Source of the DNA: a virus
Lineage: Duplodnaviria > Caudoviricetes
Direction: 5' to 3' (one strand)
Virus record (IMG/VR): IMGVR_UViG_3300049053_000087
Span: 1 to 56,885 of that record
Length of the DNA: 56,885 nt
The translations under genes and the position numbers were made by a program. Below are positions 1-56,885 of this stretch, piece by piece. The notes under the pieces are model-generated. The model ran no database searches. It saw only the letters and a program-made list of their open reading frames with translations, and had not been told where the DNA came from. Each line of letters starts with the position of its first letter. The stretch's first letter is position 1.

Positions 1-1950
1 GATATCTACGGCGCCAATGCATCTGGTAAGTCTACAATAGCTGATTCCTGGTTCTGGTGTTGGTTTGGCAAAAACAGTCAGGACGAAAAGGATTTTGGTA
101 TTAAGAACTCCGTTCTGACAGACCTTAATGAAATGGACCACGAGGTTGAGGCTATATTGTTGATTGATGGCGAGGAAACAACCCTGCGCCATGTGTACAG
201 GGAAAAATGGCAAAAGAAGAAAGGTGCTAGTATAAAAAGCTACACCGGCAATGAGCATGAATATTATTGGAATGGTGTGCCATGCCTTCTTAAAGACTGG
301 AACGCGAAGATCGAAAAGATCCTGTCGGCCGAAACTTTTAAGATGATCACCCACCCGGGTTATTTCAACGTTACCATGGCGTGGCAGAAACGTCGTGAAA
401 CTTTGATCGAAATGGCCGGCGCTGTCAGTGATCGCGAAATTGTTGGCCATGATAAGCAGTTAAATGCCCTGCTGGATAGCATGGGTAAGGAAACGATCAA
501 AGAATACCGGTCTAAATTAAGCGCCCGTAAAAAGAAGCTGAAGGAAGACCTGGAGCATATTCCCGCCCGCATTGATGAAGCTAAGCGTAGCCTGCCTGAA
601 GAGACGCCCGATTTTGAAGCTCTGCAGGTACAGATCAATAAGGCCGCTGCCGATCTAAATGAGATTGACTTGCAGCTATCAAATAAAACTGCTGCTCAAA
701 AGCAGTTTCAGGATGAACAGTCTGCCATTCAGAAAGAGATTCACAGGCTTAGCCGTAGCTACACCGACGTTGAGTATAAATTGCGTGTTGTGTTGGAGAA
801 CCACGATCGAAACGCAATGGGCGATATCGATGAAGTGAAACTTCGGATTAAAAACTTAAACTCTTCTATCGCCCAACTGGGAAAAGACAAAGCTGATGCT
901 GAGGACCGCATTACAAGGTACAATGAGACCCTCACCAAGATGCGTGATGATTTTACAACAGTCAACATACGCAAGTTCGAATATCCAGAGTTTAAGTTCG
1001 ATGAATCAGAAAATACCTGCTCTCATTGTAAGCAGGCTTTGCCCGCAGGTGATATAGCGAAACGTAAGGCAGAGTTTAAAAAAAACTACGACATTGACAG
1101 GGAACAAAAGCTGGTTGCCTTCAATAACGGGAAGAGGCGTGAACTGGATGATATCAATTCTACTGGTCAGAAAACTAAAGCCAATAAAGAAGAGGTAGAA
1201 GGCTTTCTGCAACAAATTGCTGATAATCTGGCAAAGAAACAAGTCGAACTAGACGAGGCTACTGCTAAATTAAACACACTGCAATCGCAGTTTACTCAAC
1301 CTGAACCAATCGAGGTTCGCCTGGCTGAAGTCGTGAAACATAACAAAGAGGCGTTATCAATAAAGACCGCATTAGAAACTCAAAAAGCGCTGATAAAAGA
1401 AGAGCCTGCAGAAGATAATGCGGATGCCAAAAAGCGCAAATCCGAGCTTTCAACTCTGCTTACAGACCTTAACAAGCGCATGGGACAGAAGGATATTATT
1501 GCTGCTACCCATGACCGTATAAAAAAATTGGGGCAGGATGAAAGGGATCTTTCGCAGAAGCTTGCTGATGTTGAACAGGAAGAGGATCTTCTGTTGCAGT
1601 TCGAAAAACTTCGCATGGAAACGATCAACGATCGTGTGAATGGCCTCTTTAAATATGTGAAGTTCAAATTATTCCAAACGAACATTAACGGCGGTGAAGA
1701 GCCTTGCTGCGAGACCATGCTTGATGGTGTGCCCTATTCCGATCTGAATACTGCTGGCCGCATTAAAGCCGGTATTGATATCATCAACGCCCTTTCTACT
1801 CATTATAACGTGTACGCACCAATATTCCTCGATAACCGGGAGAGTGTAACTGATATTCCAGAAACGGAAAGCCAGGTGATAAACCTTATTGTATCACCGG
1901 CCGACAAGAAGTTGCGGATTGAAGCGGTTGAGATGCAGGAGGCAGTGTAA
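1..1950 (+). CDS. SbcC/Rad50-like coiled-coil ATPase (5' partial)
   Basis: Frame 1 is open from base 1 (DIYGANASGKST Walker A at 10-36), upstream of the listed 133 start. Long coiled coil with central CSHC zinc hook, signature-like LNTAG and Walker B IFLDNRES. Confidence 0.85.
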   Translation, partial: DIYGANASGKSTIADSWFWCWFGKNSQDEKDFGIKNSVLTDLNEMDHEVEAILLIDGEETTLRHVYREKWQKKKGASIKSYTGNEHEYYWNGVPCLLKDWNAKIEKILSAETFKMITHPGYFNVTMAWQKRRETLIEMAGAVSDREIVGHDKQLNALLDSMGKETIKEYRSKLSARKKKLKEDLEHIPARIDEAKRSLPEETPDFEALQVQINKAAADLNEIDLQLSNKTAAQKQFQDEQSAIQKEIHRLSRSYTDVEYKLRVVLENHDRNAMGDIDEVKLRIKNLNSSIAQLGKDKADAEDRITRYNETLTKMRDDFTTVNIRKFEYPEFKFDESENTCSHCKQALPAGDIAKRKAEFKKNYDIDREQKLVAFNNGKRRELDDINSTGQKTKANKEEVEGFLQQIADNLAKKQVELDEATAKLNTLQSQFTQPEPIEVRLAEVVKHNKEALSIKTALETQKALIKEEPAEDNADAKKRKSELSTLLTDLNKRMGQKDIIAATHDRIKKLGQDERDLSQKLADVEQEEDLLLQFEKLRMETINDRVNGLFKYVKFKLFQTNINGGEEPCCETMLDGVPYSDLNTAGRIKAGIDIINALSTHYNVYAPIFLDNRESVTDIPETESQVINLIVSPADKKLRIEAVEMQEAV

Positions 1951-1986
1951 GTAAAACCTCATTCTATCAATATTTAAAAAGTAAGT

Positions 1987-2853
1987 ATGTCAACAGAGTT
2001 AACAAAGGCGCCCAAGATTCAACAGTTCAATTATTTTGATCCTGAGCAGTTCGCCGTCATGCAACGTATATGTGCTGTGTTTGCGAGTAGTGAATTGGTA
2101 CCTGAACGTTATCGGATTACTGAAAAGAATCCAAAAGATAAGGCGATCGCAAACTGTATGATCGCTATTGAGACCGCCCAACGAATTGGTGCCAGCCCGT
2201 TGATGGTAATGCAGAACCTTGATATCATCCAGGGTAAACCTGGATGGTCGAGTAAATTTCTTATCGCTACGATCAATACCTGTGGCCGGTATGAAACCTT
2301 GCAATATAAAATGAATAACCTCGGTAAGGTCGGTAAGATAAAGATCGTTGAGTATAAATGGGAAAACAGGCAAAAGGTTGCCGTTGAAACCATCTTCGAT
2401 GGCTCGGAAATCGATAACTGGGAGTGTATTGCATATACTACCCCAAAAGGTAATGGTGAGGTATTGGAAAGTTCCGAGGTATCTGTAAAGCTCGCTATAC
2501 AGGAAGGTTGGTATCAAAAGGCGGGCTCAAAGTGGCCAACCATGACAAAGAAAATGCTCCGTTACCGTGCTGCATCCTTTTGGACAAATGAATTCGCGCC
2601 TGAGTTGAGTATCGGCTTCAAAACCAGCGATGAGATAAAGGATATCGAGGATATCGAGTATGAAGAAGTGACCGCGGAAAAGAAGGTGAAAGCCCAGGTC
2701 GATGCAAACGCCAACAAAGAAACAATCGGCTTTGATCAGAAGCCTGAAACAAAGCAGGAGGATAAGCCAGTTGCTGATCAGGCTCCCGAAAAGAAAGATG
2801 AAAAGCAACCTGAAACAGAAACAAAATCACAGGAAGAGGGGCCTAAGTTCTAA
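1987..2853 (+). CDS. RecT/Red-beta-like single-strand annealing protein
   Basis: NCMIAIETA..IG..PLMVMQN, GKPGWSS and SKWPTM..ML.YRAA motifs; acidic C-terminal tail; lies between the ATPase and MBL genes as in phage recombination modules. Confidence 0.7.
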   Translation: MSTELTKAPKIQQFNYFDPEQFAVMQRICAVFASSELVPERYRITEKNPKDKAIANCMIAIETAQRIGASPLMVMQNLDIIQGKPGWSSKFLIATINTCGRYETLQYKMNNLGKVGKIKIVEYKWENRQKVAVETIFDGSEIDNWECIAYTTPKGNGEVLESSEVSVKLAIQEGWYQKAGSKWPTMTKKMLRYRAASFWTNEFAPELSIGFKTSDEIKDIEDIEYEEVTAEKKVKAQVDANANKETIGFDQKPETKQEDKPVADQAPEKKDEKQPETETKSQEEGPKF

Positions 2854-3140
2854 TGAAAACAGTTGCATTAAAACGGAAGCCCCAGGCGCCTTATTATGTC
2901 ACTGATCAGGTGATAGTTGATGATATAGTAACAGGTTTAATAGCCAATAACTATTATGTGCCTGTGATTGATAATTCCAAACCGGGATTAGTTTTCATAA
3001 CTGTTTGTTTGTTGATTGAAAATTATTTATGGCCCATTAAGGAAAAGATACCACAGGCAAATTTGGAGAACTTTCTTCGCGGCCACAATCCTAACCTGGC
3101 ATTCACCATAGAGCATTATGAAGTTACAAATCATCAATAG
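2853..3140 (+). CDS. hypothetical protein
   Basis: Coupled to the upstream stop (TAATG). Confidence 0.55.
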   Translation: MKTVALKRKPQAPYYVTDQVIVDDIVTGLIANNYYVPVIDNSKPGLVFITVCLLIENYLWPIKEKIPQANLENFLRGHNPNLAFTIEHYEVTNHQ

Positions 3141-3858
3141 CAACTCTGCCGGAAATAGTTACATAATGGAAGCGCAGGATGGCGAAGCCCTGCTGATAGA
3201 GTGTGGGCTTCGCTTCCAACTAATCCAGCAGGCGTTGAAGTATAAGATCAATCGTGTTGCCGGCTGCCTGGTCACTCACTCGCATGGTGATCATAGTAAG
3301 GCGATTCGTGATGTGCTTAAGGTTGGTATCCGGGTATATGCTACACAAGGGGAACACCGGGCAATGGGAACCGAACATCATCATAATTCCCGGTATAGCG
3401 TGATCATACCATTTATGGTTGGATCATTTGAGTGTTTGGCATTTAAGGTTATTCACGATACGCCTGAGCCTGTTGGTTACCTGATACGACATGAAGAATG
3501 TGGTACCGTTCTTTTCCTCACCGATACGGTTTACAGTCCATTCCGGTTTAATGGCCTCAATAATATTATCGTTGAAGCCAACTATTGCCAGAAGATCCTT
3601 GACAAGCGTGTGGAGAATGGCGAGAACCCAAAGTTTCTACGCGATCGTGTTATTGAAAGCCATATGAGCATTGCCAATTGTAAAGACTTGCTCATGGCTA
3701 ACGACCTCAGTCAGGTTAATAACATTGTGCTGATACACCTGTCGGATGGTAACAGTGACGCCGCCCGGTTCAAAAAAGAAGTGCAGGAAGTTACCGGTAA
3801 ATCGGTTCACGTAGCGGAAGCCGGCATGGAGATACCGTTTAACCGTACTCCTTTTTAA
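3118..3858 (+). CDS. metallo-beta-lactamase-fold hydrolase (probable exonuclease)
   Basis: THSHGDH, HD, TDT, EANY and HLS motifs. Confidence 0.9.
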   Translation: MKLQIINSNSAGNSYIMEAQDGEALLIECGLRFQLIQQALKYKINRVAGCLVTHSHGDHSKAIRDVLKVGIRVYATQGEHRAMGTEHHHNSRYSVIIPFMVGSFECLAFKVIHDTPEPVGYLIRHEECGTVLFLTDTVYSPFRFNGLNNIIVEANYCQKILDKRVENGENPKFLRDRVIESHMSIANCKDLLMANDLSQVNNIVLIHLSDGNSDAARFKKEVQEVTGKSVHVAEAGMEIPFNRTPF

Positions 3859-4125
3859 ATGGCAATTAATTGGACAAGATATAGACGAGAAGTTGTTGAG
3901 TTTTCAGCTGGTGAATTTGATTTTAAAGTAATGAGGATTCAGGATTGGCATTTACGATTGACAAACCATAAAGGCAAGCAGCTGGATTATTTTCCTAAAA
4001 GCGGTAAGGCAACATGGGTCGGTACTAACCAGTGGATTTATATAGCAGACATTGAAACATTCATTCAAAAAACTTTCTTAAATGAAAAAGCTTACGATAA
4101 ACAACCAGCCGGTAACGGTAGTTGA
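3859..4125 (+). CDS. hypothetical protein
   Basis: Abuts the upstream stop within a dense operon. Confidence 0.55.
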   Translation: MAINWTRYRREVVEFSAGEFDFKVMRIQDWHLRLTNHKGKQLDYFPKSGKATWVGTNQWIYIADIETFIQKTFLNEKAYDKQPAGNGS

Positions 4126-4381
4126 ATTGTTGAAGGATTTCGAAATCATTACCAAAGATTCCAGTAATGTGGATTATTACGGTACCGATGGGACTAACGT
4201 TTTCATCCAGTTTAAGAATGGTTCTTCCTATCTGTATTCGAATGTAACCCCTGCAGATATAGAGGCAATGAAGCAGGCTGAAAGCATTGGCAGGTTTATC
4301 CCTGTCCTTAAAAAGTATCCAACCACGAAATATGAGAACCGCCTGGTTGTGGTAGTGCAGGAAGAGGCTCTAAAAGGATGA
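4082..4381 (+). CDS. KTSC-domain protein
   Basis: SSNV..Y....FIQFKNGSSYLYSNV....AESIGRF pattern. Confidence 0.8.
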   Translation: MKKLTINNQPVTVVELLKDFEIITKDSSNVDYYGTDGTNVFIQFKNGSSYLYSNVTPADIEAMKQAESIGRFIPVLKKYPTTKYENRLVVVVQEEALKG

Positions 4382-4424
4382 CAAGGGCAACTATAATCAA
4401 GGAAAATAAAACGTTCCAATTCAC

Positions 4425-5693
4425 ATGACAGACGTAACATCAAGCCAGCCAGGCCTTTTTGACAAACCGAGGGCGGTTATCCGTGAAACCAGAATACTGG
4501 AATGCTGGTGCCCTAAGTGTCATCAGGGCCAAATTAAGACAATTCTTAGCGATAGCTTCCATAATGACCGTGCAATTATAGAAAGTGTTGGTAAAGAGTT
4601 TACATGCGTTAATTGTGGCATTGTATACGAGGTTGGCGACTTTCTATCTGTCATCCCTAACGCTTTTATGGTGGCGTCAAGGTCACAAGAAAGCAAAGTA
4701 AAATCAAATATGGAGGTCGAGGCTTGGCTGAATGAACCAGTAGTTAAAGATGAAGGTAATTACGATGGTGATGCAATTATGAAGGATCTGGAATTAGTTA
4801 ATCGGGCCTCAGAGGTAACTAATAAGTTCTTGGAAAACATGTTGGCGAAAATTAATAAACCGTCGAACCACGTGTCCCCGGAATTACCCGCTGAGGATAC
4901 TGAAGTTGAGCAGGAAGAAATGCCCGAAACAACCAATGAAGTACAGGCTGTTTTAAAACAATGCGCCGTACTTGGTAACGTAGTAAAACTTCCTGATGGA
5001 CAGCTCGATCGGAAGCTATATGCCGATGTGAAGAAGGCGTTAGAGTTGATCGGCGGCAATTGGAAAGGAGGCAAAACATACGGCTTTGTTTTTCAAACGG
5101 ACCCTACCGAATTGTTGGAGCAGATCGCTAACGGCGAAAAGCGCAACTTAAAAAAGGAGTACCAATTCTTTGAAACACCCGTTGAGCTTGCTGCGCGTAT
5201 GGTTGAGATGGCGGAACTGGGTGAAACCGATGGGCAGGGCTACGGCGACATACTGGAACCCTCAGCCGGTCAGGGCGCAATTGTAAAAGCTATACACGAA
5301 GCGACGGAAGGGGCTGCCACCGTGTACTGTTATGAATTGATGGATATAAACAGAGGTATACTTTCAGCAATGCCCGGCGTATCAATCATAGGTGACGACT
5401 TTTTGAAGGCTGCCAGTGTTGTCCAATACGATCGCATCATTGCGAATCCGCCGTTCACAAAGAATCAAGACATTGATCATATAAGGCATATGTATAACCT
5501 GCTGAAGCCTGGCGGGGTGATGGTTTCATTGGCTTCCCCAAGCTGGAAGTTTGGTTCTCAAAAGAAACAGGTCTCATTCAGAGAATGGTTAATTGGGATC
5601 GATGCGTATTTGCAGGAAATTCCGGAAGGCGCCTTTAAAGAATCAGGAACATCAATCAGGACCGTTTTGATTAAAATAGTAAAACCCGATTGA
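4425..5693 (+). CDS. amino (N6-A/N4-C) DNA methyltransferase with N-terminal Zn-ribbon region
   Basis: ILEPSAGQG (motif I) precedes IANPPF (motif IV); CPKC/CVNC at the N-terminus. Confidence 0.85.
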   Translation: MTDVTSSQPGLFDKPRAVIRETRILECWCPKCHQGQIKTILSDSFHNDRAIIESVGKEFTCVNCGIVYEVGDFLSVIPNAFMVASRSQESKVKSNMEVEAWLNEPVVKDEGNYDGDAIMKDLELVNRASEVTNKFLENMLAKINKPSNHVSPELPAEDTEVEQEEMPETTNEVQAVLKQCAVLGNVVKLPDGQLDRKLYADVKKALELIGGNWKGGKTYGFVFQTDPTELLEQIANGEKRNLKKEYQFFETPVELAARMVEMAELGETDGQGYGDILEPSAGQGAIVKAIHEATEGAATVYCYELMDINRGILSAMPGVSIIGDDFLKAASVVQYDRIIANPPFTKNQDIDHIRHMYNLLKPGGVMVSLASPSWKFGSQKKQVSFREWLIGIDAYLQEIPEGAFKESGTSIRTVLIKIVKPD

Positions 5694-5699
5694 AAGAGT

Positions 5700-6497
5700 A
5701 TGCATATCAGCAATCAAATAAAAACTTTTGATTACTTGGGAAGTAAGTTTTCAATTCTACCATGGTTGTTACCTCAATTACCAGCATGTAACCATTATAT
5801 AAGTGTCTTTGGTGGTGCGGCATCCGATCTCATCAACCGAGATCCTTCACCAATTGAAACCTACAATGATCTCAATGGTAACGTTGTGAACTTCTTTTCG
5901 GTGCTTCGGAATAAATCTAATGAGCTGATTGCTGCCCTTGAATTAACATTACATAGTAGACAAGAATATAGTAATGCTTGGTATTGTGAGACTGATACAG
6001 ATATTGAAAAGGCCAGAAAGTTCTTTATTCGAACGCAACAATCTATTTATGCTGCAGGAGCTCAAGATAAAGTTAAAGGATGGGCTGCTTCATTAACACA
6101 AAGCAGGGTTAGCATTTCAGAGAAAACACATAGATGGATTAGGGGCGTGAACGGCCTTTGGGAAGTTGCGGAACGATTAAAACATGTGCAAATCGAGTGC
6201 AAGGACTTTAAATTTATTCTGAAGCATTATAACGATAAAGGAACCTTGTTTTATTGCGATCCTCCTTACGATATGACCTTTCGCAGCTCAACAAAGTATG
6301 AATTTGATTTTACGAACCAAGACTTTTTGGATCTCCATTATTGGGCATCTAAAGTAAAGGGGAAAATAGCAATATCAGGATATGATACAGCTTTTATGAG
6401 GGAATTATTTACAGGCTTCAATTTTCACAAGGGGCCAATGCGGAAGAACAATAGATCAAATAAGGAGGCAAAGGAATGCCTTTGGACAAATTATTAA
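5700..6497 (+). CDS. Dam-like (D12 class) DNA adenine methyltransferase
   Basis: YLGSK, VFGGA, YND, YCDPPY, ISGY and ECLWTNY motifs. Confidence 0.85.
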   Translation: MHISNQIKTFDYLGSKFSILPWLLPQLPACNHYISVFGGAASDLINRDPSPIETYNDLNGNVVNFFSVLRNKSNELIAALELTLHSRQEYSNAWYCETDTDIEKARKFFIRTQQSIYAAGAQDKVKGWAASLTQSRVSISEKTHRWIRGVNGLWEVAERLKHVQIECKDFKFILKHYNDKGTLFYCDPPYDMTFRSSTKYEFDFTNQDFLDLHYWASKVKGKIAISGYDTAFMRELFTGFNFHKGPMRKNNRSNKEAKECLWTNY

Positions 6498-6500
6498 ATC

Positions 6501-8339
6501 ATGACTGATCCCTTATTCATAATTGTAGATCTTTTTTGCGGCGCCGGCGGTGATACAACAGGGTTCGTTCAGGCGACACTGGAAGGGATGGGAATTGCCA
6601 AGGTTATCGCGGGTGTAAACCATGATCCTAAGGCTATTAAAAGCCACTGGCTAAATTACCCGGAAGTAAAGCACTTTGAAGAAGATATCAGAACGTTGGA
6701 TTTGACCGACCTGGTTGCCCTGGCTCAATATTATCGGATCAAATACCCGGATGCCTACCTGATTTTATGGGCATCGCTGGAATGTACCAACTTCAGCAAG
6801 GCAAAGGGTGGTCAGCCCCGCGATGCTGACTCTCGAACTTTGGCCGATCATCTTGATCGTTATGTAATAGCCCTGCAGCCTGATTTTATCCAGATAGAAA
6901 ATGTTGTAGAATTTATGAGCTGGGGGCCTATGCGTATTAAGGCAAAGAAGCAACATGCTGATCGAACTGACTTATTTACGATTCCGTGCAATGGAAGCTT
7001 TGTTTATGGATGGATTCCGGAAAGTAGCAAAAATGGGCAGGATTGGTTAAGGTGGCGAAAACAGATCTGCTCACATGGATACGTTGACGAATGGAAGGAA
7101 TTAAACAGCGCCAACTTCGGCGCCTATACTTCTCGTAACCGGTTGTTTGGCATCTTCGCTCGCCCTGGGTTGCCTATTTGTTGGCCTGAGCCCACTCATG
7201 CAAAAAAACCTTCTAAACAAAGTATGCACGGCGATTTAAAGAAGTGGATGCCTGTTAAAGACATGCTCGATTTTTCCGATGAAGGAAAAAGCATATTCAA
7301 TAGGAAAAAACCGCTCGTCGATAATACCTTAGAACGCATTTACGCCGGCCTTATCAAATTTGTTGCAAAAGGTGACAATTCATTTGTGAGCAAATATTAT
7401 AGCGGTAAGCCAGCTGGTAAAGTTGTTAGCATCAATCAGCCTTCCAGCACTGTTACTACTTTCGGTAACCAAGCGTTGGTCCAAGCCGTTGGGTTCACCG
7501 CCCAATCAGTAGATCAACCGGCCGGTACTGTAACGACGATCGATCATCATGCACTCGTGCAAACAAACTTCCTGGTTAAGTACAATTCAAAACAAAAGGA
7601 TGGCAGCTACAATGCTCCATCTGTCGAAGATCCTGCGCCGGTAATAACAACTCAAAACCGGTTATATCTGGCACAATTAAAATTCATTACAAATTATTAC
7701 AGTAATGGAGGCGAGCTTACATCTGTTGATGGTCCCGCACCAACGATTTCAACACACGATCGATCAGCTGTCGTTTCGGTCACAAACCATAACAATCAAT
7801 CTATCGATCAGCCAGCTGGTGTGATAATGACCAATGACAAGCACAGTGTTGTGAATTGTGAGCCGTTCATTATGCCGACCAATTATGATAACAAACCGGT
7901 ATCAACAGATCAACCGGCTCCTACCATAACAGCAAATCGAAAGCATCATTATTTAATTAATCCTGCATACGGGGGCAATCCTTTATCAACAGATAACCCC
8001 TGTCCTGTTATTGTTGCGAGACAGGATAAGGTTCCGCTGTACCTGGTGCAGGCTGAAGAAGGATTAGTTGCTGTACCGGTATATCCAGGTGACAGCAAGA
8101 TTATGATCAAGATAAAAGAGTTCATGGCCATCTTTAATATCGCGGATATAAAGATGCGCATGTTCAGAATTCATGAATTGTTACGCATACAAGGTTTTCC
8201 GTCAGGGTATAAACTTGAAGGAACTCAGGAGGACCAAAAGAAGTTCGTGGGTAACAGTGTGGTGCCGTTGGTTGTACAGAAGTGGACAGAGGCCCTTGGC
8301 TCCCGGTTGATCGAAACCTTTAATCAAAAAATTGCATAG
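6501..8339 (+). CDS. C5 cytosine DNA methyltransferase with repeated variable region
   Basis: DLFCGAGG, WASLECTNFS (catalytic Cys), ENV, R.RLF, RIQGFP and GNSV. Confidence 0.9.
   Translation: MTDPLFIIVDLFCGAGGDTTGFVQATLEGMGIAKVIAGVNHDPKAIKSHWLNYPEVKHFEEDIRTLDLTDLVALAQYYRIKYPDAYLILWASLECTNFSKAKGGQPRDADSRTLADHLDRYVIALQPDFIQIENVVEFMSWGPMRIKAKKQHADRTDLFTIPCNGSFVYGWIPESSKNGQDWLRWRKQICSHGYVDEWKELNSANFGAYTSRNRLFGIFARPGLPICWPEPTHAKKPSKQSMHGDLKKWMPVKDMLDFSDEGKSIFNRKKPLVDNTLERIYAGLIKFVAKGDNSFVSKYYSGKPAGKVVSINQPSSTVTTFGNQALVQAVGFTAQSVDQPAGTVTTIDHHALVQTNFLVKYNSKQKDGSYNAPSVEDPAPVITTQNRLYLAQLKFITNYYSNGGELTSVDGPAPTISTHDRSAVVSVTNHNNQSIDQPAGVIMTNDKHSVVNCEPFIMPTNYDNKPVSTDQPAPTITANRKHHYLINPAYGGNPLSTDNPCPVIVARQDKVPLYLVQAEEGLVAVPVYPGDSKIMIKIKEFMAIFNIADIKMRMFRIHELLRIQGFPSGYKLEGTQEDQKKFVGNSVVPLVVQKWTEALGSRLIETFNQKIA
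7428..8019 (+). repeat. about 7 degenerate protein repeats S(I/V/T)DQPA(G/P)(T/V)(I/V)T inside the C5 MTase
   Basis: SINQPSSTVTT, SVDQPAGTVTT, SVEDPAPVITT, SVDGPAPTIST, SIDQPAGVIMT, STDQPAPTITA, STDNPCPVIVA. Confidence 0.8.
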
Positions 8340-8341
8340 CC

Positions 8342-8818
8342 ATGGAACCTAAACTCACCATAGCGGAGATCACCTACATGAGGGCGCTGGCGGCATTCAA
8401 AACCGATGAAGAGCTGGCTAAGATGATGGACAAACCTGTTGAGCTTATAAAATTGCAGTTTTCCATTATGGCTGGCCTTCCAAAGCGACCGGAAGAAAAG
8501 CCTGAAGCCATTGCTCGATTACTTGCAACTGGTGATCCTTCTACCATTACTGATACTGAACCTGTAATCGATAAAAAGAAACCGGGTCGTAAAAAAAAGC
8601 CGGTAGAAGTGAAGCCGGCAAAGAAGCTGATTAGCGCACATGCGCAGGCGGAAGAACGCCTGAAGATCAGGAAGGATAAGAATAATAAAAGCATTTACAA
8701 AACAAAGAAGATTGATCTCACAGGTAAGGTCCCGGTAAAGTTAAATAGCAAAACCACTGTATATGTGAAGCCAGGCTATGATATAGATGAGCTAAAAAGA
8801 AAGTACAAAATCGCTTAA
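8342..8818 (+). CDS. hypothetical basic protein, possible N-terminal HTH
   Basis: Operon-packed ORF with a Lys-rich C-terminus. Confidence 0.6.
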   Translation: MEPKLTIAEITYMRALAAFKTDEELAKMMDKPVELIKLQFSIMAGLPKRPEEKPEAIARLLATGDPSTITDTEPVIDKKKPGRKKKPVEVKPAKKLISAHAQAEERLKIRKDKNNKSIYKTKKIDLTGKVPVKLNSKTTVYVKPGYDIDELKRKYKIA

Positions 8819-8843
8819 CAATAACCTTCAAATAAAATTCACT

Positions 8844-9560
8844 ATGGCTAAATCAAGAAGAGGCTCCAAGCAAAACCCAGTTACTGAAAAAGAAATGGAA
8901 GATGTTATCAATAATGAAATAAAGCGCCCGTATAAAATTACAGAGGCGATCATTGTTGATGACTTCTGTAATTACAAATATGAAATGACCCTGGGTAAGG
9001 GACCTTACGATAAGCATAAGGTTGATGGTAAAGGAATCATTGTGGATGATATGCGTGAAGTGTTTAGAAAGCTACGCGTTCATATGGCAGCCGTTTATGG
9101 GGTTTTCTCCCTCCAGGGGCGGGATATTGAAGATATTGATCAACATCACAACGAAGATATTACCGCTGAATTCCATGTGAATGGATTCAAAATAAAAGGT
9201 GGTGAGGATATGGAGTGTATCATTTTAATGGGTAGCAAGCATATTGCGTGCGTTGGAGGCCGTGCAGGATTCGATACGCCTTGGATCGATATCTCAACTT
9301 TATCCTCTTACAAATGGCACAATGAGCTTAAAGAACTGGCAGACAAGGCCCGTGAAGAAGTTGCATTGTATAAAGAGGGGAAGTATATAGTGCCAGATGT
9401 TGAAGACGAAGAAGAAGAGGTATCAAAAAAAGACGGGACGCGTCGGAAAAAGGCAAAGCAATTATCCATTGATACCTCGTCAGATGATAGTCCGGATATT
9501 GAAGATGAGGAACCTGTTGAAGAAACAGAAGTCGATAACGATTTTGGTTCACCACTATGA
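8844..9560 (+). CDS. hypothetical protein with acidic C-terminus
   Basis: 238-aa ORF with ATGA overlap to the helicase gene. Confidence 0.65.
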   Translation: MAKSRRGSKQNPVTEKEMEDVINNEIKRPYKITEAIIVDDFCNYKYEMTLGKGPYDKHKVDGKGIIVDDMREVFRKLRVHMAAVYGVFSLQGRDIEDIDQHHNEDITAEFHVNGFKIKGGEDMECIILMGSKHIACVGGRAGFDTPWIDISTLSSYKWHNELKELADKAREEVALYKEGKYIVPDVEDEEEEVSKKDGTRRKKAKQLSIDTSSDDSPDIEDEEPVEETEVDNDFGSPL

Positions 9561-10735
9561 GCTTCCAACCACGACCATACCAGCGGGAGGCTATTGATTC
9601 GGCAGTCGACTACTTCCATGACAAAAAGAAGAAGTATAACGCAATCGAAATCCTCCCGACTGGTTCGGGCAAATCGGTAGTGATCGCCAACATTGCTAAA
9701 GAGCTTACCGGAAAAACTTTAGTATTCCAGCCCTCGAAAGAAATACTAGAGCAGAACTTTAAAAAGTTTCTCAGTTACGGTTTTCGGGCTGGTATATACT
9801 CGGCATCCGGTGGAATGAAGTTCGTCGATGATATCACCTTTGTTACGATCGGCAGTGTGGCAAAAAAGATTCACCTGTTTGAAAAGTTCAAGAACATCAT
9901 TATTGATGAGTGTCACCTGGTTAACCCTGCTCAGGGAATGTATGAGAACTTTATCAACACCCTGTCACATACCAAAGTTCTCGGGTTAACAGCTACACCA
10001 TACCGGTTAGCAGCCGGGGCCGAAGGAGCAGAGCTACGGTTTATTACCCGGCAATCACCTCGCATATTTAATAAGGTGTTGTATTACGTTCAGAACGATG
10101 TGCTATTCAATGCCGGCCACCTGGCGCCGCTAAAATACTTTTCTTTCAATGTGATCGATCGCACAATGCTTTCCATGAACTCATCAGGTACCGATTTTAC
10201 CGATGCATCGATGAAGGCTTATTACCGGCAGATCAACATGCCGAAGATCACGATCGAGTACGGCAACCGCCTGTTAAAGAAACGTAACAACCTGCTCGTA
10301 TTCTGTGCACTGATCGAGGAAGCCATGCAGGTGGCTAGGGGTATTCCTGGTTCTGTAGTGATCACCGGTGAAACTGAAATGGGTTTGAGAACTAAAATTC
10401 TCAATCAATTCAAAGCAGGGAAAATTCGCTGTGTAATAAATGTTGGAGTGCTCACCACTGGTTTCGATTATCCCGAATTGGAGGCTGTGTTAATTGCCCG
10501 TTCAACGATGTCGCTGGCTCTTTATTACCAGATCGTGGGCCGGGTAATGCGGCCATATAAATATGAAGATGGTAGTATGAAGGAAGGATGGGTGATTGAC
10601 CTGGGTGGTAATATAAACCTGTTTGGTAAGATTGAAACGATGAAGATCACTACCGATGAGAAAGGCCTGTACATGATCGTCAATAATGGCCGGCAATTAA
10701 CTAATGTTCCATTCAATAGAGGTATTGCAGCATGA
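9557..10735 (+). CDS. SF2 DEAD/DEAH-box helicase (ResIII/UvsW-like)
   Basis: RPYQ, PTGSGKS, DECH, TATP, TTGFD and Q.VGRVMR motifs. Confidence 0.92.
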   Translation: MSFQPRPYQREAIDSAVDYFHDKKKKYNAIEILPTGSGKSVVIANIAKELTGKTLVFQPSKEILEQNFKKFLSYGFRAGIYSASGGMKFVDDITFVTIGSVAKKIHLFEKFKNIIIDECHLVNPAQGMYENFINTLSHTKVLGLTATPYRLAAGAEGAELRFITRQSPRIFNKVLYYVQNDVLFNAGHLAPLKYFSFNVIDRTMLSMNSSGTDFTDASMKAYYRQINMPKITIEYGNRLLKKRNNLLVFCALIEEAMQVARGIPGSVVITGETEMGLRTKILNQFKAGKIRCVINVGVLTTGFDYPELEAVLIARSTMSLALYYQIVGRVMRPYKYEDGSMKEGWVIDLGGNINLFGKIETMKITTDEKGLYMIVNNGRQLTNVPFNRGIAA

Positions 10736-11325
10736 GACACAAACAAGCCTTAGAGATAGCGGTTGTGATCTGTGAGAGGTTGTACCCTTTCACTACTAAG
10801 CTGAACATCGCCGGTAGCATCCGCCGGAAAAAGCCCGAGGTGAAGGATATCGAGATCATTTGCCTTCCGAGGTATATCGACGGTGCACAAGGCGGATTGT
10901 TTTCGGAAGTTCTGCCAGTGCAGGTGATCAGCCCAAACTTTGTTGGAATGGTAAAGGCTTTGGGAACAGTAATCAAAGGAAAACCTGATGGGAGGTACAT
11001 GCAGATCGAATTGCCGCAGCGTATTACGCTCGATCTATTCATGCCGGACCCGGTTGATTATTTCCGACAGTATGCGATCCGGACCGGCAGTTCTGATTAT
11101 TCCCGTGAGACAATTGCAAAGGCCTGGAAGCGCAAAGGATGGTGTGGTAGTGATGTAGGGCTCCGGCTTATCTCCGATTGTGTAGAACACAAACAGCCGG
11201 ATGGTAAAAGTAAGTGGCAGTGTGTGAATCCAACTGCAGAGTTTCCCCCAGTATGGCACAGTGAGCAAGAGTTTTTCGATTGGTTAGGTGTACCATATAT
11301 AGATCCGAAGTTAAGAACGATATAG
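10732..11325 (+). CDS. minimal family X DNA polymerase-like nucleotidyltransferase
   Basis: AGSIRR..PEVKDIEII, a third acid in TLDLF, RTGS, and SEQEFFDWLGVPYIDP..R thumb motif. Confidence 0.8.
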   Translation: MRHKQALEIAVVICERLYPFTTKLNIAGSIRRKKPEVKDIEIICLPRYIDGAQGGLFSEVLPVQVISPNFVGMVKALGTVIKGKPDGRYMQIELPQRITLDLFMPDPVDYFRQYAIRTGSSDYSRETIAKAWKRKGWCGSDVGLRLISDCVEHKQPDGKSKWQCVNPTAEFPPVWHSEQEFFDWLGVPYIDPKLRTI

Positions 11326-11359
11326 TTCCCAGTTATTCCAAACCTTTTAAAACTGTAAT

Positions 11360-11830
11360 ATGTCAAAGAGCGATTCCTACATTAATAAGCTGAAAGACCC
11401 ACGTTGGCAGAAACGAAGACTTGAAATAATGCAAAGAGATAATTTCTGTTGCCAGCAATGTTTTTTAGGTACCAAAACCCTGCATGTTCATCATAAATAC
11501 TATGACCATGGGAAAGAGCCCTGGGATTACCCTGATAAGGTTTTAGTTACACTGTGTGAAGATTGTCATACCTCAGAAGGGGCAGGGAAGCAAGAGGCTA
11601 TGCAGTCTATTTATAGAGCCTTTTGTGACAAAGGGTTCCTTAATTGGGAGATTACTTCTTTAGCGGGAATCATTGATGCCTATATACCAGTACAAAAAAT
11701 ATGGCCTGTTCAAGTTACGGAACTGATAGAACTTATTTTATGTAATAATGATTTTAGAGAAATGATACTTCAAAAATTTGGGGAGATCCGTACGGCCCAA
11801 CTTGAAGCAATGGAACCAATGCCTTATTAA
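11360..11830 (+). CDS. HNH endonuclease-domain protein
   Basis: DPRWQKRR..I..RDNF.CQQC...LHVHH...LVTLCEDCH. Confidence 0.85.
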   Translation: MSKSDSYINKLKDPRWQKRRLEIMQRDNFCCQQCFLGTKTLHVHHKYYDHGKEPWDYPDKVLVTLCEDCHTSEGAGKQEAMQSIYRAFCDKGFLNWEITSLAGIIDAYIPVQKIWPVQVTELIELILCNNDFREMILQKFGEIRTAQLEAMEPMPY

Positions 11831-11848
11831 ACCTTTAAACCTTTACGA

Positions 11849-12697
11849 ATGGCTCGGCCTACTAGACAAGGCATTGACTATTTTCCTTATGATGTGGATC
11901 TCGACCTTGACGATAAACTCGGGATGATTGTAGCCGAATTTAAGATTAAAGGCGAAACGCTTTATATAAAACTTTGTGCATGGATTTATAAGACGAACGG
12001 ATATTATACTGAATGGAACGAAGATGTACAACTGAAGTTCCTGAGACGTTACGATTACTGTGGTTTCTCAGTGAGTTTCCTAAATGAGGTTGTGCCGAGG
12101 TTAATCAAGTGGGAGCTATTTGATAAAGCTGTCTTTGATTCGTCTCATGTTCTCACTTCAGCACGTATTCAGGCTACCTGGTTGGACGCAACACGTAAGA
12201 GGAAGGATTGCATAATAGATGAAAAGTTTCTCATTTCTGCGGTTTCTTCCGCCTTACCTCCGGAAGAAACTAAGTTAATTCCGGAAGAAACTCCACAAAG
12301 TAAAGTAAAGGAAATAAAAGAAAAGAAAGTTAGTAATGGCGAAAACGGCGCTGCCGTTTCGCCTCCTAAAAAAAGTTTGGATGATAAGCAAAAGGAAATG
12401 GTAATTCGGCAGCAGGAGTTTGGAAGCAGCTTAGTTGAATTTGTTCCGCAATATGGCAAAGATATGATTCGAGCTTTTTACGATTACTGGCGTGAGCCGA
12501 ATAAAAGCAGAACCAAGTTCAAAAAGGAAATGCAGGATACCTGGGATACAAGTCTTCGGTTAATTACTTGGGAAAAAAATCAGACCAAATTTAACAAGGG
12601 AAAAAAGGAAGACGTTCCTGTAAACACAGGTCCATCCGCCCGGGAATTGGAAGAGGCAGAAAACCGTAAAAAACTTGGCATCGATGGAAAGGACTAA
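11849..12697 (+). CDS. replication initiator (DUF4373/Lin1244-like N-terminus)
   Basis: MARP..GIDYFP.DVD start, LTS..IQ motif, C-terminal FYDYW.E; directly upstream of DnaB. Confidence 0.8.
   Translation: MARPTRQGIDYFPYDVDLDLDDKLGMIVAEFKIKGETLYIKLCAWIYKTNGYYTEWNEDVQLKFLRRYDYCGFSVSFLNEVVPRLIKWELFDKAVFDSSHVLTSARIQATWLDATRKRKDCIIDEKFLISAVSSALPPEETKLIPEETPQSKVKEIKEKKVSNGENGAAVSPPKKSLDDKQKEMVIRQQEFGSSLVEFVPQYGKDMIRAFYDYWREPNKSRTKFKKEMQDTWDTSLRLITWEKNQTKFNKGKKEDVPVNTGPSARELEEAENRKKLGIDGKD
12242..12330. repeat. iterons and A-rich tract, candidate replication origin
   Basis: TCCGGAAGAAACT at 12259-12271 and 12280-12292 (21-bp period); inverted copy GTTTCTTCCG at 12242-12251; purine/A-rich run follows. 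Confidence 0.65.
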
Positions 12698-14213
12698 AAA
12701 CGATAACGATAAGAAGCAAAGGCGAAACCGGCATGTGGATGTTCAAAACATGGTTTACGGCAAAGTTCCTCCGCAGGCAAAAGATCTGGAAGAGCAGGTA
12801 TTGGGCACCATCATGATGGAACGTGGTTCTATTGATCGGGTGTTGGAATTCATTACCGAGGAATCATTTTATCTCGATGCTCACCAACGCATTTTTAGGT
12901 GCATGCTGTCTCTTCACCAAAAAGGCCAGCCCACCGATCTCGGTATGGTGGTGGAAGAACTCAGGCGCCATGAAAAATTGGAAGCTGTCGGCGGTCCCTA
13001 TTACGTTACCAAGTTGACGAAGCATGTTGTTTCATCTGCCAGTATTGAGCACCATGCGCAGATTATAGCGCAAAAGTTTTTAGCTAGGGAGTTGATACGA
13101 ATTGGGCAGGAAATAGTACGGGATGCATATGAGGATACAACCGATGTATTCCAGATGCTGGATGAGGCTGAGGAACAGTTGATGAGTATCGGTAGTAAAC
13201 ACATTCAGGGAGATGTGAAAGGTATCGATACCGTGCTTGTTAAAACGATCAATAAAATAGAAGAATGGCGGAAGCAGGATACTCACATTACCGGTGTTCC
13301 ATCGGGTTATGAACAACTCGATCGCGCTACACGCGGATGGCAGCCTGGTGATTTGATTATTCTTGCAGCACGGCCATCGGTCGGTAAAACATCCTTCGCC
13401 CTTCGGCTTGCTCGTAATGCGGCAATCAATCAGATCAAACCGGTACCTGTTGCAATATGGTCCTTGGAAATGGAAGATGTTCAACTGGGCCTTCGGATGC
13501 TGTCTTCTGAAACCGGTATGATGTTACATCGCATACAAACCGGCCGGCTGGAAGATGAAGATATGACAAGGCTCTACCGTGATGGAATTCAAACGTTGGC
13601 AGGTACAAAGATTTTCATTGATGATTCACCAGGCCTCAACCTGCTGAAGCTACGGGCTAAAGCACGCCGTCTGAAAAAGAAACATGATATCGGGCTTATT
13701 CTGGTTGACTATCTGCAGCTGATGAGCGGTGATGAAAATAGAGGGAACCGTGAGCAGGAAATATCAAAGATTTCCCGGGGCTTGAAGCTCCTTTCAAAAG
13801 AACTGAAGATCCCTATAATCGCCCTTTCTCAATTGAGCAGGGATGTTGAAAAGAGAACTGGTACAAAACGCCAGCCTCAGCTTAGCGACTTACGGGAATC
13901 AGGCGCCATTGAACAGGATGCGGATATGGTGGTATTTCTGTGGGGCCCCGATGACGATGAAATCGGCCAGGATGCTTCGCTTAAGAACCGACGCTATGCG
14001 CGAATAGCAAAGGCTCGTAACGGTATGCTACTTACTTTAAACTTTGAGCTGAACAAGGATACGCAAGAATGGGAAGAAACAGAACAGGATTTATTTTCAA
14101 AGCCAGTATCATCCACGCCACCCTCGCCCAACTTAAAACCGTTGGCTGAAGTGTTGAGAGAGAGCCCTAAGAGCTTTTATGATAATGAAAAAGACGAAGA
14201 GTTGCCTTTCTGA
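12675..14213 (+). CDS. dnaB: replicative DNA helicase DnaB
   Basis: PPQA.DLE, AARPSVGKT, SLEM, DYLQL, LSQLSR, SDLRESGAIEQDAD and KARNG. Confidence 0.97.
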   Translation: MASMERTKNDNDKKQRRNRHVDVQNMVYGKVPPQAKDLEEQVLGTIMMERGSIDRVLEFITEESFYLDAHQRIFRCMLSLHQKGQPTDLGMVVEELRRHEKLEAVGGPYYVTKLTKHVVSSASIEHHAQIIAQKFLARELIRIGQEIVRDAYEDTTDVFQMLDEAEEQLMSIGSKHIQGDVKGIDTVLVKTINKIEEWRKQDTHITGVPSGYEQLDRATRGWQPGDLIILAARPSVGKTSFALRLARNAAINQIKPVPVAIWSLEMEDVQLGLRMLSSETGMMLHRIQTGRLEDEDMTRLYRDGIQTLAGTKIFIDDSPGLNLLKLRAKARRLKKKHDIGLILVDYLQLMSGDENRGNREQEISKISRGLKLLSKELKIPIIALSQLSRDVEKRTGTKRQPQLSDLRESGAIEQDADMVVFLWGPDDDEIGQDASLKNRRYARIAKARNGMLLTLNFELNKDTQEWEETEQDLFSKPVSSTPPSPNLKPLAEVLRESPKSFYDNEKDEELPF

Positions 14214-14647
14214 TGAAATCAGGGATTACCATACAATACATCGAACAGCAGCTGGAAGCCGGCAAGATCCGCGCTTATAAAATCAATAACCCGAAACCAG
14301 TATTGCAGGTACCCGCGCAAGAAAAGCCAAAGAAGAAATCGAAATATGGTAATGAAAAGCATATGGTTGATGGAATTGAGTTTGATAGTAAGCTGGAAGC
14401 GGCCCGTTATGGTGTTTTAAAGTTAATGCTGAAAGCCGGCATCATTGGTTTACTCGAGTTGCAGGTGCCTTATGAACTAAACCCTGGTGGAACTCACTCC
14501 CTGAAGTATATCGCCGATTTTGTTTACATCATCCGGGCCACCGGCGAAAAAGTGGTAGAAGATGCGAAGGGCCATCGTACCCGGGAATACCTCAAGAAGC
14601 GGCGCCTGATGAAAAAAGTTCACGGAATTATAATCAAAGAAGTATGA
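14213..14647 (+). CDS. DUF1064-family PD-(D/E)XK nuclease
   Basis: SKYGN, DGIEFDSK.EA, Y.ADF and VEDAKG. Confidence 0.85.
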   Translation: MKSGITIQYIEQQLEAGKIRAYKINNPKPVLQVPAQEKPKKKSKYGNEKHMVDGIEFDSKLEAARYGVLKLMLKAGIIGLLELQVPYELNPGGTHSLKYIADFVYIIRATGEKVVEDAKGHRTREYLKKRRLMKKVHGIIIKEV

Positions 14648-14907
14648 CAGGCAGGATCGAAATATATCATCACGGTAACCTTATTTACCAGGAGCGGTTT
14701 CGCCTATGGGAAGCTGAGAAACTAACCTGGGAGCGGAAGGCTCAATCGCGGGAGCTTCAGTACAATTTGAAAATAGCCCGCCTGATAAAGTCAATGTCAT
14801 TTTTTGATCCGGATCAAACGAAAATATTTGTCACGTTTAAATCAAAGATGAATGGAAAAGAATTACCCCATCTACCGGAAGTTTCACAATGGGAAGGAGT
14901 TCCATAA
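14644..14907 (+). CDS. hypothetical protein
   Basis: ATGA overlap with the upstream gene. Confidence 0.5.
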   Translation: MTGRIEIYHHGNLIYQERFRLWEAEKLTWERKAQSRELQYNLKIARLIKSMSFFDPDQTKIFVTFKSKMNGKELPHLPEVSQWEGVP

Positions 14908-15100
14908 AATAAATAGTGAGAATGAAGCTGTATCCATATTAGTGAATAAAAATTTCACCCGGATACTCCTTACAAAAAATGCCATGGTAATTGGTGATGC
15001 GATGGATGAAACTCTTTCAGCAGAAATCACAAGGGATGAATTTGAGAAAGTGTATGGCATGGCACAATACCAACTTTCAAAAGCAAACTGTGCACAATGA
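14852..15100 (+). CDS. hypothetical protein
   Basis: ATGA overlap with the downstream gene. Confidence 0.55.
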   Translation: MEKNYPIYRKFHNGKEFHKINSENEAVSILVNKNFTRILLTKNAMVIGDAMDETLSAEITRDEFEKVYGMAQYQLSKANCAQ

Positions 15101-15633
15101 TCAAATTGATTCTTTCATACCTCCTTCACCACGCGAACCGCGAAACAAAGGCTGAGGATTTCTATAAAATAAAGGATCGGATACTTACCAAATATGGTAA
15201 AGTGATAGGGCATGATGTGCAACATATACCTGGCAAGATCTGTTTCGCATGCAATGGAACAGGTGAGCCTTTATGGATAAATGATCAGGATGATGAACAC
15301 TGTTCCCGGTGCTATGGAGACGGCTGGTATAAACAACCCAAATGGATATTATTGCAGCGGATCAAGTTTGGAAAGTACACTTTTCATAAGCCTATCTACA
15401 GAACTACACAAGAAAATAACTTACGTTATGAGTACAGTCAATTGCCACTTACGGTCCCAATCATTGAAGGTTACATAAGCCATACACCATCTAAGTATGG
15501 CAAAAAAGCCAGAACAATTCTTTTCCTTCTATACGATTTCCGGGGAAGCTGTAAACGCTCCTGGCTCGGTATCAAGAAACGAGTTCCAAAAGTATCTATA
15601 CGCTTCTCTCAACCTGACGATTTACCATTTTAA
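15097..15633 (+). CDS. hypothetical protein with DnaJ-type Zn finger and DDLPF tail
   Basis: CFACNGTG and CSRCYGDG motifs; ends DDLPF. Confidence 0.65.
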   Translation: MIKLILSYLLHHANRETKAEDFYKIKDRILTKYGKVIGHDVQHIPGKICFACNGTGEPLWINDQDDEHCSRCYGDGWYKQPKWILLQRIKFGKYTFHKPIYRTTQENNLRYEYSQLPLTVPIIEGYISHTPSKYGKKARTILFLLYDFRGSCKRSWLGIKKRVPKVSIRFSQPDDLPF

Positions 15634-15642
15634 AAAGTAACA

Positions 15643-16275
15643 ATGAAGGTTATTTCCATTCTTCAACCCTGGGCCAGCCTGACAGTAATTGGTGCAAAGC
15701 ATATTGAAACAAGGACATGGAATACCAAGTACCGGGGCCCGTTGTTGATTCACGCCAGTAAAAAATTCACCGGTGATCAGAAAGCATTAGGTATTGATTT
15801 TAATCACCGTTATGGTGTTGGCCTTGGTTTTCCTGAACACCTGCCGGTCGGCCAAATCATCGGCGCAGTGAATTTGATAGACACCTTCCCCACGGACCGA
15901 GTATTTGCAGGCGCTGGCGGCGGAATAGGTTATAAATCAAACTTACGTGTGGTTGATGGAGATGTGTTCAGAATGATGCAGATAACCAACAAGGAAAAAG
16001 CTTTTGGCGATTATTCACTTGGCCGTTACGGCTGGTTACTTTCCGATCCGGTTCAATTTCAACCCGGTATATCCATAAATGGAAAGCTCGGTTTTTGGAA
16101 TTACGATGGTGCAATATCAGCCATTCAGCATGGACCTATTACCATAAAACAGATAGTTAAAAATGTTTGGATTGCAACCTGTATGGTTATTGGGCCATTA
16201 AAATGCGAGGTTGAACAAAAGGGATTGACAGAGCAGGATGCCATCACTAAACTTAAAAAATTTCTCAACACATGA
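15643..16275 (+). CDS. ASCH-domain protein
   Basis: SI.QPWASL...G.K.IETR.W.T.YRGPLLIHA. Confidence 0.9.
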   Translation: MKVISILQPWASLTVIGAKHIETRTWNTKYRGPLLIHASKKFTGDQKALGIDFNHRYGVGLGFPEHLPVGQIIGAVNLIDTFPTDRVFAGAGGGIGYKSNLRVVDGDVFRMMQITNKEKAFGDYSLGRYGWLLSDPVQFQPGISINGKLGFWNYDGAISAIQHGPITIKQIVKNVWIATCMVIGPLKCEVEQKGLTEQDAITKLKKFLNT

Positions 16276-16910
16276 ATAAACGAATGTTTCAAATTCTGGA
16301 TGAAATGAACCAGAAGGATGAAGAAAATAATACTGCAGCGGTCGCTGTAAGTGGTGATTTCGTCGCAGCAAAAACCGCAAAAGGCGGTGGCCACGTAACT
16401 ATTGGCGTACCTGCTGAGGTAATTACCCAGCTATTTCTGAATGAACGAGTTGCTGTTCTGTTGATCATTGATAAAAAGGAATATGACCGGATTGATAAGG
16501 AATCCAAGAAAATAGAACCGTCAATCTATACCACTTCGCCTGAACCAATCAATTTATGGTTCGAACTCAGTCGTGCACAATACCTCACTGTTCCCCGCTC
16601 CGTTATGCAGGCTATGCCAGTTGATTGGCAGTTGAGGATGGCTGAATGTTTAGATCAGCTGGATGCCACTATAGACTGGCGACCAAAGGAAGGCCGGTAC
16701 TGGGTGAAGTTGAAGAACGACAACGGCCGGTATATTCATGATCCATTAATGAACTATCGACATCCGGATCCAGGCGTGATAAAGTTTAAAACCAAGGAGC
16801 GGTCCTGCAGGGTTTGTGGTTGCACGGAGAATGACTGCCGGCAGTGTGTTGAAAAAACCGGTAAGCCTTGCTGTTGGGTAGCAGAAGATCTCTGTAGTGC
16901 TTGTGTATAA
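16272..16910 (+). CDS. hypothetical protein with C-terminal Cys-rich Zn finger
   Basis: CRVCGCT..DC..C......C.WV..DLCSAC. Confidence 0.65.
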   Translation: MNKRMFQILDEMNQKDEENNTAAVAVSGDFVAAKTAKGGGHVTIGVPAEVITQLFLNERVAVLLIIDKKEYDRIDKESKKIEPSIYTTSPEPINLWFELSRAQYLTVPRSVMQAMPVDWQLRMAECLDQLDATIDWRPKEGRYWVKLKNDNGRYIHDPLMNYRHPDPGVIKFKTKERSCRVCGCTENDCRQCVEKTGKPCCWVAEDLCSACV

Positions 16911-16921
16911 TTACTTCTCCC

Positions 16922-17368
16922 ATGCTAAAGAAACTTTACGACAACGACTTTCCCCGTTTAAAACAACTGGCATACAGCATGGCCGGCAATGAATGTGAGG
17001 ATCTTGTTCAGGATGCCTTCATTAAAATGATTCCGTATCAGCATTTATGTTATAGTGAAGCGCAGGCCTTGATAACAACCATCGTTAAGAATAAATGCCG
17101 TGACTGGCTGAGGCATCAAAAAACGGTGCTCCGATATATGAAAGCAATGCCTGAGCCGGAAACCAGCTGTGAGATATCCTTACCATTTGTAGCGAAGGAA
17201 ATAAGGAACCAGGTTAAACAGCTACCGGCATATACCAGGGCAATTATTGAGCTGAGATACTTTGAAGAAATGACGCTCCGGGAAATTGGGAAGATCGTGG
17301 GGAAGGATCATGCTACAGTATACAGTCAGATAAAAAATGGATTGCAAAAACTAAAAATGTTCCAATAA
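16922..17368 (+). CDS. ECF-type sigma-70 factor
   Basis: Region 2 (EDLVQDAF, KNKCRDWLR) and region 4 (LP...R.IIELRYFE.MTLREIG..V HTH); ATG at 16922. Confidence 0.85.
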   Translation: MLKKLYDNDFPRLKQLAYSMAGNECEDLVQDAFIKMIPYQHLCYSEAQALITTIVKNKCRDWLRHQKTVLRYMKAMPEPETSCEISLPFVAKEIRNQVKQLPAYTRAIIELRYFEEMTLREIGKIVGKDHATVYSQIKNGLQKLKMFQ

Positions 17369-17931
17369 TGCAAAAAATCATTTCTCTTTTCCAACGCAAT
17401 TATGACGGCGACAAGCTGGTGCGCAATGAAGTAACACCCGGCGCTGAATGGGTTATAAACGGGGAAGGTATTGCTACACGAAAGTAGGACGGCACATGCT
17501 GTATGATCAAAGGCGGCATTTTTTTCAAACGTTACGATTGCAAACAAGGCAAAATTCCACCGGTAGGATTTATAGAAGCACAGGCGCCTGACCCTGTTAC
17601 TGGTCACTGGCCGGGATGGATTGCGATCCTCAGCGATGATAATGCGCCAGAAAATAAATGGCACCGGGAAGCTTTTATGAACACTGCAACCGAAGATCTG
17701 GCAATAGGCGGCACGTATGAATTGGTAGGGCCGCGCATCAATGGCAATAAAGAAGGTTTCGAAAAACACTTCCTGATTCCGCATGGAAATGACATACTCG
17801 AAAGGGCGCCACGAACCTTCAATGAGTTAAAGGATTGGCTTGATCAACTCCGGATCGAAGGCATCGTCTGGCATCATCCTGACGGCCGCATGGTGAAAAT
17901 CAAGAAAAAAGATTTTGGATTAAAATGGTAA
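17368..17931 (+). pseudogene. RNA-ligase-like nucleotidyltransferase (DUF5565/RLIG1-like) with in-frame TAG at 17485-17487
   Basis: From the coupled ATG at 17368 it reads MQKIISLFQR...EWVINGEGIATRK*DGTCC, in frame with ORF 17503; downstream motifs GTYELVG, EGIVW and MVKIK. Confidence 0.75.
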
Positions 17932-17934
17932 TGC

Positions 17935-18153
17935 ATGCCCGAAGAAATCCTGAACATCGAGCTCCACACGAAGATCCTTGTTATGAAGGCACTGGCCAGG
18001 AAGCCGAACCTTACGGCAGCTGCAGAGGCGCTCGGTGTATCGCTTCGCACCCTGCACCGGTATAAGGTGGCCTATAAAATAAGGCTGGTTGGTGAACAGT
18101 ATAAAATCATTGATCATAAAAATCAGAAAAATGGGAAATACAAAATTTCTTGA
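17935..18153 (+). CDS. Fis-like HTH protein
   Basis: NLTAAAEALGVSLRTLHRY. Confidence 0.8.
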   Translation: MPEEILNIELHTKILVMKALARKPNLTAAAEALGVSLRTLHRYKVAYKIRLVGEQYKIIDHKNQKNGKYKIS

Positions 18154-18343
18154 ACAAGCTACAAAAAGTGCTATGGCGTACACAGATGAGCGTAGGACTT
18201 GCGAACATTGCAAATTTGTAGGTAAGGATCCCAATGACGATACTGGATTTACACCGGCATGTACTTACTCCAACCTTTGCACATTTGGTGTTGTGCATCA
18301 TGGAAGTTGCAAATTCTTTCAGCCTAAAACTCCAACCACATGA
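18131..18343 (+). CDS. small Cys-rich protein
   Basis: CEHC..C..C..C; ATG at 18131. Confidence 0.55.
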   Translation: MGNTKFLEQATKSAMAYTDERRTCEHCKFVGKDPNDDTGFTPACTYSNLCTFGVVHHGSCKFFQPKTPTT

Positions 18344-18783
18344 AAAAGCTCTTTGCGCTCTGGTTTCTCTTCTACTCAATAGAAGCCTTCGCCCAATGCG
18401 AATCCAACACGTTTGTTTTCTCCCTCGCTCCAGGTGTTACTCAATCGGGTGTCTACTTCAGTATGGAAGCCGGCATCTGGCCGATAGAAGGAAGGTTTGG
18501 TGTAATGGCCGGGCCGCTCATGTACGATGAAAAGGTTGCCACCGATAAGGGAACAGAGAAGCTCACAGAGATTGATTTCGTTGGGCGGGTGATCTATAAG
18601 ATAACGCAGGTTGGTGATAATTGCCCTCAGCTTGTTACGATATTCGGAACAGTCCGCGGTCAAATGGGTATAAGCTACCGGGCGTATTGGTCAATCGGTG
18701 AAACGCAACTGTTAGGGGTTGAGCCAATGTATGTGAACCGGTTGGGGTTAGGCGTTAATTTGATTTTCACCGCAAGGTTATAA
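18340..18783 (+). CDS. secreted protein, probable small outer-membrane beta-barrel
   Basis: Sec signal MKKLFALWFLFYSIEAFAQ, amphipathic beta strands, C-terminal strand LGVNLIFTARL. Confidence 0.6.
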   Translation: MKKLFALWFLFYSIEAFAQCESNTFVFSLAPGVTQSGVYFSMEAGIWPIEGRFGVMAGPLMYDEKVATDKGTEKLTEIDFVGRVIYKITQVGDNCPQLVTIFGTVRGQMGISYRAYWSIGETQLLGVEPMYVNRLGLGVNLIFTARL

Positions 18784-18796
18784 AAAACGCAGCCGC

Positions 18797-18910
18797 ATGT
18801 ACCAGGTAATTGAATTTTTTAAGAATGCTTCTATCGGCCAATTCGTGACCGGAATAATAGTAGCCGCCTACATTATCAGTTTAATCATATCAATAGTCAA
18901 AAACAAATGA
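18797..18910 (+). CDS. 37-aa single-TM membrane peptide (not in ORF track)
   Basis: MYQVIEFFKNASIGQFVTGIIVAAYIISLIISIVKNK; ATGA overlap with 18907. Confidence 0.55.
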   Translation: MYQVIEFFKNASIGQFVTGIIVAAYIISLIISIVKNK

Positions 18911-19251
18911 ATTTAGGTCATGAAAAGGCACTCGCCGAAATGATGGAGTTAGATGAGATTGGAGTACGGATAGTGATCATGGAAATGCTTAGGGCTGGGA
19001 AATTGTCCTACACACGACTTACTGAACAGTATGTGCGATACTTAGAAGCTGGCAATACTGAAAAGGAGCACACTATTTCCACCCTTTCACTACATCTGGG
19101 GTTGGTGGCGGGCTCCGACAAGTCTCCGTTTGCCCAACACGGCCGGAAATATCTTTATGAAAAAGGTCTGTATACCGGTAAAGACGGTTCAATATTCGGG
19201 AAACAACTGGAGGAAGAATTTGGTAACAATGAAAACGAAACATCATTATGA
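18907..19251 (+). CDS. hypothetical protein
   Basis: ATGA overlaps at both ends. Confidence 0.6.
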   Translation: MNLGHEKALAEMMELDEIGVRIVIMEMLRAGKLSYTRLTEQYVRYLEAGNTEKEHTISTLSLHLGLVAGSDKSPFAQHGRKYLYEKGLYTGKDGSIFGKQLEEEFGNNENETSL

Positions 19252-19454
19252 AATCACCCGGCAAGCTGGTGTGCTACACCACAAAAGATAATACCGTTCA
19301 AAAAGGACGGACGTACAACAGTGATAACCTGATCAACGGTAAAGTAGTTGTACACCTGCTTACCGATGATCATAAGCATATCGAAGAGAACGGCCAACCG
19401 AAGAAGGTACTGGTGGATGGGAAGAAACTTACTATTAAAGGGTACATAGATTAA
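19248..19454 (+). CDS. hypothetical protein
   Basis: ATGA overlap with the upstream gene. Confidence 0.6.
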   Translation: MKSPGKLVCYTTKDNTVQKGRTYNSDNLINGKVVVHLLTDDHKHIEENGQPKKVLVDGKKLTIKGYID

Positions 19455-19463
19455 TATAATATT

Positions 19464-20090
19464 ATGGGAATTACACATCACATAAAGGCATCAATTGAAG
19501 GCCTGTTGAAACTTTCCGATGATAAATTATCCGACATGTTCAATATGTCCGGTAAAGACGTGAGGGCGGATTTAAAAGACCAGCTGACCAAAGGACACAT
19601 CTACGTCGGTTCTGAAAACTGTGAAGGCTTTGATCCGATAAAGGGTTGCCCGGGGCATGAGGAAAAGCCGCAGGCCGCAGTGTGGGTGAAGGCGAGTGAA
19701 CGGTTGCCGGGCTGGGGCAGGTCTGTTAAATGGCGATTGGATGGAATAGAAAGAAAAAAGTGCGATGTGTTCTACATGGCAAACGGGGAATCTCCAGCAT
19801 ATATGCCTAACTATGAATGGTACGACGAATCAAGAACTGCCACAACCGATGACCGGCAAACTAATGATACCGCAACGGTAAACGCAAAATATCTGTGCAC
19901 CTTCGAAAACTTTGAAGAATGGGTAAGCAAGGCAAGGTCTTGGATTGGGGGGCACAGGAAGGGAACGCTTATCTGTATTGATAACGCGGGTAACCTTTGC
20001 CTCATTGGTGAAGACTTCATGGCAGTTCGGGATTTTAAGCTATTCCCTGTAAAAGCTTATAGAATGATAAAAACTATAGAAGCTGTCTAA
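19464..20090 (+). CDS. hypothetical composite protein
   Basis: Contains a WVKASERLP phage motif mid-protein. Confidence 0.55.
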   Translation: MGITHHIKASIEGLLKLSDDKLSDMFNMSGKDVRADLKDQLTKGHIYVGSENCEGFDPIKGCPGHEEKPQAAVWVKASERLPGWGRSVKWRLDGIERKKCDVFYMANGESPAYMPNYEWYDESRTATTDDRQTNDTATVNAKYLCTFENFEEWVSKARSWIGGHRKGTLICIDNAGNLCLIGEDFMAVRDFKLFPVKAYRMIKTIEAV

Positions 20091-20835
20091 ACCATCTCCC
20101 ATATCCGAAAAGGACCTGCAACAGGCTGTCCGCCAGCTGTTCCACAACCATCAGTATATTTTGGTGAACTCCTATGTGTTCGATTGGGAGAGCGACCTGT
20201 TTTCCGTGACGAAATCCGGTAACGTGTATGAAGTGGAGATGAAGATCAGTAAGGCGGATTATCGGAAGGATTTTGAAAAAGAAAAGCACCAGCTGTTCAG
20301 GTCGAATGTACAGGGCAAAACGCACCATATCACCGGGCATCCTGCGCATCGATATTCTTGGGATGCAGCCAGGTTAATTGCGAAATTTATTTGTCCAAAT
20401 GTTGAATGGCAATATCCTGATGGATACTACTACGATTATCGGGCGCGAAAATATGTAACTGGGTACGGTGAATTATTTATAAGAAATCAGCAGGTGGAAA
20501 TTATGGCCCCTTGTACGACCATAAGCATTAAGGCTATTCAGGATATACTTTGTCCCAACCGGTTTTACTATGCATGCCCGTCGGGAATAATTTCCATTGA
20601 TAACCTTCCGCCATATGCAGGGCTTATCCATGTTGACAAGGACAAGGATGCTGTAATAGTGAAGCAGGCGCCTTTCATTCATAAGAGGCCACTACTGGGA
20701 GGTCGGATTACCAGCATCCTGCTCGATAAGTTCTGGTACCTGTCGCAAAACCAGCGGTATCACCTGCAAACGAATAATATTGAGTTTAAGGATATAAGCG
20801 AACAAAAACAAACCGGCCCGGAAGGGTTATTATAA
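20083..20835 (+). CDS. PD-(D/E)XK (MmcB-like) nuclease-domain protein
   Basis: WESD....K...YEVEMKIS.AD..KD..K.KH, PNRFYYACP and PYAGL. Frame is open from a CTG at 20083; start uncertain. Confidence 0.7.
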   Translation: MSKPSPISEKDLQQAVRQLFHNHQYILVNSYVFDWESDLFSVTKSGNVYEVEMKISKADYRKDFEKEKHQLFRSNVQGKTHHITGHPAHRYSWDAARLIAKFICPNVEWQYPDGYYYDYRARKYVTGYGELFIRNQQVEIMAPCTTISIKAIQDILCPNRFYYACPSGIISIDNLPPYAGLIHVDKDKDAVIVKQAPFIHKRPLLGGRITSILLDKFWYLSQNQRYHLQTNNIEFKDISEQKQTGPEGLL

Positions 20836-20836
20836 T

Positions 20837-21106
20837 ATGTGTGATCATTTAAATTTTCAAGCTTCTGTCAGCGTTTGCCGCCTTACGGCTGATACTGATC
20901 CCAATAATATTGTAGGTTATGCGGCAGATGTAAAGATCCATTGTGCAGATTGTGGCCTCCCTTTCGCGTTTACGGGACTACCTGCGGGTATATCAATGAC
21001 CAACAGCAGTCCAATGGTAAGTATCGATGGAAAGGAATTACGAGTTCCGCTTAAACCATCTAGTGATCCGGTTGACCAGGTTGTAAGCCTTATGAATAAG
21101 CAGTAA
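20837..21106 (+). CDS. hypothetical protein (CADC motif)
   Basis: Operon-packed ORF. Confidence 0.6.
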   Translation: MCDHLNFQASVSVCRLTADTDPNNIVGYAADVKIHCADCGLPFAFTGLPAGISMTNSSPMVSIDGKELRVPLKPSSDPVDQVVSLMNKQ

Positions 21107-21116
21107 TTTTACGGCA

Positions 21117-21344
21117 ATGCGCAGAACGATAATCTTCATACCAAAAGGCGAAACAGAAACGGTAACTGTCACGATCGAACATAAGCCTGAACTCAACGGC
21201 GCCGAGTACGCCGGCATTTGGAATATCGATACAAACGAAGTATGGCTCAGTACGCAGCTATGGAACCAGTTCCCGGTTAATGATCAAAAGCAGCAAGGGA
21301 AGGTGTTTGCTGGGCTGCATAAGGTGAGTAGAGTGCTAATCTAA
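21117..21344 (+). CDS. hypothetical protein
   Basis: Last ORF of the + strand early block. Confidence 0.55.
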   Translation: MRRTIIFIPKGETETVTVTIEHKPELNGAEYAGIWNIDTNEVWLSTQLWNQFPVNDQKQQGKVFAGLHKVSRVLI

Positions 21345-21451
21345 TGAATTGCAAATGTTTAACTAATGCTTTGCAAAACAATATGTGCAAATTTAGTGGG
21401 AAAAGTTACAATAATGTGATATTGAATTAATTATGAAATATTTTCGAATCA

Positions 21452-21471
21452 TTTTCAAAACATTTTGAAAA
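21452..21471. promoter_or_regulatory. palindromic operator-like site
   Basis: TTTTCAAAA-CA-TTTTGAAAA, a perfect 9-bp inverted repeat just upstream of a promoter-like box. Confidence 0.45.
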
Positions 21472-21487
21472 CATAATTGAAACGGAA

Positions 21488-21520
21488 GTTGAAACTATTG
21501 GCGCCGTCGTACTATATTTG
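21488..21520 (+). promoter_or_regulatory. Bacteroidota-type housekeeping promoter
   Basis: GTTG-N21-TATATTTG, close to the TTTG-N19..21-TAnnTTTG consensus. Confidence 0.55.
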
Positions 21521-21550
21521 AAAAAGAAAGCCGACCCAAAAAGGCCGGCT
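21521..21550 (-). terminator. intrinsic terminator, minus strand
   Basis: Minus strand reads AGCCGGCC-TTTTTG-GGTCGGCT-TTCTTTTT. Confidence 0.55.
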
Positions 21551-21667
21551 CACCATGAACCTTCGGACATTATACAACCCACTGTCGCAACAGGGCAATA
21601 ATGTCGAAAGCAATTTTGAAGCATTCAAGTGCTTCCTTAATAGCCAGGATCCACCCTGGCTTTTTTG
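21525..21667 (+). ncRNA. candidate structured small RNA
   Basis: Promoter box, then consecutive hairpins, then a terminator. Confidence 0.35.
21642..21667 (+). terminator. intrinsic terminator, plus strand
   Basis: AGCCAGG-loop-CCTGGCT followed by a T run. Confidence 0.75.
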
Positions 21668-21863
21668 TTGGCTGCTTTGCCATATTTAAAATAGGGGCCG
21701 ATTAGACAACCCACACTCTTAATTCTTACGCAACTATCAAAAATAGGCAGTTGAGTAATGTATTTAGTATTGGAATATGCACAGCTGTGGAAAAATGATG
21801 TGAATCTTTCTGTAATGCAAGCTGGGTGTGAGTTACAGCATTCCAAATATTTATAACACCCGG

Positions 21864-22040
21864 TTACTTTCCCAGGTATTTCCTTACATCCTTCACCATT
21901 GGACCAACAGCAGCAACCGCCTCGCGTAGCTTTTCTTCCGTGACTTCAAACGTTTTTGTCCAATAAGTTACTTCATGTACCTGGTTAACATTGATTCGGA
22001 TATCATCCTGTTTACCGGTTTTACTTTTATCGTCAGGCAT
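21864..22040 (-). CDS. DUF3606-family protein
   Basis: MPDDK.K.G.QD..RIN.....EV.YW....V..E.L.EAV..VGP....VR.YL. Confidence 0.8.
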   Translation of the reverse strand: MPDDKSKTGKQDDIRINVNQVHEVTYWTKTFEVTEEKLREAVAAVGPMVKDVRKYLGK

Positions 22041-22107
22041 AAAAATTCGATTTAAAAGGTGAATGAATACATATAAGTTACTGAGAAGCTGGGTCAACGC
22101 CAAAAGC

Positions 22108-22746
22108 TTACCTTTTAAACGCCATACTTAGTATGTTCTGCAGGCCGTGCTTACTCTTCCGTACTATATCCTCATGACCGGATACCGCCACCTTTCGCCA
22201 GCCGTAGTCGGCCATCATTGCAGCCAGGGATATTTCATTGAAATGACGGATATGTTCGTCCGGCTTACGGTGAGGGTACATACCATCAAACCAAGATTTG
22301 CCCTCGGTAATAATATGGCAATAAGGGAGTGACAAGCAAATCGTTTCAGTGGGTAGATCTTTTACAAAATCAAGGCTGGGAAAATGCTCCAGCACATCCC
22401 AAAATGTGATCACGTCAGCCTTTATAATCTCTGGCATAACGTAGGCGCCATCCAGTGGAACACCAGTAACATCGTGGCCATACACATGTTTAATGTGCTG
22501 TTTGGCTGAATTGATGAAGGCGCCGTTACCGTAACCGACATCCATAATGGAATTGACCGGTTTGCCATGGACGCCATGAACAAAGCCGAGGCGCAACGCC
22601 TGCAGTAGTTCGGAGCCCCGTACATATTCAGGTGTATCGTATGTAGCCGAATAAGCGGGATCATAAACGAATGGCCGGTGATCGGTTTGAACAATCACAC
22701 CAAAGCGGTCTACTTCATATTGGCGGCCGTGGGAGGTAAATTTCAT
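22108..22746 (-). CDS. class I SAM-dependent methyltransferase (glycan-cluster type)
   Basis: IMDVGYGNGAF, DVITFWDVLEH and EHIRHF. Confidence 0.85.
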   Translation of the reverse strand: MKFTSHGRQYEVDRFGVIVQTDHRPFVYDPAYSATYDTPEYVRGSELLQALRLGFVHGVHGKPVNSIMDVGYGNGAFINSAKQHIKHVYGHDVTGVPLDGAYVMPEIIKADVITFWDVLEHFPSLDFVKDLPTETICLSLPYCHIITEGKSWFDGMYPHRKPDEHIRHFNEISLAAMMADYGWRKVAVSGHEDIVRKSKHGLQNILSMAFKR

Positions 22747-23450
22747 GTTAGAATGTTTTCATTACTTGTAAATAGTAAAGTGTTTGTTTTGTTTCGTTTA
22801 GGTTCCAGGTAATAGGTTTTGCCCAGGCCCTGGGCTAACGTAAGTGCTACTGACTGGTTGCAATACAGTGCATTACAATCCCGGATCAGTTGTGCCATCT
22901 CCAAAATGTTTTGGGTTGGCAGGTGCGGTAGGTTGCCATACAACCGGCAGAACTCAGCGTGTTCTTCCTCAAAGCCGATGAAGTAGACTGGTCCCGCGAT
23001 GTTTTTAAACACCCGCTCCCAATTCACCTGGCTGCCGTCCCGCCAGCGTGGAGTAAGGTGAATAAGACTGTATTCACCAGATGGCGCACCAGGTGCGACG
23101 CCAGTGATTGTTAACCAAGGTTTGTTCCATCCTGTGGTCGGAAGCCCAAAGCGGGCAAGCATGTTCACAATAATATGAATGCGCCCGCGGCCACGCATTA
23201 ACCTGAAGCTATCTATGTCATAGTCGAACTGCAGGCCCGGTTCATATACCATGGAGTCAAAGCCGCCGGCTGTACACAGCACATCAAAGCCCTGCATTCC
23301 CAGCAGGTCTTTCATTACCGAATAGAGATTATGGAACGGTGGTTTATACCAAGACTCTTTCACATAAACGCGGGTAACGCCCAGCTTTCGCATGACCGGA
23401 ATGGCATAGACGATATCGCCACAACCGCCAGAGGTAGCTGCTGTAATCAT
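22743..23450 (-). CDS. GT-B glycosyltransferase, GT9/heptosyltransferase-like
   Basis: N-terminal GGCGD; C-terminal ILEMAQLI......NQS....LA.GLGK. Start MITAAT overlaps the upstream stop. Confidence 0.65.
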   Translation of the reverse strand: MITAATSGGCGDIVYAIPVMRKLGVTRVYVKESWYKPPFHNLYSVMKDLLGMQGFDVLCTAGGFDSMVYEPGLQFDYDIDSFRLMRGRGRIHIIVNMLARFGLPTTGWNKPWLTITGVAPGAPSGEYSLIHLTPRWRDGSQVNWERVFKNIAGPVYFIGFEEEHAEFCRLYGNLPHLPTQNILEMAQLIRDCNALYCNQSVALTLAQGLGKTYYLEPKRNKTNTLLFTSNENILT

Positions 23451-23995
23451 GGATAAACGATAAGAAGATTGCGAATAACCGGATTTGCGCAATAATGGAA
23501 ATTATAGGCCGGGTTAATACTCTTCAAGTCAGAATCTAATTCATCCTCACAATATTTCGTCAGTCGGGTGTCGGTCATATAAATAAGGTCATCAATAAGG
23601 ATAACATGATCAACGCGGCCCGTTTTTTCAATTTGCTTTAATTCCTGTTTTAAAGGAAATGGATTTTTGCCTGGGTTCGTACCATCCAGCATTTGCCAAT
23701 GGCTATCCAACCAGAAGGTAATCGGCTCATTAAAACATCCGAGAATTTCACTCAGGCATTCCGCACTGTCGCCATGATGGATATAAATCTTACCGCTTGG
23801 CTTGTTTTCTTGTAGGTCAAAACGGCTTATGCAAAATTCAATTGCTGTGGGATCATTATCAATGCTGATGATCTTTTCGTATCCTGCATCAAGCGCCAGC
23901 TGGATACCGTCGCCCCGGTAACTTCCGGTTTCGATGAATACCCGGTTATCGCCTTTGAATTCTGCAAACAGGTTGCGGGTGGGGTGCATACTCAT
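23447..23995 (-). CDS. SAM-dependent O-methyltransferase-like protein
   Basis: FIETGSYRGDG, HGDS, FWLDSH and ILIDD. Confidence 0.8.
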   Translation of the reverse strand: MSMHPTRNLFAEFKGDNRVFIETGSYRGDGIQLALDAGYEKIISIDNDPTAIEFCISRFDLQENKPSGKIYIHHGDSAECLSEILGCFNEPITFWLDSHWQMLDGTNPGKNPFPLKQELKQIEKTGRVDHVILIDDLIYMTDTRLTKYCEDELDSDLKSINPAYNFHYCANPVIRNLLIVYP

Positions 23996-23997
23996 AG

Positions 23998-24849
23998 TTA
24001 TATCTTTTTGTTTTCAACTGCCCAATTAAAGATTGCTTCCGGTTCGCAAAATTGGCAGCCTTTATATTGCCCGCTTTCAATATCGGCCGGTGCCGCCCAT
24101 GCGTTCATCATAAGGTTGAGGTGTTTCGGATAAAACATAGTGACAGGGCAAGAAACTGTCGGTGCCAGAATACCCAGGCCAGAAGGGAAGGAGAAGAAGT
24201 ACTTCAGTATTTTCATAATCTCAATTACCACACCGAGTGGTTGCCCGATAGTATTAACGTAAGGGATACCTTCTTTTTCAAGCAGCTTCACAAGATTCCC
24301 GCCGAGATCGAGATCCCACTCGGCACCTATAATTACGAACTTATAACCCGAGTTATGCCGGTATACCATTTGGGCAAGCTCGAGCCACTTATGTTCGTTC
24401 CAGAAACCCCATGCCCGGGAAGTGTTGTATGAACTGCCATACAGTCCTATAAACTCGCGACCTGAACAATCAAGGATTTTATTCATTGCCTGGAAGTTGA
24501 ATTGTTCAGTGTCCCAATTTATACGGAAAGATGTATCCAGGTCGGGGAAGAAAAATTCAATCCGCTTTCCAGCTTCCAGATGTTTATTGGCGCTTAAATA
24601 AAAGTTGTCAGATTTGATATCCCGGAAGCTTTTCTTCTTAAACTGAACATTGTTTTTTTCAACAAAGTCGGTTCGCATTTTAACGTACCTGGTTTCAGCG
24701 GCTACCGATGGTAACAGGTCGAAAATTTGTTTACCCCGTTGCGGCTTGCCATCCGGCATTTCGAAAATAAATTGCTCGTTTGCATTTACCAGCTTTTGCA
24801 ACAGCCATATATTATCCCCGATGCCCGGGCATACTTTAATCGTTCTCAT
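23998..24849 (-). CDS. GT-B glycosyltransferase, GT9-like
   Basis: PGIGD at the N-terminus; W...KW.EL, VIIG, NTIGQ.L and PSGL..LA motifs. Confidence 0.7.
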   Translation of the reverse strand: MRTIKVCPGIGDNIWLLQKLVNANEQFIFEMPDGKPQRGKQIFDLLPSVAAETRYVKMRTDFVEKNNVQFKKKSFRDIKSDNFYLSANKHLEAGKRIEFFFPDLDTSFRINWDTEQFNFQAMNKILDCSGREFIGLYGSSYNTSRAWGFWNEHKWLELAQMVYRHNSGYKFVIIGAEWDLDLGGNLVKLLEKEGIPYVNTIGQPLGVVIEIMKILKYFFSFPSGLGILAPTVSCPVTMFYPKHLNLMMNAWAAPADIESGQYKGCQFCEPEAIFNWAVENKKI

Positions 24850-25534
24850 AATTTGATTTGTTTGGGAATAAAAGATTAAGCACCAGCTCCATATCTTTAT
24901 TTAGGCCGCGATCATCCAACGAGAAGTATGTCCGACCTTTAATCATATCGCCGATTGTATTAAATGGCAACGCAATTTTAATTTTCAAATCAGGGTAATG
25001 GTCACCGGTAATACCATTGTAACTGCAATAGATGGATTTTATAGCATACCCCCAGGCAATGTTCCAGGGCAAACCGGCAATAGCCCGAACGAGCTTTTCC
25101 TTTTCGAATACCATCCCACCATGGCCATAGTTGAATCCGGTACCTCCTAACTTATGGTAAGTATTGACCAATGTATTACGGTAAGTCTGGTGAGGGCTGA
25201 ATATTTTAATTGATTCTTCCAGTGTGGCGCAGTAATTATAATTGACCTGATATGGTTGAAGAAGAAATTCGTCATCAGAAATCCATGCGAAGGAATCACT
25301 GACCCGCTTATCCTCGCAGGCGGCCAATATCGCATTACATATATTACGTTGCTTGTGGTGCCGTTCCGGAGACTCTGTGAATGTAATGTGGAATACGTTC
25401 CGAAGAAAGCGCGGGCAGTCTCCGATGATGAATATATTTTCCAACTCAGGGAAGAACATTTGAATTCCCCGCAACGCATAACGCAGCTCAATGCCGTCGT
25501 TAACGCTGTTTTTGTAAGGAATTACTATATCCAT
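24836..25534 (-). CDS. Stealth-like hexose-1-phosphoryl transferase
   Basis: MDIV.PY, ELRYALRGI..F.P..NIFIIG..P.FL, SD.F...SDD.FL, FSLDD and LFP.KS.YE resemble Stealth CR1/CR2/CR4. Confidence 0.7.
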   Translation of the reverse strand: MDIVIPYKNSVNDGIELRYALRGIQMFFPELENIFIIGDCPRFLRNVFHITFTESPERHHKQRNICNAILAACEDKRVSDSFAWISDDEFLLQPYQVNYNYCATLEESIKIFSPHQTYRNTLVNTYHKLGGTGFNYGHGGMVFEKEKLVRAIAGLPWNIAWGYAIKSIYCSYNGITGDHYPDLKIKIALPFNTIGDMIKGRTYFSLDDRGLNKDMELVLNLLFPNKSNYEND

Positions 25535-25545
25535 AACGTGATAAT

Positions 25546-25587
25546 AGCTTTATTTAAGCGAAAATAGCTTGTTTTGAGCTAAATTTG
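25546..25587. promoter_or_regulatory. tandem AGCT-N7-AGCT sites plus TAAATTTG box in the divergent gap
   Basis: Sites at 25546-25560 and 25566-25580; TAAATTTG at 25580-25587. Confidence 0.75.
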
Positions 25588-25604
25588 TGCATAATAACCT
25601 CAAT

Positions 25605-26108
25605 ATGCCAGCTCCAAAGGGCAATAAATATGCAATAGGTAATAAAGGCGGTCGCCCACCAGTGTTTAAAAACCCCAAACATCTTTCGAAAAAGGTTGAT
25701 GAATACTTCGATTACATACTGGGAGAATTTCATATCGTAGGTAAGAAAAAGGTTTTTGATCGAGAACCAGAGCCTGCAACAATAATGGGATTAGTGCTAT
25801 ATCTTGGATTCAATGGAAGGCAATCGTTGGATGATTACGCAGAAAAGAATGAAGAGTATTCAGACGTTATAAAAAGAGCCCGGGCGAGAGTGCAGTATGA
25901 GTACGAAAAGAGGCTCAGTGAGCCGAAGCCTACCGGGTCGATATTCGCCTTGAAAAATATGGGATGGTCCGATAACCGAGGTATAGAACTTACCGGAGAT
26001 CCTGATAAACCCGTTGAAGTGCGAACTCAAACGAATGTGGATTACAATAAGCTCTCAAATGAGGTCTTGGAAGCCATAGCAAAGGCACGAAAACCATCGA
26101 ATGAGTGA
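25605..26108 (+). CDS. terS: terminase small subunit (P22 gp3-like)
   Basis: MPAPKGN.YA...GGRPP, TIMGL.LYLG and GSIFALKNMGWSD; precedes TerL. Confidence 0.85.
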   Translation: MPAPKGNKYAIGNKGGRPPVFKNPKHLSKKVDEYFDYILGEFHIVGKKKVFDREPEPATIMGLVLYLGFNGRQSLDDYAEKNEEYSDVIKRARARVQYEYEKRLSEPKPTGSIFALKNMGWSDNRGIELTGDPDKPVEVRTQTNVDYNKLSNEVLEAIAKARKPSNE

Positions 26109-27573
26109 TAATGATCCTATCATATTGGACGGTGACAAGGCTTCTGCTGTGCTATGTAAACGCAAATTTTCATGGTTCGTCCGGGAGTTCTGGGAAATAA
26201 TTATCGAAGAAGAATTGGAGTGGGCGCCACACATGGATGTGTTATGTGACGAAATTCAGGCCGTTTACGAACGTGTAATTGCCCGCCAGCCAAAGCTATA
26301 CGATATCATTATTAACATCCCACCAGGTACATCAAAGTCGACCATCGTTACGATAATGGCGCCAGTGTGGAGTTGGACGATAGACGATTCCTTACGCCAT
26401 ATTACCGCCAGTTATTCGATGGACCTATCGACTGAACATGCTGTGAAAAGCCGTGATATCATGCGTTCAGCAAAGTACAGGCGATATTTCCCGCATGTTA
26501 AAATCAAGCCAGACGAGGATAATAAAACCAATTACAAAACAACTAAGAACGGCCAGCGATTCGTTACATCAGTTACTGGTACCGTTACCGGCGTACATGC
26601 GCATATAATTACAGTAGATGATCCGCTAAATCCAAAACAGGCTGCCAGCGAAGCGGAGCTGGCAGAGGCTAACAGGTTCTTTGATCAGACTATTACAACC
26701 CGCAAAGTTGATAAGCGTGTTACCCCACTCATTCTGATCATGCAACGGCTGGCGCAGAAAGATCCATCCGGCCACCTGCTGGAAAAAAAGAAAACCGGCA
26801 TACGCCATATTTGTTTACCTGCTACGGTTGACGGAAAAGTATCACCTGAAGAATATAAAGCTATTTACCAGAACGGATACCTGGATTACAATCGCCTGGG
26901 GCCATCTATATGTGAGGAAATGAAGGTTGACTTGGGAGCCGCGGGGTATGCCGGGCAGTTTGATCAAACACCGGTACCAGCTGGTGGCCTTATCTGGAAA
27001 AAATGGTTCATTGAGGTGCCGGAAGAGGATTGGCCGGATAGGAGTAAAGGCACCGACTATGGAACGGACTGGGACCTTGCGTATACAAAAGATGATGAGA
27101 ATGCGGCTACCGCATATGTCGATTCCTTCAGGTTTAATAACCGCATATTCATTGATGACTTTGATTGGAAATGGCTGGAAATGCCGGAACTGATAAAGTG
27201 GATGAAGACTAAAAACCCGCCTTATTATATTGAGGCCAAAGCATCGGGAAAGAGTGCGAAGCAAATTTTATCTAAACAGGGAATAGTTGCGATAGAAGTC
27301 CCGGTAAAGGGCGGCTCCGATAAAGTAGCCCGGGCACGCATGGCCACGCCGATAGCTGAATCAGGGATTGTTTATATACGCAAAAGCATGGCGGACCGGC
27401 TGTATAACGATGCTAGGCAGGGCATTTTGTTTTTTCCAAAAGGACAGTTTAAAGACCTGGCCGATGCCCTGGCCCAATGTCTACAGCGCCACAGTGTTGT
27501 TGGCTTTAAATACCACTCGGAGGATCAGTATGAGAAGGAGGAAGAGGATATTTTGGGGCAGCTGGGGTATTAG
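26101..27573 (+). CDS. terL: terminase large subunit
   Basis: INIPPGTSKST Walker A, TGVHA..ITVDDP, IMQR, nuclease acids in DWDLA, IE.KASG and KDLADA. Confidence 0.92.
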   Translation: MSDNDPIILDGDKASAVLCKRKFSWFVREFWEIIIEEELEWAPHMDVLCDEIQAVYERVIARQPKLYDIIINIPPGTSKSTIVTIMAPVWSWTIDDSLRHITASYSMDLSTEHAVKSRDIMRSAKYRRYFPHVKIKPDEDNKTNYKTTKNGQRFVTSVTGTVTGVHAHIITVDDPLNPKQAASEAELAEANRFFDQTITTRKVDKRVTPLILIMQRLAQKDPSGHLLEKKKTGIRHICLPATVDGKVSPEEYKAIYQNGYLDYNRLGPSICEEMKVDLGAAGYAGQFDQTPVPAGGLIWKKWFIEVPEEDWPDRSKGTDYGTDWDLAYTKDDENAATAYVDSFRFNNRIFIDDFDWKWLEMPELIKWMKTKNPPYYIEAKASGKSAKQILSKQGIVAIEVPVKGGSDKVARARMATPIAESGIVYIRKSMADRLYNDARQGILFFPKGQFKDLADALAQCLQRHSVVGFKYHSEDQYEKEEEDILGQLGY

Positions 27574-27769
27574 GTTCCTTTCCTAATTGTTTACACGTTT
27601 CTATGTAATCATCAACCGCTTCCTGAAATGCTGCTTCCAGCTCTTTTTCGGATGTGCCCTCAAAGTTTACAAGGTCATTGATGCCGACGATCTTTCCATA
27701 GTACACCTCATCTACCGCGCTATATTCTATAGATGCAGTAAAGCCTTTGTAAATTAATTCTTTATTCAT
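27506..27769 (-). CDS. HicB-family antitoxin domain, orphan
   Basis: YKGF.ASIEYS..D..YYGKI.GI.DLV.FEG....EL..AFQEAVDDY...C...GKEP. Confidence 0.85.
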   Translation of the reverse strand: MNKELIYKGFTASIEYSAVDEVYYGKIVGINDLVNFEGTSEKELEAAFQEAVDDYIETCKQLGKEPNTPAAPKYPLPPSHTDPPSGI

Positions 27770-27775
27770 CTGGTC

Positions 27776-27988
27776 TTAAATTTTACCCGCAATTTTGCGC
27801 CATTCATCAAATGAGGGTGACTTTTTATAATTCATTATAACTACGCCATCAGTAATTGAGATATTAAAATACTCCGTCACATTTTCCCCCTTCAGGTTTA
27901 TAACTGATGCCCGGTCAACTCCATTATGATAAACCGTGAAAGGTGATTTACTACTAACAGGCTCTTCGCAGCCGTTCGTTCTTTCCAT
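27776..27988 (-). CDS. hypothetical protein
   Basis: Part of a tight minus-strand cluster. Confidence 0.55.
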   Translation of the reverse strand: MERTNGCEEPVSSKSPFTVYHNGVDRASVINLKGENVTEYFNISITDGVVIMNYKKSPSFDEWRKIAGKI

Positions 27989-27990
27989 AA

Positions 27991-28266
27991 TTAATCAATT
28001 GTTATGGGTTCCGCCAATGACAGGGTATTAGCATCAACCGGTATTTCCAATCTCTTAACCACAGCCTTTATGTCTTCAATGCTGACATTATTATCGAGTA
28101 TTGTATGATAAATCATATGGACTTTACCTTGATCCGTAATGATACAATCGGGAAAACCATCCCCCTCATCCGAAATAAAACTAAGGCGCTTAGATACATT
28201 CTCTAAAGTGTCATCTTCAAAAAATTGTGGGCTATGGTACCGGTGATATATCCCATAAACAGGCAT
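27991..28266 (-). CDS. hypothetical protein
   Basis: Part of a tight minus-strand cluster. Confidence 0.55.
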   Translation of the reverse strand: MPVYGIYHRYHSPQFFEDDTLENVSKRLSFISDEGDGFPDCIITDQGKVHMIYHTILDNNVSIEDIKAVVKRLEIPVDANTLSLAEPITID

Positions 28267-28292
28267 GATAATATTATTTCACCTAAAGCTAC

Positions 28293-28319
28293 AAAAAAGC
28301 CCTGCATTTCTGCAAGGCT
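28293..28319 (-). terminator. intrinsic terminator, minus strand
   Basis: Minus strand reads AGCCTTGCA-GAAA-TGCAGGGCT-TTTTT, downstream of 28361-28663. Confidence 0.7.
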
Positions 28320-28360
28320 GGTAAACTCTATTCAAAACCGGTACTAAGAAAATAAGTTAA

Positions 28361-28663
28361 TTAACAGGTGACCGCTCGTATGCGGTTACTTTGATTTAGT
28401 AATTGCTCCAAGATAATAGGTGGTGCATTCGCAACGGCTTCCTTCGGCCGGCTGATTGCTTTAACATTTACTTCAGCGGTGATGTGGTTGACAGGCTGAA
28501 CAGCTGGTGGATCAACCTTAATTGGCTGGCTTACCTCAATGGCTACCAGATCATAAGATTTCTTTACCAGTTCTGTCTTTGCCTTGCCATCATCCGCGGC
28601 ATACGAAGCAAATGTCCCACACCCGAAAGCTGCAAAAAGCACTACTGCAATAAATCCTTTCAT
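28361..28663 (-). CDS. exported protein, possible lipoprotein
   Basis: MKGFIAVVLFAAFGC hydrophobic leader with a lipobox-like Cys (alternatively SPI cleavage at SYA). Confidence 0.6.
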   Translation of the reverse strand: MKGFIAVVLFAAFGCGTFASYAADDGKAKTELVKKSYDLVAIEVSQPIKVDPPAVQPVNHITAEVNVKAISRPKEAVANAPPIILEQLLNQSNRIRAVTC

Positions 28664-28702
28664 GATGTTGAGTTTCGTGAATAATAGTTAAAGAAGTGAA
28701 AG

Positions 28703-28737
28703 TTATCAAAAAAAGCTATAGAGACTTAAAAAAAGCT
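28703..28737. promoter_or_regulatory. tandem AGCT-N7-AGCT-like sites
   Basis: TTAT-CAAAAAA-AGCT at 28703-28717 and GACT-TAAAAAA-AGCT at 28723-28737. Confidence 0.6.
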
Positions 28738-28762
28738 AATTTTATAACTAAAATATTGACTT

Positions 28763-29518
28763 ATGTCACAACAGTATAAGGCAGTTGCCGAGATCCTTAA
28801 AGGTGCTATGGCATCAATAAACGTAATTCTCGTTGGTTCGGAAGATGAAATGCACCGGGTAAAGCTCACCCAAACACTTCAACGCGAAGCCGATTACATA
28901 TTGCTGGTAACCGGTGCTGGCGATATCACCGATAACGCTGGCCCAGTATTGGGGCCCGCAACCACCATCGGCGGTAAGCCTATCAGTAAGCTACCGCGTA
29001 TAACCGAGCGTGATCTTCGGCCTTCTGATGATGCTGTGTTGAGTTTGAAAGAGCAGGTGGAAGATGCATTACATTACTTTAGCCCTGGTGGTAGTTCCGC
29101 CGGCATCTTGGCAAACATGCCTGATCTGGTAGTTCGTGGTGTGGCAAAGAAAGCGGGGCTAAAAGTAACTAAGGATCAACCAAAGGAACTCACGGTTGAG
29201 TTTATCGATGAGATAAAGGCGGCATTGCTGGAGAAGGGATTAACAAAACATGCTGAGCCTGCTGGTCCTTTGACAGAAGAAGATATTTCATTGGTGGCTG
29301 AGAAGATAGAAGAAGCTACTGAAGAAGTTAACAAGAAAAAAGCGCAGACAGAAGAAGTTGCCACTGATGAGGAAGCGGCTGAATTTGGTAAGAATGCCGC
29401 GAAGGATCTATACGACATGATCAAAGATGTGAAACCAGGTCAGACAGATCAACCAAAGATTGAAGAACCCAAATCCGAAGAATCAAAACCCGACCCCAAA
29501 AAGAAAGCTGGCAAATAA
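28763..29518 (+). CDS. hypothetical protein, acidic/disordered C-terminus
   Basis: 251-aa ORF heading the tail operon. Confidence 0.65.
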   Translation: MSQQYKAVAEILKGAMASINVILVGSEDEMHRVKLTQTLQREADYILLVTGAGDITDNAGPVLGPATTIGGKPISKLPRITERDLRPSDDAVLSLKEQVEDALHYFSPGGSSAGILANMPDLVVRGVAKKAGLKVTKDQPKELTVEFIDEIKAALLEKGLTKHAEPAGPLTEEDISLVAEKIEEATEEVNKKKAQTEEVATDEEAAEFGKNAAKDLYDMIKDVKPGQTDQPKIEEPKSEESKPDPKKKAGK

Positions 29519-30214
29519 ATGAAGATAAAGATCAACGGGCAAACATACGACCTACCGGCATCGCTGGCTGCCGTCACATTAAACCAGCGGATTGAATTTG
29601 ATAAGGTTCACGGCAAGACGCTGCGGGAGCTGTACAAAAAGATGGAGGAAGAAAAAGATGCGCTGCTTAAGGAAATGGCAGAAACCGATTACCATTTGTC
29701 ACTGGCCTGCCGGTCCCTAAGCTTCTTTGCCGGCATCCCGCTCGAAAGCGTGAACAACACGGCAATCGATGATGTGCTGGCTATCTACCATGTGACAATG
29801 AAAGGGTATGCGGAAGACTCCGACTTCACCAATAAGGAGTTTGTGTTGAAGGAAGAATTCGGATGGAAGGATGCGTTATGGACGATTGCACCACCAGAAC
29901 TGAAGAATGATAGCAAAATGACCTTTGGTGAGTTCATTACTTCAAAGCAGGTTGTTCAAAATATGATGGACCTGGGAGATGAGAAGTGGGGTGCGTTGTT
30001 ACCGTTATGCTGCATCTTCTTTCGGAAGAAGGATGAACCGTTCAATGAAGAATTCGTAACAGAAGGCAATGAGCGGCATGAGCTTATGAAATCACTGCCG
30101 TTGGAATTTGCGCTTCACGTCGCTTTTTTTTTGAACGCTTCACAAACTTTCTGGCTGAATACTTTCCAATATTCTGGGAAAGCCGGGGCCCAGCTGGTGG
30201 CCGATGGGTCATAA
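29519..30214 (+). CDS. probable tail assembly chaperone
   Basis: Acidic helical protein with a slippery T9 run (AFFL) near its 3' end. Confidence 0.65.
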   Translation: MKIKINGQTYDLPASLAAVTLNQRIEFDKVHGKTLRELYKKMEEEKDALLKEMAETDYHLSLACRSLSFFAGIPLESVNNTAIDDVLAIYHVTMKGYAEDSDFTNKEFVLKEEFGWKDALWTIAPPELKNDSKMTFGEFITSKQVVQNMMDLGDEKWGALLPLCCIFFRKKDEPFNEEFVTEGNERHELMKSLPLEFALHVAFFLNASQTFWLNTFQYSGKAGAQLVADGS

Positions 30215-30411
30215 GTCACATGGAACAGTGGGGATGGACCAATTTCCTTAAGGAGATCTCAAAGACCAAAGTATTCGATATGCCCGGTACCGGGATGAAC
30301 AGTATAGAATGTGCGAAGGCATCGAAAGCGTTTGATGTATTGATCTTCGCCAGTGAGGAAAAGCAGTTTAACGAGGCTCAGAATCTCGATTATGAAGCAA
30401 TGAAAAAGTAA
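30124..30411 (+). CDS. -1 frameshift extension of the chaperone (includes ORF 30220-30411)
   Basis: The -1 frame is open from the T run at 30124-30132 through to 30411. Confidence 0.7.
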   Translation, partial: FFFERFTNFLAEYFPIFWESRGPAGGRWVISHMEQWGWTNFLKEISKTKVFDMPGTGMNSIECAKASKAFDVLIFASEEKQFNEAQNLDYEAMKK

Positions 30412-30413
30412 AC

Positions 30414-30896
30414 ATGATACCATTTATTCAATCCAAAGTAGTAGTTAAAAACTCCAATGGTGATCAGGTTGTTAATGGGAATTGCTATCCAACGGCAATA
30501 GCCTGTATTTTGGGAATCCCACCTACCGATGTTCCAAATATTGAAACACTTTGGGACGTGGGTGTCAGCTTTGCTTATGAAGTAATGTTTAAATGGCTTC
30601 ATGAAAAAGGCTACAAGCTAAGAGATGTGGCCATGGAATACAGTGTGTTTCATGATGGTTCTGAAAAGATAAAGAACACCAATAATGAATATTATTTATC
30701 AAAGCTTTCCGTAGAACAAAAGGATGGGTTAAGAGCCGAATTAAAAGACAGGTTTTATTTGGTTTCTGGTAAAAGTCCTCGTGGAATATATCATGTATGC
30801 GTTTATCAAAACGGTATCATGGTCCATGATCCGCACCCCACTGGCGAAGGGATTGTTACCGAGGAAATTTTTGAAGTAATTGAAAAACTAAGTTAA
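30414..30896 (+). CDS. hypothetical protein, possible papain/C39-like Cys-His-Asp fold
   Basis: GNCYPTAIA.IL ... HVCVY....HDPHP. Confidence 0.5.
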   Translation: MIPFIQSKVVVKNSNGDQVVNGNCYPTAIACILGIPPTDVPNIETLWDVGVSFAYEVMFKWLHEKGYKLRDVAMEYSVFHDGSEKIKNTNNEYYLSKLSVEQKDGLRAELKDRFYLVSGKSPRGIYHVCVYQNGIMVHDPHPTGEGIVTEEIFEVIEKLS

Positions 30897-31504
30897 TGGA
30901 TGAACTACAGTTATACGGGAAAGATGGCCTATTCCACAACGTAGTGAATAAGTCTGCTGTTTTCGCCGGCCGTTACGGTGTATTGCCCAAAGGTGGCGGT
31001 GATCTCAATCAAAACAACATCCTGGCAGGTATAGAATTCCCGAAGGCGAAATATCCCGGTGTGTTCTGTTTGCCGCCTGTCTCTCAACTACCTGCAACCG
31101 TACAACAGGCACAATGGGAGTGTTTTACTTTCCGTTTGTTCTTCCTATGTACAACACATAATACCGGTGACAATCAAATAAAGTCACCTGATCCATCAAC
31201 GAACACATCGTTACATACTGTTCCCATGGATTGGAGCGATATGAAAACATTGGCGCTCAACTTTATGAATGCGCTGGAAAAGCTTCAAATGAAAATCATA
31301 AAGGAGTTCCGGCTGAAGCAGAATGAGCCATGGCGAATAGTTCGGTTGTCCAATGTACAAAACGATAACCTGTCCGGTGTAATGCTCCAGTTTCTGGGAG
31401 AGATCGCCACACCGTGTGAATTCAATGATATTCCCTATGACACTGAGACACTAAACGAAATTATTGCCGGCATGGCGCCGCCTCACCAAACACATTTTCA
31501 CTGA
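30896..31504 (+). CDS. putative tail terminator/completion protein
   Basis: Position, YP.V motif and beta-rich C-terminus NDNLSGV.L.F. Confidence 0.5.
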   Translation: MDELQLYGKDGLFHNVVNKSAVFAGRYGVLPKGGGDLNQNNILAGIEFPKAKYPGVFCLPPVSQLPATVQQAQWECFTFRLFFLCTTHNTGDNQIKSPDPSTNTSLHTVPMDWSDMKTLALNFMNALEKLQMKIIKEFRLKQNEPWRIVRLSNVQNDNLSGVMLQFLGEIATPCEFNDIPYDTETLNEIIAGMAPPHQTHFH

Positions 31505-31758
31505 TGGAAAATAAATCATCATGCACTGTTGCTTTGCCAGAATATACCTATATCGGTTGCGATGGAAAACCGCTTCCTAAAGAATCTGTGAAAGGGACCG
31601 AAACAAACCCGCTCGAACTTTCAGAGTTATCCGATGATCTTAAGCAGAATATAGCTGAGAAGTTTAAAGAGTTAAAAAAGAAGTGGCCCCACATGACACG
31701 CGACCGGTTAATGAGAAAAGCTGGTGAGTTCTATAAGATAAAATTCATTATCGAATGA
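31504..31758 (+). CDS. hypothetical protein
   Basis: Translationally coupled ORF. Confidence 0.55.
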   Translation: MENKSSCTVALPEYTYIGCDGKPLPKESVKGTETNPLELSELSDDLKQNIAEKFKELKKKWPHMTRDRLMRKAGEFYKIKFIIE

Positions 31759-32024
31759 CAATGCCACAAATAGCCGCGGCTATCCCACATGAGATCCGGC
31801 AAATGATATTGTTGGAATGGTTACCGGTAGCAAAGGCTTCAATGGGCAATGACGCATTTAAGGCATTGTATGAGGCCTATTTCCTTTACATCGATCCGGA
31901 TGGTGTACGTAAAGATAACTGTCCTTATTGCCTGGAAAACGTGCTGAAGAACTGGAAGAGCATGCAGAAGTATCTGGTGGATGCGGAGCAGGAATATAAT
32001 GTACTTGAAAATTTAACGATATGA
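31755..32024 (+). CDS. hypothetical protein (CPYC motif)
   Basis: Translationally coupled ORF. Confidence 0.55.
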   Translation: MTMPQIAAAIPHEIRQMILLEWLPVAKASMGNDAFKALYEAYFLYIDPDGVRKDNCPYCLENVLKNWKSMQKYLVDAEQEYNVLENLTI

Positions 32025-32224
32025 GTTACGATCAATGTCAATTCTGTGGCGATATCGCGTTTAAGACCAACGGTAAAGCCGAATCGATCTGCGAAAGCCG
32101 GGCTTATAGTGGCAAATGCAAAAAGGAAAAGCAGGCCGCTAAATCAGACAAGCCAAGCCGCAACCAACCGTGCCAATGTGGTAGCGGGAAAAAGTATAAA
32201 CATTGCTGTGGTAAAAACAAATGA
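32021..32224 (+). CDS. small SEC-C motif metal-binding protein
   Basis: SRNQPCQCGSGKKYKHCCG; ATGA overlaps at both ends. Confidence 0.85.
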   Translation: MSYDQCQFCGDIAFKTNGKAESICESRAYSGKCKKEKQAAKSDKPSRNQPCQCGSGKKYKHCCGKNK

Positions 32225-32712
32225 TCGGCGACACTACCATAAAACAAATTGACATTCACCTTCAGCTCGACCTGAAGAAAGAGCTCCGTGACCAGGGCCA
32301 CTACCTCACCGGTACCCTGGAACGTTCAATACAATCAAAGCAAACCACATCGGGTGGTAAGACTGTGATCGAAATAGAAGCGCTGGATTATGCCGACGAT
32401 TTGTTTGAAGGAAAGCCACCCGAACATATTGATCAATCTGATATTGCTGGTCTTACAGTTTATGCTCAAAAGCGTTTTGGCCTTTCCGGAAAGTCAGCAA
32501 TCAAGGCCGCGGTTGCCATCGCTCGTAAGCACCGTGAAGAGGGCATGCCGACTCAGAATTCATATCAGTTCAGTTCTACCGGTGAGCGGCTATTTGCCAA
32601 CGTTGAAGCTTATAATAAGAATGAGGCAGAGTATAACCAGTTCCTTGAAACTGGTGTGAGCAGTGAGATGGATGCATTCATCAATAAAATATTCGATCAA
32701 ACATATTTCTAA
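32221..32712 (+). CDS. HK97 gp10-like neck/tail completion protein
   Basis: TGTLERSI, Y.....G..P and AIARK...EG motifs. Confidence 0.6.
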   Translation: MIGDTTIKQIDIHLQLDLKKELRDQGHYLTGTLERSIQSKQTTSGGKTVIEIEALDYADDLFEGKPPEHIDQSDIAGLTVYAQKRFGLSGKSAIKAAVAIARKHREEGMPTQNSYQFSSTGERLFANVEAYNKNEAEYNQFLETGVSSEMDAFINKIFDQTYF

Positions 32713-34637
32713 TGCCAGTTACCCTTATAACATACCAACCTGCTACCGGCCAATTGATAGCGGCTTATCGGCCAATTGTATTCAAAGTGCAGGCCACGGC
32801 CACCGGTGGTGGAGTAACGCCGCCCTACGTTGTTTGTGACATTTACCTGGCAGATGTTTATTACAAATCGCTAATCCGTACCGCGGCCGAAAGCATTGAA
32901 AGTACATACAGTATATTTCAATTTAATATCTCAGATGCCCTTCAGGAAACCCTGCAGGCGGATCTCGCCACGATCAATAACAATAACCTACTGCAAGCGC
33001 CACACACCAGTGCGAAAGTATTTTGTCGGTTTCGTTCCAGTGATGTTGATGGGGATGGGTTTACTGTAGAGGAACCAACTGCACCGATACAGGGGACAAA
33101 GTTCGATGCACCAGTGGCAGGTACCGGAACACAATCAAATTCCTTCTTTGCGATTAACAGCGCTTTGCAGCATGAGGATAACCAGAACCTTGCCTTGCAT
33201 CTGGCTTCATTCAAACAGGGTGTCTGGGCTGCTAATGCATTTCCTTTAACTCACCGTAACCGCTACTTTTTCTGCGATGATGATAGTGATCATTTCCCGC
33301 TGATCTATACCGGCGATTGCGTTTCTGCTGATATTCTTTTGCATTACCGGTTGAAGGGCCAAACCAACTTTACCCTGGCTACCGCTCAGGATATCAATAC
33401 CTGTGCTGGTATTGGGTTTGCCACAAACATAACCGGCAACCAGGTTGGTGTTGATCTGGATTCTGCAGTACCTGCCGGCCAGAGCGTGCTGGTGCAGTAT
33501 AAAAAACAGGCCGATGCCGTGTGGATAGATGCCGGCACATACGCCACACAGAACTTTTCCTTTTACGTGAATGGGGATGATATCGCCGGTGACTATGATA
33601 TCCGGGTTGTTACCTTCTGTACGCCCTGCCTGTCTTCCGATCCTGAAACCGGAACATTTACATTGAGCGGTACGGTTATCAACGTAGCATGGCGTGGCAT
33701 AGATCCTTTCTGTGTCGTGCAAACTTTCGGGACACCTATATATGTTGAGTTGGAGGTTCGGGATATAACCTCAGATACAGTCGATCTTCCTGATAATATC
33801 AATCCTTTAGAAAGAACGACTACCTATTCGGGTAACCTTTATGCAATGTTCTTCAGTGATTACAACCGGTTAAATCCGGTAACAGTTACGCAGGACGGAT
33901 TGAAAGTCTTTGTTTTCAAAGATCAGCATATCACCTTCGTTGGTGCATTCTCATTCGAAAATTGGCAACAAACTGTTGACACCTATATCGTAGACGTAAA
34001 TGACACTGAGGTACTATTAGGCGTGGTAAACACTCAGATCGAGCATTACACGTATAATCCTTATCCGGCTGTAGACGGAACAACCAATACTGCCATCCAA
34101 TATTTGCCATATCCAACAAGGCTACTGGTTAGTGGTAATACGGGGGAGAAAGGTTTCAATACCCTGCAACAATATAATACGAGTACAGGGAATGCAACTG
34201 GCACCACAAAACCAAACGACATTGGCGATCCTGATTATATAGCACCAGGTCCGGATACAACCACATGCCCTAACGGTCCCGATATAACCACTGTAACTTT
34301 TGGAAGCTCGTTGTCAATTTACAATGTCAGGATGGCCACCGTGTTTAACACGTTCGCGAACCCTTTAATTGAATACAATACCGGTATTTATGATAACACT
34401 TATGGTGGAGGCTTCTCATTGGTTTATCCACTGGTGAAAAGTAGAATTTGGGGTGTAAGTGTAATTGCAAGAACGTTGGACGGTGGCAATACAAGTGGTG
34501 TTCTTAAATGCAGAATTACATATGTAGATGGTGGTGGCAATGTACAGGTTGCAACATTTGATGTGACGGATAACATCTATACGCCAATCCCGCAGAACTT
34601 CAACAACATTGTTAACATCGATATAAGCAATTATTAA
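32712..34637 (+). CDS. virion tail-associated protein with FN3/Ig-like modules
   Basis: Beta-rich, T/G/N-rich; VLVQYKK....WI...YDIRVVT.C FN3-like segment. Confidence 0.6.
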   Translation: MPVTLITYQPATGQLIAAYRPIVFKVQATATGGGVTPPYVVCDIYLADVYYKSLIRTAAESIESTYSIFQFNISDALQETLQADLATINNNNLLQAPHTSAKVFCRFRSSDVDGDGFTVEEPTAPIQGTKFDAPVAGTGTQSNSFFAINSALQHEDNQNLALHLASFKQGVWAANAFPLTHRNRYFFCDDDSDHFPLIYTGDCVSADILLHYRLKGQTNFTLATAQDINTCAGIGFATNITGNQVGVDLDSAVPAGQSVLVQYKKQADAVWIDAGTYATQNFSFYVNGDDIAGDYDIRVVTFCTPCLSSDPETGTFTLSGTVINVAWRGIDPFCVVQTFGTPIYVELEVRDITSDTVDLPDNINPLERTTTYSGNLYAMFFSDYNRLNPVTVTQDGLKVFVFKDQHITFVGAFSFENWQQTVDTYIVDVNDTEVLLGVVNTQIEHYTYNPYPAVDGTTNTAIQYLPYPTRLLVSGNTGEKGFNTLQQYNTSTGNATGTTKPNDIGDPDYIAPGPDTTTCPNGPDITTVTFGSSLSIYNVRMATVFNTFANPLIEYNTGIYDNTYGGGFSLVYPLVKSRIWGVSVIARTLDGGNTSGVLKCRITYVDGGGNVQVATFDVTDNIYTPIPQNFNNIVNIDISNY

Positions 34638-34646
34638 ACTGATTAT

Positions 34647-35336
34647 ATGCCTTATAAAAATAAAGAAGAAAAAAACGCAAATGCCAGGGCGAATTATGAG
34701 ATGAACAAAGAGGCAAAAAGGGCAAAGAACAGGGCATATTATCAGGCAAATAAGGAGAAAGAATCAGCAAGAAAAAAGAAATTTCATAAAATCAATTATC
34801 AAAATAATAAGGAAAAGCTGTGTAAGAAGGGGCGCGTTTACTATGCGAAAAATAAAAAAGTCCTTGTTCAGAAAGCTATAACGCGACAAAAGTCAAATCC
34901 TGAGAAATATTCAGAAATTAATAAGCGAACTATTAAAAAGAACTATTCGAAGAGAATGATAAGAAGGGCTGAGTATAGGAGTGCATGCAAGAATTATCGG
35001 CTCTCTGAGATATTAGGTGATAAACTTCGTGCAGCCATTCGTTCCAATTCAAATAAGTCAGGTAAAATAACTGAGCTTATAGGGATTCCAATATTGGATT
35101 TTAAAGATTATATACAAAAGTTATTTAAAGATGGAATGACTTGGGAAAATTGGGGTGAATGGGAGATAGATCATATTAAACCATGTGCTTCGTTTAATCT
35201 TTCAAATTCAGTTGAACAAAAGGAGTGCTTTCATTATACAAACTTTCAGCCCCTATGGAAGCGCGAAAATCAAAACAAGTACAGTTACCATAAAGGAATA
35301 AAGCATTCACACAAATCAAAAAGTGTATGGCAGTAA
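34647..35336 (+). mobile_element. free-standing HNH homing endonuclease
   Basis: Basic YY.KNK repeats, then GMTWENWGEWEIDHIKP...CFHYTNFQPLW..EN..K; more AT-rich than flanks. Confidence 0.85.
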
Positions 35337-35902
35337 CATTCTTATTACCCTCAGGCCCAAAGAATTTACAGAGCCTTTTCCCTGACGTTGAATTCAGCCA
35401 GGTGGAGGAATACTACCTGCAGATACAGGACCAGAACAGTCTTGAAGTACTGGCGACAACCAACCGGTTCAACAGGGCCTGTTGTTGCAATGAGGACACA
35501 TTCAGGCTGTTCTTCGTGAATTACCTGGGTGGCATCGATGCGCTCAACTTCCGGCAGATGACTGAAGATACGGAGGTTACCAGCACCAGCTGGAAGAAGC
35601 CAAATCAATATCCATTAGCCAAATGGGACGGCGGAAAGCAACGATATAATGTTACAAGTAACGAAAGCTGGGTTGCATTCAATAAATGCTTTCAAGAAGA
35701 GGATCAGGCATGGTTGAAAGAATTCATGGCCACTCCAAATGCCTGGATACAATGGTTCGGAACGCAGGGGCAGGATGATGATTATATACCAGTGTTGCTG
35801 AAGGATGGAAAATTCACCACACGAAAGTTTGAAGGCAGGTATGAATATGGTCTTCAGGTGGAAATTGAAATGGCAAACGATAATATTATTCTTCGTAACT
35901 AA
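35327..35902 (+). CDS. distal-tail-like structural protein
   Basis: F.N.LGG.D...F ... WL.EF..TP..WI motif; directly upstream of the hub gene. Confidence 0.55.
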   Translation: MAVTFLLPSGPKNLQSLFPDVEFSQVEEYYLQIQDQNSLEVLATTNRFNRACCCNEDTFRLFFVNYLGGIDALNFRQMTEDTEVTSTSWKKPNQYPLAKWDGGKQRYNVTSNESWVAFNKCFQEEDQAWLKEFMATPNAWIQWFGTQGQDDDYIPVLLKDGKFTTRKFEGRYEYGLQVEIEMANDNIILRN

Positions 35903-38244
35903 TGAGCCGTAACAACTATATAGAACTATACATCGATGATATTAAGGCCGACATTGATCCGCAGGGTCAGGTGCCTACTATCAATTACCAGCTGGAAGAT
36001 GCGGATGACTTTGAAAAAAAGAAGTCAGCCGATATGTTGGATATGGAGTTACCTGCTACTGTAGTAAATGATCAGATTCATAATACACTGCATAATCCGG
36101 GCATTATCGATGGTACGGCTGATCAGTCTTATGACAACTTCCGGCCAATGCGATATATCGGAAATGGTCAGGAATTGTTTATAGGCAAGTACCTGGTGCA
36201 GTCTAGTCCGAAAATAAATGGGCGTGTTGAAAAGTATAAGGGCAAAGCTTATGGCCTTAACGGCGATTGGATGATCGATTTAAAAGAAAAGACACTTTCC
36301 GACTTTATAAATCCTCGCTCACATACATTCGATGCCAATACTATAATTGGCAGCTGGGGCTATGATGGCCGCAATGAGGCAACTGATTTCGTTTATGCAC
36401 CAGTAAGGTATCGAAAACCTTTTGGTGAATATCCTGCTGCCACAGAAGACGATCCGAACCCGCAACCACTCGATGATAACGTACTGATTAACGATATGAA
36501 AATGTCGATCAGCATATATTGGATCTTATGGCGGGGTTTTAAAAGCATAGGGTATCGGCTGGTTAGCGAGTTCATGGATACTGACCTCTACCGCAAATCA
36601 CTGTTACCATGGACATTTGGCGGGTTTGACTTTCTCGACGATACCAGGTGGGAGCCACTCAAGTTTTTGGCAGGGCAGGCAGAAAGCCAGCGGTTCGAAG
36701 GAGATCACGATGATGAATTCCCGGACCTTGATATTAAGGCTGATGAAAGCATTCCCGGTACGTTCGATAACAATGGTCTGTTTACATATACGGATGGTGC
36801 CAGTACTATTCCCTTTATGATGATGTGGCAATATCCCACAGCGCCTGCTAATTTAAACCTCGGGAAAATTCGGGTTAACTTTTCTGTTTCACTATCGTAT
36901 AGTTATAAAGTGCAAGATGATGGCGATGCCAGCTTGTTCGTTTTTTGGTATATGAATGGTGTGCAACAAGAAATGGCCGAGGTTTATTCAATAAATGGCC
37001 CTACCATAGGAATACGACAAGGTTCAGGATTCATTGAAAAGGTGTTCGAGGTAGATATGATACCAGGTGATTGGGTAGGGGCAAGGCCACGGATTCATCT
37101 TGACGAAGCTTCCGACCAGCCATTTAGCTTTGCCCGACAAGATTTAAAAATTGAAAGCTTCACTATAAACTTCATAAAGCTCACAGATGGTTCTACCATC
37201 GATTTAAAAAACAACTATCCCAAATTCAAGAATTATAAATGGCTTGATCTGTTACGCGGTGAGATCGATTTATTTGACCTTTCTATTAACACGGACCCAA
37301 TCAGAAAGGAAGTATATATAGAGCCGACGCATGGCTATGATATCAACGGTACGCCTTATCCCGGTTACTTTAACCGAAAACAAATCGACTGGTCGCAAAA
37401 AGAAGATATAAGTAAAAGAAGCGAATTATTTCTCTTCAGTGAATATGAGCGGGAACTGGTATTCAAATTTAAAGATGATGGTAACGACGGCGGACTGAAA
37501 AAGGTGCAGGACCGCAACCAGGCAACAATTGGCCAATCAAAATATGTGTTACCCGAACGGTATAAGACAGAGAAGAAAGAGCATGAGAACCGATTCTACA
37601 GCCCCGTAATGCATTACGAGCATAAGAAATTTCAGTTTGTTACCGGTGTTTCGCCTCAGTTCATAGCCATCATCCCGGAAAACATCAGCAATACCAGTAG
37701 TAGTGAAAGTGAGAACATTTATAATCCGAAACGTGTGTGGTATAAAGGCAATGTAACCGGCTACGGTGGATGGAAATTCAATGGTGTCAATTACACAACG
37801 TTGCCTTTCATGTTTGCGGTAAACTATAAACCGGGCGGAGAGAACGATCCTGTGTTAACTTATTCTGATCAGAAAATTGGTGGTGTTATTGCCAAAGGCC
37901 TGATGAAAAAGTTCTACCTGCAGCGGATGGCCATCCTGCGCAATGGGCGCCGGTATTCTCCGATACATTTTAAATTGAACAATTACGATGTTGGCAATTT
38001 CCTGCATAGGGAAAGCATTATTGTGGATAATCTGGAATACCTGCTTACATCTATCCAAAACTATAACCCGATGGAGCCAGATGAAAGCACGGCCTGCAAC
38101 ATGTGGATGTTCATGCCGGTGTCTACCAGAGATGCAGATAACAGTTATCCATCGATTCAAAGTATACAGAACAGCGGTGTGACGAACAGTTTTGATGTGA
38201 AATATTGGCCGCATCTTCTTTTAACCAGCGATATACCTACCTAA
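35902..38244 (+). CDS. tail tip/baseplate hub protein
   Basis: LYID...D, LPAT..N, .IEP and IDWS.K motifs; adjacent to the tape measure gene. Confidence 0.6.
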   Translation: MSRNNYIELYIDDIKADIDPQGQVPTINYQLEDADDFEKKKSADMLDMELPATVVNDQIHNTLHNPGIIDGTADQSYDNFRPMRYIGNGQELFIGKYLVQSSPKINGRVEKYKGKAYGLNGDWMIDLKEKTLSDFINPRSHTFDANTIIGSWGYDGRNEATDFVYAPVRYRKPFGEYPAATEDDPNPQPLDDNVLINDMKMSISIYWILWRGFKSIGYRLVSEFMDTDLYRKSLLPWTFGGFDFLDDTRWEPLKFLAGQAESQRFEGDHDDEFPDLDIKADESIPGTFDNNGLFTYTDGASTIPFMMMWQYPTAPANLNLGKIRVNFSVSLSYSYKVQDDGDASLFVFWYMNGVQQEMAEVYSINGPTIGIRQGSGFIEKVFEVDMIPGDWVGARPRIHLDEASDQPFSFARQDLKIESFTINFIKLTDGSTIDLKNNYPKFKNYKWLDLLRGEIDLFDLSINTDPIRKEVYIEPTHGYDINGTPYPGYFNRKQIDWSQKEDISKRSELFLFSEYERELVFKFKDDGNDGGLKKVQDRNQATIGQSKYVLPERYKTEKKEHENRFYSPVMHYEHKKFQFVTGVSPQFIAIIPENISNTSSSESENIYNPKRVWYKGNVTGYGGWKFNGVNYTTLPFMFAVNYKPGGENDPVLTYSDQKIGGVIAKGLMKKFYLQRMAILRNGRRYSPIHFKLNNYDVGNFLHRESIIVDNLEYLLTSIQNYNPMEPDESTACNMWMFMPVSTRDADNSYPSIQSIQNSGVTNSFDVKYWPHLLLTSDIPT

Positions 38245-38245
38245 T

Positions 38246-41200
38246 ATGATTACAAAAGTATTCCGCATAGAGCTTGCCGGTGGTAAGGATGTTGAAAAGG
38301 ATTTCATATCCATCAGCAAGGCCACCGTTGCCATGGGTAAGGCAATCGCCAAAGCGAAAGGTGAACTGGCTACGTTGGTTTCAACTAAAGCGGATCCTGG
38401 TGCCATTTCCAGCCTAACTGCTAAGATATCAGAGCTCGAAGCGAAGTACAAATCTCTCGCCCAGGAACGGAAGAAAGCAGAAGCTGATGCAAAAACGCTG
38501 GCCCAAACGGAAAAGCTTTTGGCAGAAGCCAAATTAAAGAGTGCTCAGGCCACGCAAGTAGAGATTGACACGATGATCGCGCAGGATAAGGAGCTTGACC
38601 GGCAGATTGATCGGGAGAAGAAGGAAACGGAAGCCATAAGGAAAAAGAAGAAAGAACTGGAGGGCTTACCTGGTTCGTACAATACTATTAAAAAAGCAGC
38701 GCAGGAGCTATATGCTGAATTAAAAAAAGGGAACAATACTTCAACTGTTACAACGGCCAGTGGCAAATCATTTAAATTCGATGAAGCTATTTCAGAATAT
38801 AAACGCCTGTCCTCGGCGGAGCAGGATTTCCGCCGGCAGTTTTCGAAAGATGGTACGTTGGTCGGCGAATATGCATCTGGTATTGTTGATGCGTTCAAGC
38901 GCCTGAACATTGATGATATTATTAAGAACGACGTTAATAATGCAAAGAAATCATTAGGTGAACTGGAATCGAAAACAAAGGAAATGGTTGTTGCTTACCG
39001 GCAGGCTCAGCAACAAAATATAAGTTCCACAGAAGCATTAAAGACTGAAATAAACCAGCTGACGGTCGCCTATGACCAGGCAAAGGTTAAGGGAGTCGCT
39101 GACCTTGCTGCCTTGGAAACAAAAATGAAGGAACTGCAGGTCGCATATCATCAGGCTCAACAGTCCGGTGGCCAGGATCTCGATAAACTGCAAAAAGAAA
39201 TACATGATAATGTTGTTGAGACTGAAAATTTAAAAAAGGCCGTGTCTCAGGCTGAGGTACAATTAAAAGGTATTGGTGGAGTAGGTGAGCAAATTACCGG
39301 CAGCATCAATAAAGGATTTAAAGAACTTAGGAATTCCATCGGGCAATTCGCTCTTACGTATTTGGGATTTCAGGCGATCTTCTCCGGCTTACAAACTGGT
39401 GTAGATAATGCGAAACAGTTCTCTGATCAAACCACTGAACTGGAAATCCAACTAAATAAAGCAAAAGGCGGTGCTGATGGTTTGGTTGATAGTCTATCAC
39501 AATTGAATACCCGTACAAAGCTCACTACACTGGAAGATATCGCCAACATTGCACTAAAGGCCGGGGCAACTGAACAGAACCTTTTGGGAGTAACCAAGGC
39601 CATAGATACTGTAAAGACCGCTTTTGGAAAGGATTTCGGCGATATCGAAACCGGTACCGAAACTTTTGTGAAGCTGATCAACATCTTTTACGATGATGGT
39701 CAGGTGACTGAAGATCGCATATTGAAAATCGGTAACTCCGTTCGTACTTTGGCAAACGAAACCGTGGCCAGTGTACCTTTTATCAACGACTTTGCCGGTA
39801 GAATGGCCGGTGTGCGCCAAGTAGCAAACGTTACCTTACCCCAGATCGTGGGCCTCGGTGCTGGTTTTGAAGAATTCAAACAGAGCGCGGAGGTTTCTTC
39901 TACCGTATTGGTAAAGGTTATTCCCCAACTGGCCCGTGACATTGATACTTTCGCGAATATAGCCGGTACAACTCGCGAAGAATTCAAAAAACTACTACAG
40001 GAAAACCCGATTGAAGCTCTTTTGCAGGTATCACAAGGCCTGGTAAAAGGCAAAGGCGATATAGAAGTATTTTCCAACACATTACAGGAAGCCGGGATCG
40101 ATGCCGGCCGTGCGGTATCCATTATTTCAACCCTGGGCGGGAAAGCAGAGATCTTTCGCGATCGTATTTCTCGAGCTGGCGTTGCAATTCAATCTACTGA
40201 TGCCATAACCGACGCCTTCACCCGAAAGAATGAGAATTTAGCTGCAACATTGGACAAGATCGGGAAGAAGTTTGCCGATGCTGCCAGTGGAAAGGCCTTT
40301 CAAACAACCCTGATCGTTATTGGAACGGCAATAACCTTTCTTTTAGCTAACATTCCAGCATTATTAATCCTTGGCGGACTGTTGGTTGCTAATTGGGCTG
40401 CGCAAAATGCTCAATTGCTATTATTGCGTGCTCAGGTGCTGGGTTATAATATTGTTATAGGTGCCAGCTATGTTGCCATGGGCGCCCTTACGATCGCACA
40501 AACGGCATACAATGCTATTACCTTCATTACGTCTACCGCGCTTGCCCTCGCAACACGTGCACTTGCTTTCTTTGGAATTACTGTACGGGCCACAGCGGGT
40601 CCGCTCGGTATTATTTTAACAATTGCTACCCTATTGACAGCTGCTTTTGTTGCGTTTGGGCGAAAGCTTGAAGCAGCACAGGGTAGTTTGAGTGAGTTTG
40701 TGAGGTTGCAGAAAATAAATGCAGAAATAAGCAGAGAGGCCAGTAAGGCGACATCGGAACAGATTTCTACTTTAGATGGTTGGATTGCCGTTATAAAGAG
40801 CGCTGCTACTTCCGCCGATACAAAGCGGAAAGCAATGGATAAGCTAATTGAGATTAACCCTGCCTTCCGTGATGCACTAAAAGGGCAAACAATTGATCTT
40901 AATGAACTCGATAAAGCATATGGGAAAGTTGTACAGGGAATTCAGGCAAAGGCTCGTGCAGAAGCTGCAGCTACGTTATCCGCCGGCAAGCAAAAAAAGG
41001 TTACTGAAATTTCTGGTTTACGGCAAGATCTGGAAATTCAGGTTGCTCAAAAAAGCAAACCCAATCAGAGTGAGATAAAAGTGGAATTGTCTGAAGATCA
41101 GAAAGAGATTTTGAAAAAAGGAGATTTCCTTAACTCTGGTGCTGTGATATATTTTTCCGACGAAGGTGCTGTTTTACTTAAGCATAGATTTGATCAGATT

Positions 41201-43480
41201 AAAACATTCCTTGATAAAAAAGAAAAGGAGGCTATAGGTGTTTATCAAGATTATCTTAAGGCTCAAGCCTTAGCAGAAGAAAATTTGACAAAGGTTGAAG
41301 AGCAGGTCCAAAAAAAATCAGCGATCGATACATCCGAAACTGTATTTCAGATATTCGAGCGCCTTTTTAACAATAACGGTACCGGTGCTGACTTCAAAGC
41401 CCTCCTGAAAAAGATACAGGAGCAAAAAAAATCAACTGATGTATTGTCGAAGGAATATAAGGACCTGCTCGCCCTGGAAGCAAAGGTTAAGGACCTACTC
41501 AAACCGAAAGCTGGTTCCTCCGGTGGTGGTAACCGTTCTCCGGAGAAACAAAAACTGGATGATAGATTAAAAGAAATTGAAGCAGGCATTATAGAGCGTA
41601 AAAACGCTTTGGATTCGCAACTGGCTGAAGGGTTGATATCTGAAAGGGATTATTATGCACAGGTTAGAGATAATACAACCAATGGCGAACAGGATAAAAT
41701 AAATATCATCCTTGAATTTCAACAGCGTTATAAAAAAGCCCTCGCCCGTTTTCATGGTGACCTGGCGAAAGATGTTTCTGAAGCTGAAAGAAAACAATTG
41801 GCTGCGAAACGTGATGCCAACCAAAAACTTTTCGATCTGGATAACAAGCAGCTGGAAATTAACCTACGCAATGAGCAGAGTGCAACCGGTCGCGATCGTG
41901 ATGCTACTTTATTAAACCCGAACCTCTCCAATGAAGAACGCCTGCAGGCTACCATCGATTATTATGATCGCTTGTTGGTTGCACAGGTAGTATTCAATCA
42001 AAAACAAATTGAGGCAGAAAAGAAGTATGGTGTAAAGTCAGTTGAAAATGCTCAGAAGCGTAAGGAAGAAATTGAAAGGATCAGGAAAGAGCTGGAACAG
42101 TCAGAAGCTGATAGGCCTGAAGCCCGTCAGAGGGATATACAGGCGGCTGCCGATCGCCAGCTTGCAGAGATCAGGCGCCGTGTGGCGCAACAGACTGTTG
42201 CCATCCTGGAATCCAATTCATCATATACAAAGAAGGCCCGGGAACTGGCTAAGTTAGAAGTACAGGCAACGAAAGATCAATTGGCTGAGGAAGCCGCCGC
42301 AGCAAAACTTGCCTTTGAGCAAGCGGAAAAGGATCGGGAGAAAGGATTGATCAGCGAAAAGGAATACCTGGATAAACTGGAAGAGTATAAAACCAAAGAG
42401 GCAGCTCTTTATAAATATACCACCGATGAACAGGTGTCGGCTACCCAGCGGTTTGTAAAGGCACTGAAGGAACTGAAAGATACTTTCCTCGAAACAATCC
42501 TCGGTATAAAAACATATACTAAGGATGCCGCCGGTGAGCAGGAACGTATTCAGGATGCTATCAAGGGAACGGCAGAAACTATAAAAAGTACTATTAACGA
42601 AGCATACCAAGCCTATTTCCAGAACCAGGAACAGCGCATTGAATCTGATAAGCAGGATCAAATTGAAACGCTCGATCGGGAAAAGCAACGTGTATTGGCC
42701 CGGGCAACCGGTGAAGCTGAAAAAGAAACCATCGAACGCCAGTTTGCGCAAAAGCAAAAAGCTGTTGAAAAGAAAGCTGCAGAGGAAAAAAGGCAGCTGG
42801 CATTAAAACAGGCTACAATCGATTTCGCCGTTGCGGTAATGAAAACGTTCGCGCAATTTGGGTTCCCTCTCGGGTTGATCCCTGTTGCTGCACTTACGGC
42901 CGCTTACTTTTTACAACGCGCTCAGATCAGCAAACAGCAATTCGCTTTTGGTGGTGCACTGAAGAAAAAGGAATACGGACTCGGTGGAAAAGCTGGCGAA
43001 GTACCGGTAAACGGTGGTGTGTTTGGTGGCAAAACTCATGGCCAGGGAGGTACCGACTTTGAATTCGGTGGGCAGGCATACAATGCTGAAGTGGATGAAA
43101 TGAATATCATCCGTACCCGCAATGCACCAAAGACCGGAACATATTCAATTACCGGCTCACATAAACAAATTGCATCGGCTCTTAATGCGATCGGTGGTGG
43201 TATTTCCTTTGCCACAGGCGCCTCTGTGAAAAAATTTACTACCGGTGGATACCTTGGAAGTAAATTAAAGGCTCCTTATTTTAGCGCTGGTGCTTATTTG
43301 AATGGCGGTAGCGTAAGCGGTAAAGTAAATGACGATCGCATTGAGCGGCTGGAAGCAATGACCGAGCAGGTATTGGCAGCAGTTTACTCCACTGACGCCA
43401 AACCGGTAACACTGGTTGCTCAGAATGTTACCAGTGCCCAACGAAAAAAAGAAAAAGACGTAAGTACCGGAACATTATGA
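38246..43480 (+). CDS. tail tape measure protein
   Basis: 1744 aa; coiled coils, TP901-like core, hydrophobic segments, C-terminal FAFGG/G.THG.GG/FTTGG. Confidence 0.93.
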   Translation: MITKVFRIELAGGKDVEKDFISISKATVAMGKAIAKAKGELATLVSTKADPGAISSLTAKISELEAKYKSLAQERKKAEADAKTLAQTEKLLAEAKLKSAQATQVEIDTMIAQDKELDRQIDREKKETEAIRKKKKELEGLPGSYNTIKKAAQELYAELKKGNNTSTVTTASGKSFKFDEAISEYKRLSSAEQDFRRQFSKDGTLVGEYASGIVDAFKRLNIDDIIKNDVNNAKKSLGELESKTKEMVVAYRQAQQQNISSTEALKTEINQLTVAYDQAKVKGVADLAALETKMKELQVAYHQAQQSGGQDLDKLQKEIHDNVVETENLKKAVSQAEVQLKGIGGVGEQITGSINKGFKELRNSIGQFALTYLGFQAIFSGLQTGVDNAKQFSDQTTELEIQLNKAKGGADGLVDSLSQLNTRTKLTTLEDIANIALKAGATEQNLLGVTKAIDTVKTAFGKDFGDIETGTETFVKLINIFYDDGQVTEDRILKIGNSVRTLANETVASVPFINDFAGRMAGVRQVANVTLPQIVGLGAGFEEFKQSAEVSSTVLVKVIPQLARDIDTFANIAGTTREEFKKLLQENPIEALLQVSQGLVKGKGDIEVFSNTLQEAGIDAGRAVSIISTLGGKAEIFRDRISRAGVAIQSTDAITDAFTRKNENLAATLDKIGKKFADAASGKAFQTTLIVIGTAITFLLANIPALLILGGLLVANWAAQNAQLLLLRAQVLGYNIVIGASYVAMGALTIAQTAYNAITFITSTALALATRALAFFGITVRATAGPLGIILTIATLLTAAFVAFGRKLEAAQGSLSEFVRLQKINAEISREASKATSEQISTLDGWIAVIKSAATSADTKRKAMDKLIEINPAFRDALKGQTIDLNELDKAYGKVVQGIQAKARAEAAATLSAGKQKKVTEISGLRQDLEIQVAQKSKPNQSEIKVELSEDQKEILKKGDFLNSGAVIYFSDEGAVLLKHRFDQIKTFLDKKEKEAIGVYQDYLKAQALAEENLTKVEEQVQKKSAIDTSETVFQIFERLFNNNGTGADFKALLKKIQEQKKSTDVLSKEYKDLLALEAKVKDLLKPKAGSSGGGNRSPEKQKLDDRLKEIEAGIIERKNALDSQLAEGLISERDYYAQVRDNTTNGEQDKINIILEFQQRYKKALARFHGDLAKDVSEAERKQLAAKRDANQKLFDLDNKQLEINLRNEQSATGRDRDATLLNPNLSNEERLQATIDYYDRLLVAQVVFNQKQIEAEKKYGVKSVENAQKRKEEIERIRKELEQSEADRPEARQRDIQAAADRQLAEIRRRVAQQTVAILESNSSYTKKARELAKLEVQATKDQLAEEAAAAKLAFEQAEKDREKGLISEKEYLDKLEEYKTKEAALYKYTTDEQVSATQRFVKALKELKDTFLETILGIKTYTKDAAGEQERIQDAIKGTAETIKSTINEAYQAYFQNQEQRIESDKQDQIETLDREKQRVLARATGEAEKETIERQFAQKQKAVEKKAAEEKRQLALKQATIDFAVAVMKTFAQFGFPLGLIPVAALTAAYFLQRAQISKQQFAFGGALKKKEYGLGGKAGEVPVNGGVFGGKTHGQGGTDFEFGGQAYNAEVDEMNIIRTRNAPKTGTYSITGSHKQIASALNAIGGGISFATGASVKKFTTGGYLGSKLKAPYFSAGAYLNGGSVSGKVNDDRIERLEAMTEQVLAAVYSTDAKPVTLVAQNVTSAQRKKEKDVSTGTL

Positions 43481-43728
43481 GTGAAGCCCAACTTTTAAAG
43501 CAACAATGTCTTACTATGGCCGCGGCCGAGCTCGAACAGTTATTGTTAATAATTGGTGAGCTCGGCTATGTAGGTTATAAAATATCCCTCTGTAAAATAA
43601 AAGGCCTGTCATACACACAATGCAGTAGAAAGTTTAATATTTCCAAATCACTCGCTCAGTTTTATTGGGAGAAATGCCAAACCAAAGGCTACGATATTAA
43701 ATTAAAAAACATTTTCAAGCTGCCATAA
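43477..43728 (+). CDS. small HTH-like protein
   Basis: GLSYTQCSRKFNISKSLAQFYW. Confidence 0.55.
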   Translation: MSEAQLLKQQCLTMAAAELEQLLLIIGELGYVGYKISLCKIKGLSYTQCSRKFNISKSLAQFYWEKCQTKGYDIKLKNIFKLP

Positions 43729-43748
43729 TTTCCATTCTGAATTTATTA

Positions 43749-43773
43749 TTCCGTATAGTATTACTATACGGAA
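43749..43773. promoter_or_regulatory. perfect 12-bp inverted repeat (operator-like)
   Basis: TTCCGTATAGTA-T-TACTATACGGAA. Confidence 0.7.
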
Positions 43774-43774
43774 A

Positions 43775-43809
43775 TGCTCTATTTAAGCTATTATAACTCA
43801 AATAAAGCT
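43775..43809. promoter_or_regulatory. tandem AGCT-N7-AGCT sites before the head operon
   Basis: TGCT-CTATTTA-AGCT at 43775-43789 and AACT-CAAATAA-AGCT at 43795-43809; AAACTTTG follows. Confidence 0.7.
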
Positions 43810-43823
43810 GAAACTTTGTCCCG

Positions 43824-44972
43824 ATGCCAAAGAGCAAATCATACATCGGGATAAAGAATGAAGCTGAAACCTCCACGTTAGAGCTTCACTTTACTGATTT
43901 TATCTATGATGGCTGGAACTGGGATACCTGGGAAAGTGAAAACCTGGTGCAATCCACCATTGATAAAATCAAAGCGGCTAATCCTTCCAAAATTAAGGTC
44001 GTTATCAATTCCCTGGGTGGTGATGTAATGATAGGCCTCGCACTTTACAACTATATCAAAGGATATAATGCAGAAAAGGAAGTTGATATTCCTGGTTTTG
44101 CTGCATCGATCGCATCTATAATGGCTATGGTTGCTGATCCCGGCAAACTCCGCATGGGCAAAAGCACATTCATGATTATTCATGCTGCTTCATCCGGTTC
44201 TTATGGTAACGCAAGTGAAATGCGCAAGCAGGCTGATATTCTCGATAAAGTAACTAACGAGCTTGCTGCTATCTATGCTCAACGCAGTGGCAAGGATGTG
44301 AAATACTTCACTGACCTGTGGGCTGACGGTGATTATTGGATGACTGCGGAAGAAGCCAAAGAAATTGGCCTCGCCGACGAGATCTATAATTCCGAACCGA
44401 TTAATGCCAAAGTTGATTTCTCCAATTACAATTTCAGGAATGTACCAGCTGCTCTGCTTAATTCAGCGGAAGCCCAACCTGATGAACAGAACCCGATTTT
44501 TAAATTTTTCAATAAGCAGTATATGAAACTTACGGACATGCTCAATAACATCGTCAACAATGCAAAGACGGATAAGAAATTCGAGAAAGTAGAAAACCGT
44601 GATGCGGTTCTCGATATGGTTGCTGAGGTTTTCAAGCCTTTTGCAGAAGCTGCTGATGCCGAGTCCGAAGAAGCTGCTGAGGCAACTACAACTGAAGCTA
44701 AACCAGCTGAAACAAAACCTGCTACAACCGAAACAAAACCTGCTGAGACAAAGCCGGCCACTGAAACTAAACCTGTGGAGGAAAAGCCTGCTGAAACTAA
44801 ACCAGCAGAAAGTGACGATCTAAAAAACGTCCTGGCACGGATGGAAAAGATAGAAAAAGAGAACAAGGATCTCCGTGATGCGCTGGCGGCTCATGAAACA
44901 AAGCCTGAAAACCAAAAAGGCAAAACCGGCAATAGCGGATTCGCTAAAGCAAAGATCGAATACGCTGAGTAA
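43824..44972 (+). CDS. ClpP-like head maturation protease with scaffold-like C-terminus
   Basis: INSLGGDV, AASIAS, FMIIH and WMTAEEA..GLADE. Confidence 0.92.
   Translation: MPKSKSYIGIKNEAETSTLELHFTDFIYDGWNWDTWESENLVQSTIDKIKAANPSKIKVVINSLGGDVMIGLALYNYIKGYNAEKEVDIPGFAASIASIMAMVADPGKLRMGKSTFMIIHAASSGSYGNASEMRKQADILDKVTNELAAIYAQRSGKDVKYFTDLWADGDYWMTAEEAKEIGLADEIYNSEPINAKVDFSNYNFRNVPAALLNSAEAQPDEQNPIFKFFNKQYMKLTDMLNNIVNNAKTDKKFEKVENRDAVLDMVAEVFKPFAEAADAESEEAAEATTTEAKPAETKPATTETKPAETKPATETKPVEEKPAETKPAESDDLKNVLARMEKIEKENKDLRDALAAHETKPENQKGKTGNSGFAKAKIEYAE
44691..44811 (+). repeat. (E/T)KPA(E/T) low-complexity linker repeats
   Basis: TEAKPAETKPATTETKPAETKPATETKPVEEKPAETKPAE. Confidence 0.8.
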
Positions 44973-45024
44973 TTATTCAGCCCCATAAGTAAACAAAAGT
45001 TTTTTCACAGATAAATCTATAGCA

Positions 45025-45450
45025 ATGCCTCCTGTATTTGATAACAGCAATTTGGTAAATGGCCTCTGCGGTGGTTGCGAATGCACTGGCTTCGTTCCTG
45101 CAGTAACATTCGTGTATGATGCGAATGCCGGTACCATTACGGTAACCGAAGCCTCTACATATGCGGCTGGTGACGCACGTAAGATCTGTAACATACGTGT
45201 AACCGACAAAGCCGGCAATAAGGTGGATGGCAATATATCAGCCGCTGATGGTGATGATGCTGTTACTATCGATGTATCTGATCTGGATCTATCTGAAGGT
45301 TACCGCATCGATGCAACTGTTCTCGCAAATTCTGGCTGTATCAGTGATGGTCATGCTGGTAGAATTGGAATGCTGATCACTGAAGGTAATATAGGCAGCT
45401 GGGATAAAGACAGCACAACAATAGAGATCGGTGAAGATGATGAATCATAA
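45025..45450 (+). CDS. putative capsid decoration protein
   Basis: Small beta-rich protein between protease and capsid genes; ends EDDES. Confidence 0.55.
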   Translation: MPPVFDNSNLVNGLCGGCECTGFVPAVTFVYDANAGTITVTEASTYAAGDARKICNIRVTDKAGNKVDGNISAADGDDAVTIDVSDLDLSEGYRIDATVLANSGCISDGHAGRIGMLITEGNIGSWDKDSTTIEIGEDDES

Positions 45451-45510
45451 CCGGACTTAAACCTTATCGACCCTATTACAACTTTCTAACCTCCTTTAAA
45501 TTTTTATAAG

Positions 45511-46533
45511 ATGGCAAAGCCTTTCAGAAGAATAACGATCAATGGCCCTCAATTTTTCGAGGAAATCCTACTCCCTTCCTTCGGTGATTTGATTGCCGAT
45601 CGGGATGTACGCAATGGTTACTTCGGTGAATTCATGGTCATGGATGATGTTCCTTATGAAAGGAAGATCATCGATATCCGCAGGTTTAAAAACGTTTTAA
45701 AACGCCGTGATGCGGATTGCTCTATGGTTTATGAACCATTGGCACGTGCCGGCCTCCGGATGATTCGCACCACAGAGCTCGGCGCCGCCGTTAAGTTCTG
45801 TCGCGAGGAATTTTACCAAGGCTGCCTGAAAGACTGGAGAGCTGGTGATCCTGTTTTCTACGATCGTATTACCGGGTTCTTTAAGAATGCCATCGGAACG
45901 GATTTGACTTCACTGATGTATTTCGGTGATGTAAGCCGTGCAAACGATTCCAGCGAAGAGGCTTTCAACGTAAACCAATTCGACGGTATCTACACTCAAT
46001 ACGGGAAGTATGTTACCAGCGGAAGAATACCTGCTGGTCAGACTTTCAATGTACCCAATGCGGTTATCTCCGCATCAAATGCAAACGTATACCTGCAGAG
46101 CCTGTACGATCGCATGGATCCGCTGATGAAGTTGATGCCACGTGGCGACCTGGCATTCTACATTGATCGCGACTGGGCAGATGCATATGAGAAATACCTG
46201 GTAGCTACCGGTCAAACATCGAGCGAGGCTGTAAACTTTGTTCAGGACGGTATTAAAGTGCGTGCGTTCATGGGTATTCCAATCTTCGTGAATCCTTTCT
46301 TCAATCCAATTCTTACGCAAATAGTTGCTGCAAACGCTCACTTCGGTGTGTTGACAATCCGGGGAAATTTCGTATTCGCAACTGATAAATCATACGGTAC
46401 GGGTCCCGATGGTGATCAGGCGCTGGTGATCTGGTACGATTGGGATGAAGATACATGGAAGTGGAGAACAGCATTGAAAGCCGGTACGCAAATCGCGCTG
46501 CCTGAGCACTCAACGCTGGCGTTGCCATCATAA
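45511..46533 (+). CDS. major capsid protein
   Basis: 340 aa downstream of the protease; D.....YFGD, FDG and F.GIPI motifs of HK97-fold capsids; ends LALPS. Confidence 0.8.
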   Translation: MAKPFRRITINGPQFFEEILLPSFGDLIADRDVRNGYFGEFMVMDDVPYERKIIDIRRFKNVLKRRDADCSMVYEPLARAGLRMIRTTELGAAVKFCREEFYQGCLKDWRAGDPVFYDRITGFFKNAIGTDLTSLMYFGDVSRANDSSEEAFNVNQFDGIYTQYGKYVTSGRIPAGQTFNVPNAVISASNANVYLQSLYDRMDPLMKLMPRGDLAFYIDRDWADAYEKYLVATGQTSSEAVNFVQDGIKVRAFMGIPIFVNPFFNPILTQIVAANAHFGVLTIRGNFVFATDKSYGTGPDGDQALVIWYDWDEDTWKWRTALKAGTQIALPEHSTLALPS

Positions 46534-46592
46534 TCCAAAATACTCTTTGGATTTCTCTTTCATCAATATTCGAACATTTAAACTCTTTATAA

Positions 46593-47195
46593 ATGATCTG
46601 CGTTAAACTCAAAAAGTACGATGTCGCCTGCGCCCCAACTACAGGTGGTATTTCGCGCCTTTGGATATTTGACCGCGATGACTTCGACTTTACTCAAGGG
46701 GCTGCTGATGCCGATGGCAATAAACCGGTATACACGGCAATTGCCAGGCGTGCAGGTGCTACTGCCGATGGTGGTGGTAACCTTTTCCCGGTACTGTTTC
46801 AGTACAAAGAAGGGTCATACTCCTACACACAGTCGCTCAATAATGGTACTTCTGTTAAGTATGAGCACAACCTGGAGTTTCTTCTCGCTGATGTCAGTCA
46901 CTTTATCACTCAGTGGAATGAAGCAGTTGACAGAGCAAGCTCATGTTGCGGTATTGGTGTGATTGTGGAATTGAATTCCGGCAAAGTCCTGGTCCTCGCT
47001 GAGAAATATGTTAACGGCGCCAGCATTCGCGAATGGCGTATGCAACAGAATGGTTCAACCGGTACAACTGGTAAGCTGTTCGAAGATGCGAACGGCCAAA
47101 CAACTAAACTTGTTGGCGACTTCAACCGTGGAGCATATGAATTCACAGGTGGAACAGCCGCCCTTGAAGCATTGGAGGGTGATGACGAAAGCTAA
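46593..47195 (+). CDS. major tail tube protein
   Basis: C....GGI..L.I start, ....G.GT.TG...DANG....L.G motif; ends GDDES. Confidence 0.65.
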   Translation: MICVKLKKYDVACAPTTGGISRLWIFDRDDFDFTQGAADADGNKPVYTAIARRAGATADGGGNLFPVLFQYKEGSYSYTQSLNNGTSVKYEHNLEFLLADVSHFITQWNEAVDRASSCCGIGVIVELNSGKVLVLAEKYVNGASIREWRMQQNGSTGTTGKLFEDANGQTTKLVGDFNRGAYEFTGGTAALEALEGDDES

Positions 47196-47198
47196 ATT

Positions 47199-47447
47199 AT
47201 GACAGCCCGTTCCGATTCCGATATCGATATATCTATTAATCCAGCCTATTTCAACACCGTTATTGCCTTCAACAATAGCGGTGTTGTTCTTAAGAACCGT
47301 TCCTGTTCCGATCTCATTGACCTGGGAATAATGGCCAGAGAATCAGGGAACCCTAATCTGATAAAACTCTTTGAAAAACTACCGGAACTACCTGCGCTTA
47401 AGTTGATGAAAATGCGAATTATAGTACAGAAAATATTTAATAAGTAA
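47199..47447 (+). CDS. hypothetical protein
   Basis: Coupled to the portal start. Confidence 0.55.
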   Translation: MTARSDSDIDISINPAYFNTVIAFNNSGVVLKNRSCSDLIDLGIMARESGNPNLIKLFEKLPELPALKLMKMRIIVQKIFNK

Positions 47448-48874
47448 TGCCGCCACGCACCACCAAGAAAGATAATATCGAAAGCAAGGCCGAAGGCAAA
47501 GCTGGTGTGAAGTATCACAACTCAGTGAGTATCGATGCGGAAAATCCTTTGCCCGTTGATTTTGGCGGTACAGCGTTTACCTCAGTAGGCGGTGGCAGTT
47601 ATTATCCCTTCTTTGCACCCGATGACAACTTGTTCAGAACACTTTTAGAACTCCGGTTACTTTCTCCTACTCAATCTAATTGCATCAATGATAAGACCTT
47701 CTACACCGTAGGCGATGGCCTGCAGGTGCAGGATCAGGAGTTTCCTAAAGATTTCGATCGTAAAATTAACGGGAAGGGTCAGACCATCGACGATATACTG
47801 AAGGCTGTCGCTGAAAGCTACTGGCAGGATGGCAATAAATTTATTGAGGTTGTACGGACTGTTGTTGCCGGGCATACTTATATACACGTGTACCCGCACA
47901 ATAATTTGGATTGCCGGTTTAAAGAGCGTGAAGATGGCGATGATCCTACACATGTTATCCGTTCCCGAGAATTTCGGAAGAACGGCATTACCCGATTCGG
48001 AAAAAAGGATAATCCAATCACTATCCCTATTTGGACCGATAACCCATTATACAAAGAAGATGTTTGGTTGAAGGATCCCACCAAAAAGGGAACATTCCGC
48101 ACAATGCTTGTAATTAAGAATGAGGTGCAGGGTGTTGACTATTATGGATTGCCATCCAACTTTGCCGGTATAGCGCCTGCATTATTGGAGTATAACGTAA
48201 TCCGGTTTAATCTGGATGAATTCGAGAATAACCTTTTCATTTCCGGTGTATTATCCATTATGGGTCAACTTTCACCAGAAGAAGGGAAAAAGTTATTGGC
48301 AGATATAAAGAAAGGCCATATTGGTAAGGGTAAACAACGGCGTGTGTTCGTTGTAAGTAGTGAGAATGGGATAAATGACACAAAGTTCACTCCTTTCACT
48401 GAAAAGCATGAAGGCCATTTCGTAGAATTAGATAGGCATTACGAAGGAAAAATTGTTAGTGCCAACGGCTGGAGCCGCGAGCTTTTGGATATGAACGATA
48501 AAGCCGGTCTGGGTAAAGGCGGCGACTTCCTTGCTCAGTTGTTCAAAAGGAAATTTAAAACAATTATCAGCCCGGCACAACAAACGATTGTCAATAACTT
48601 CATATTTCCTTTGATGAAGATCATTGACGAGTTTAAGAATACTAAATATTATGATCTGCCATGGATGATCACACCGGTGATCCCTGTTTCTCTTGAAGGT
48701 ATACTCGATATCAATTCATTGCTCACAGTAGATGAAGGTCGTGAGGAAATTGGCAAGGGGCCGACAGAAAATGGTAAGGGTAAAATGATGATCAGTGAGG
48801 TGAAGGGGGTGCCAGCACTACTGATAATAAAGAAGATAACCAAACTGAAGGAGGTGCAGAATGATAGGTGTTAA
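47447..48874 (+). CDS. portal protein
   Basis: SPT...I..K....G.GL, DGN.FIEV, YYGLP, N.......G, and LT.DE.RE..G. Confidence 0.8.
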   Translation: MPPRTTKKDNIESKAEGKAGVKYHNSVSIDAENPLPVDFGGTAFTSVGGGSYYPFFAPDDNLFRTLLELRLLSPTQSNCINDKTFYTVGDGLQVQDQEFPKDFDRKINGKGQTIDDILKAVAESYWQDGNKFIEVVRTVVAGHTYIHVYPHNNLDCRFKEREDGDDPTHVIRSREFRKNGITRFGKKDNPITIPIWTDNPLYKEDVWLKDPTKKGTFRTMLVIKNEVQGVDYYGLPSNFAGIAPALLEYNVIRFNLDEFENNLFISGVLSIMGQLSPEEGKKLLADIKKGHIGKGKQRRVFVVSSENGINDTKFTPFTEKHEGHFVELDRHYEGKIVSANGWSRELLDMNDKAGLGKGGDFLAQLFKRKFKTIISPAQQTIVNNFIFPLMKIIDEFKNTKYYDLPWMITPVIPVSLEGILDINSLLTVDEGREEIGKGPTENGKGKMMISEVKGVPALLIIKKITKLKEVQNDRC

Positions 48875-49799
48875 TATATTACGTACGAAAGTATTGATTA
48901 CCACTGATGAGGTGATTTTCCATGCTCCAATGGACAACACCGTTGATGTGCGTAACGTACTCAGTAATATTATTATCGCCGAACGTCGGTTTATTAAACC
49001 AATGCTCGGATATATCGTTTACAACAACCTGATCGATAATAAGAATCTACTGGTAACATCATCGAATAAAGCCACCCTCCAGACGATCGTTAACGCGGAC
49101 CGGCCTGATGATCGTGAACAAATCGTTCTTAACGTAGGTGATTTCGTAAACTCAGATACTTACTTAAACGAGCAACAGCAGGAACTTTGGTTTAATTACC
49201 TACATAAAATCGTTGCAGAATGCGTGTGGTTCTGTGCATTACCGGTGAATAGGTCCCGATTTACGTCGAAGGGTGTAATAAAAAACTATCCTGAAAATAT
49301 TGCACAGAATCAGGAATCTGTTACTATTGACTTAAAGGACCTGAAACATCTGCTGGATAAAGGGCTACAAGAGAGGATCACACCGCTGATTGATGATCTT
49401 CATGAGTATATGTGCTCTGTCGGTTACCCGGGCTACACTCGCGATTGCGAATGTGGTAAAACGCAAACTAGCAAAATGAGCGGTGTTCTTTTCGGCCTAT
49501 ACGATGACGATAAAAAGAAATGCTGCGAGGAAAAGACTTATGTCAGTCAAACGACCGCTGTTTCCTACGGTCCAAACGAAACAATTCCATTTGAAAATGT
49601 TGATGAGGTGTTAATACCCTGGAATACAAATAGGAAAACCAGGTTTGGCGCCGGTGCTTCTTTTACAGTAGAGATTTGGACAGGAATAAATTATCAGACT
49701 GTTGAAGTTGTTGTAAGCCCTGATGATATCAACAATACAACCTATTACCTGATTGATTTGGGTGGCATGGTAGAACGTGGAAGAGTAATTATATCATAA
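48861..49799 (+). CDS. head-tail adaptor (DUF6712-like) with extra C-terminal beta domain
   Basis: I..AE..FIKP.LG..VY..L and .T.KGV motifs; follows the portal. Confidence 0.6.
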   Translation: MIGVNILRTKVLITTDEVIFHAPMDNTVDVRNVLSNIIIAERRFIKPMLGYIVYNNLIDNKNLLVTSSNKATLQTIVNADRPDDREQIVLNVGDFVNSDTYLNEQQQELWFNYLHKIVAECVWFCALPVNRSRFTSKGVIKNYPENIAQNQESVTIDLKDLKHLLDKGLQERITPLIDDLHEYMCSVGYPGYTRDCECGKTQTSKMSGVLFGLYDDDKKKCCEEKTYVSQTTAVSYGPNETIPFENVDEVLIPWNTNRKTRFGAGASFTVEIWTGINYQTVEVVVSPDDINNTTYYLIDLGGMVERGRVIIS

Positions 49800-50062
49800 T
49801 GAATTTGAAACACATTTTTGAAGGATGGAGTAAGTCACTGGGTCTGGTTGAAGCCAGCGAAGAAGACAAGCAACTGGCAAAGCAGCGGGTTGCTATCTGT
49901 GTTGAATGCCCGCATTCAAAAGAAATGTGGCTGAAAAAGTTTATTGATGGTGCACTGAGGAATGATAAAGTTGGTAGCGGGATTGGTTGTGGAAAATGTG
50001 GATGTCCTGTAAATGAGAAGGCACTTGTAGTCGAAGAAACCTGTCCCGACAATCGCTGGTAA
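49799..50062 (+). CDS. small Cys-rich protein (DUF6171-like)
   Basis: R..IC..CPH...C..CGC....K......CP..RW. Confidence 0.65.
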   Translation: MNLKHIFEGWSKSLGLVEASEEDKQLAKQRVAICVECPHSKEMWLKKFIDGALRNDKVGSGIGCGKCGCPVNEKALVVEETCPDNRW

Positions 50063-50080
50063 TTTTTTTTGTATAACTTT

Positions 50081-50115
50081 AGCTTAAATAGAGCTAAAAA
50101 CGCTTAAATAAAGCC
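50081..50115. promoter_or_regulatory. tandem AGCT-N7-AGCT sites
   Basis: AGCT-TAAATAG-AGCT at 50081-50095 and CGCT-TAAATAA-AGCC at 50101-50115. Confidence 0.75.
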
Positions 50116-50116
50116 A

Positions 50117-50764
50117 ATGTTAATATACCTGACCACCAATCTTATTAACCATAAAGTTTATGTAGGACAGAAAACAGAAGGTAGAGATTATTATATCGGT
50201 GGCGGTGTTAAAATAAGATCAGCATTGAAATCCCTTGGAAGAGAAAATTTTAATCACGAAGTTCTTGTTGAATGTGGCGATGATCTTGGAATTGCCAATG
50301 CATGGGAGAAATTCTATATAAAATTGTTCAATGCTCAGGACAAAGAGTGCGGATATAATATAGAGGGTGGCGGCAGAAGTTTTGGCAGACATACTGAGGA
50401 AATGAAGGCGCATATGAGTAAAGTGATGAAGGGAAATACGAATATGAAAAAAGGCACAAAGAGGTCGCCTTTGAATATACAGAGATGCGCTGAGGCTAAA
50501 AAGAGAATGCGGGGATTTAAACAGGAAGCAATAGTAATAGAGAAGAGAATCGCTTCTCGAAAAAAGAACGGAAAAGGTAGTGAGGCAAAACGGTGTTTGA
50601 GTAGAGATGATTTTGAAAAAATGATAATTGAATTTAAAGCTGGGGTGAGGATTTGTGAGCTGGTAAAACATTATCCTATTAAGCAATATCAATTGAGTAG
50701 AATAATTAATAATCCGGGTTTGTATTCAAATTGGAAGAAGCCTTTTGAACCTATAAAAAATTAA
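50117..50764 (+). mobile_element. GIY-YIG homing endonuclease (NUMOD3-like C-terminus)
   Basis: LIY.TTNLIN.KVYVGQ, Y.G.G, GRENF, E..YI, GYNI..GG and HTEE.K..MS. Confidence 0.9.
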
Positions 50765-50765
50765 T

Positions 50766-51071
50766 ATGGCTCCTTACCTTATAGGGCAATGTTGCCTCGA
50801 TCAAATTATCACTCCTGATCCGGTTAACCCGGATGCATCAGGCAAGAATGAGCCTATCCCGTTCGAGAATGTGGCTACCCTTACGCTGCCTTGGAACGCA
50901 ACCAGGATAAATCGATTTGGAACGCATGCATCGCTGCAGGTATATATGGTTGGCGGAGATGGAGTATTGAGAGAAACGACTTGTGAGATAAAACCAGATA
51001 ATCTTATTGCACCAACATCGTATTTTTTTGACTTCGGTGGCGTATCCACTGGGGTTATCATCATTACATAA
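50766..51071 (+). CDS. small beta-rich virion protein, paralogous to the C-terminus of 48861-49799
   Basis: Shares NE.IPFENV....PWN..R..RFG..AS...PD....T.Y..D.GG...G..II. Confidence 0.65.
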   Translation: MAPYLIGQCCLDQIITPDPVNPDASGKNEPIPFENVATLTLPWNATRINRFGTHASLQVYMVGGDGVLRETTCEIKPDNLIAPTSYFFDFGGVSTGVIIIT

Positions 51072-51076
51072 GAGCT

Positions 51077-51889
51077 ATGAAAAGTCTTATTTTTTTACTG
51101 GCCTTCCTTTTTGTGTCGATTTACGGATTCGCACAAAGCCGATATTACATTAAAGCCGATTCCATATACATGGAAAAAACCGGTGGGAACAGTGAGCTTA
51201 TCATCTTAAATGCTGGTCGCGTTACACAGAAAGGCGGAGTACTGTACAACACAGGTGGAGGTCGTACAGCATTTAAAAAGACTGTTGCTATTAATGATTC
51301 CGCTTTTATAGTAGGTGATGATACTGTTACCATTAGGGGAACGGGCGCCGGCGGTACAACTCTTACAAACGCATCAGGTTCTGGTGATACATTGTTGATT
51401 GGTTCTACAATAAAACGATTGGAGGCCGGCTACGGCATAGACCGAACAGTTTCTGGAACAAATATATTAGACAAGGTTGATACCGCCAGCGCAAACGGGG
51501 TAACTACTCGTAGCGAACTAAAAGATACTACTTCATCCCTTCGGCGAAAGATCAGCGACTCGCTGATATACGCCCTTAAATCGATCCTCATTCCTTCACG
51601 CATCGAATTTATTGCATCGGCAGATACGGCAAGCTATCAGGACGATGCGCTTATCGGCGCTCAAATTATGATGTTGTCAATTGAGAGCTACCAGGTAGGG
51701 TTCACGGTCAGATCGACTTCGGTGTATATGTCATTTGATAGTTCCACCGGCACGATCACTTTGACAAATGGAGAGTTCGCTGATGATGATCAGGTGATAA
51801 TCATATACAGGACGGCGCCGGTCTTTTTGTTGGATGGATTGGGTAACCCTATTCGTGATGGTAGTGGAAACTTTATAATCTTAAACTAG
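51077..51889 (+). CDS. fibre-like protein with Sec signal peptide
   Basis: MKSLIFLLAFLFVSIYGFAQ leader, G/T/S-rich body, C-terminal LLDGLGNPIRDGSGNFI. Confidence 0.65.
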   Translation: MKSLIFLLAFLFVSIYGFAQSRYYIKADSIYMEKTGGNSELIILNAGRVTQKGGVLYNTGGGRTAFKKTVAINDSAFIVGDDTVTIRGTGAGGTTLTNASGSGDTLLIGSTIKRLEAGYGIDRTVSGTNILDKVDTASANGVTTRSELKDTTSSLRRKISDSLIYALKSILIPSRIEFIASADTASYQDDALIGAQIMMLSIESYQVGFTVRSTSVYMSFDSSTGTITLTNGEFADDDQVIIIYRTAPVFLLDGLGNPIRDGSGNFIILN

Positions 51890-51890
51890 T

Positions 51891-53423
51891 ATGCTAAAGA
51901 ATTTAAATACATACCCCGCAGCCGGTTCGATTGATGATGCTGATAAGGTTATCATTGACGGATCAGAATACACCGCACTGCAATTGCAGGAATACATCGG
52001 AGGCGATGAATCAGTGTTCGACGGTACAGAAGAAATCCTGATGGCGAATAAGAACACCGGCAGGGGAACGCTGATCACCTTAGCGCAGTTGAAAGCATTT
52101 GTGGCGGGCAGTGAATCACCGGTTACGGAAAACGATATTTTCGCTCTGGTTGTGAGTGGGGCATACAAGAAGGTAACATCTTCCGTTGTCCTGACTTACA
52201 TGGATACATTCGATCTGCCCAGTATTGCAGGCCTGCAGGTCTGGTTCGACGCTACAGACAACAGCACCATAAGCAACACCGGTATCGAAGTAACGCAGTT
52301 GCGCGACAAATCGGGTAACGCAAATCACAGCAACCCGTCGGGCGGCGGTAAACCCGAGATTACAACCGATGGCGTGACGGGAAAGCAGTGCTTTTACATG
52401 GGTAATTCCAGTTCCGGTTTGACCCTTACCACGGGCTTGGTAAATTCAACCTTTACTTTGTTTCTCGTATATAAAAGGCCTTTGGTTTTGAACAATGCGC
52501 TAATTGCAGGGGCCTCACCGAACAACAACTTTGTAACGCCTAACGGTTCTATCGTAGGTGTAGGCGGGGCGGGTACCCAATCATTTTTACACGATGATTC
52601 GATGCACGAAATGGTTGTAATGACCATACGACAAAATTCGGGCGTTGCACAATACTGGGAATATAACGGAAGGCAACGGCTTCGTGTAGTTGGCTCTGTT
52701 CCGTCGAATCCATTCTACTTTAATTGCATCGGGGCGCTGAATAACGCAAGTTGGTGCGATGGGCACTTCGGCGGCCTTGCATATTATAACAGCTTCCTAA
52801 GCGATGAAGATGCTTTGCGCGTTGTGAAGAAACTAGCACAAACGCACAACGTAAATCCAGGCCCTTACTACAAAATAGTGGCCTTCGGCGACTCTTATAC
52901 CGTCGGGATCGGAGCAAGCACAGATAACGGATGGGCGTATCAGGTAGCCGATGCGCTGGGAAAGAAGCTTGCAAACGAAGGTATCAGCGGATCACGATTC
53001 GAGGATCTGGGAGGCGACACAATTAGCGGTTACAACAGGTATGTACGTAACCTTATTGAATATCCAGCTAACGATCGTCTTTATATTTTATACGGATTCA
53101 ATGATATCGAACAGATGGGTGCTTCTGTATCCGCATACCAAACCCAGTTAGATGCCATGGTTGCCGATCTTATTGTTAAAGGATACGATCCAGGTAATAT
53201 TTACATCGGCACCGTTCCTCGCATGTTTGGAGACGCTAACAGCGCCGAAGTTCAAGAGTATGGCGATGCAGTTCGGGCGGTTTGCCTAGATCATGGTTGC
53301 CATTGCGCTGAGGTATACGCGGCACAGGTGGCTGGTGGTGGGGACTCTCTTTTTGACGTGGATGAGCTGCACCCAAACGACGCGGGGCATACGGTAATAG
53401 CAACCGCATTTCTTGACGCTTAA
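51891..53423 (+). CDS. tail spike/fibre: anchor repeats, LamG-like domain and SGNH/GDSL esterase
   Basis: L.VWFDA, DKSGN..H, FGDSYT, GISG, GFND and DELHP; no signal peptide. Confidence 0.85.
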   Translation: MLKNLNTYPAAGSIDDADKVIIDGSEYTALQLQEYIGGDESVFDGTEEILMANKNTGRGTLITLAQLKAFVAGSESPVTENDIFALVVSGAYKKVTSSVVLTYMDTFDLPSIAGLQVWFDATDNSTISNTGIEVTQLRDKSGNANHSNPSGGGKPEITTDGVTGKQCFYMGNSSSGLTLTTGLVNSTFTLFLVYKRPLVLNNALIAGASPNNNFVTPNGSIVGVGGAGTQSFLHDDSMHEMVVMTIRQNSGVAQYWEYNGRQRLRVVGSVPSNPFYFNCIGALNNASWCDGHFGGLAYYNSFLSDEDALRVVKKLAQTHNVNPGPYYKIVAFGDSYTVGIGASTDNGWAYQVADALGKKLANEGISGSRFEDLGGDTISGYNRYVRNLIEYPANDRLYILYGFNDIEQMGASVSAYQTQLDAMVADLIVKGYDPGNIYIGTVPRMFGDANSAEVQEYGDAVRAVCLDHGCHCAEVYAAQVAGGGDSLFDVDELHPNDAGHTVIATAFLDA

Positions 53424-53432
53424 AAAATCATA

Positions 53433-54374
53433 ATGAAAAAGATACTGTTTATATTATTGTTTCTTCCTGTGTTTCTTTCCGCGCAAAATCTTCGACGTTT
53501 GGGAGGAACAGGCGTTACCAGTATAATGCACGGCAACTGGCTCTATAATGCACATCCTGCGTATTCGTTAGCCGACTCATTGAAGCTCGTTGATTTCAGA
53601 TTACTAAAAGATACCGCAGCGGCACTTCGAACTGCAATTGGCATTGGAACTAATTTCGCAAATACTGATCTCACCTTTACTGGCGATCGTTCACACGATG
53701 CTGATGGGAATGACTTTGGTATTGATAATATAAAGACTACAAACCTTATAGGCAGAGGTTTAAACTTCCAGGGGAAAAAGCGATACACACAGCTTTACAT
53801 GGATGCCACGAACTCGCAAGACATCAACGACTTTATGTACCTGCGTCACGTATGGCGAACAGCAGACGACGCATCCGACAGCGCAATGCAGCATGTAGTC
53901 TTTAACGGAAATACAGGATTGAAGATAGAGAATATCAATAATGTGTTAGGTGCATCTGCAAAAGTCATTTTAGCTCCTGGCGTTACAACCGTTACTGGCA
54001 CTACTGAAGTACGTTTGCGCGGAGTACCGGCGGCCACTGCTGATTCTATATGGGGAGTCGGTACGTTCAATGCCGCTACTCAAGCAAACGCAATGCTAAA
54101 AGTGCCGTACCAAGTCCATCTCAAAGGTACAACCAACTGGACGCCTGGAGTTGTTGCGGCTGGAAGTAGCACATCAACAACAATAACAGTAACGGGCGCG
54201 GCTGTTGGTGACCCGGTCACTGTGAGTAAAAAATCGGGTCAAAGTAACGGCGAGATATATGATGGACAGGTTACCGCACCAAACACCGTGACACTAAGAG
54301 TGCACAACGTCAGCACGGGATCGGCGAACTATTCGTCGTCGGCTGATTACAATGTTATAGTACTAAAGTATTAA
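53433..54374 (+). CDS. fibre-like protein with Sec signal peptide
   Basis: MKKILFILLFLPVFLSAQ leader; C-terminal T.T.TVTGA.VGD.V.VS...V.A.NTVT.R..N tail-fibre-tip-like domain. Confidence 0.7.
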   Translation: MKKILFILLFLPVFLSAQNLRRLGGTGVTSIMHGNWLYNAHPAYSLADSLKLVDFRLLKDTAAALRTAIGIGTNFANTDLTFTGDRSHDADGNDFGIDNIKTTNLIGRGLNFQGKKRYTQLYMDATNSQDINDFMYLRHVWRTADDASDSAMQHVVFNGNTGLKIENINNVLGASAKVILAPGVTTVTGTTEVRLRGVPAATADSIWGVGTFNAATQANAMLKVPYQVHLKGTTNWTPGVVAAGSSTSTTITVTGAAVGDPVTVSKKSGQSNGEIYDGQVTAPNTVTLRVHNVSTGSANYSSSADYNVIVLKY

Positions 54375-54425
54375 CCCGTTCCTGTCTTACCATATGATTT
54401 ATTAAACCCTGCCATCAACTACTGA

Positions 54426-54674
54426 ATGAAAGCAGAGACAAACATAAAAGCCGTTGCGTTCGACTGGATCAAAAATGCTCTTATAGCCTTGCTATGTTTT
54501 TTTGTGAAGGATATGCATTATGATATTAAACAGTTGATACAGTCGGTTCCGGCCCTTCGCGCTGAAGTGGATATGTTAAAAGATCAACGGCTTGTTGATA
54601 AGTTCAGAGTACTGCAGGTTATGCCCGCGAAGCCGGAGGAAGAGATTACGTATGATACCCTTAATAAAAGATAA
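54426..54674 (+). CDS. single-TM membrane protein (holin/antiholin candidate)
   Basis: N-terminal hydrophobic stretch, then short coiled coil; lysis-module position. Confidence 0.5.
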   Translation: MKAETNIKAVAFDWIKNALIALLCFFVKDMHYDIKQLIQSVPALRAEVDMLKDQRLVDKFRVLQVMPAKPEEEITYDTLNKR

Positions 54675-54679
54675 TCCCC

Positions 54680-55087
54680 ATGAAACAATTTTGGTATAAG
54701 AATAAAGTATTCATCCTTGGCCTTCTCGGCAGTATAGCGCTTGCCATTGAGCCATTTGCCGCTAATACATCAGATGATGTGAAATGGAAAGTGGTTGGTT
54801 TTGCTGCGTTGGTGGCAGTACTTTCTTACTTCGCTAAGGAATGGCGAGGACAGGGTTTGTCTATAGTAGGGATCCTCGGCAACGTATCAGCGGTATTCGT
54901 GACCGTATGGAATACTGGTAACTTCTCCTGGAACCAGTTTATCCTTCAGCTCATATTGGCCATTATAACCGCTGCGGGTGCAGATCCTAAAAGCCGTGGA
55001 TATGAAAATGCTGAGGTTATTAAAGAGGCAAAGAAGGAGGGTGAGGTAATTAACCCGGCACAACTTACGAGTAAACCAAAAACATAA
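54680..55087 (+). CDS. holin-like multi-TM protein
   Basis: About four hydrophobic segments and a charged C-terminus. Confidence 0.6.
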   Translation: MKQFWYKNKVFILGLLGSIALAIEPFAANTSDDVKWKVVGFAALVAVLSYFAKEWRGQGLSIVGILGNVSAVFVTVWNTGNFSWNQFILQLILAIITAAGADPKSRGYENAEVIKEAKKEGEVINPAQLTSKPKT

Positions 55088-55089
55088 TT

Positions 55090-55401
55090 ATGGAGATACA
55101 CATCCACGTTCACCATCATAATCATGGTGACGAAAATGTTTTATCAGAAATAAAATCTATTAATCAAAAATTAAAAATCATGGGAGAGAAATTAGACGCC
55201 ATCAAGGCGGAGTTATCAGCAATCAATGAATCAACAAACAACATTGCTGCTGATTTGGACAGGCTGGCCGGTATAATCTCAGGAGGTTTAACAGCTGAGG
55301 AAGCCGATAGCGTTGTTGCAGATTTGAAAACCACTTCAGATAAATTGAAAGCAATTGCTGCTATCAATCCTGAAGCAGAGCCTCCAGCACCCACAGTTTA
55401 A
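55090..55401 (+). CDS. hypothetical coiled-coil protein with His-rich N-terminus
   Basis: MEIHIHVHHHNH; internal in-frame MGEKL could be a second start. Confidence 0.6.
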   Translation: MEIHIHVHHHNHGDENVLSEIKSINQKLKIMGEKLDAIKAELSAINESTNNIAADLDRLAGIISGGLTAEEADSVVADLKTTSDKLKAIAAINPEAEPPAPTV

Positions 55402-55409
55402 ATTCACTG

Positions 55410-55442
55410 ATCAACCCTGGTTCGCGCTGGGGTTGATTTATT
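55410..55442 (+). terminator. intrinsic terminator-like hairpin
   Basis: ATCAACCC-TGG-TTCGCG-CTG-GGGTTGAT followed by TTATT. Confidence 0.55.
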
Positions 55443-55451
55443 CCCTATACC

Positions 55452-56033
55452 ATGAACAAAAATATTTGGATAATCAGTGTTGTAATTCTGCTTTCTTCCT
55501 GTGTAACAGAAAGTAAGGTGAACCGGTGGTTGAATGATCACCCCATTAAAGCAGCCGGTTATTGCGCTGATAAATTCCCGCCTGATACCACAACCATTGT
55601 AATAGCAGATTCGGTTGATACAAAAGCTTACGATTCTGCCTATGCGGGACTGTCATCTTATGCCGACAGCCTATTCATGCAACTTAAAAAGCAGAGGGAA
55701 GAATATAAACCAACATCAGATAAACCATGCCCTCCGGCAGTGAATCTGGATTCATTGCGCAAGGCTGTAGATATTGAAATAAGAAAGCGGCTTAAGCCCT
55801 GTAAGGATAGTATTCAAAAGGTTTTATATAAAGTTGTTGATAAAGCAAAGGAAAAACAACTACAGGGAAAGCTCGATGAAAAGGATGCAATTATAAGTGC
55901 GCGGGACAAACGTATTACAGAACTGGAAGGCAAGGTGTCGCGGTTGAAAAAATGGCCGTGGCTCTTTTGGGGACTGGTTGTATTGACTGGAATATACGCT
56001 CTTTTAAAATTGAGGTTCAAATTACCGATATAA
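55452..56033 (+). CDS. unimolecular spanin candidate
   Basis: Lipobox ILLSSC at the N-terminus, coiled coil, C-terminal TM WPWLFWGLVVLTGIYALL. Confidence 0.7.
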   Translation: MNKNIWIISVVILLSSCVTESKVNRWLNDHPIKAAGYCADKFPPDTTTIVIADSVDTKAYDSAYAGLSSYADSLFMQLKKQREEYKPTSDKPCPPAVNLDSLRKAVDIEIRKRLKPCKDSIQKVLYKVVDKAKEKQLQGKLDEKDAIISARDKRITELEGKVSRLKKWPWLFWGLVVLTGIYALLKLRFKLPI

Positions 56034-56112
56034 AAAAAGCCCGGTAGCGAACCGGGCAATTATGATAAAATAGGTAAACAAACCTTGCAGATGTAATGAC
56101 TTTTCAAAGTTA
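56032..56112 (-). ncRNA. candidate small RNA A (promoter box to terminator)
   Basis: Minus-strand TAACTTTG at 56112-56105; terminator GCCCGGT-TCGCT-ACCGGGC-T7. Confidence 0.4.
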
Positions 56113-56129
56113 ACAAAAAAACAGTTTAT

Positions 56130-56324
56130 ATGCCTGATAACAAATTTCCAAGACGCTCATGTGTATACTTATTAATGCCTGCTGAAAAGGCTGTTTATGA
56201 TGCCGTGCAAGCGGTTGAAAATGTTGGGGCTGATGTTCGATTAACTGATGCTGTGGTGTTGCTTCAGCTAGCAAGGGAGAAACTTGCTGATTACTTTGAT
56301 GAACAACTGGGTAATACTCTTTGA
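56130..56324 (+). CDS. hypothetical protein
   Basis: PAEKAVYDAV.AVE..GAD..LTDAV.LL..AR..LADY helical protein. Confidence 0.6.
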   Translation: MPDNKFPRRSCVYLLMPAEKAVYDAVQAVENVGADVRLTDAVVLLQLAREKLADYFDEQLGNTL

Positions 56325-56327
56325 AAT

Positions 56328-56412
56328 AAAAAAGCCCACCGTTGGCGCGATGAGCTGAAATATTCTGGACGCTTAAGAACTCAAATTTAATCAAATTATT
56401 TTTTATGTCAAA
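56328..56412 (-). ncRNA. candidate small RNA B (promoter to terminator)
   Basis: Minus-strand TTTG-N19-TAAATTTG at 56412-56382; terminator AGCTCATCG-loop-CGGTGGGCT-TTTTT. Confidence 0.5.
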
Positions 56413-56710
56413 CGAGAAATCTGAAAAATTGGTTGTTGGGATCTTGGTAGCTGCATGCACTATTGCAATATTAATCTTTCACTTCGCATGGGCAAAGTAC
56501 CTGTTTATGAACTATAGCAACCTGCTGTTTGCCATCATTGACATTGTATTGGTACTGGTGTACGCATGGGCTTCATTAAGGGCTTACAAAACTGCAAAAA
56601 CTGGCGACAATGGCCCGCGCTGGCTGGTGGCTTTATTGGCTGCTATTTCCTGTATATGGGCAGCTGCGTGGTCAACCGGTTTGATGAATAATATTCAGCA
56701 GGGGATATGA
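56405..56710 (+). CDS. 3-TM membrane protein
   Basis: Three hydrophobic segments. Confidence 0.65.
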   Translation: MSNEKSEKLVVGILVAACTIAILIFHFAWAKYLFMNYSNLLFAIIDIVLVLVYAWASLRAYKTAKTGDNGPRWLVALLAAISCIWAAAWSTGLMNNIQQGI

Positions 56711-56885
56711 TCACTTACATGATCAACCAGGCTGCCCTTTCTGGCTTCAACTTTATCAATAGTCGGGTTGACGCTTATCGAATTACAAAGCACAAGACCA
56801 TTGCGCACGGTATAAACCTCGGGGCGTATGCAGTGTTCGCTTTGATCTTATATTACTTCACGATCAAGCCGGTGATGTCGTGGGG
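56707..56885 (+). CDS. membrane protein (3' partial)
   Basis: ATGA overlap; MITYMINQAALSGFNFINSRVDAYRI... open to the window end. Confidence 0.55.
   Translation, partial: MITYMINQAALSGFNFINSRVDAYRITKHKTIAHGINLGAYAVFALILYYFTIKPVMSW

Follow-up and report, generated by a model that had tools for sequence, protein, structure and literature searches.

A Five-Gene Cassette of Sugar Transferases and Methyltransferases Adjoining the DNA-Packaging Genes of a Soil Phage and Its Possible Role in Virion Glycosylation

Gene Content of the Locus

The window, i.e., the whole stretch of soil phage DNA analysed (56,885 nucleotides), harbors a cassette of five genes, g1–g5, coding for three sugar transferases and two methyltransferases and adjoining the DNA-packaging genes (Table 1). 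A Bacteroidota host is suggested by a single MAG label. The tight coupling of the five minus-strand genes, proposed in a preceding sequence-only reading, is borne out by the ORF coordinates and the junctions, which comprise, in order from g1 to g5, a 14-nt overlap, a 2-nt gap, and two 4-nt overlaps (the start of g4, placed by its homologs, lies 14 codons inside the listed ORF). The same is true of the 70-bp divergent gap which the cassette was said to share with terS: with the terS ATG at 25605, it spans positions 25535–25604.

The DUF3606 gene is probably co-transcribed with the cassette; it has no match in any related locus and hence lies outside the conserved module. A terminator-like hairpin further downstream is likely the end of the minus-strand transcription unit. 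None of the five cassette proteins contains a 19-residue hydrophobic window above 1.29 on the Kyte–Doolittle scale, i.e., a membrane segment, in line with the absence of a membrane anchor claimed earlier. No flippase, Gtr-type membrane protein, or O-acetyltransferase could be recognised among the cassette genes, and the window lacks matches to PF00589 and PF00239, that is, to tyrosine integrases and serine recombinases.

Table 1. Features of the cassette, its surroundings, and the copies of the upstream element (window coordinates).
Feature	Position	Strand	Length	Assignment and remarks
g1	24836-25534	minus	232 aa	predicted Stealth-fold protein
g2	23998-24849	minus	283 aa	predicted GT9-like glycosyltransferase
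g3	23447-23995	minus	182 aa	probable class I SAM-dependent methyltransferase, small
g4	22743-23450	minus	235 aa	predicted compact GT-B protein, GT9-like fold, without sequence family
g5	22108-22746	minus	212 aa	predicted SAM-dependent methyltransferase (Methyltransf_23)
terS	25605-26108	plus		divergent from cassette; GP3_package, E 8e-16; phrog_606
terL	26101-27573	plus		divergent from cassette; phrog_38, E 2.9e-65
DUF3606 gene	21864-22103	minus		directly downstream of g5; PF12244, E 4.5e-22
Terminator-like hairpin	21528-21551	minus		10 pairs, 6 of them G-C, then T-run; consensus match only
Element facing g1	25547-25580	minus		core AGCT-N7-CTTAAATAAAGC at 25547-25569
Element copy	28714-28736	plus		26 nt before first gene of block ending in tape-measure gene
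Element copy	43786-43808	plus		15 nt before head maturation protease gene
Element copy	50092-50114	plus		extra upstream AGCT (50081); 2 nt before homing-endonuclease-like gene

Predicted Enzymes of the Cassette

Judging from its structure model, g1 is a minimal Stealth-fold protein resembling hexose-1-phosphate transferases; it is assigned to phrog_7999. On its own, the window g1 matches the Pfam model Stealth_CR2 (PF11380) at E 1.8e-5 and 25.3 bits, below the cut-off of 39.4, while 16 of the 21 members of its family match this model (best E 9.9e-11), and the family profile finds GNPTAB at 1.4e-8 and CpsY at 1.5e-5. The model (pLDDT 95.8) retrieves CpsY with Foldseek at 2e-11 and reaches Z 18.4–20.6 to eight Stealth entries in VIA, with the next family at 11.3; it superposes as a whole on every solved Stealth member (rmsd 2.5–2.8 Å over 205–222 of the 232 residues). 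The Stealth-like call made from the sequence is thus upheld by the family profile, the CR2 matches, Foldseek, and VIA. The CR2 signature of the family comprises the invariant L-R of ELRYALR and a D-D pair. No Pfam model of CR1, CR3, or CR4 was listed for g1 and 20 relatives (E ≤ 0.1); the structural alignment to the Stealth entries nevertheless covers residues 1–232, and the family displays an invariant His followed two residues further on by a nearly invariant Pro, both of which presumably map onto Stealth CR3. Such a protein would add a sugar, possibly as a sugar-1-phosphate.

GT9-like enzymes had been proposed for two of the genes, a call that agrees with sequence in the case of g2 and with fold in the case of g4. 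Based on its homologs, g2 is considered a GT9-like glycosyltransferase: 340 homologs were found, and PF01075 was matched by 16 of the 30 scanned (best E 2.7e-9), the window g2 itself having no Pfam match. The part of WaaC matched by the g2 family profile (E 0.03) is the nucleotide-sugar-binding half, and the nearest Atlas cluster, with PF01075 in 54% of its members, scores 0.98.

The g4 product is modelled as a compact GT-B protein, GT9-like by fold. Neither g4 nor its 104 homologs carry a Pfam domain, a profile search of PDB sequences started from this family found no GT9 enzyme, and hhalign gave a probability of 0.4% for the g4 family against the g2 family. The model (pLDDT 96) matches in Foldseek the GT9 entry 3tov at 1.7e-6 along with WaaC, WaaF, and TibC; in VIA, Z values of 13.5–15.1 over 205–217 residues were obtained for the GT9 enzymes (3tov, WaaF, WaaC) and TibC, a set that also includes the GT9-like subunit entries of chloroplast NDH; the next family reached 9.6. 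Among the Foldseek matches listed, T4 polynucleotide kinase chains take ranks 20, 31, and 43, and no DNA glucosyltransferase appears there, which is weak evidence against sugar hypermodification of DNA. A protein of an uncultured phage combines a g4-like fold and an FkbM-named methyltransferase in one fusion, so glycosyltransferase and methyltransferase seem to be tied to one pathway.

As for the two methyltransferases claimed, the assignment stands for g5, a predicted SAM-dependent methyltransferase scoring above the cut-off against Methyltransf_23 (35.8 bits versus 27) and matching phrog_6564 “methyltransferase” at 9.8e-11. The g3 product is only a probable small class I SAM-dependent methyltransferase, to which weak profile and Atlas matches point: Methyltransf_35 is matched weakly (E 0.033), a Pfam match of any kind was obtained in 1 of 15 family members, and the similarity of the family profile to cap-N7 methyltransferases (E 0.005) is confined to the SAM-binding half. 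In the Atlas search, g3 scores 0.97 against a cluster whose automatic name is class I SAM methyltransferase; its structure matches in the Atlas are domains inside FkbM-methyltransferase and GT2 fusion proteins.

Sequence Element Upstream of the Cassette

The sequence-only reading placed an AGCT-N7-AGCT doublet in the divergent gap and before the tail, head, and fibre gene blocks. In its exact form, the doublet occurs twice in the window (25566 and 50081; 0.48 expected, with two sites reached by 8 of 100 shuffles), which leaves out the tail and head blocks. The idea of a shared element holds for a longer, 23-nt version, AGCT-N7-CTYAAAWAAAGC, which faces the cassette and precedes all three blocks: it has four exact sites and one with two mismatches against 0.13 expected, and a count of five was reached by none of 100 shuffles. 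The copy facing g1 carries a further AGCT 7 nt upstream of its core and ends 12 nt from the g1 ATG; the homing-endonuclease-like gene behind the copy at 50092–50114 heads the fibre block. This element, absent from 39 loci of other records, presumably acts as a late promoter.

Distribution and Mobility of the Cassette

Of 38 related viral loci, 16 have all five genes, and several more, some of them cut by contig ends, contain four of the five. When the window was compared with four complete phages that are unrelated to it in other respects, the five cassette ORFs recurred out of its 78 ORFs, plus three single matches. The cassette is a horizontally mobile module of tailed phages: the nearest terminase relative of this phage lacks g1 and g2, and the terS–terL pair beside the window cassette is unrelated to those of the related loci. 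In relatives, homing endonucleases are inserted inside the cassette; an integrase is present in two of five complete cassette-bearing relatives and absent from the other three.

A survey of related phages for linkage between cassette and terminase, suggested beforehand, turned out positive: of the 24 loci with at least three cassette genes, 17 have terL or a portal gene no farther than about 3.5 kb from the cassette. These do not amount to 17 independent observations, since many of them have terL and portal genes that are related to each other, and duplicates are included (L004 = L005, L025 = L027, L012 ~ L013). Three arrangements were encountered, with the cassette residing between terL and the portal gene, upstream of terS–terL, or divergent from terS.

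Possible Functions of the Cassette

The best explanation, tentative and somewhat short of an even chance, is that the cassette is expressed late and glycosylates the phage's own virion proteins with a methylated sugar chain. It would represent a self-contained glycan-building module of three soluble transferases and two SAM-dependent methyltransferases, its five genes being transcribed as one unit from the phage-specific element found ahead of the tail, head, and fibre operons as well. Late in infection, one enzyme would begin a sugar chain on new virion proteins in the cytoplasm and the others would lengthen it, drawing on host nucleotide sugars, since the phage encodes no nucleotide-sugar-making enzyme. 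The methyltransferases would cap hydroxyl groups of the glycan, and the particle would eventually be covered by a short methylated glycan.

Several lines of evidence favor this view, among them the enzyme identities and the FkbM fusion described above. The five genes behave as one unit (16 of 38 loci), keep a position beside terL or the portal gene (17 of 24), and are faced by the same 23-nt element as three structural operons; mycobacteriophage Corndog offers a precedent with a matching gene layout; and the rivals are weakened by the absence of ThyS and Tet_JBP genes from the window and five complete relatives, of an integrase from the window, and of membrane segments from the five proteins. 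Against it counts that virion proteins as the acceptor are what we infer rather than what was observed, as are the timing, the donor sugars, the phosphodiester link, and the methylation site. Because the cassette is almost all that the window has in common with the four complete phages, a protein acceptor would have to be recognised in spite of showing no detectable conservation of sequence. For the best-known Stealth and GT9 members, the substrates are lipid A-core, capsule polymers, or glycans rather than proteins, as is well established and as PDB titles indicate. The junction of replication and packaging genes is a frequent site of accessory genes, hence position alone is weak evidence. 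Finally, the 23-nt element was not found in the 39 other loci, two of five relatives possess an integrase, and the cassette is not homologous to Corndog gp35–38.

It is rather doubtful that the cassette is a previously undescribed “particle-coating” module, exchanged horizontally among soil phages, whose minimal Stealth enzyme and pair of miniaturised GT9-fold enzymes decorate capsid or tail proteins with an O-methylated glycan containing phosphodiesters. Such a module would stay beside the terminase and portal genes owing to its joint expression and inheritance with the head genes, and may spread with the homing endonucleases inserted within the cassette in relatives.

Remodelling of the host envelope is unlikely, albeit a real rival and the best placed one. 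From the cytoplasmic side of the inner membrane, the soluble enzymes would modify lipid A-core or else capsule or O-antigen precursors linked to lipid, and host exporters would then carry out the altered glycan. With the receptor changed in this way, subsequent phages would be kept out, or progeny would escape being trapped on cell debris. The closest solved relatives, GT9 enzymes (WaaC, WaaF) and the bacterial Stealth “exopolysaccharide phosphotransferase” CpsY, fit this picture. Both GT9 and bacterial Stealth enzymes are soluble or peripheral, therefore the missing membrane segment is no argument against it. A common host target would also explain the movement of the module between phages with unrelated structural genes, and homologs of g3 and g5 reside in a sugar/heptose-nucleotide cluster of cyanophage S-SM2; for a related cyanophage, modification of the host cell surface was suggested, without experiment, in the available part of PMC12801897. 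The integrase of two of the five complete relatives points the same way, whereas the window and the three others have none. Moreover, the upstream element is common to structural operons, and late expression would give little time to alter the surface; the cassette shows no flippase, Gtr-type membrane protein, or O-acetyltransferase; and the steady position beside terminase and portal genes is left without explanation. Seroconversion, an alternative named in the sequence-only reading, loses ground in its lysogenic, Gtr-type form: the lack of an integrase in the window argues against it, and g1–g5 have no hydrophobic segment.

Modification of another cytoplasmic acceptor, with the particle left as it is, appears distinctly improbable. 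A host protein or small molecule would be glycosylated, e.g., a defence would be disarmed or a soluble methylated oligosaccharide made. A target common to many hosts would suit the mobility of the module, TibC, a protein heptosyltransferase, is among the g4-like folds (Z 13.5–13.6), and the BFVD fold matches include phage proteins named “Glycosyltransferase Aah/TibC”. Yet three transferases and two methyltransferases imply a multi-step glycan beyond the need for inactivating a target, the searches revealed no defence context, and the link to the structural operons would go unexplained.

Sugar hypermodification of DNA, whereby a modified base would be glycosylated before or during packaging as a protection from host nucleases, is highly improbable: its known routes depend on 5hmC or 5hmU, which a ThyS-like hydroxymethylase or a Tet/JBP dioxygenase provides, and the absence of ThyS and Tet_JBP from all six genomes (the window and five complete relatives; in the window no Tet_JBP match even at E ≤ 1) argues against this earlier alternative and weakens it. 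Nor was there an oxygenase-like match among 10 unassigned early proteins of the window. What favors it is the adjacency of the packaging genes, a C5-cytosine methyltransferase gene at 6501–8339 along with two further DNA methyltransferases in the window, and a precedent: as stated in the accessible portion of Pyle et al. (preprint 10.1101/2023.12.21.572611), phages use glycosyltransferases akin to LPS enzymes to attach hexose, HexNAc, heptose, or Kdo to 5hmC, and such clusters occur close to terminase and structural genes. The C5-methyltransferase gene, however, is 14 kb from the cassette and not common to the relatives.

If virion glycosylation is what the cassette accomplishes, an unrelated enzyme set at the same genomic position in soil phages of another host lineage would suggest convergent evolution, and glycan coating of the particle would be a strategy of tailed phages in general. 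Enzymology would gain compact Stealth-fold and GT9-fold enzymes (232–283 aa). Should the host envelope be the target instead, apparently non-temperate phages would be carrying a portable kit for receptor editing. In the portions of the literature consulted, mycobacteriophages are so far the only phages with documented phage-encoded particle glycosylation, which is said in PMC12363180 to protect the phage from antibody binding.

Comparison with Known Systems

In cyanophage S-SM2, homologs of g3 (32% identity, E 4e-22) and g5 (37% identity) stand two genes apart in a sugar-metabolism cluster whose annotations include nucleotide-sugar epimerases and a heptose kinase/adenylyltransferase. The two genes beside them are not homologous to g2 or g4, no match to g1 was found there, and the cluster lies away from the packaging genes. 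In the accessible portion of Pyle et al., the hypermodification clusters resemble the present locus in having glycosyltransferases related to LPS enzymes, some near terminase or structural genes, but depend on a neighbouring 5mYOX or ThyS, absent here; their GT-B enzymes resemble T4 beta-glucosyltransferase, absent among the listed g4 matches.

With the Stealth enzymes (the GlcNAc-1-phosphotransferase GNPTAB, CpsY of M. tuberculosis), g1 shares the whole fold and the CR2 signature. It differs from them in being far shorter than the matched chains (232 versus 263–459 modelled residues), in a family for which Pfam lists CR2 alone (the window g1 scoring below the CR2 cut-off), and in its phage-borne occurrence; its mycobacteriophage relatives are annotated as hypothetical, and phosphosugar transfer by g1 is putative. 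Similarly, the modelled g4 shares its GT-B fold with GT9 enzymes (WaaC, WaaF, Veillonella 3tov) and the GT9-like TibC, and relatives of g2 match PF01075. Both are shorter than the solved GT9 enzymes by 40–110 residues, and at the sequence level g4 could be linked neither to GT9 nor to g2. Genes for heptose-nucleotide synthesis were found neither in the cassette nor among the inserted ORFs that relatives carry, so any ADP-heptose donor would have to be host-supplied.

The concept of virion glycosylation has a worked precedent in mycobacteriophages, where Corndog gp38 and Che8 gp110 are called essential for capsid glycosylation (PMC12363180, citing Freeman 2023). Particle glycosylation is reported for these two phages and would be a prediction for the window cassette; the enzyme families (Stealth and GT9 folds here) and host lineages are different. 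BLASTP of the cassette against Corndog gp35–38 gave no significant match (best E 0.034 over 52 residues), and the cassette HMMs A1–A4 had no hit to these proteins. At the same time, the enzymes of Corndog and Che8 are soluble like those predicted here and, according to the available parts of PMC4351075 and PMC12363180, were not found in the particle. Corndog (NC_004685) has the order terS, terL, portal, O-methyltransferase, three glycosyltransferases, protease, and capsid gene. Both systems combine methyltransferase with several glycosyltransferase genes of the phage itself, both place them inside or at the edge of the terminase–portal–head module, and Corndog, like the phage studied here, lacks an integrase.

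Cassette Organization and Enzyme Identities

The cassette comprises five ORFs, g1 to g5, arranged in a run on the minus strand from 25534 to 22108 and divergent from the terminase genes terS and terL. The first two genes overlap by 14 nt, g2 and g3 are 2 nt apart, and the two remaining junctions are overlaps of 4 nt each, with the start of g4 taken as 23450, a choice backed by all g4 homologs. The gap to the terS ATG at 25605 measures 70 bp; the tight coupling and the 70-bp gap described by the sequence-only reading were thus confirmed, as was the absence of a membrane anchor, since none of the five products has a hydrophobic segment. The enzymes' net charge and pI gave no useful information. 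The run is followed by a DUF3606 gene and a terminator-like hairpin (see the table).

The Pfam family Stealth_CR2 was matched by g1 alone below the cut-off and by 16 of the 21 members of the g1 alignment (g1 of the window plus 20 relatives from related loci), in which the L-R in ELRYALR, a D-D pair and a His are all invariant. Among known proteins, the g1 family profile matched GlcNAc-1-phosphotransferase (1.4e-8) and CpsY (1.5e-5). The structure search proposed earlier brought the g1 model (pLDDT 95.8) closest to all eight Stealth entries (Z 18.4–20.6, rmsd about 2.5 Å; next family, 11.3) and the g4 model (pLDDT 96) closest to GT9 structures (Z 13.5–15.1 vs 9.6 for the next family); no sequence family was found for g4. 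For g2, 340 homologs were retrieved, some named heptosyltransferases by JGI; Glyco_transf_9 was matched by 16 of the 30 homologs scanned, the family profile aligned to the C-terminal half of WaaC (E 0.03), and the closest Atlas cluster carries a GT9 label. The possibility that g2 and g4 are paralogs was rejected, as neither BLASTP nor hhalign shows similarity between them. Among viral models, g4 best matched a phage protein of 467 aa that carries the name FkbM methyltransferase, a hint at a glycosyltransferase–methyltransferase fusion. Judging by its sequence, g5 is a predicted Methyltransf_23 enzyme; for g3, the evidence is weak and points to a probable small methyltransferase of class I. Hence, the family, profile and fold evidence upholds the initial assignment of one Stealth-like enzyme, two GT9-like enzymes and two methyltransferases, with g3 as a probable case.

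Coordinates of the features in the window and in related viral loci
Feature	Coordinates	Strand	Remarks
Three consecutive DNA methyltransferase genes	4425-8339		
Phage sigma factor	16901-17368		phrog_1740, E 2.9e-19
Terminator-like hairpin	21551-21528		after DUF3606 gene
DUF3606 gene			directly downstream of g5
g5	22108-22746	minus	
g4	22743-23450	minus	
g3	23447-23995	minus	
g2	23998-24849	minus	
g1	24836-25534	minus	
23-nt element copy	25547-25569	minus	terS gap; ends 12 nt before g1 start codon
Small gene block	27506-28663	minus	between terL and tail block
23-nt element copy	28714-28736	plus	26 nt before block ending in tape-measure gene
23-nt element copy	43786-43808	plus	15 nt before block starting with head protease
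23-nt element copy	50092-50114	plus	2 nt before block containing fibre gene
Fibre-like protein	51891-53423		weak PHROG tail-fibre matches
NUMOD4/HNH homing endonuclease	L011 9486-10007		between cassette genes
NUMOD4/HNH homing endonuclease	L008 4277-4738		between cassette genes
g1 relative, mycobacteriophage Patt	L064 1286-1969		annotated hypothetical protein
g1 relative, mycobacteriophage Gaia	L065 4875-5648		annotated hypothetical protein
g3-like and g5-like methyltransferases, Synechococcus phage S-SM2	L066 5721-7597		two genes apart

The Upstream Element

The sequence-only reading had placed an AGCT-N7-AGCT doublet before the cassette and the tail, head and fibre blocks. In its literal form, the doublet has just two sites in the window, 25566 and 50081, no clear excess over chance, so this version of the claim had to be given up. 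Inspection of the intergenic regions yielded a longer, 23-nt element, AGCT-N7-CTYAAAWAAAGC, present in four exact copies vs 0.13 expected; it does precede the cassette and those blocks. The cassette and three structural transcription units therefore have an upstream element in common. Standing before four transcription units, this element may represent a late promoter and could be the one that the phage’s own sigma factor recognizes. Since the copy at 50092 leaves only 2 nt to the start codon, a transcript from it would have no leader or almost none. In the related loci the element was not found, occurring only in the window’s own copy.

The Bacteroidota-type -7 box TAnnTTTG has only five plus-strand sites in the window, including one at 25580, which is 18 nt ahead of the ATG of terS; since they are so few, they say nothing about the host. 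A Bacteroidota host is a conjecture, its sole basis being one homolog labelled as an Agriterribacter MAG by NCBI.

Genomic Background

The IMG/VR virus record of the phage is complete, with a length of 56,885 bp (CheckV completeness 100%). Among public sequencing runs, only one contains the full window; it is labelled as soil metagenome and may be the window’s own source sample; near-identical DNA was not found among isolate phages. On the left arm lie genes for proteins of recombination and replication, for three DNA methyltransferases and for the sigma factor; those for tail, head and fibre are on the right arm. Searches of the window for tRNA genes, a tyrosine integrase and a serine recombinase found none.

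Several peculiarities were recorded outside the cassette. In the methyltransferase row, the Pfam match of a 612-aa C5-cytosine methylase is broken into three pieces. One gene of the small block between terL and the tail genes presumably resembles a HicB-type antitoxin; three ORFs of this block, at 27776-28663, were compared with L069, the relative of the window’s terminase, and had no match in it. The head protease (43824-44972) ends in a TKPAE-like repeat run with a high content of Thr, Lys, Pro and Glu. The C-terminal part of the fibre-like protein presumably resembles an SGNH/GDSL esterase, and the neighboring genes at 51077-51889 and 53433-54374 encode proteins with signal-peptide-like hydrophobic N-termini. 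Homing-endonuclease-like genes lie at 50117-50764 and 11360-11830. The proteins at 45025-45450 and 46593-47195, on either side of the capsid-like gene (45511-46533), carry GEDDES/EGDDES C-termini; only these 2 of the 78 window ORFs end in DDES, and they are not paralogs by BLASTP. A role of such tails as acceptor tags was rejected: as no ORF in four cassette-bearing genomes has them, they are unlinked to the cassette.

Distribution and Mobility of the Cassette

A scan with the g2 family revealed 38 viral loci, 16 of which hold all five cassette genes; several further loci hold four of the five, some being cut by contig ends. The g1 gene is situated either ahead of g2 or behind g5, and the cassette genes may be separated by homing endonucleases, RNA-ligase-like genes or an additional methyltransferase; no nucleotide-sugar synthesis genes were seen among the ORFs inserted in relatives’ cassettes. 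The homing endonucleases may help the cassette to spread. In a tblastn search of 50,697 phage records, g2 and g4 had no match; of g1, g2, g4 and g5, only g1 and g5 had relatives there.

A search for 78 window ORFs in four complete genomes bearing the cassette showed that, three isolated matches aside, nothing but the five cassette genes recurs (29–53% identity). The nearest relative of the window’s terminase has terS, terL (at 56% identity) and six genes further downstream in common with the window, and no match to either the g1 or the g2 family was found there. The cassette is thus an accessory module that moves between phages.

In eight loci, the genes adjoining the cassette were identified; they comprise portal genes, terS and terL, or neck genes. 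BLAST from these reference genes across the 24 loci holding three or more cassette genes bore out the suspected link to the terminase: a terL or portal gene lies within about 3.5 kb of the cassette in 17 of them, representing fewer than 17 independent cases because several loci are duplicates or close kin. One more locus has a neck gene only, and six have no terL, portal or neck gene, several of these ending at a contig or locus edge. Three arrangements occur in the loci; the window, with an unrelated terminase, represents a fourth.

Putative Function

Overall, what the sequence-only reading observed proved largely right, its genes and enzymes standing as described and its motif in corrected form only. 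We tentatively favor, as the most likely function, late glycosylation of virion proteins: late in infection, the cassette enzymes would act in the cytoplasm, decorating these proteins with a methylated glycan. A phosphodiester link in this glycan is a conjecture.

The main rival, editing of the host envelope by soluble enzymes modifying LPS or capsule precursors, seems less likely, and action on another cytoplasmic acceptor is less probable still. Sugar modification of DNA is very improbable; a small share of the probability was assigned to none of these readings. According to the preprint of Pyle et al. (10.1101/2023.12.21.572611), DNA glycosylation requires 5hmC or 5hmU from a Tet/JBP-like or ThyS-like enzyme; such enzymes are absent from the window and five complete relatives, although the window does encode a C5-methyltransferase, 14 kb from the cassette. 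Lysogenic seroconversion is unlikely because the window phage lacks an integrase, even though two of the five complete relatives possess one.

Comparison with Known Systems

Judging by titles and abstracts, literature searches turned up no Stealth-like or GT9-like phage virion-glycosylation cassette. Distant g1 relatives (24–28% identity, full length) exist in two mycobacteriophages: in Patt, three genes upstream of the terminase, and in Gaia, flanked by a homing endonuclease and a methyltransferase. In Synechococcus phage S-SM2, the g3 and g5 relatives sit in a sugar cluster whose annotations include nucleotide-sugar epimerases, a transketolase and a heptose kinase/adenylyltransferase; their neighbors SSM2_193 and SSM2_195 were considered as remote homologs of g2 and g4 and rejected.

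The reference case is mycobacteriophage Corndog, for which the sources (PMC4351075; NC_004685) give an O-methyltransferase and three glycosyltransferases between the genes for portal and protease and no integrase. Corndog gp38 and Che8 gp110 are, according to PMC12363180, essential for capsid glycosylation. The Corndog layout is the same as that of the window cassette, but no protein is homologous; the parallel is a resemblance in the way of working rather than membership in a common family.
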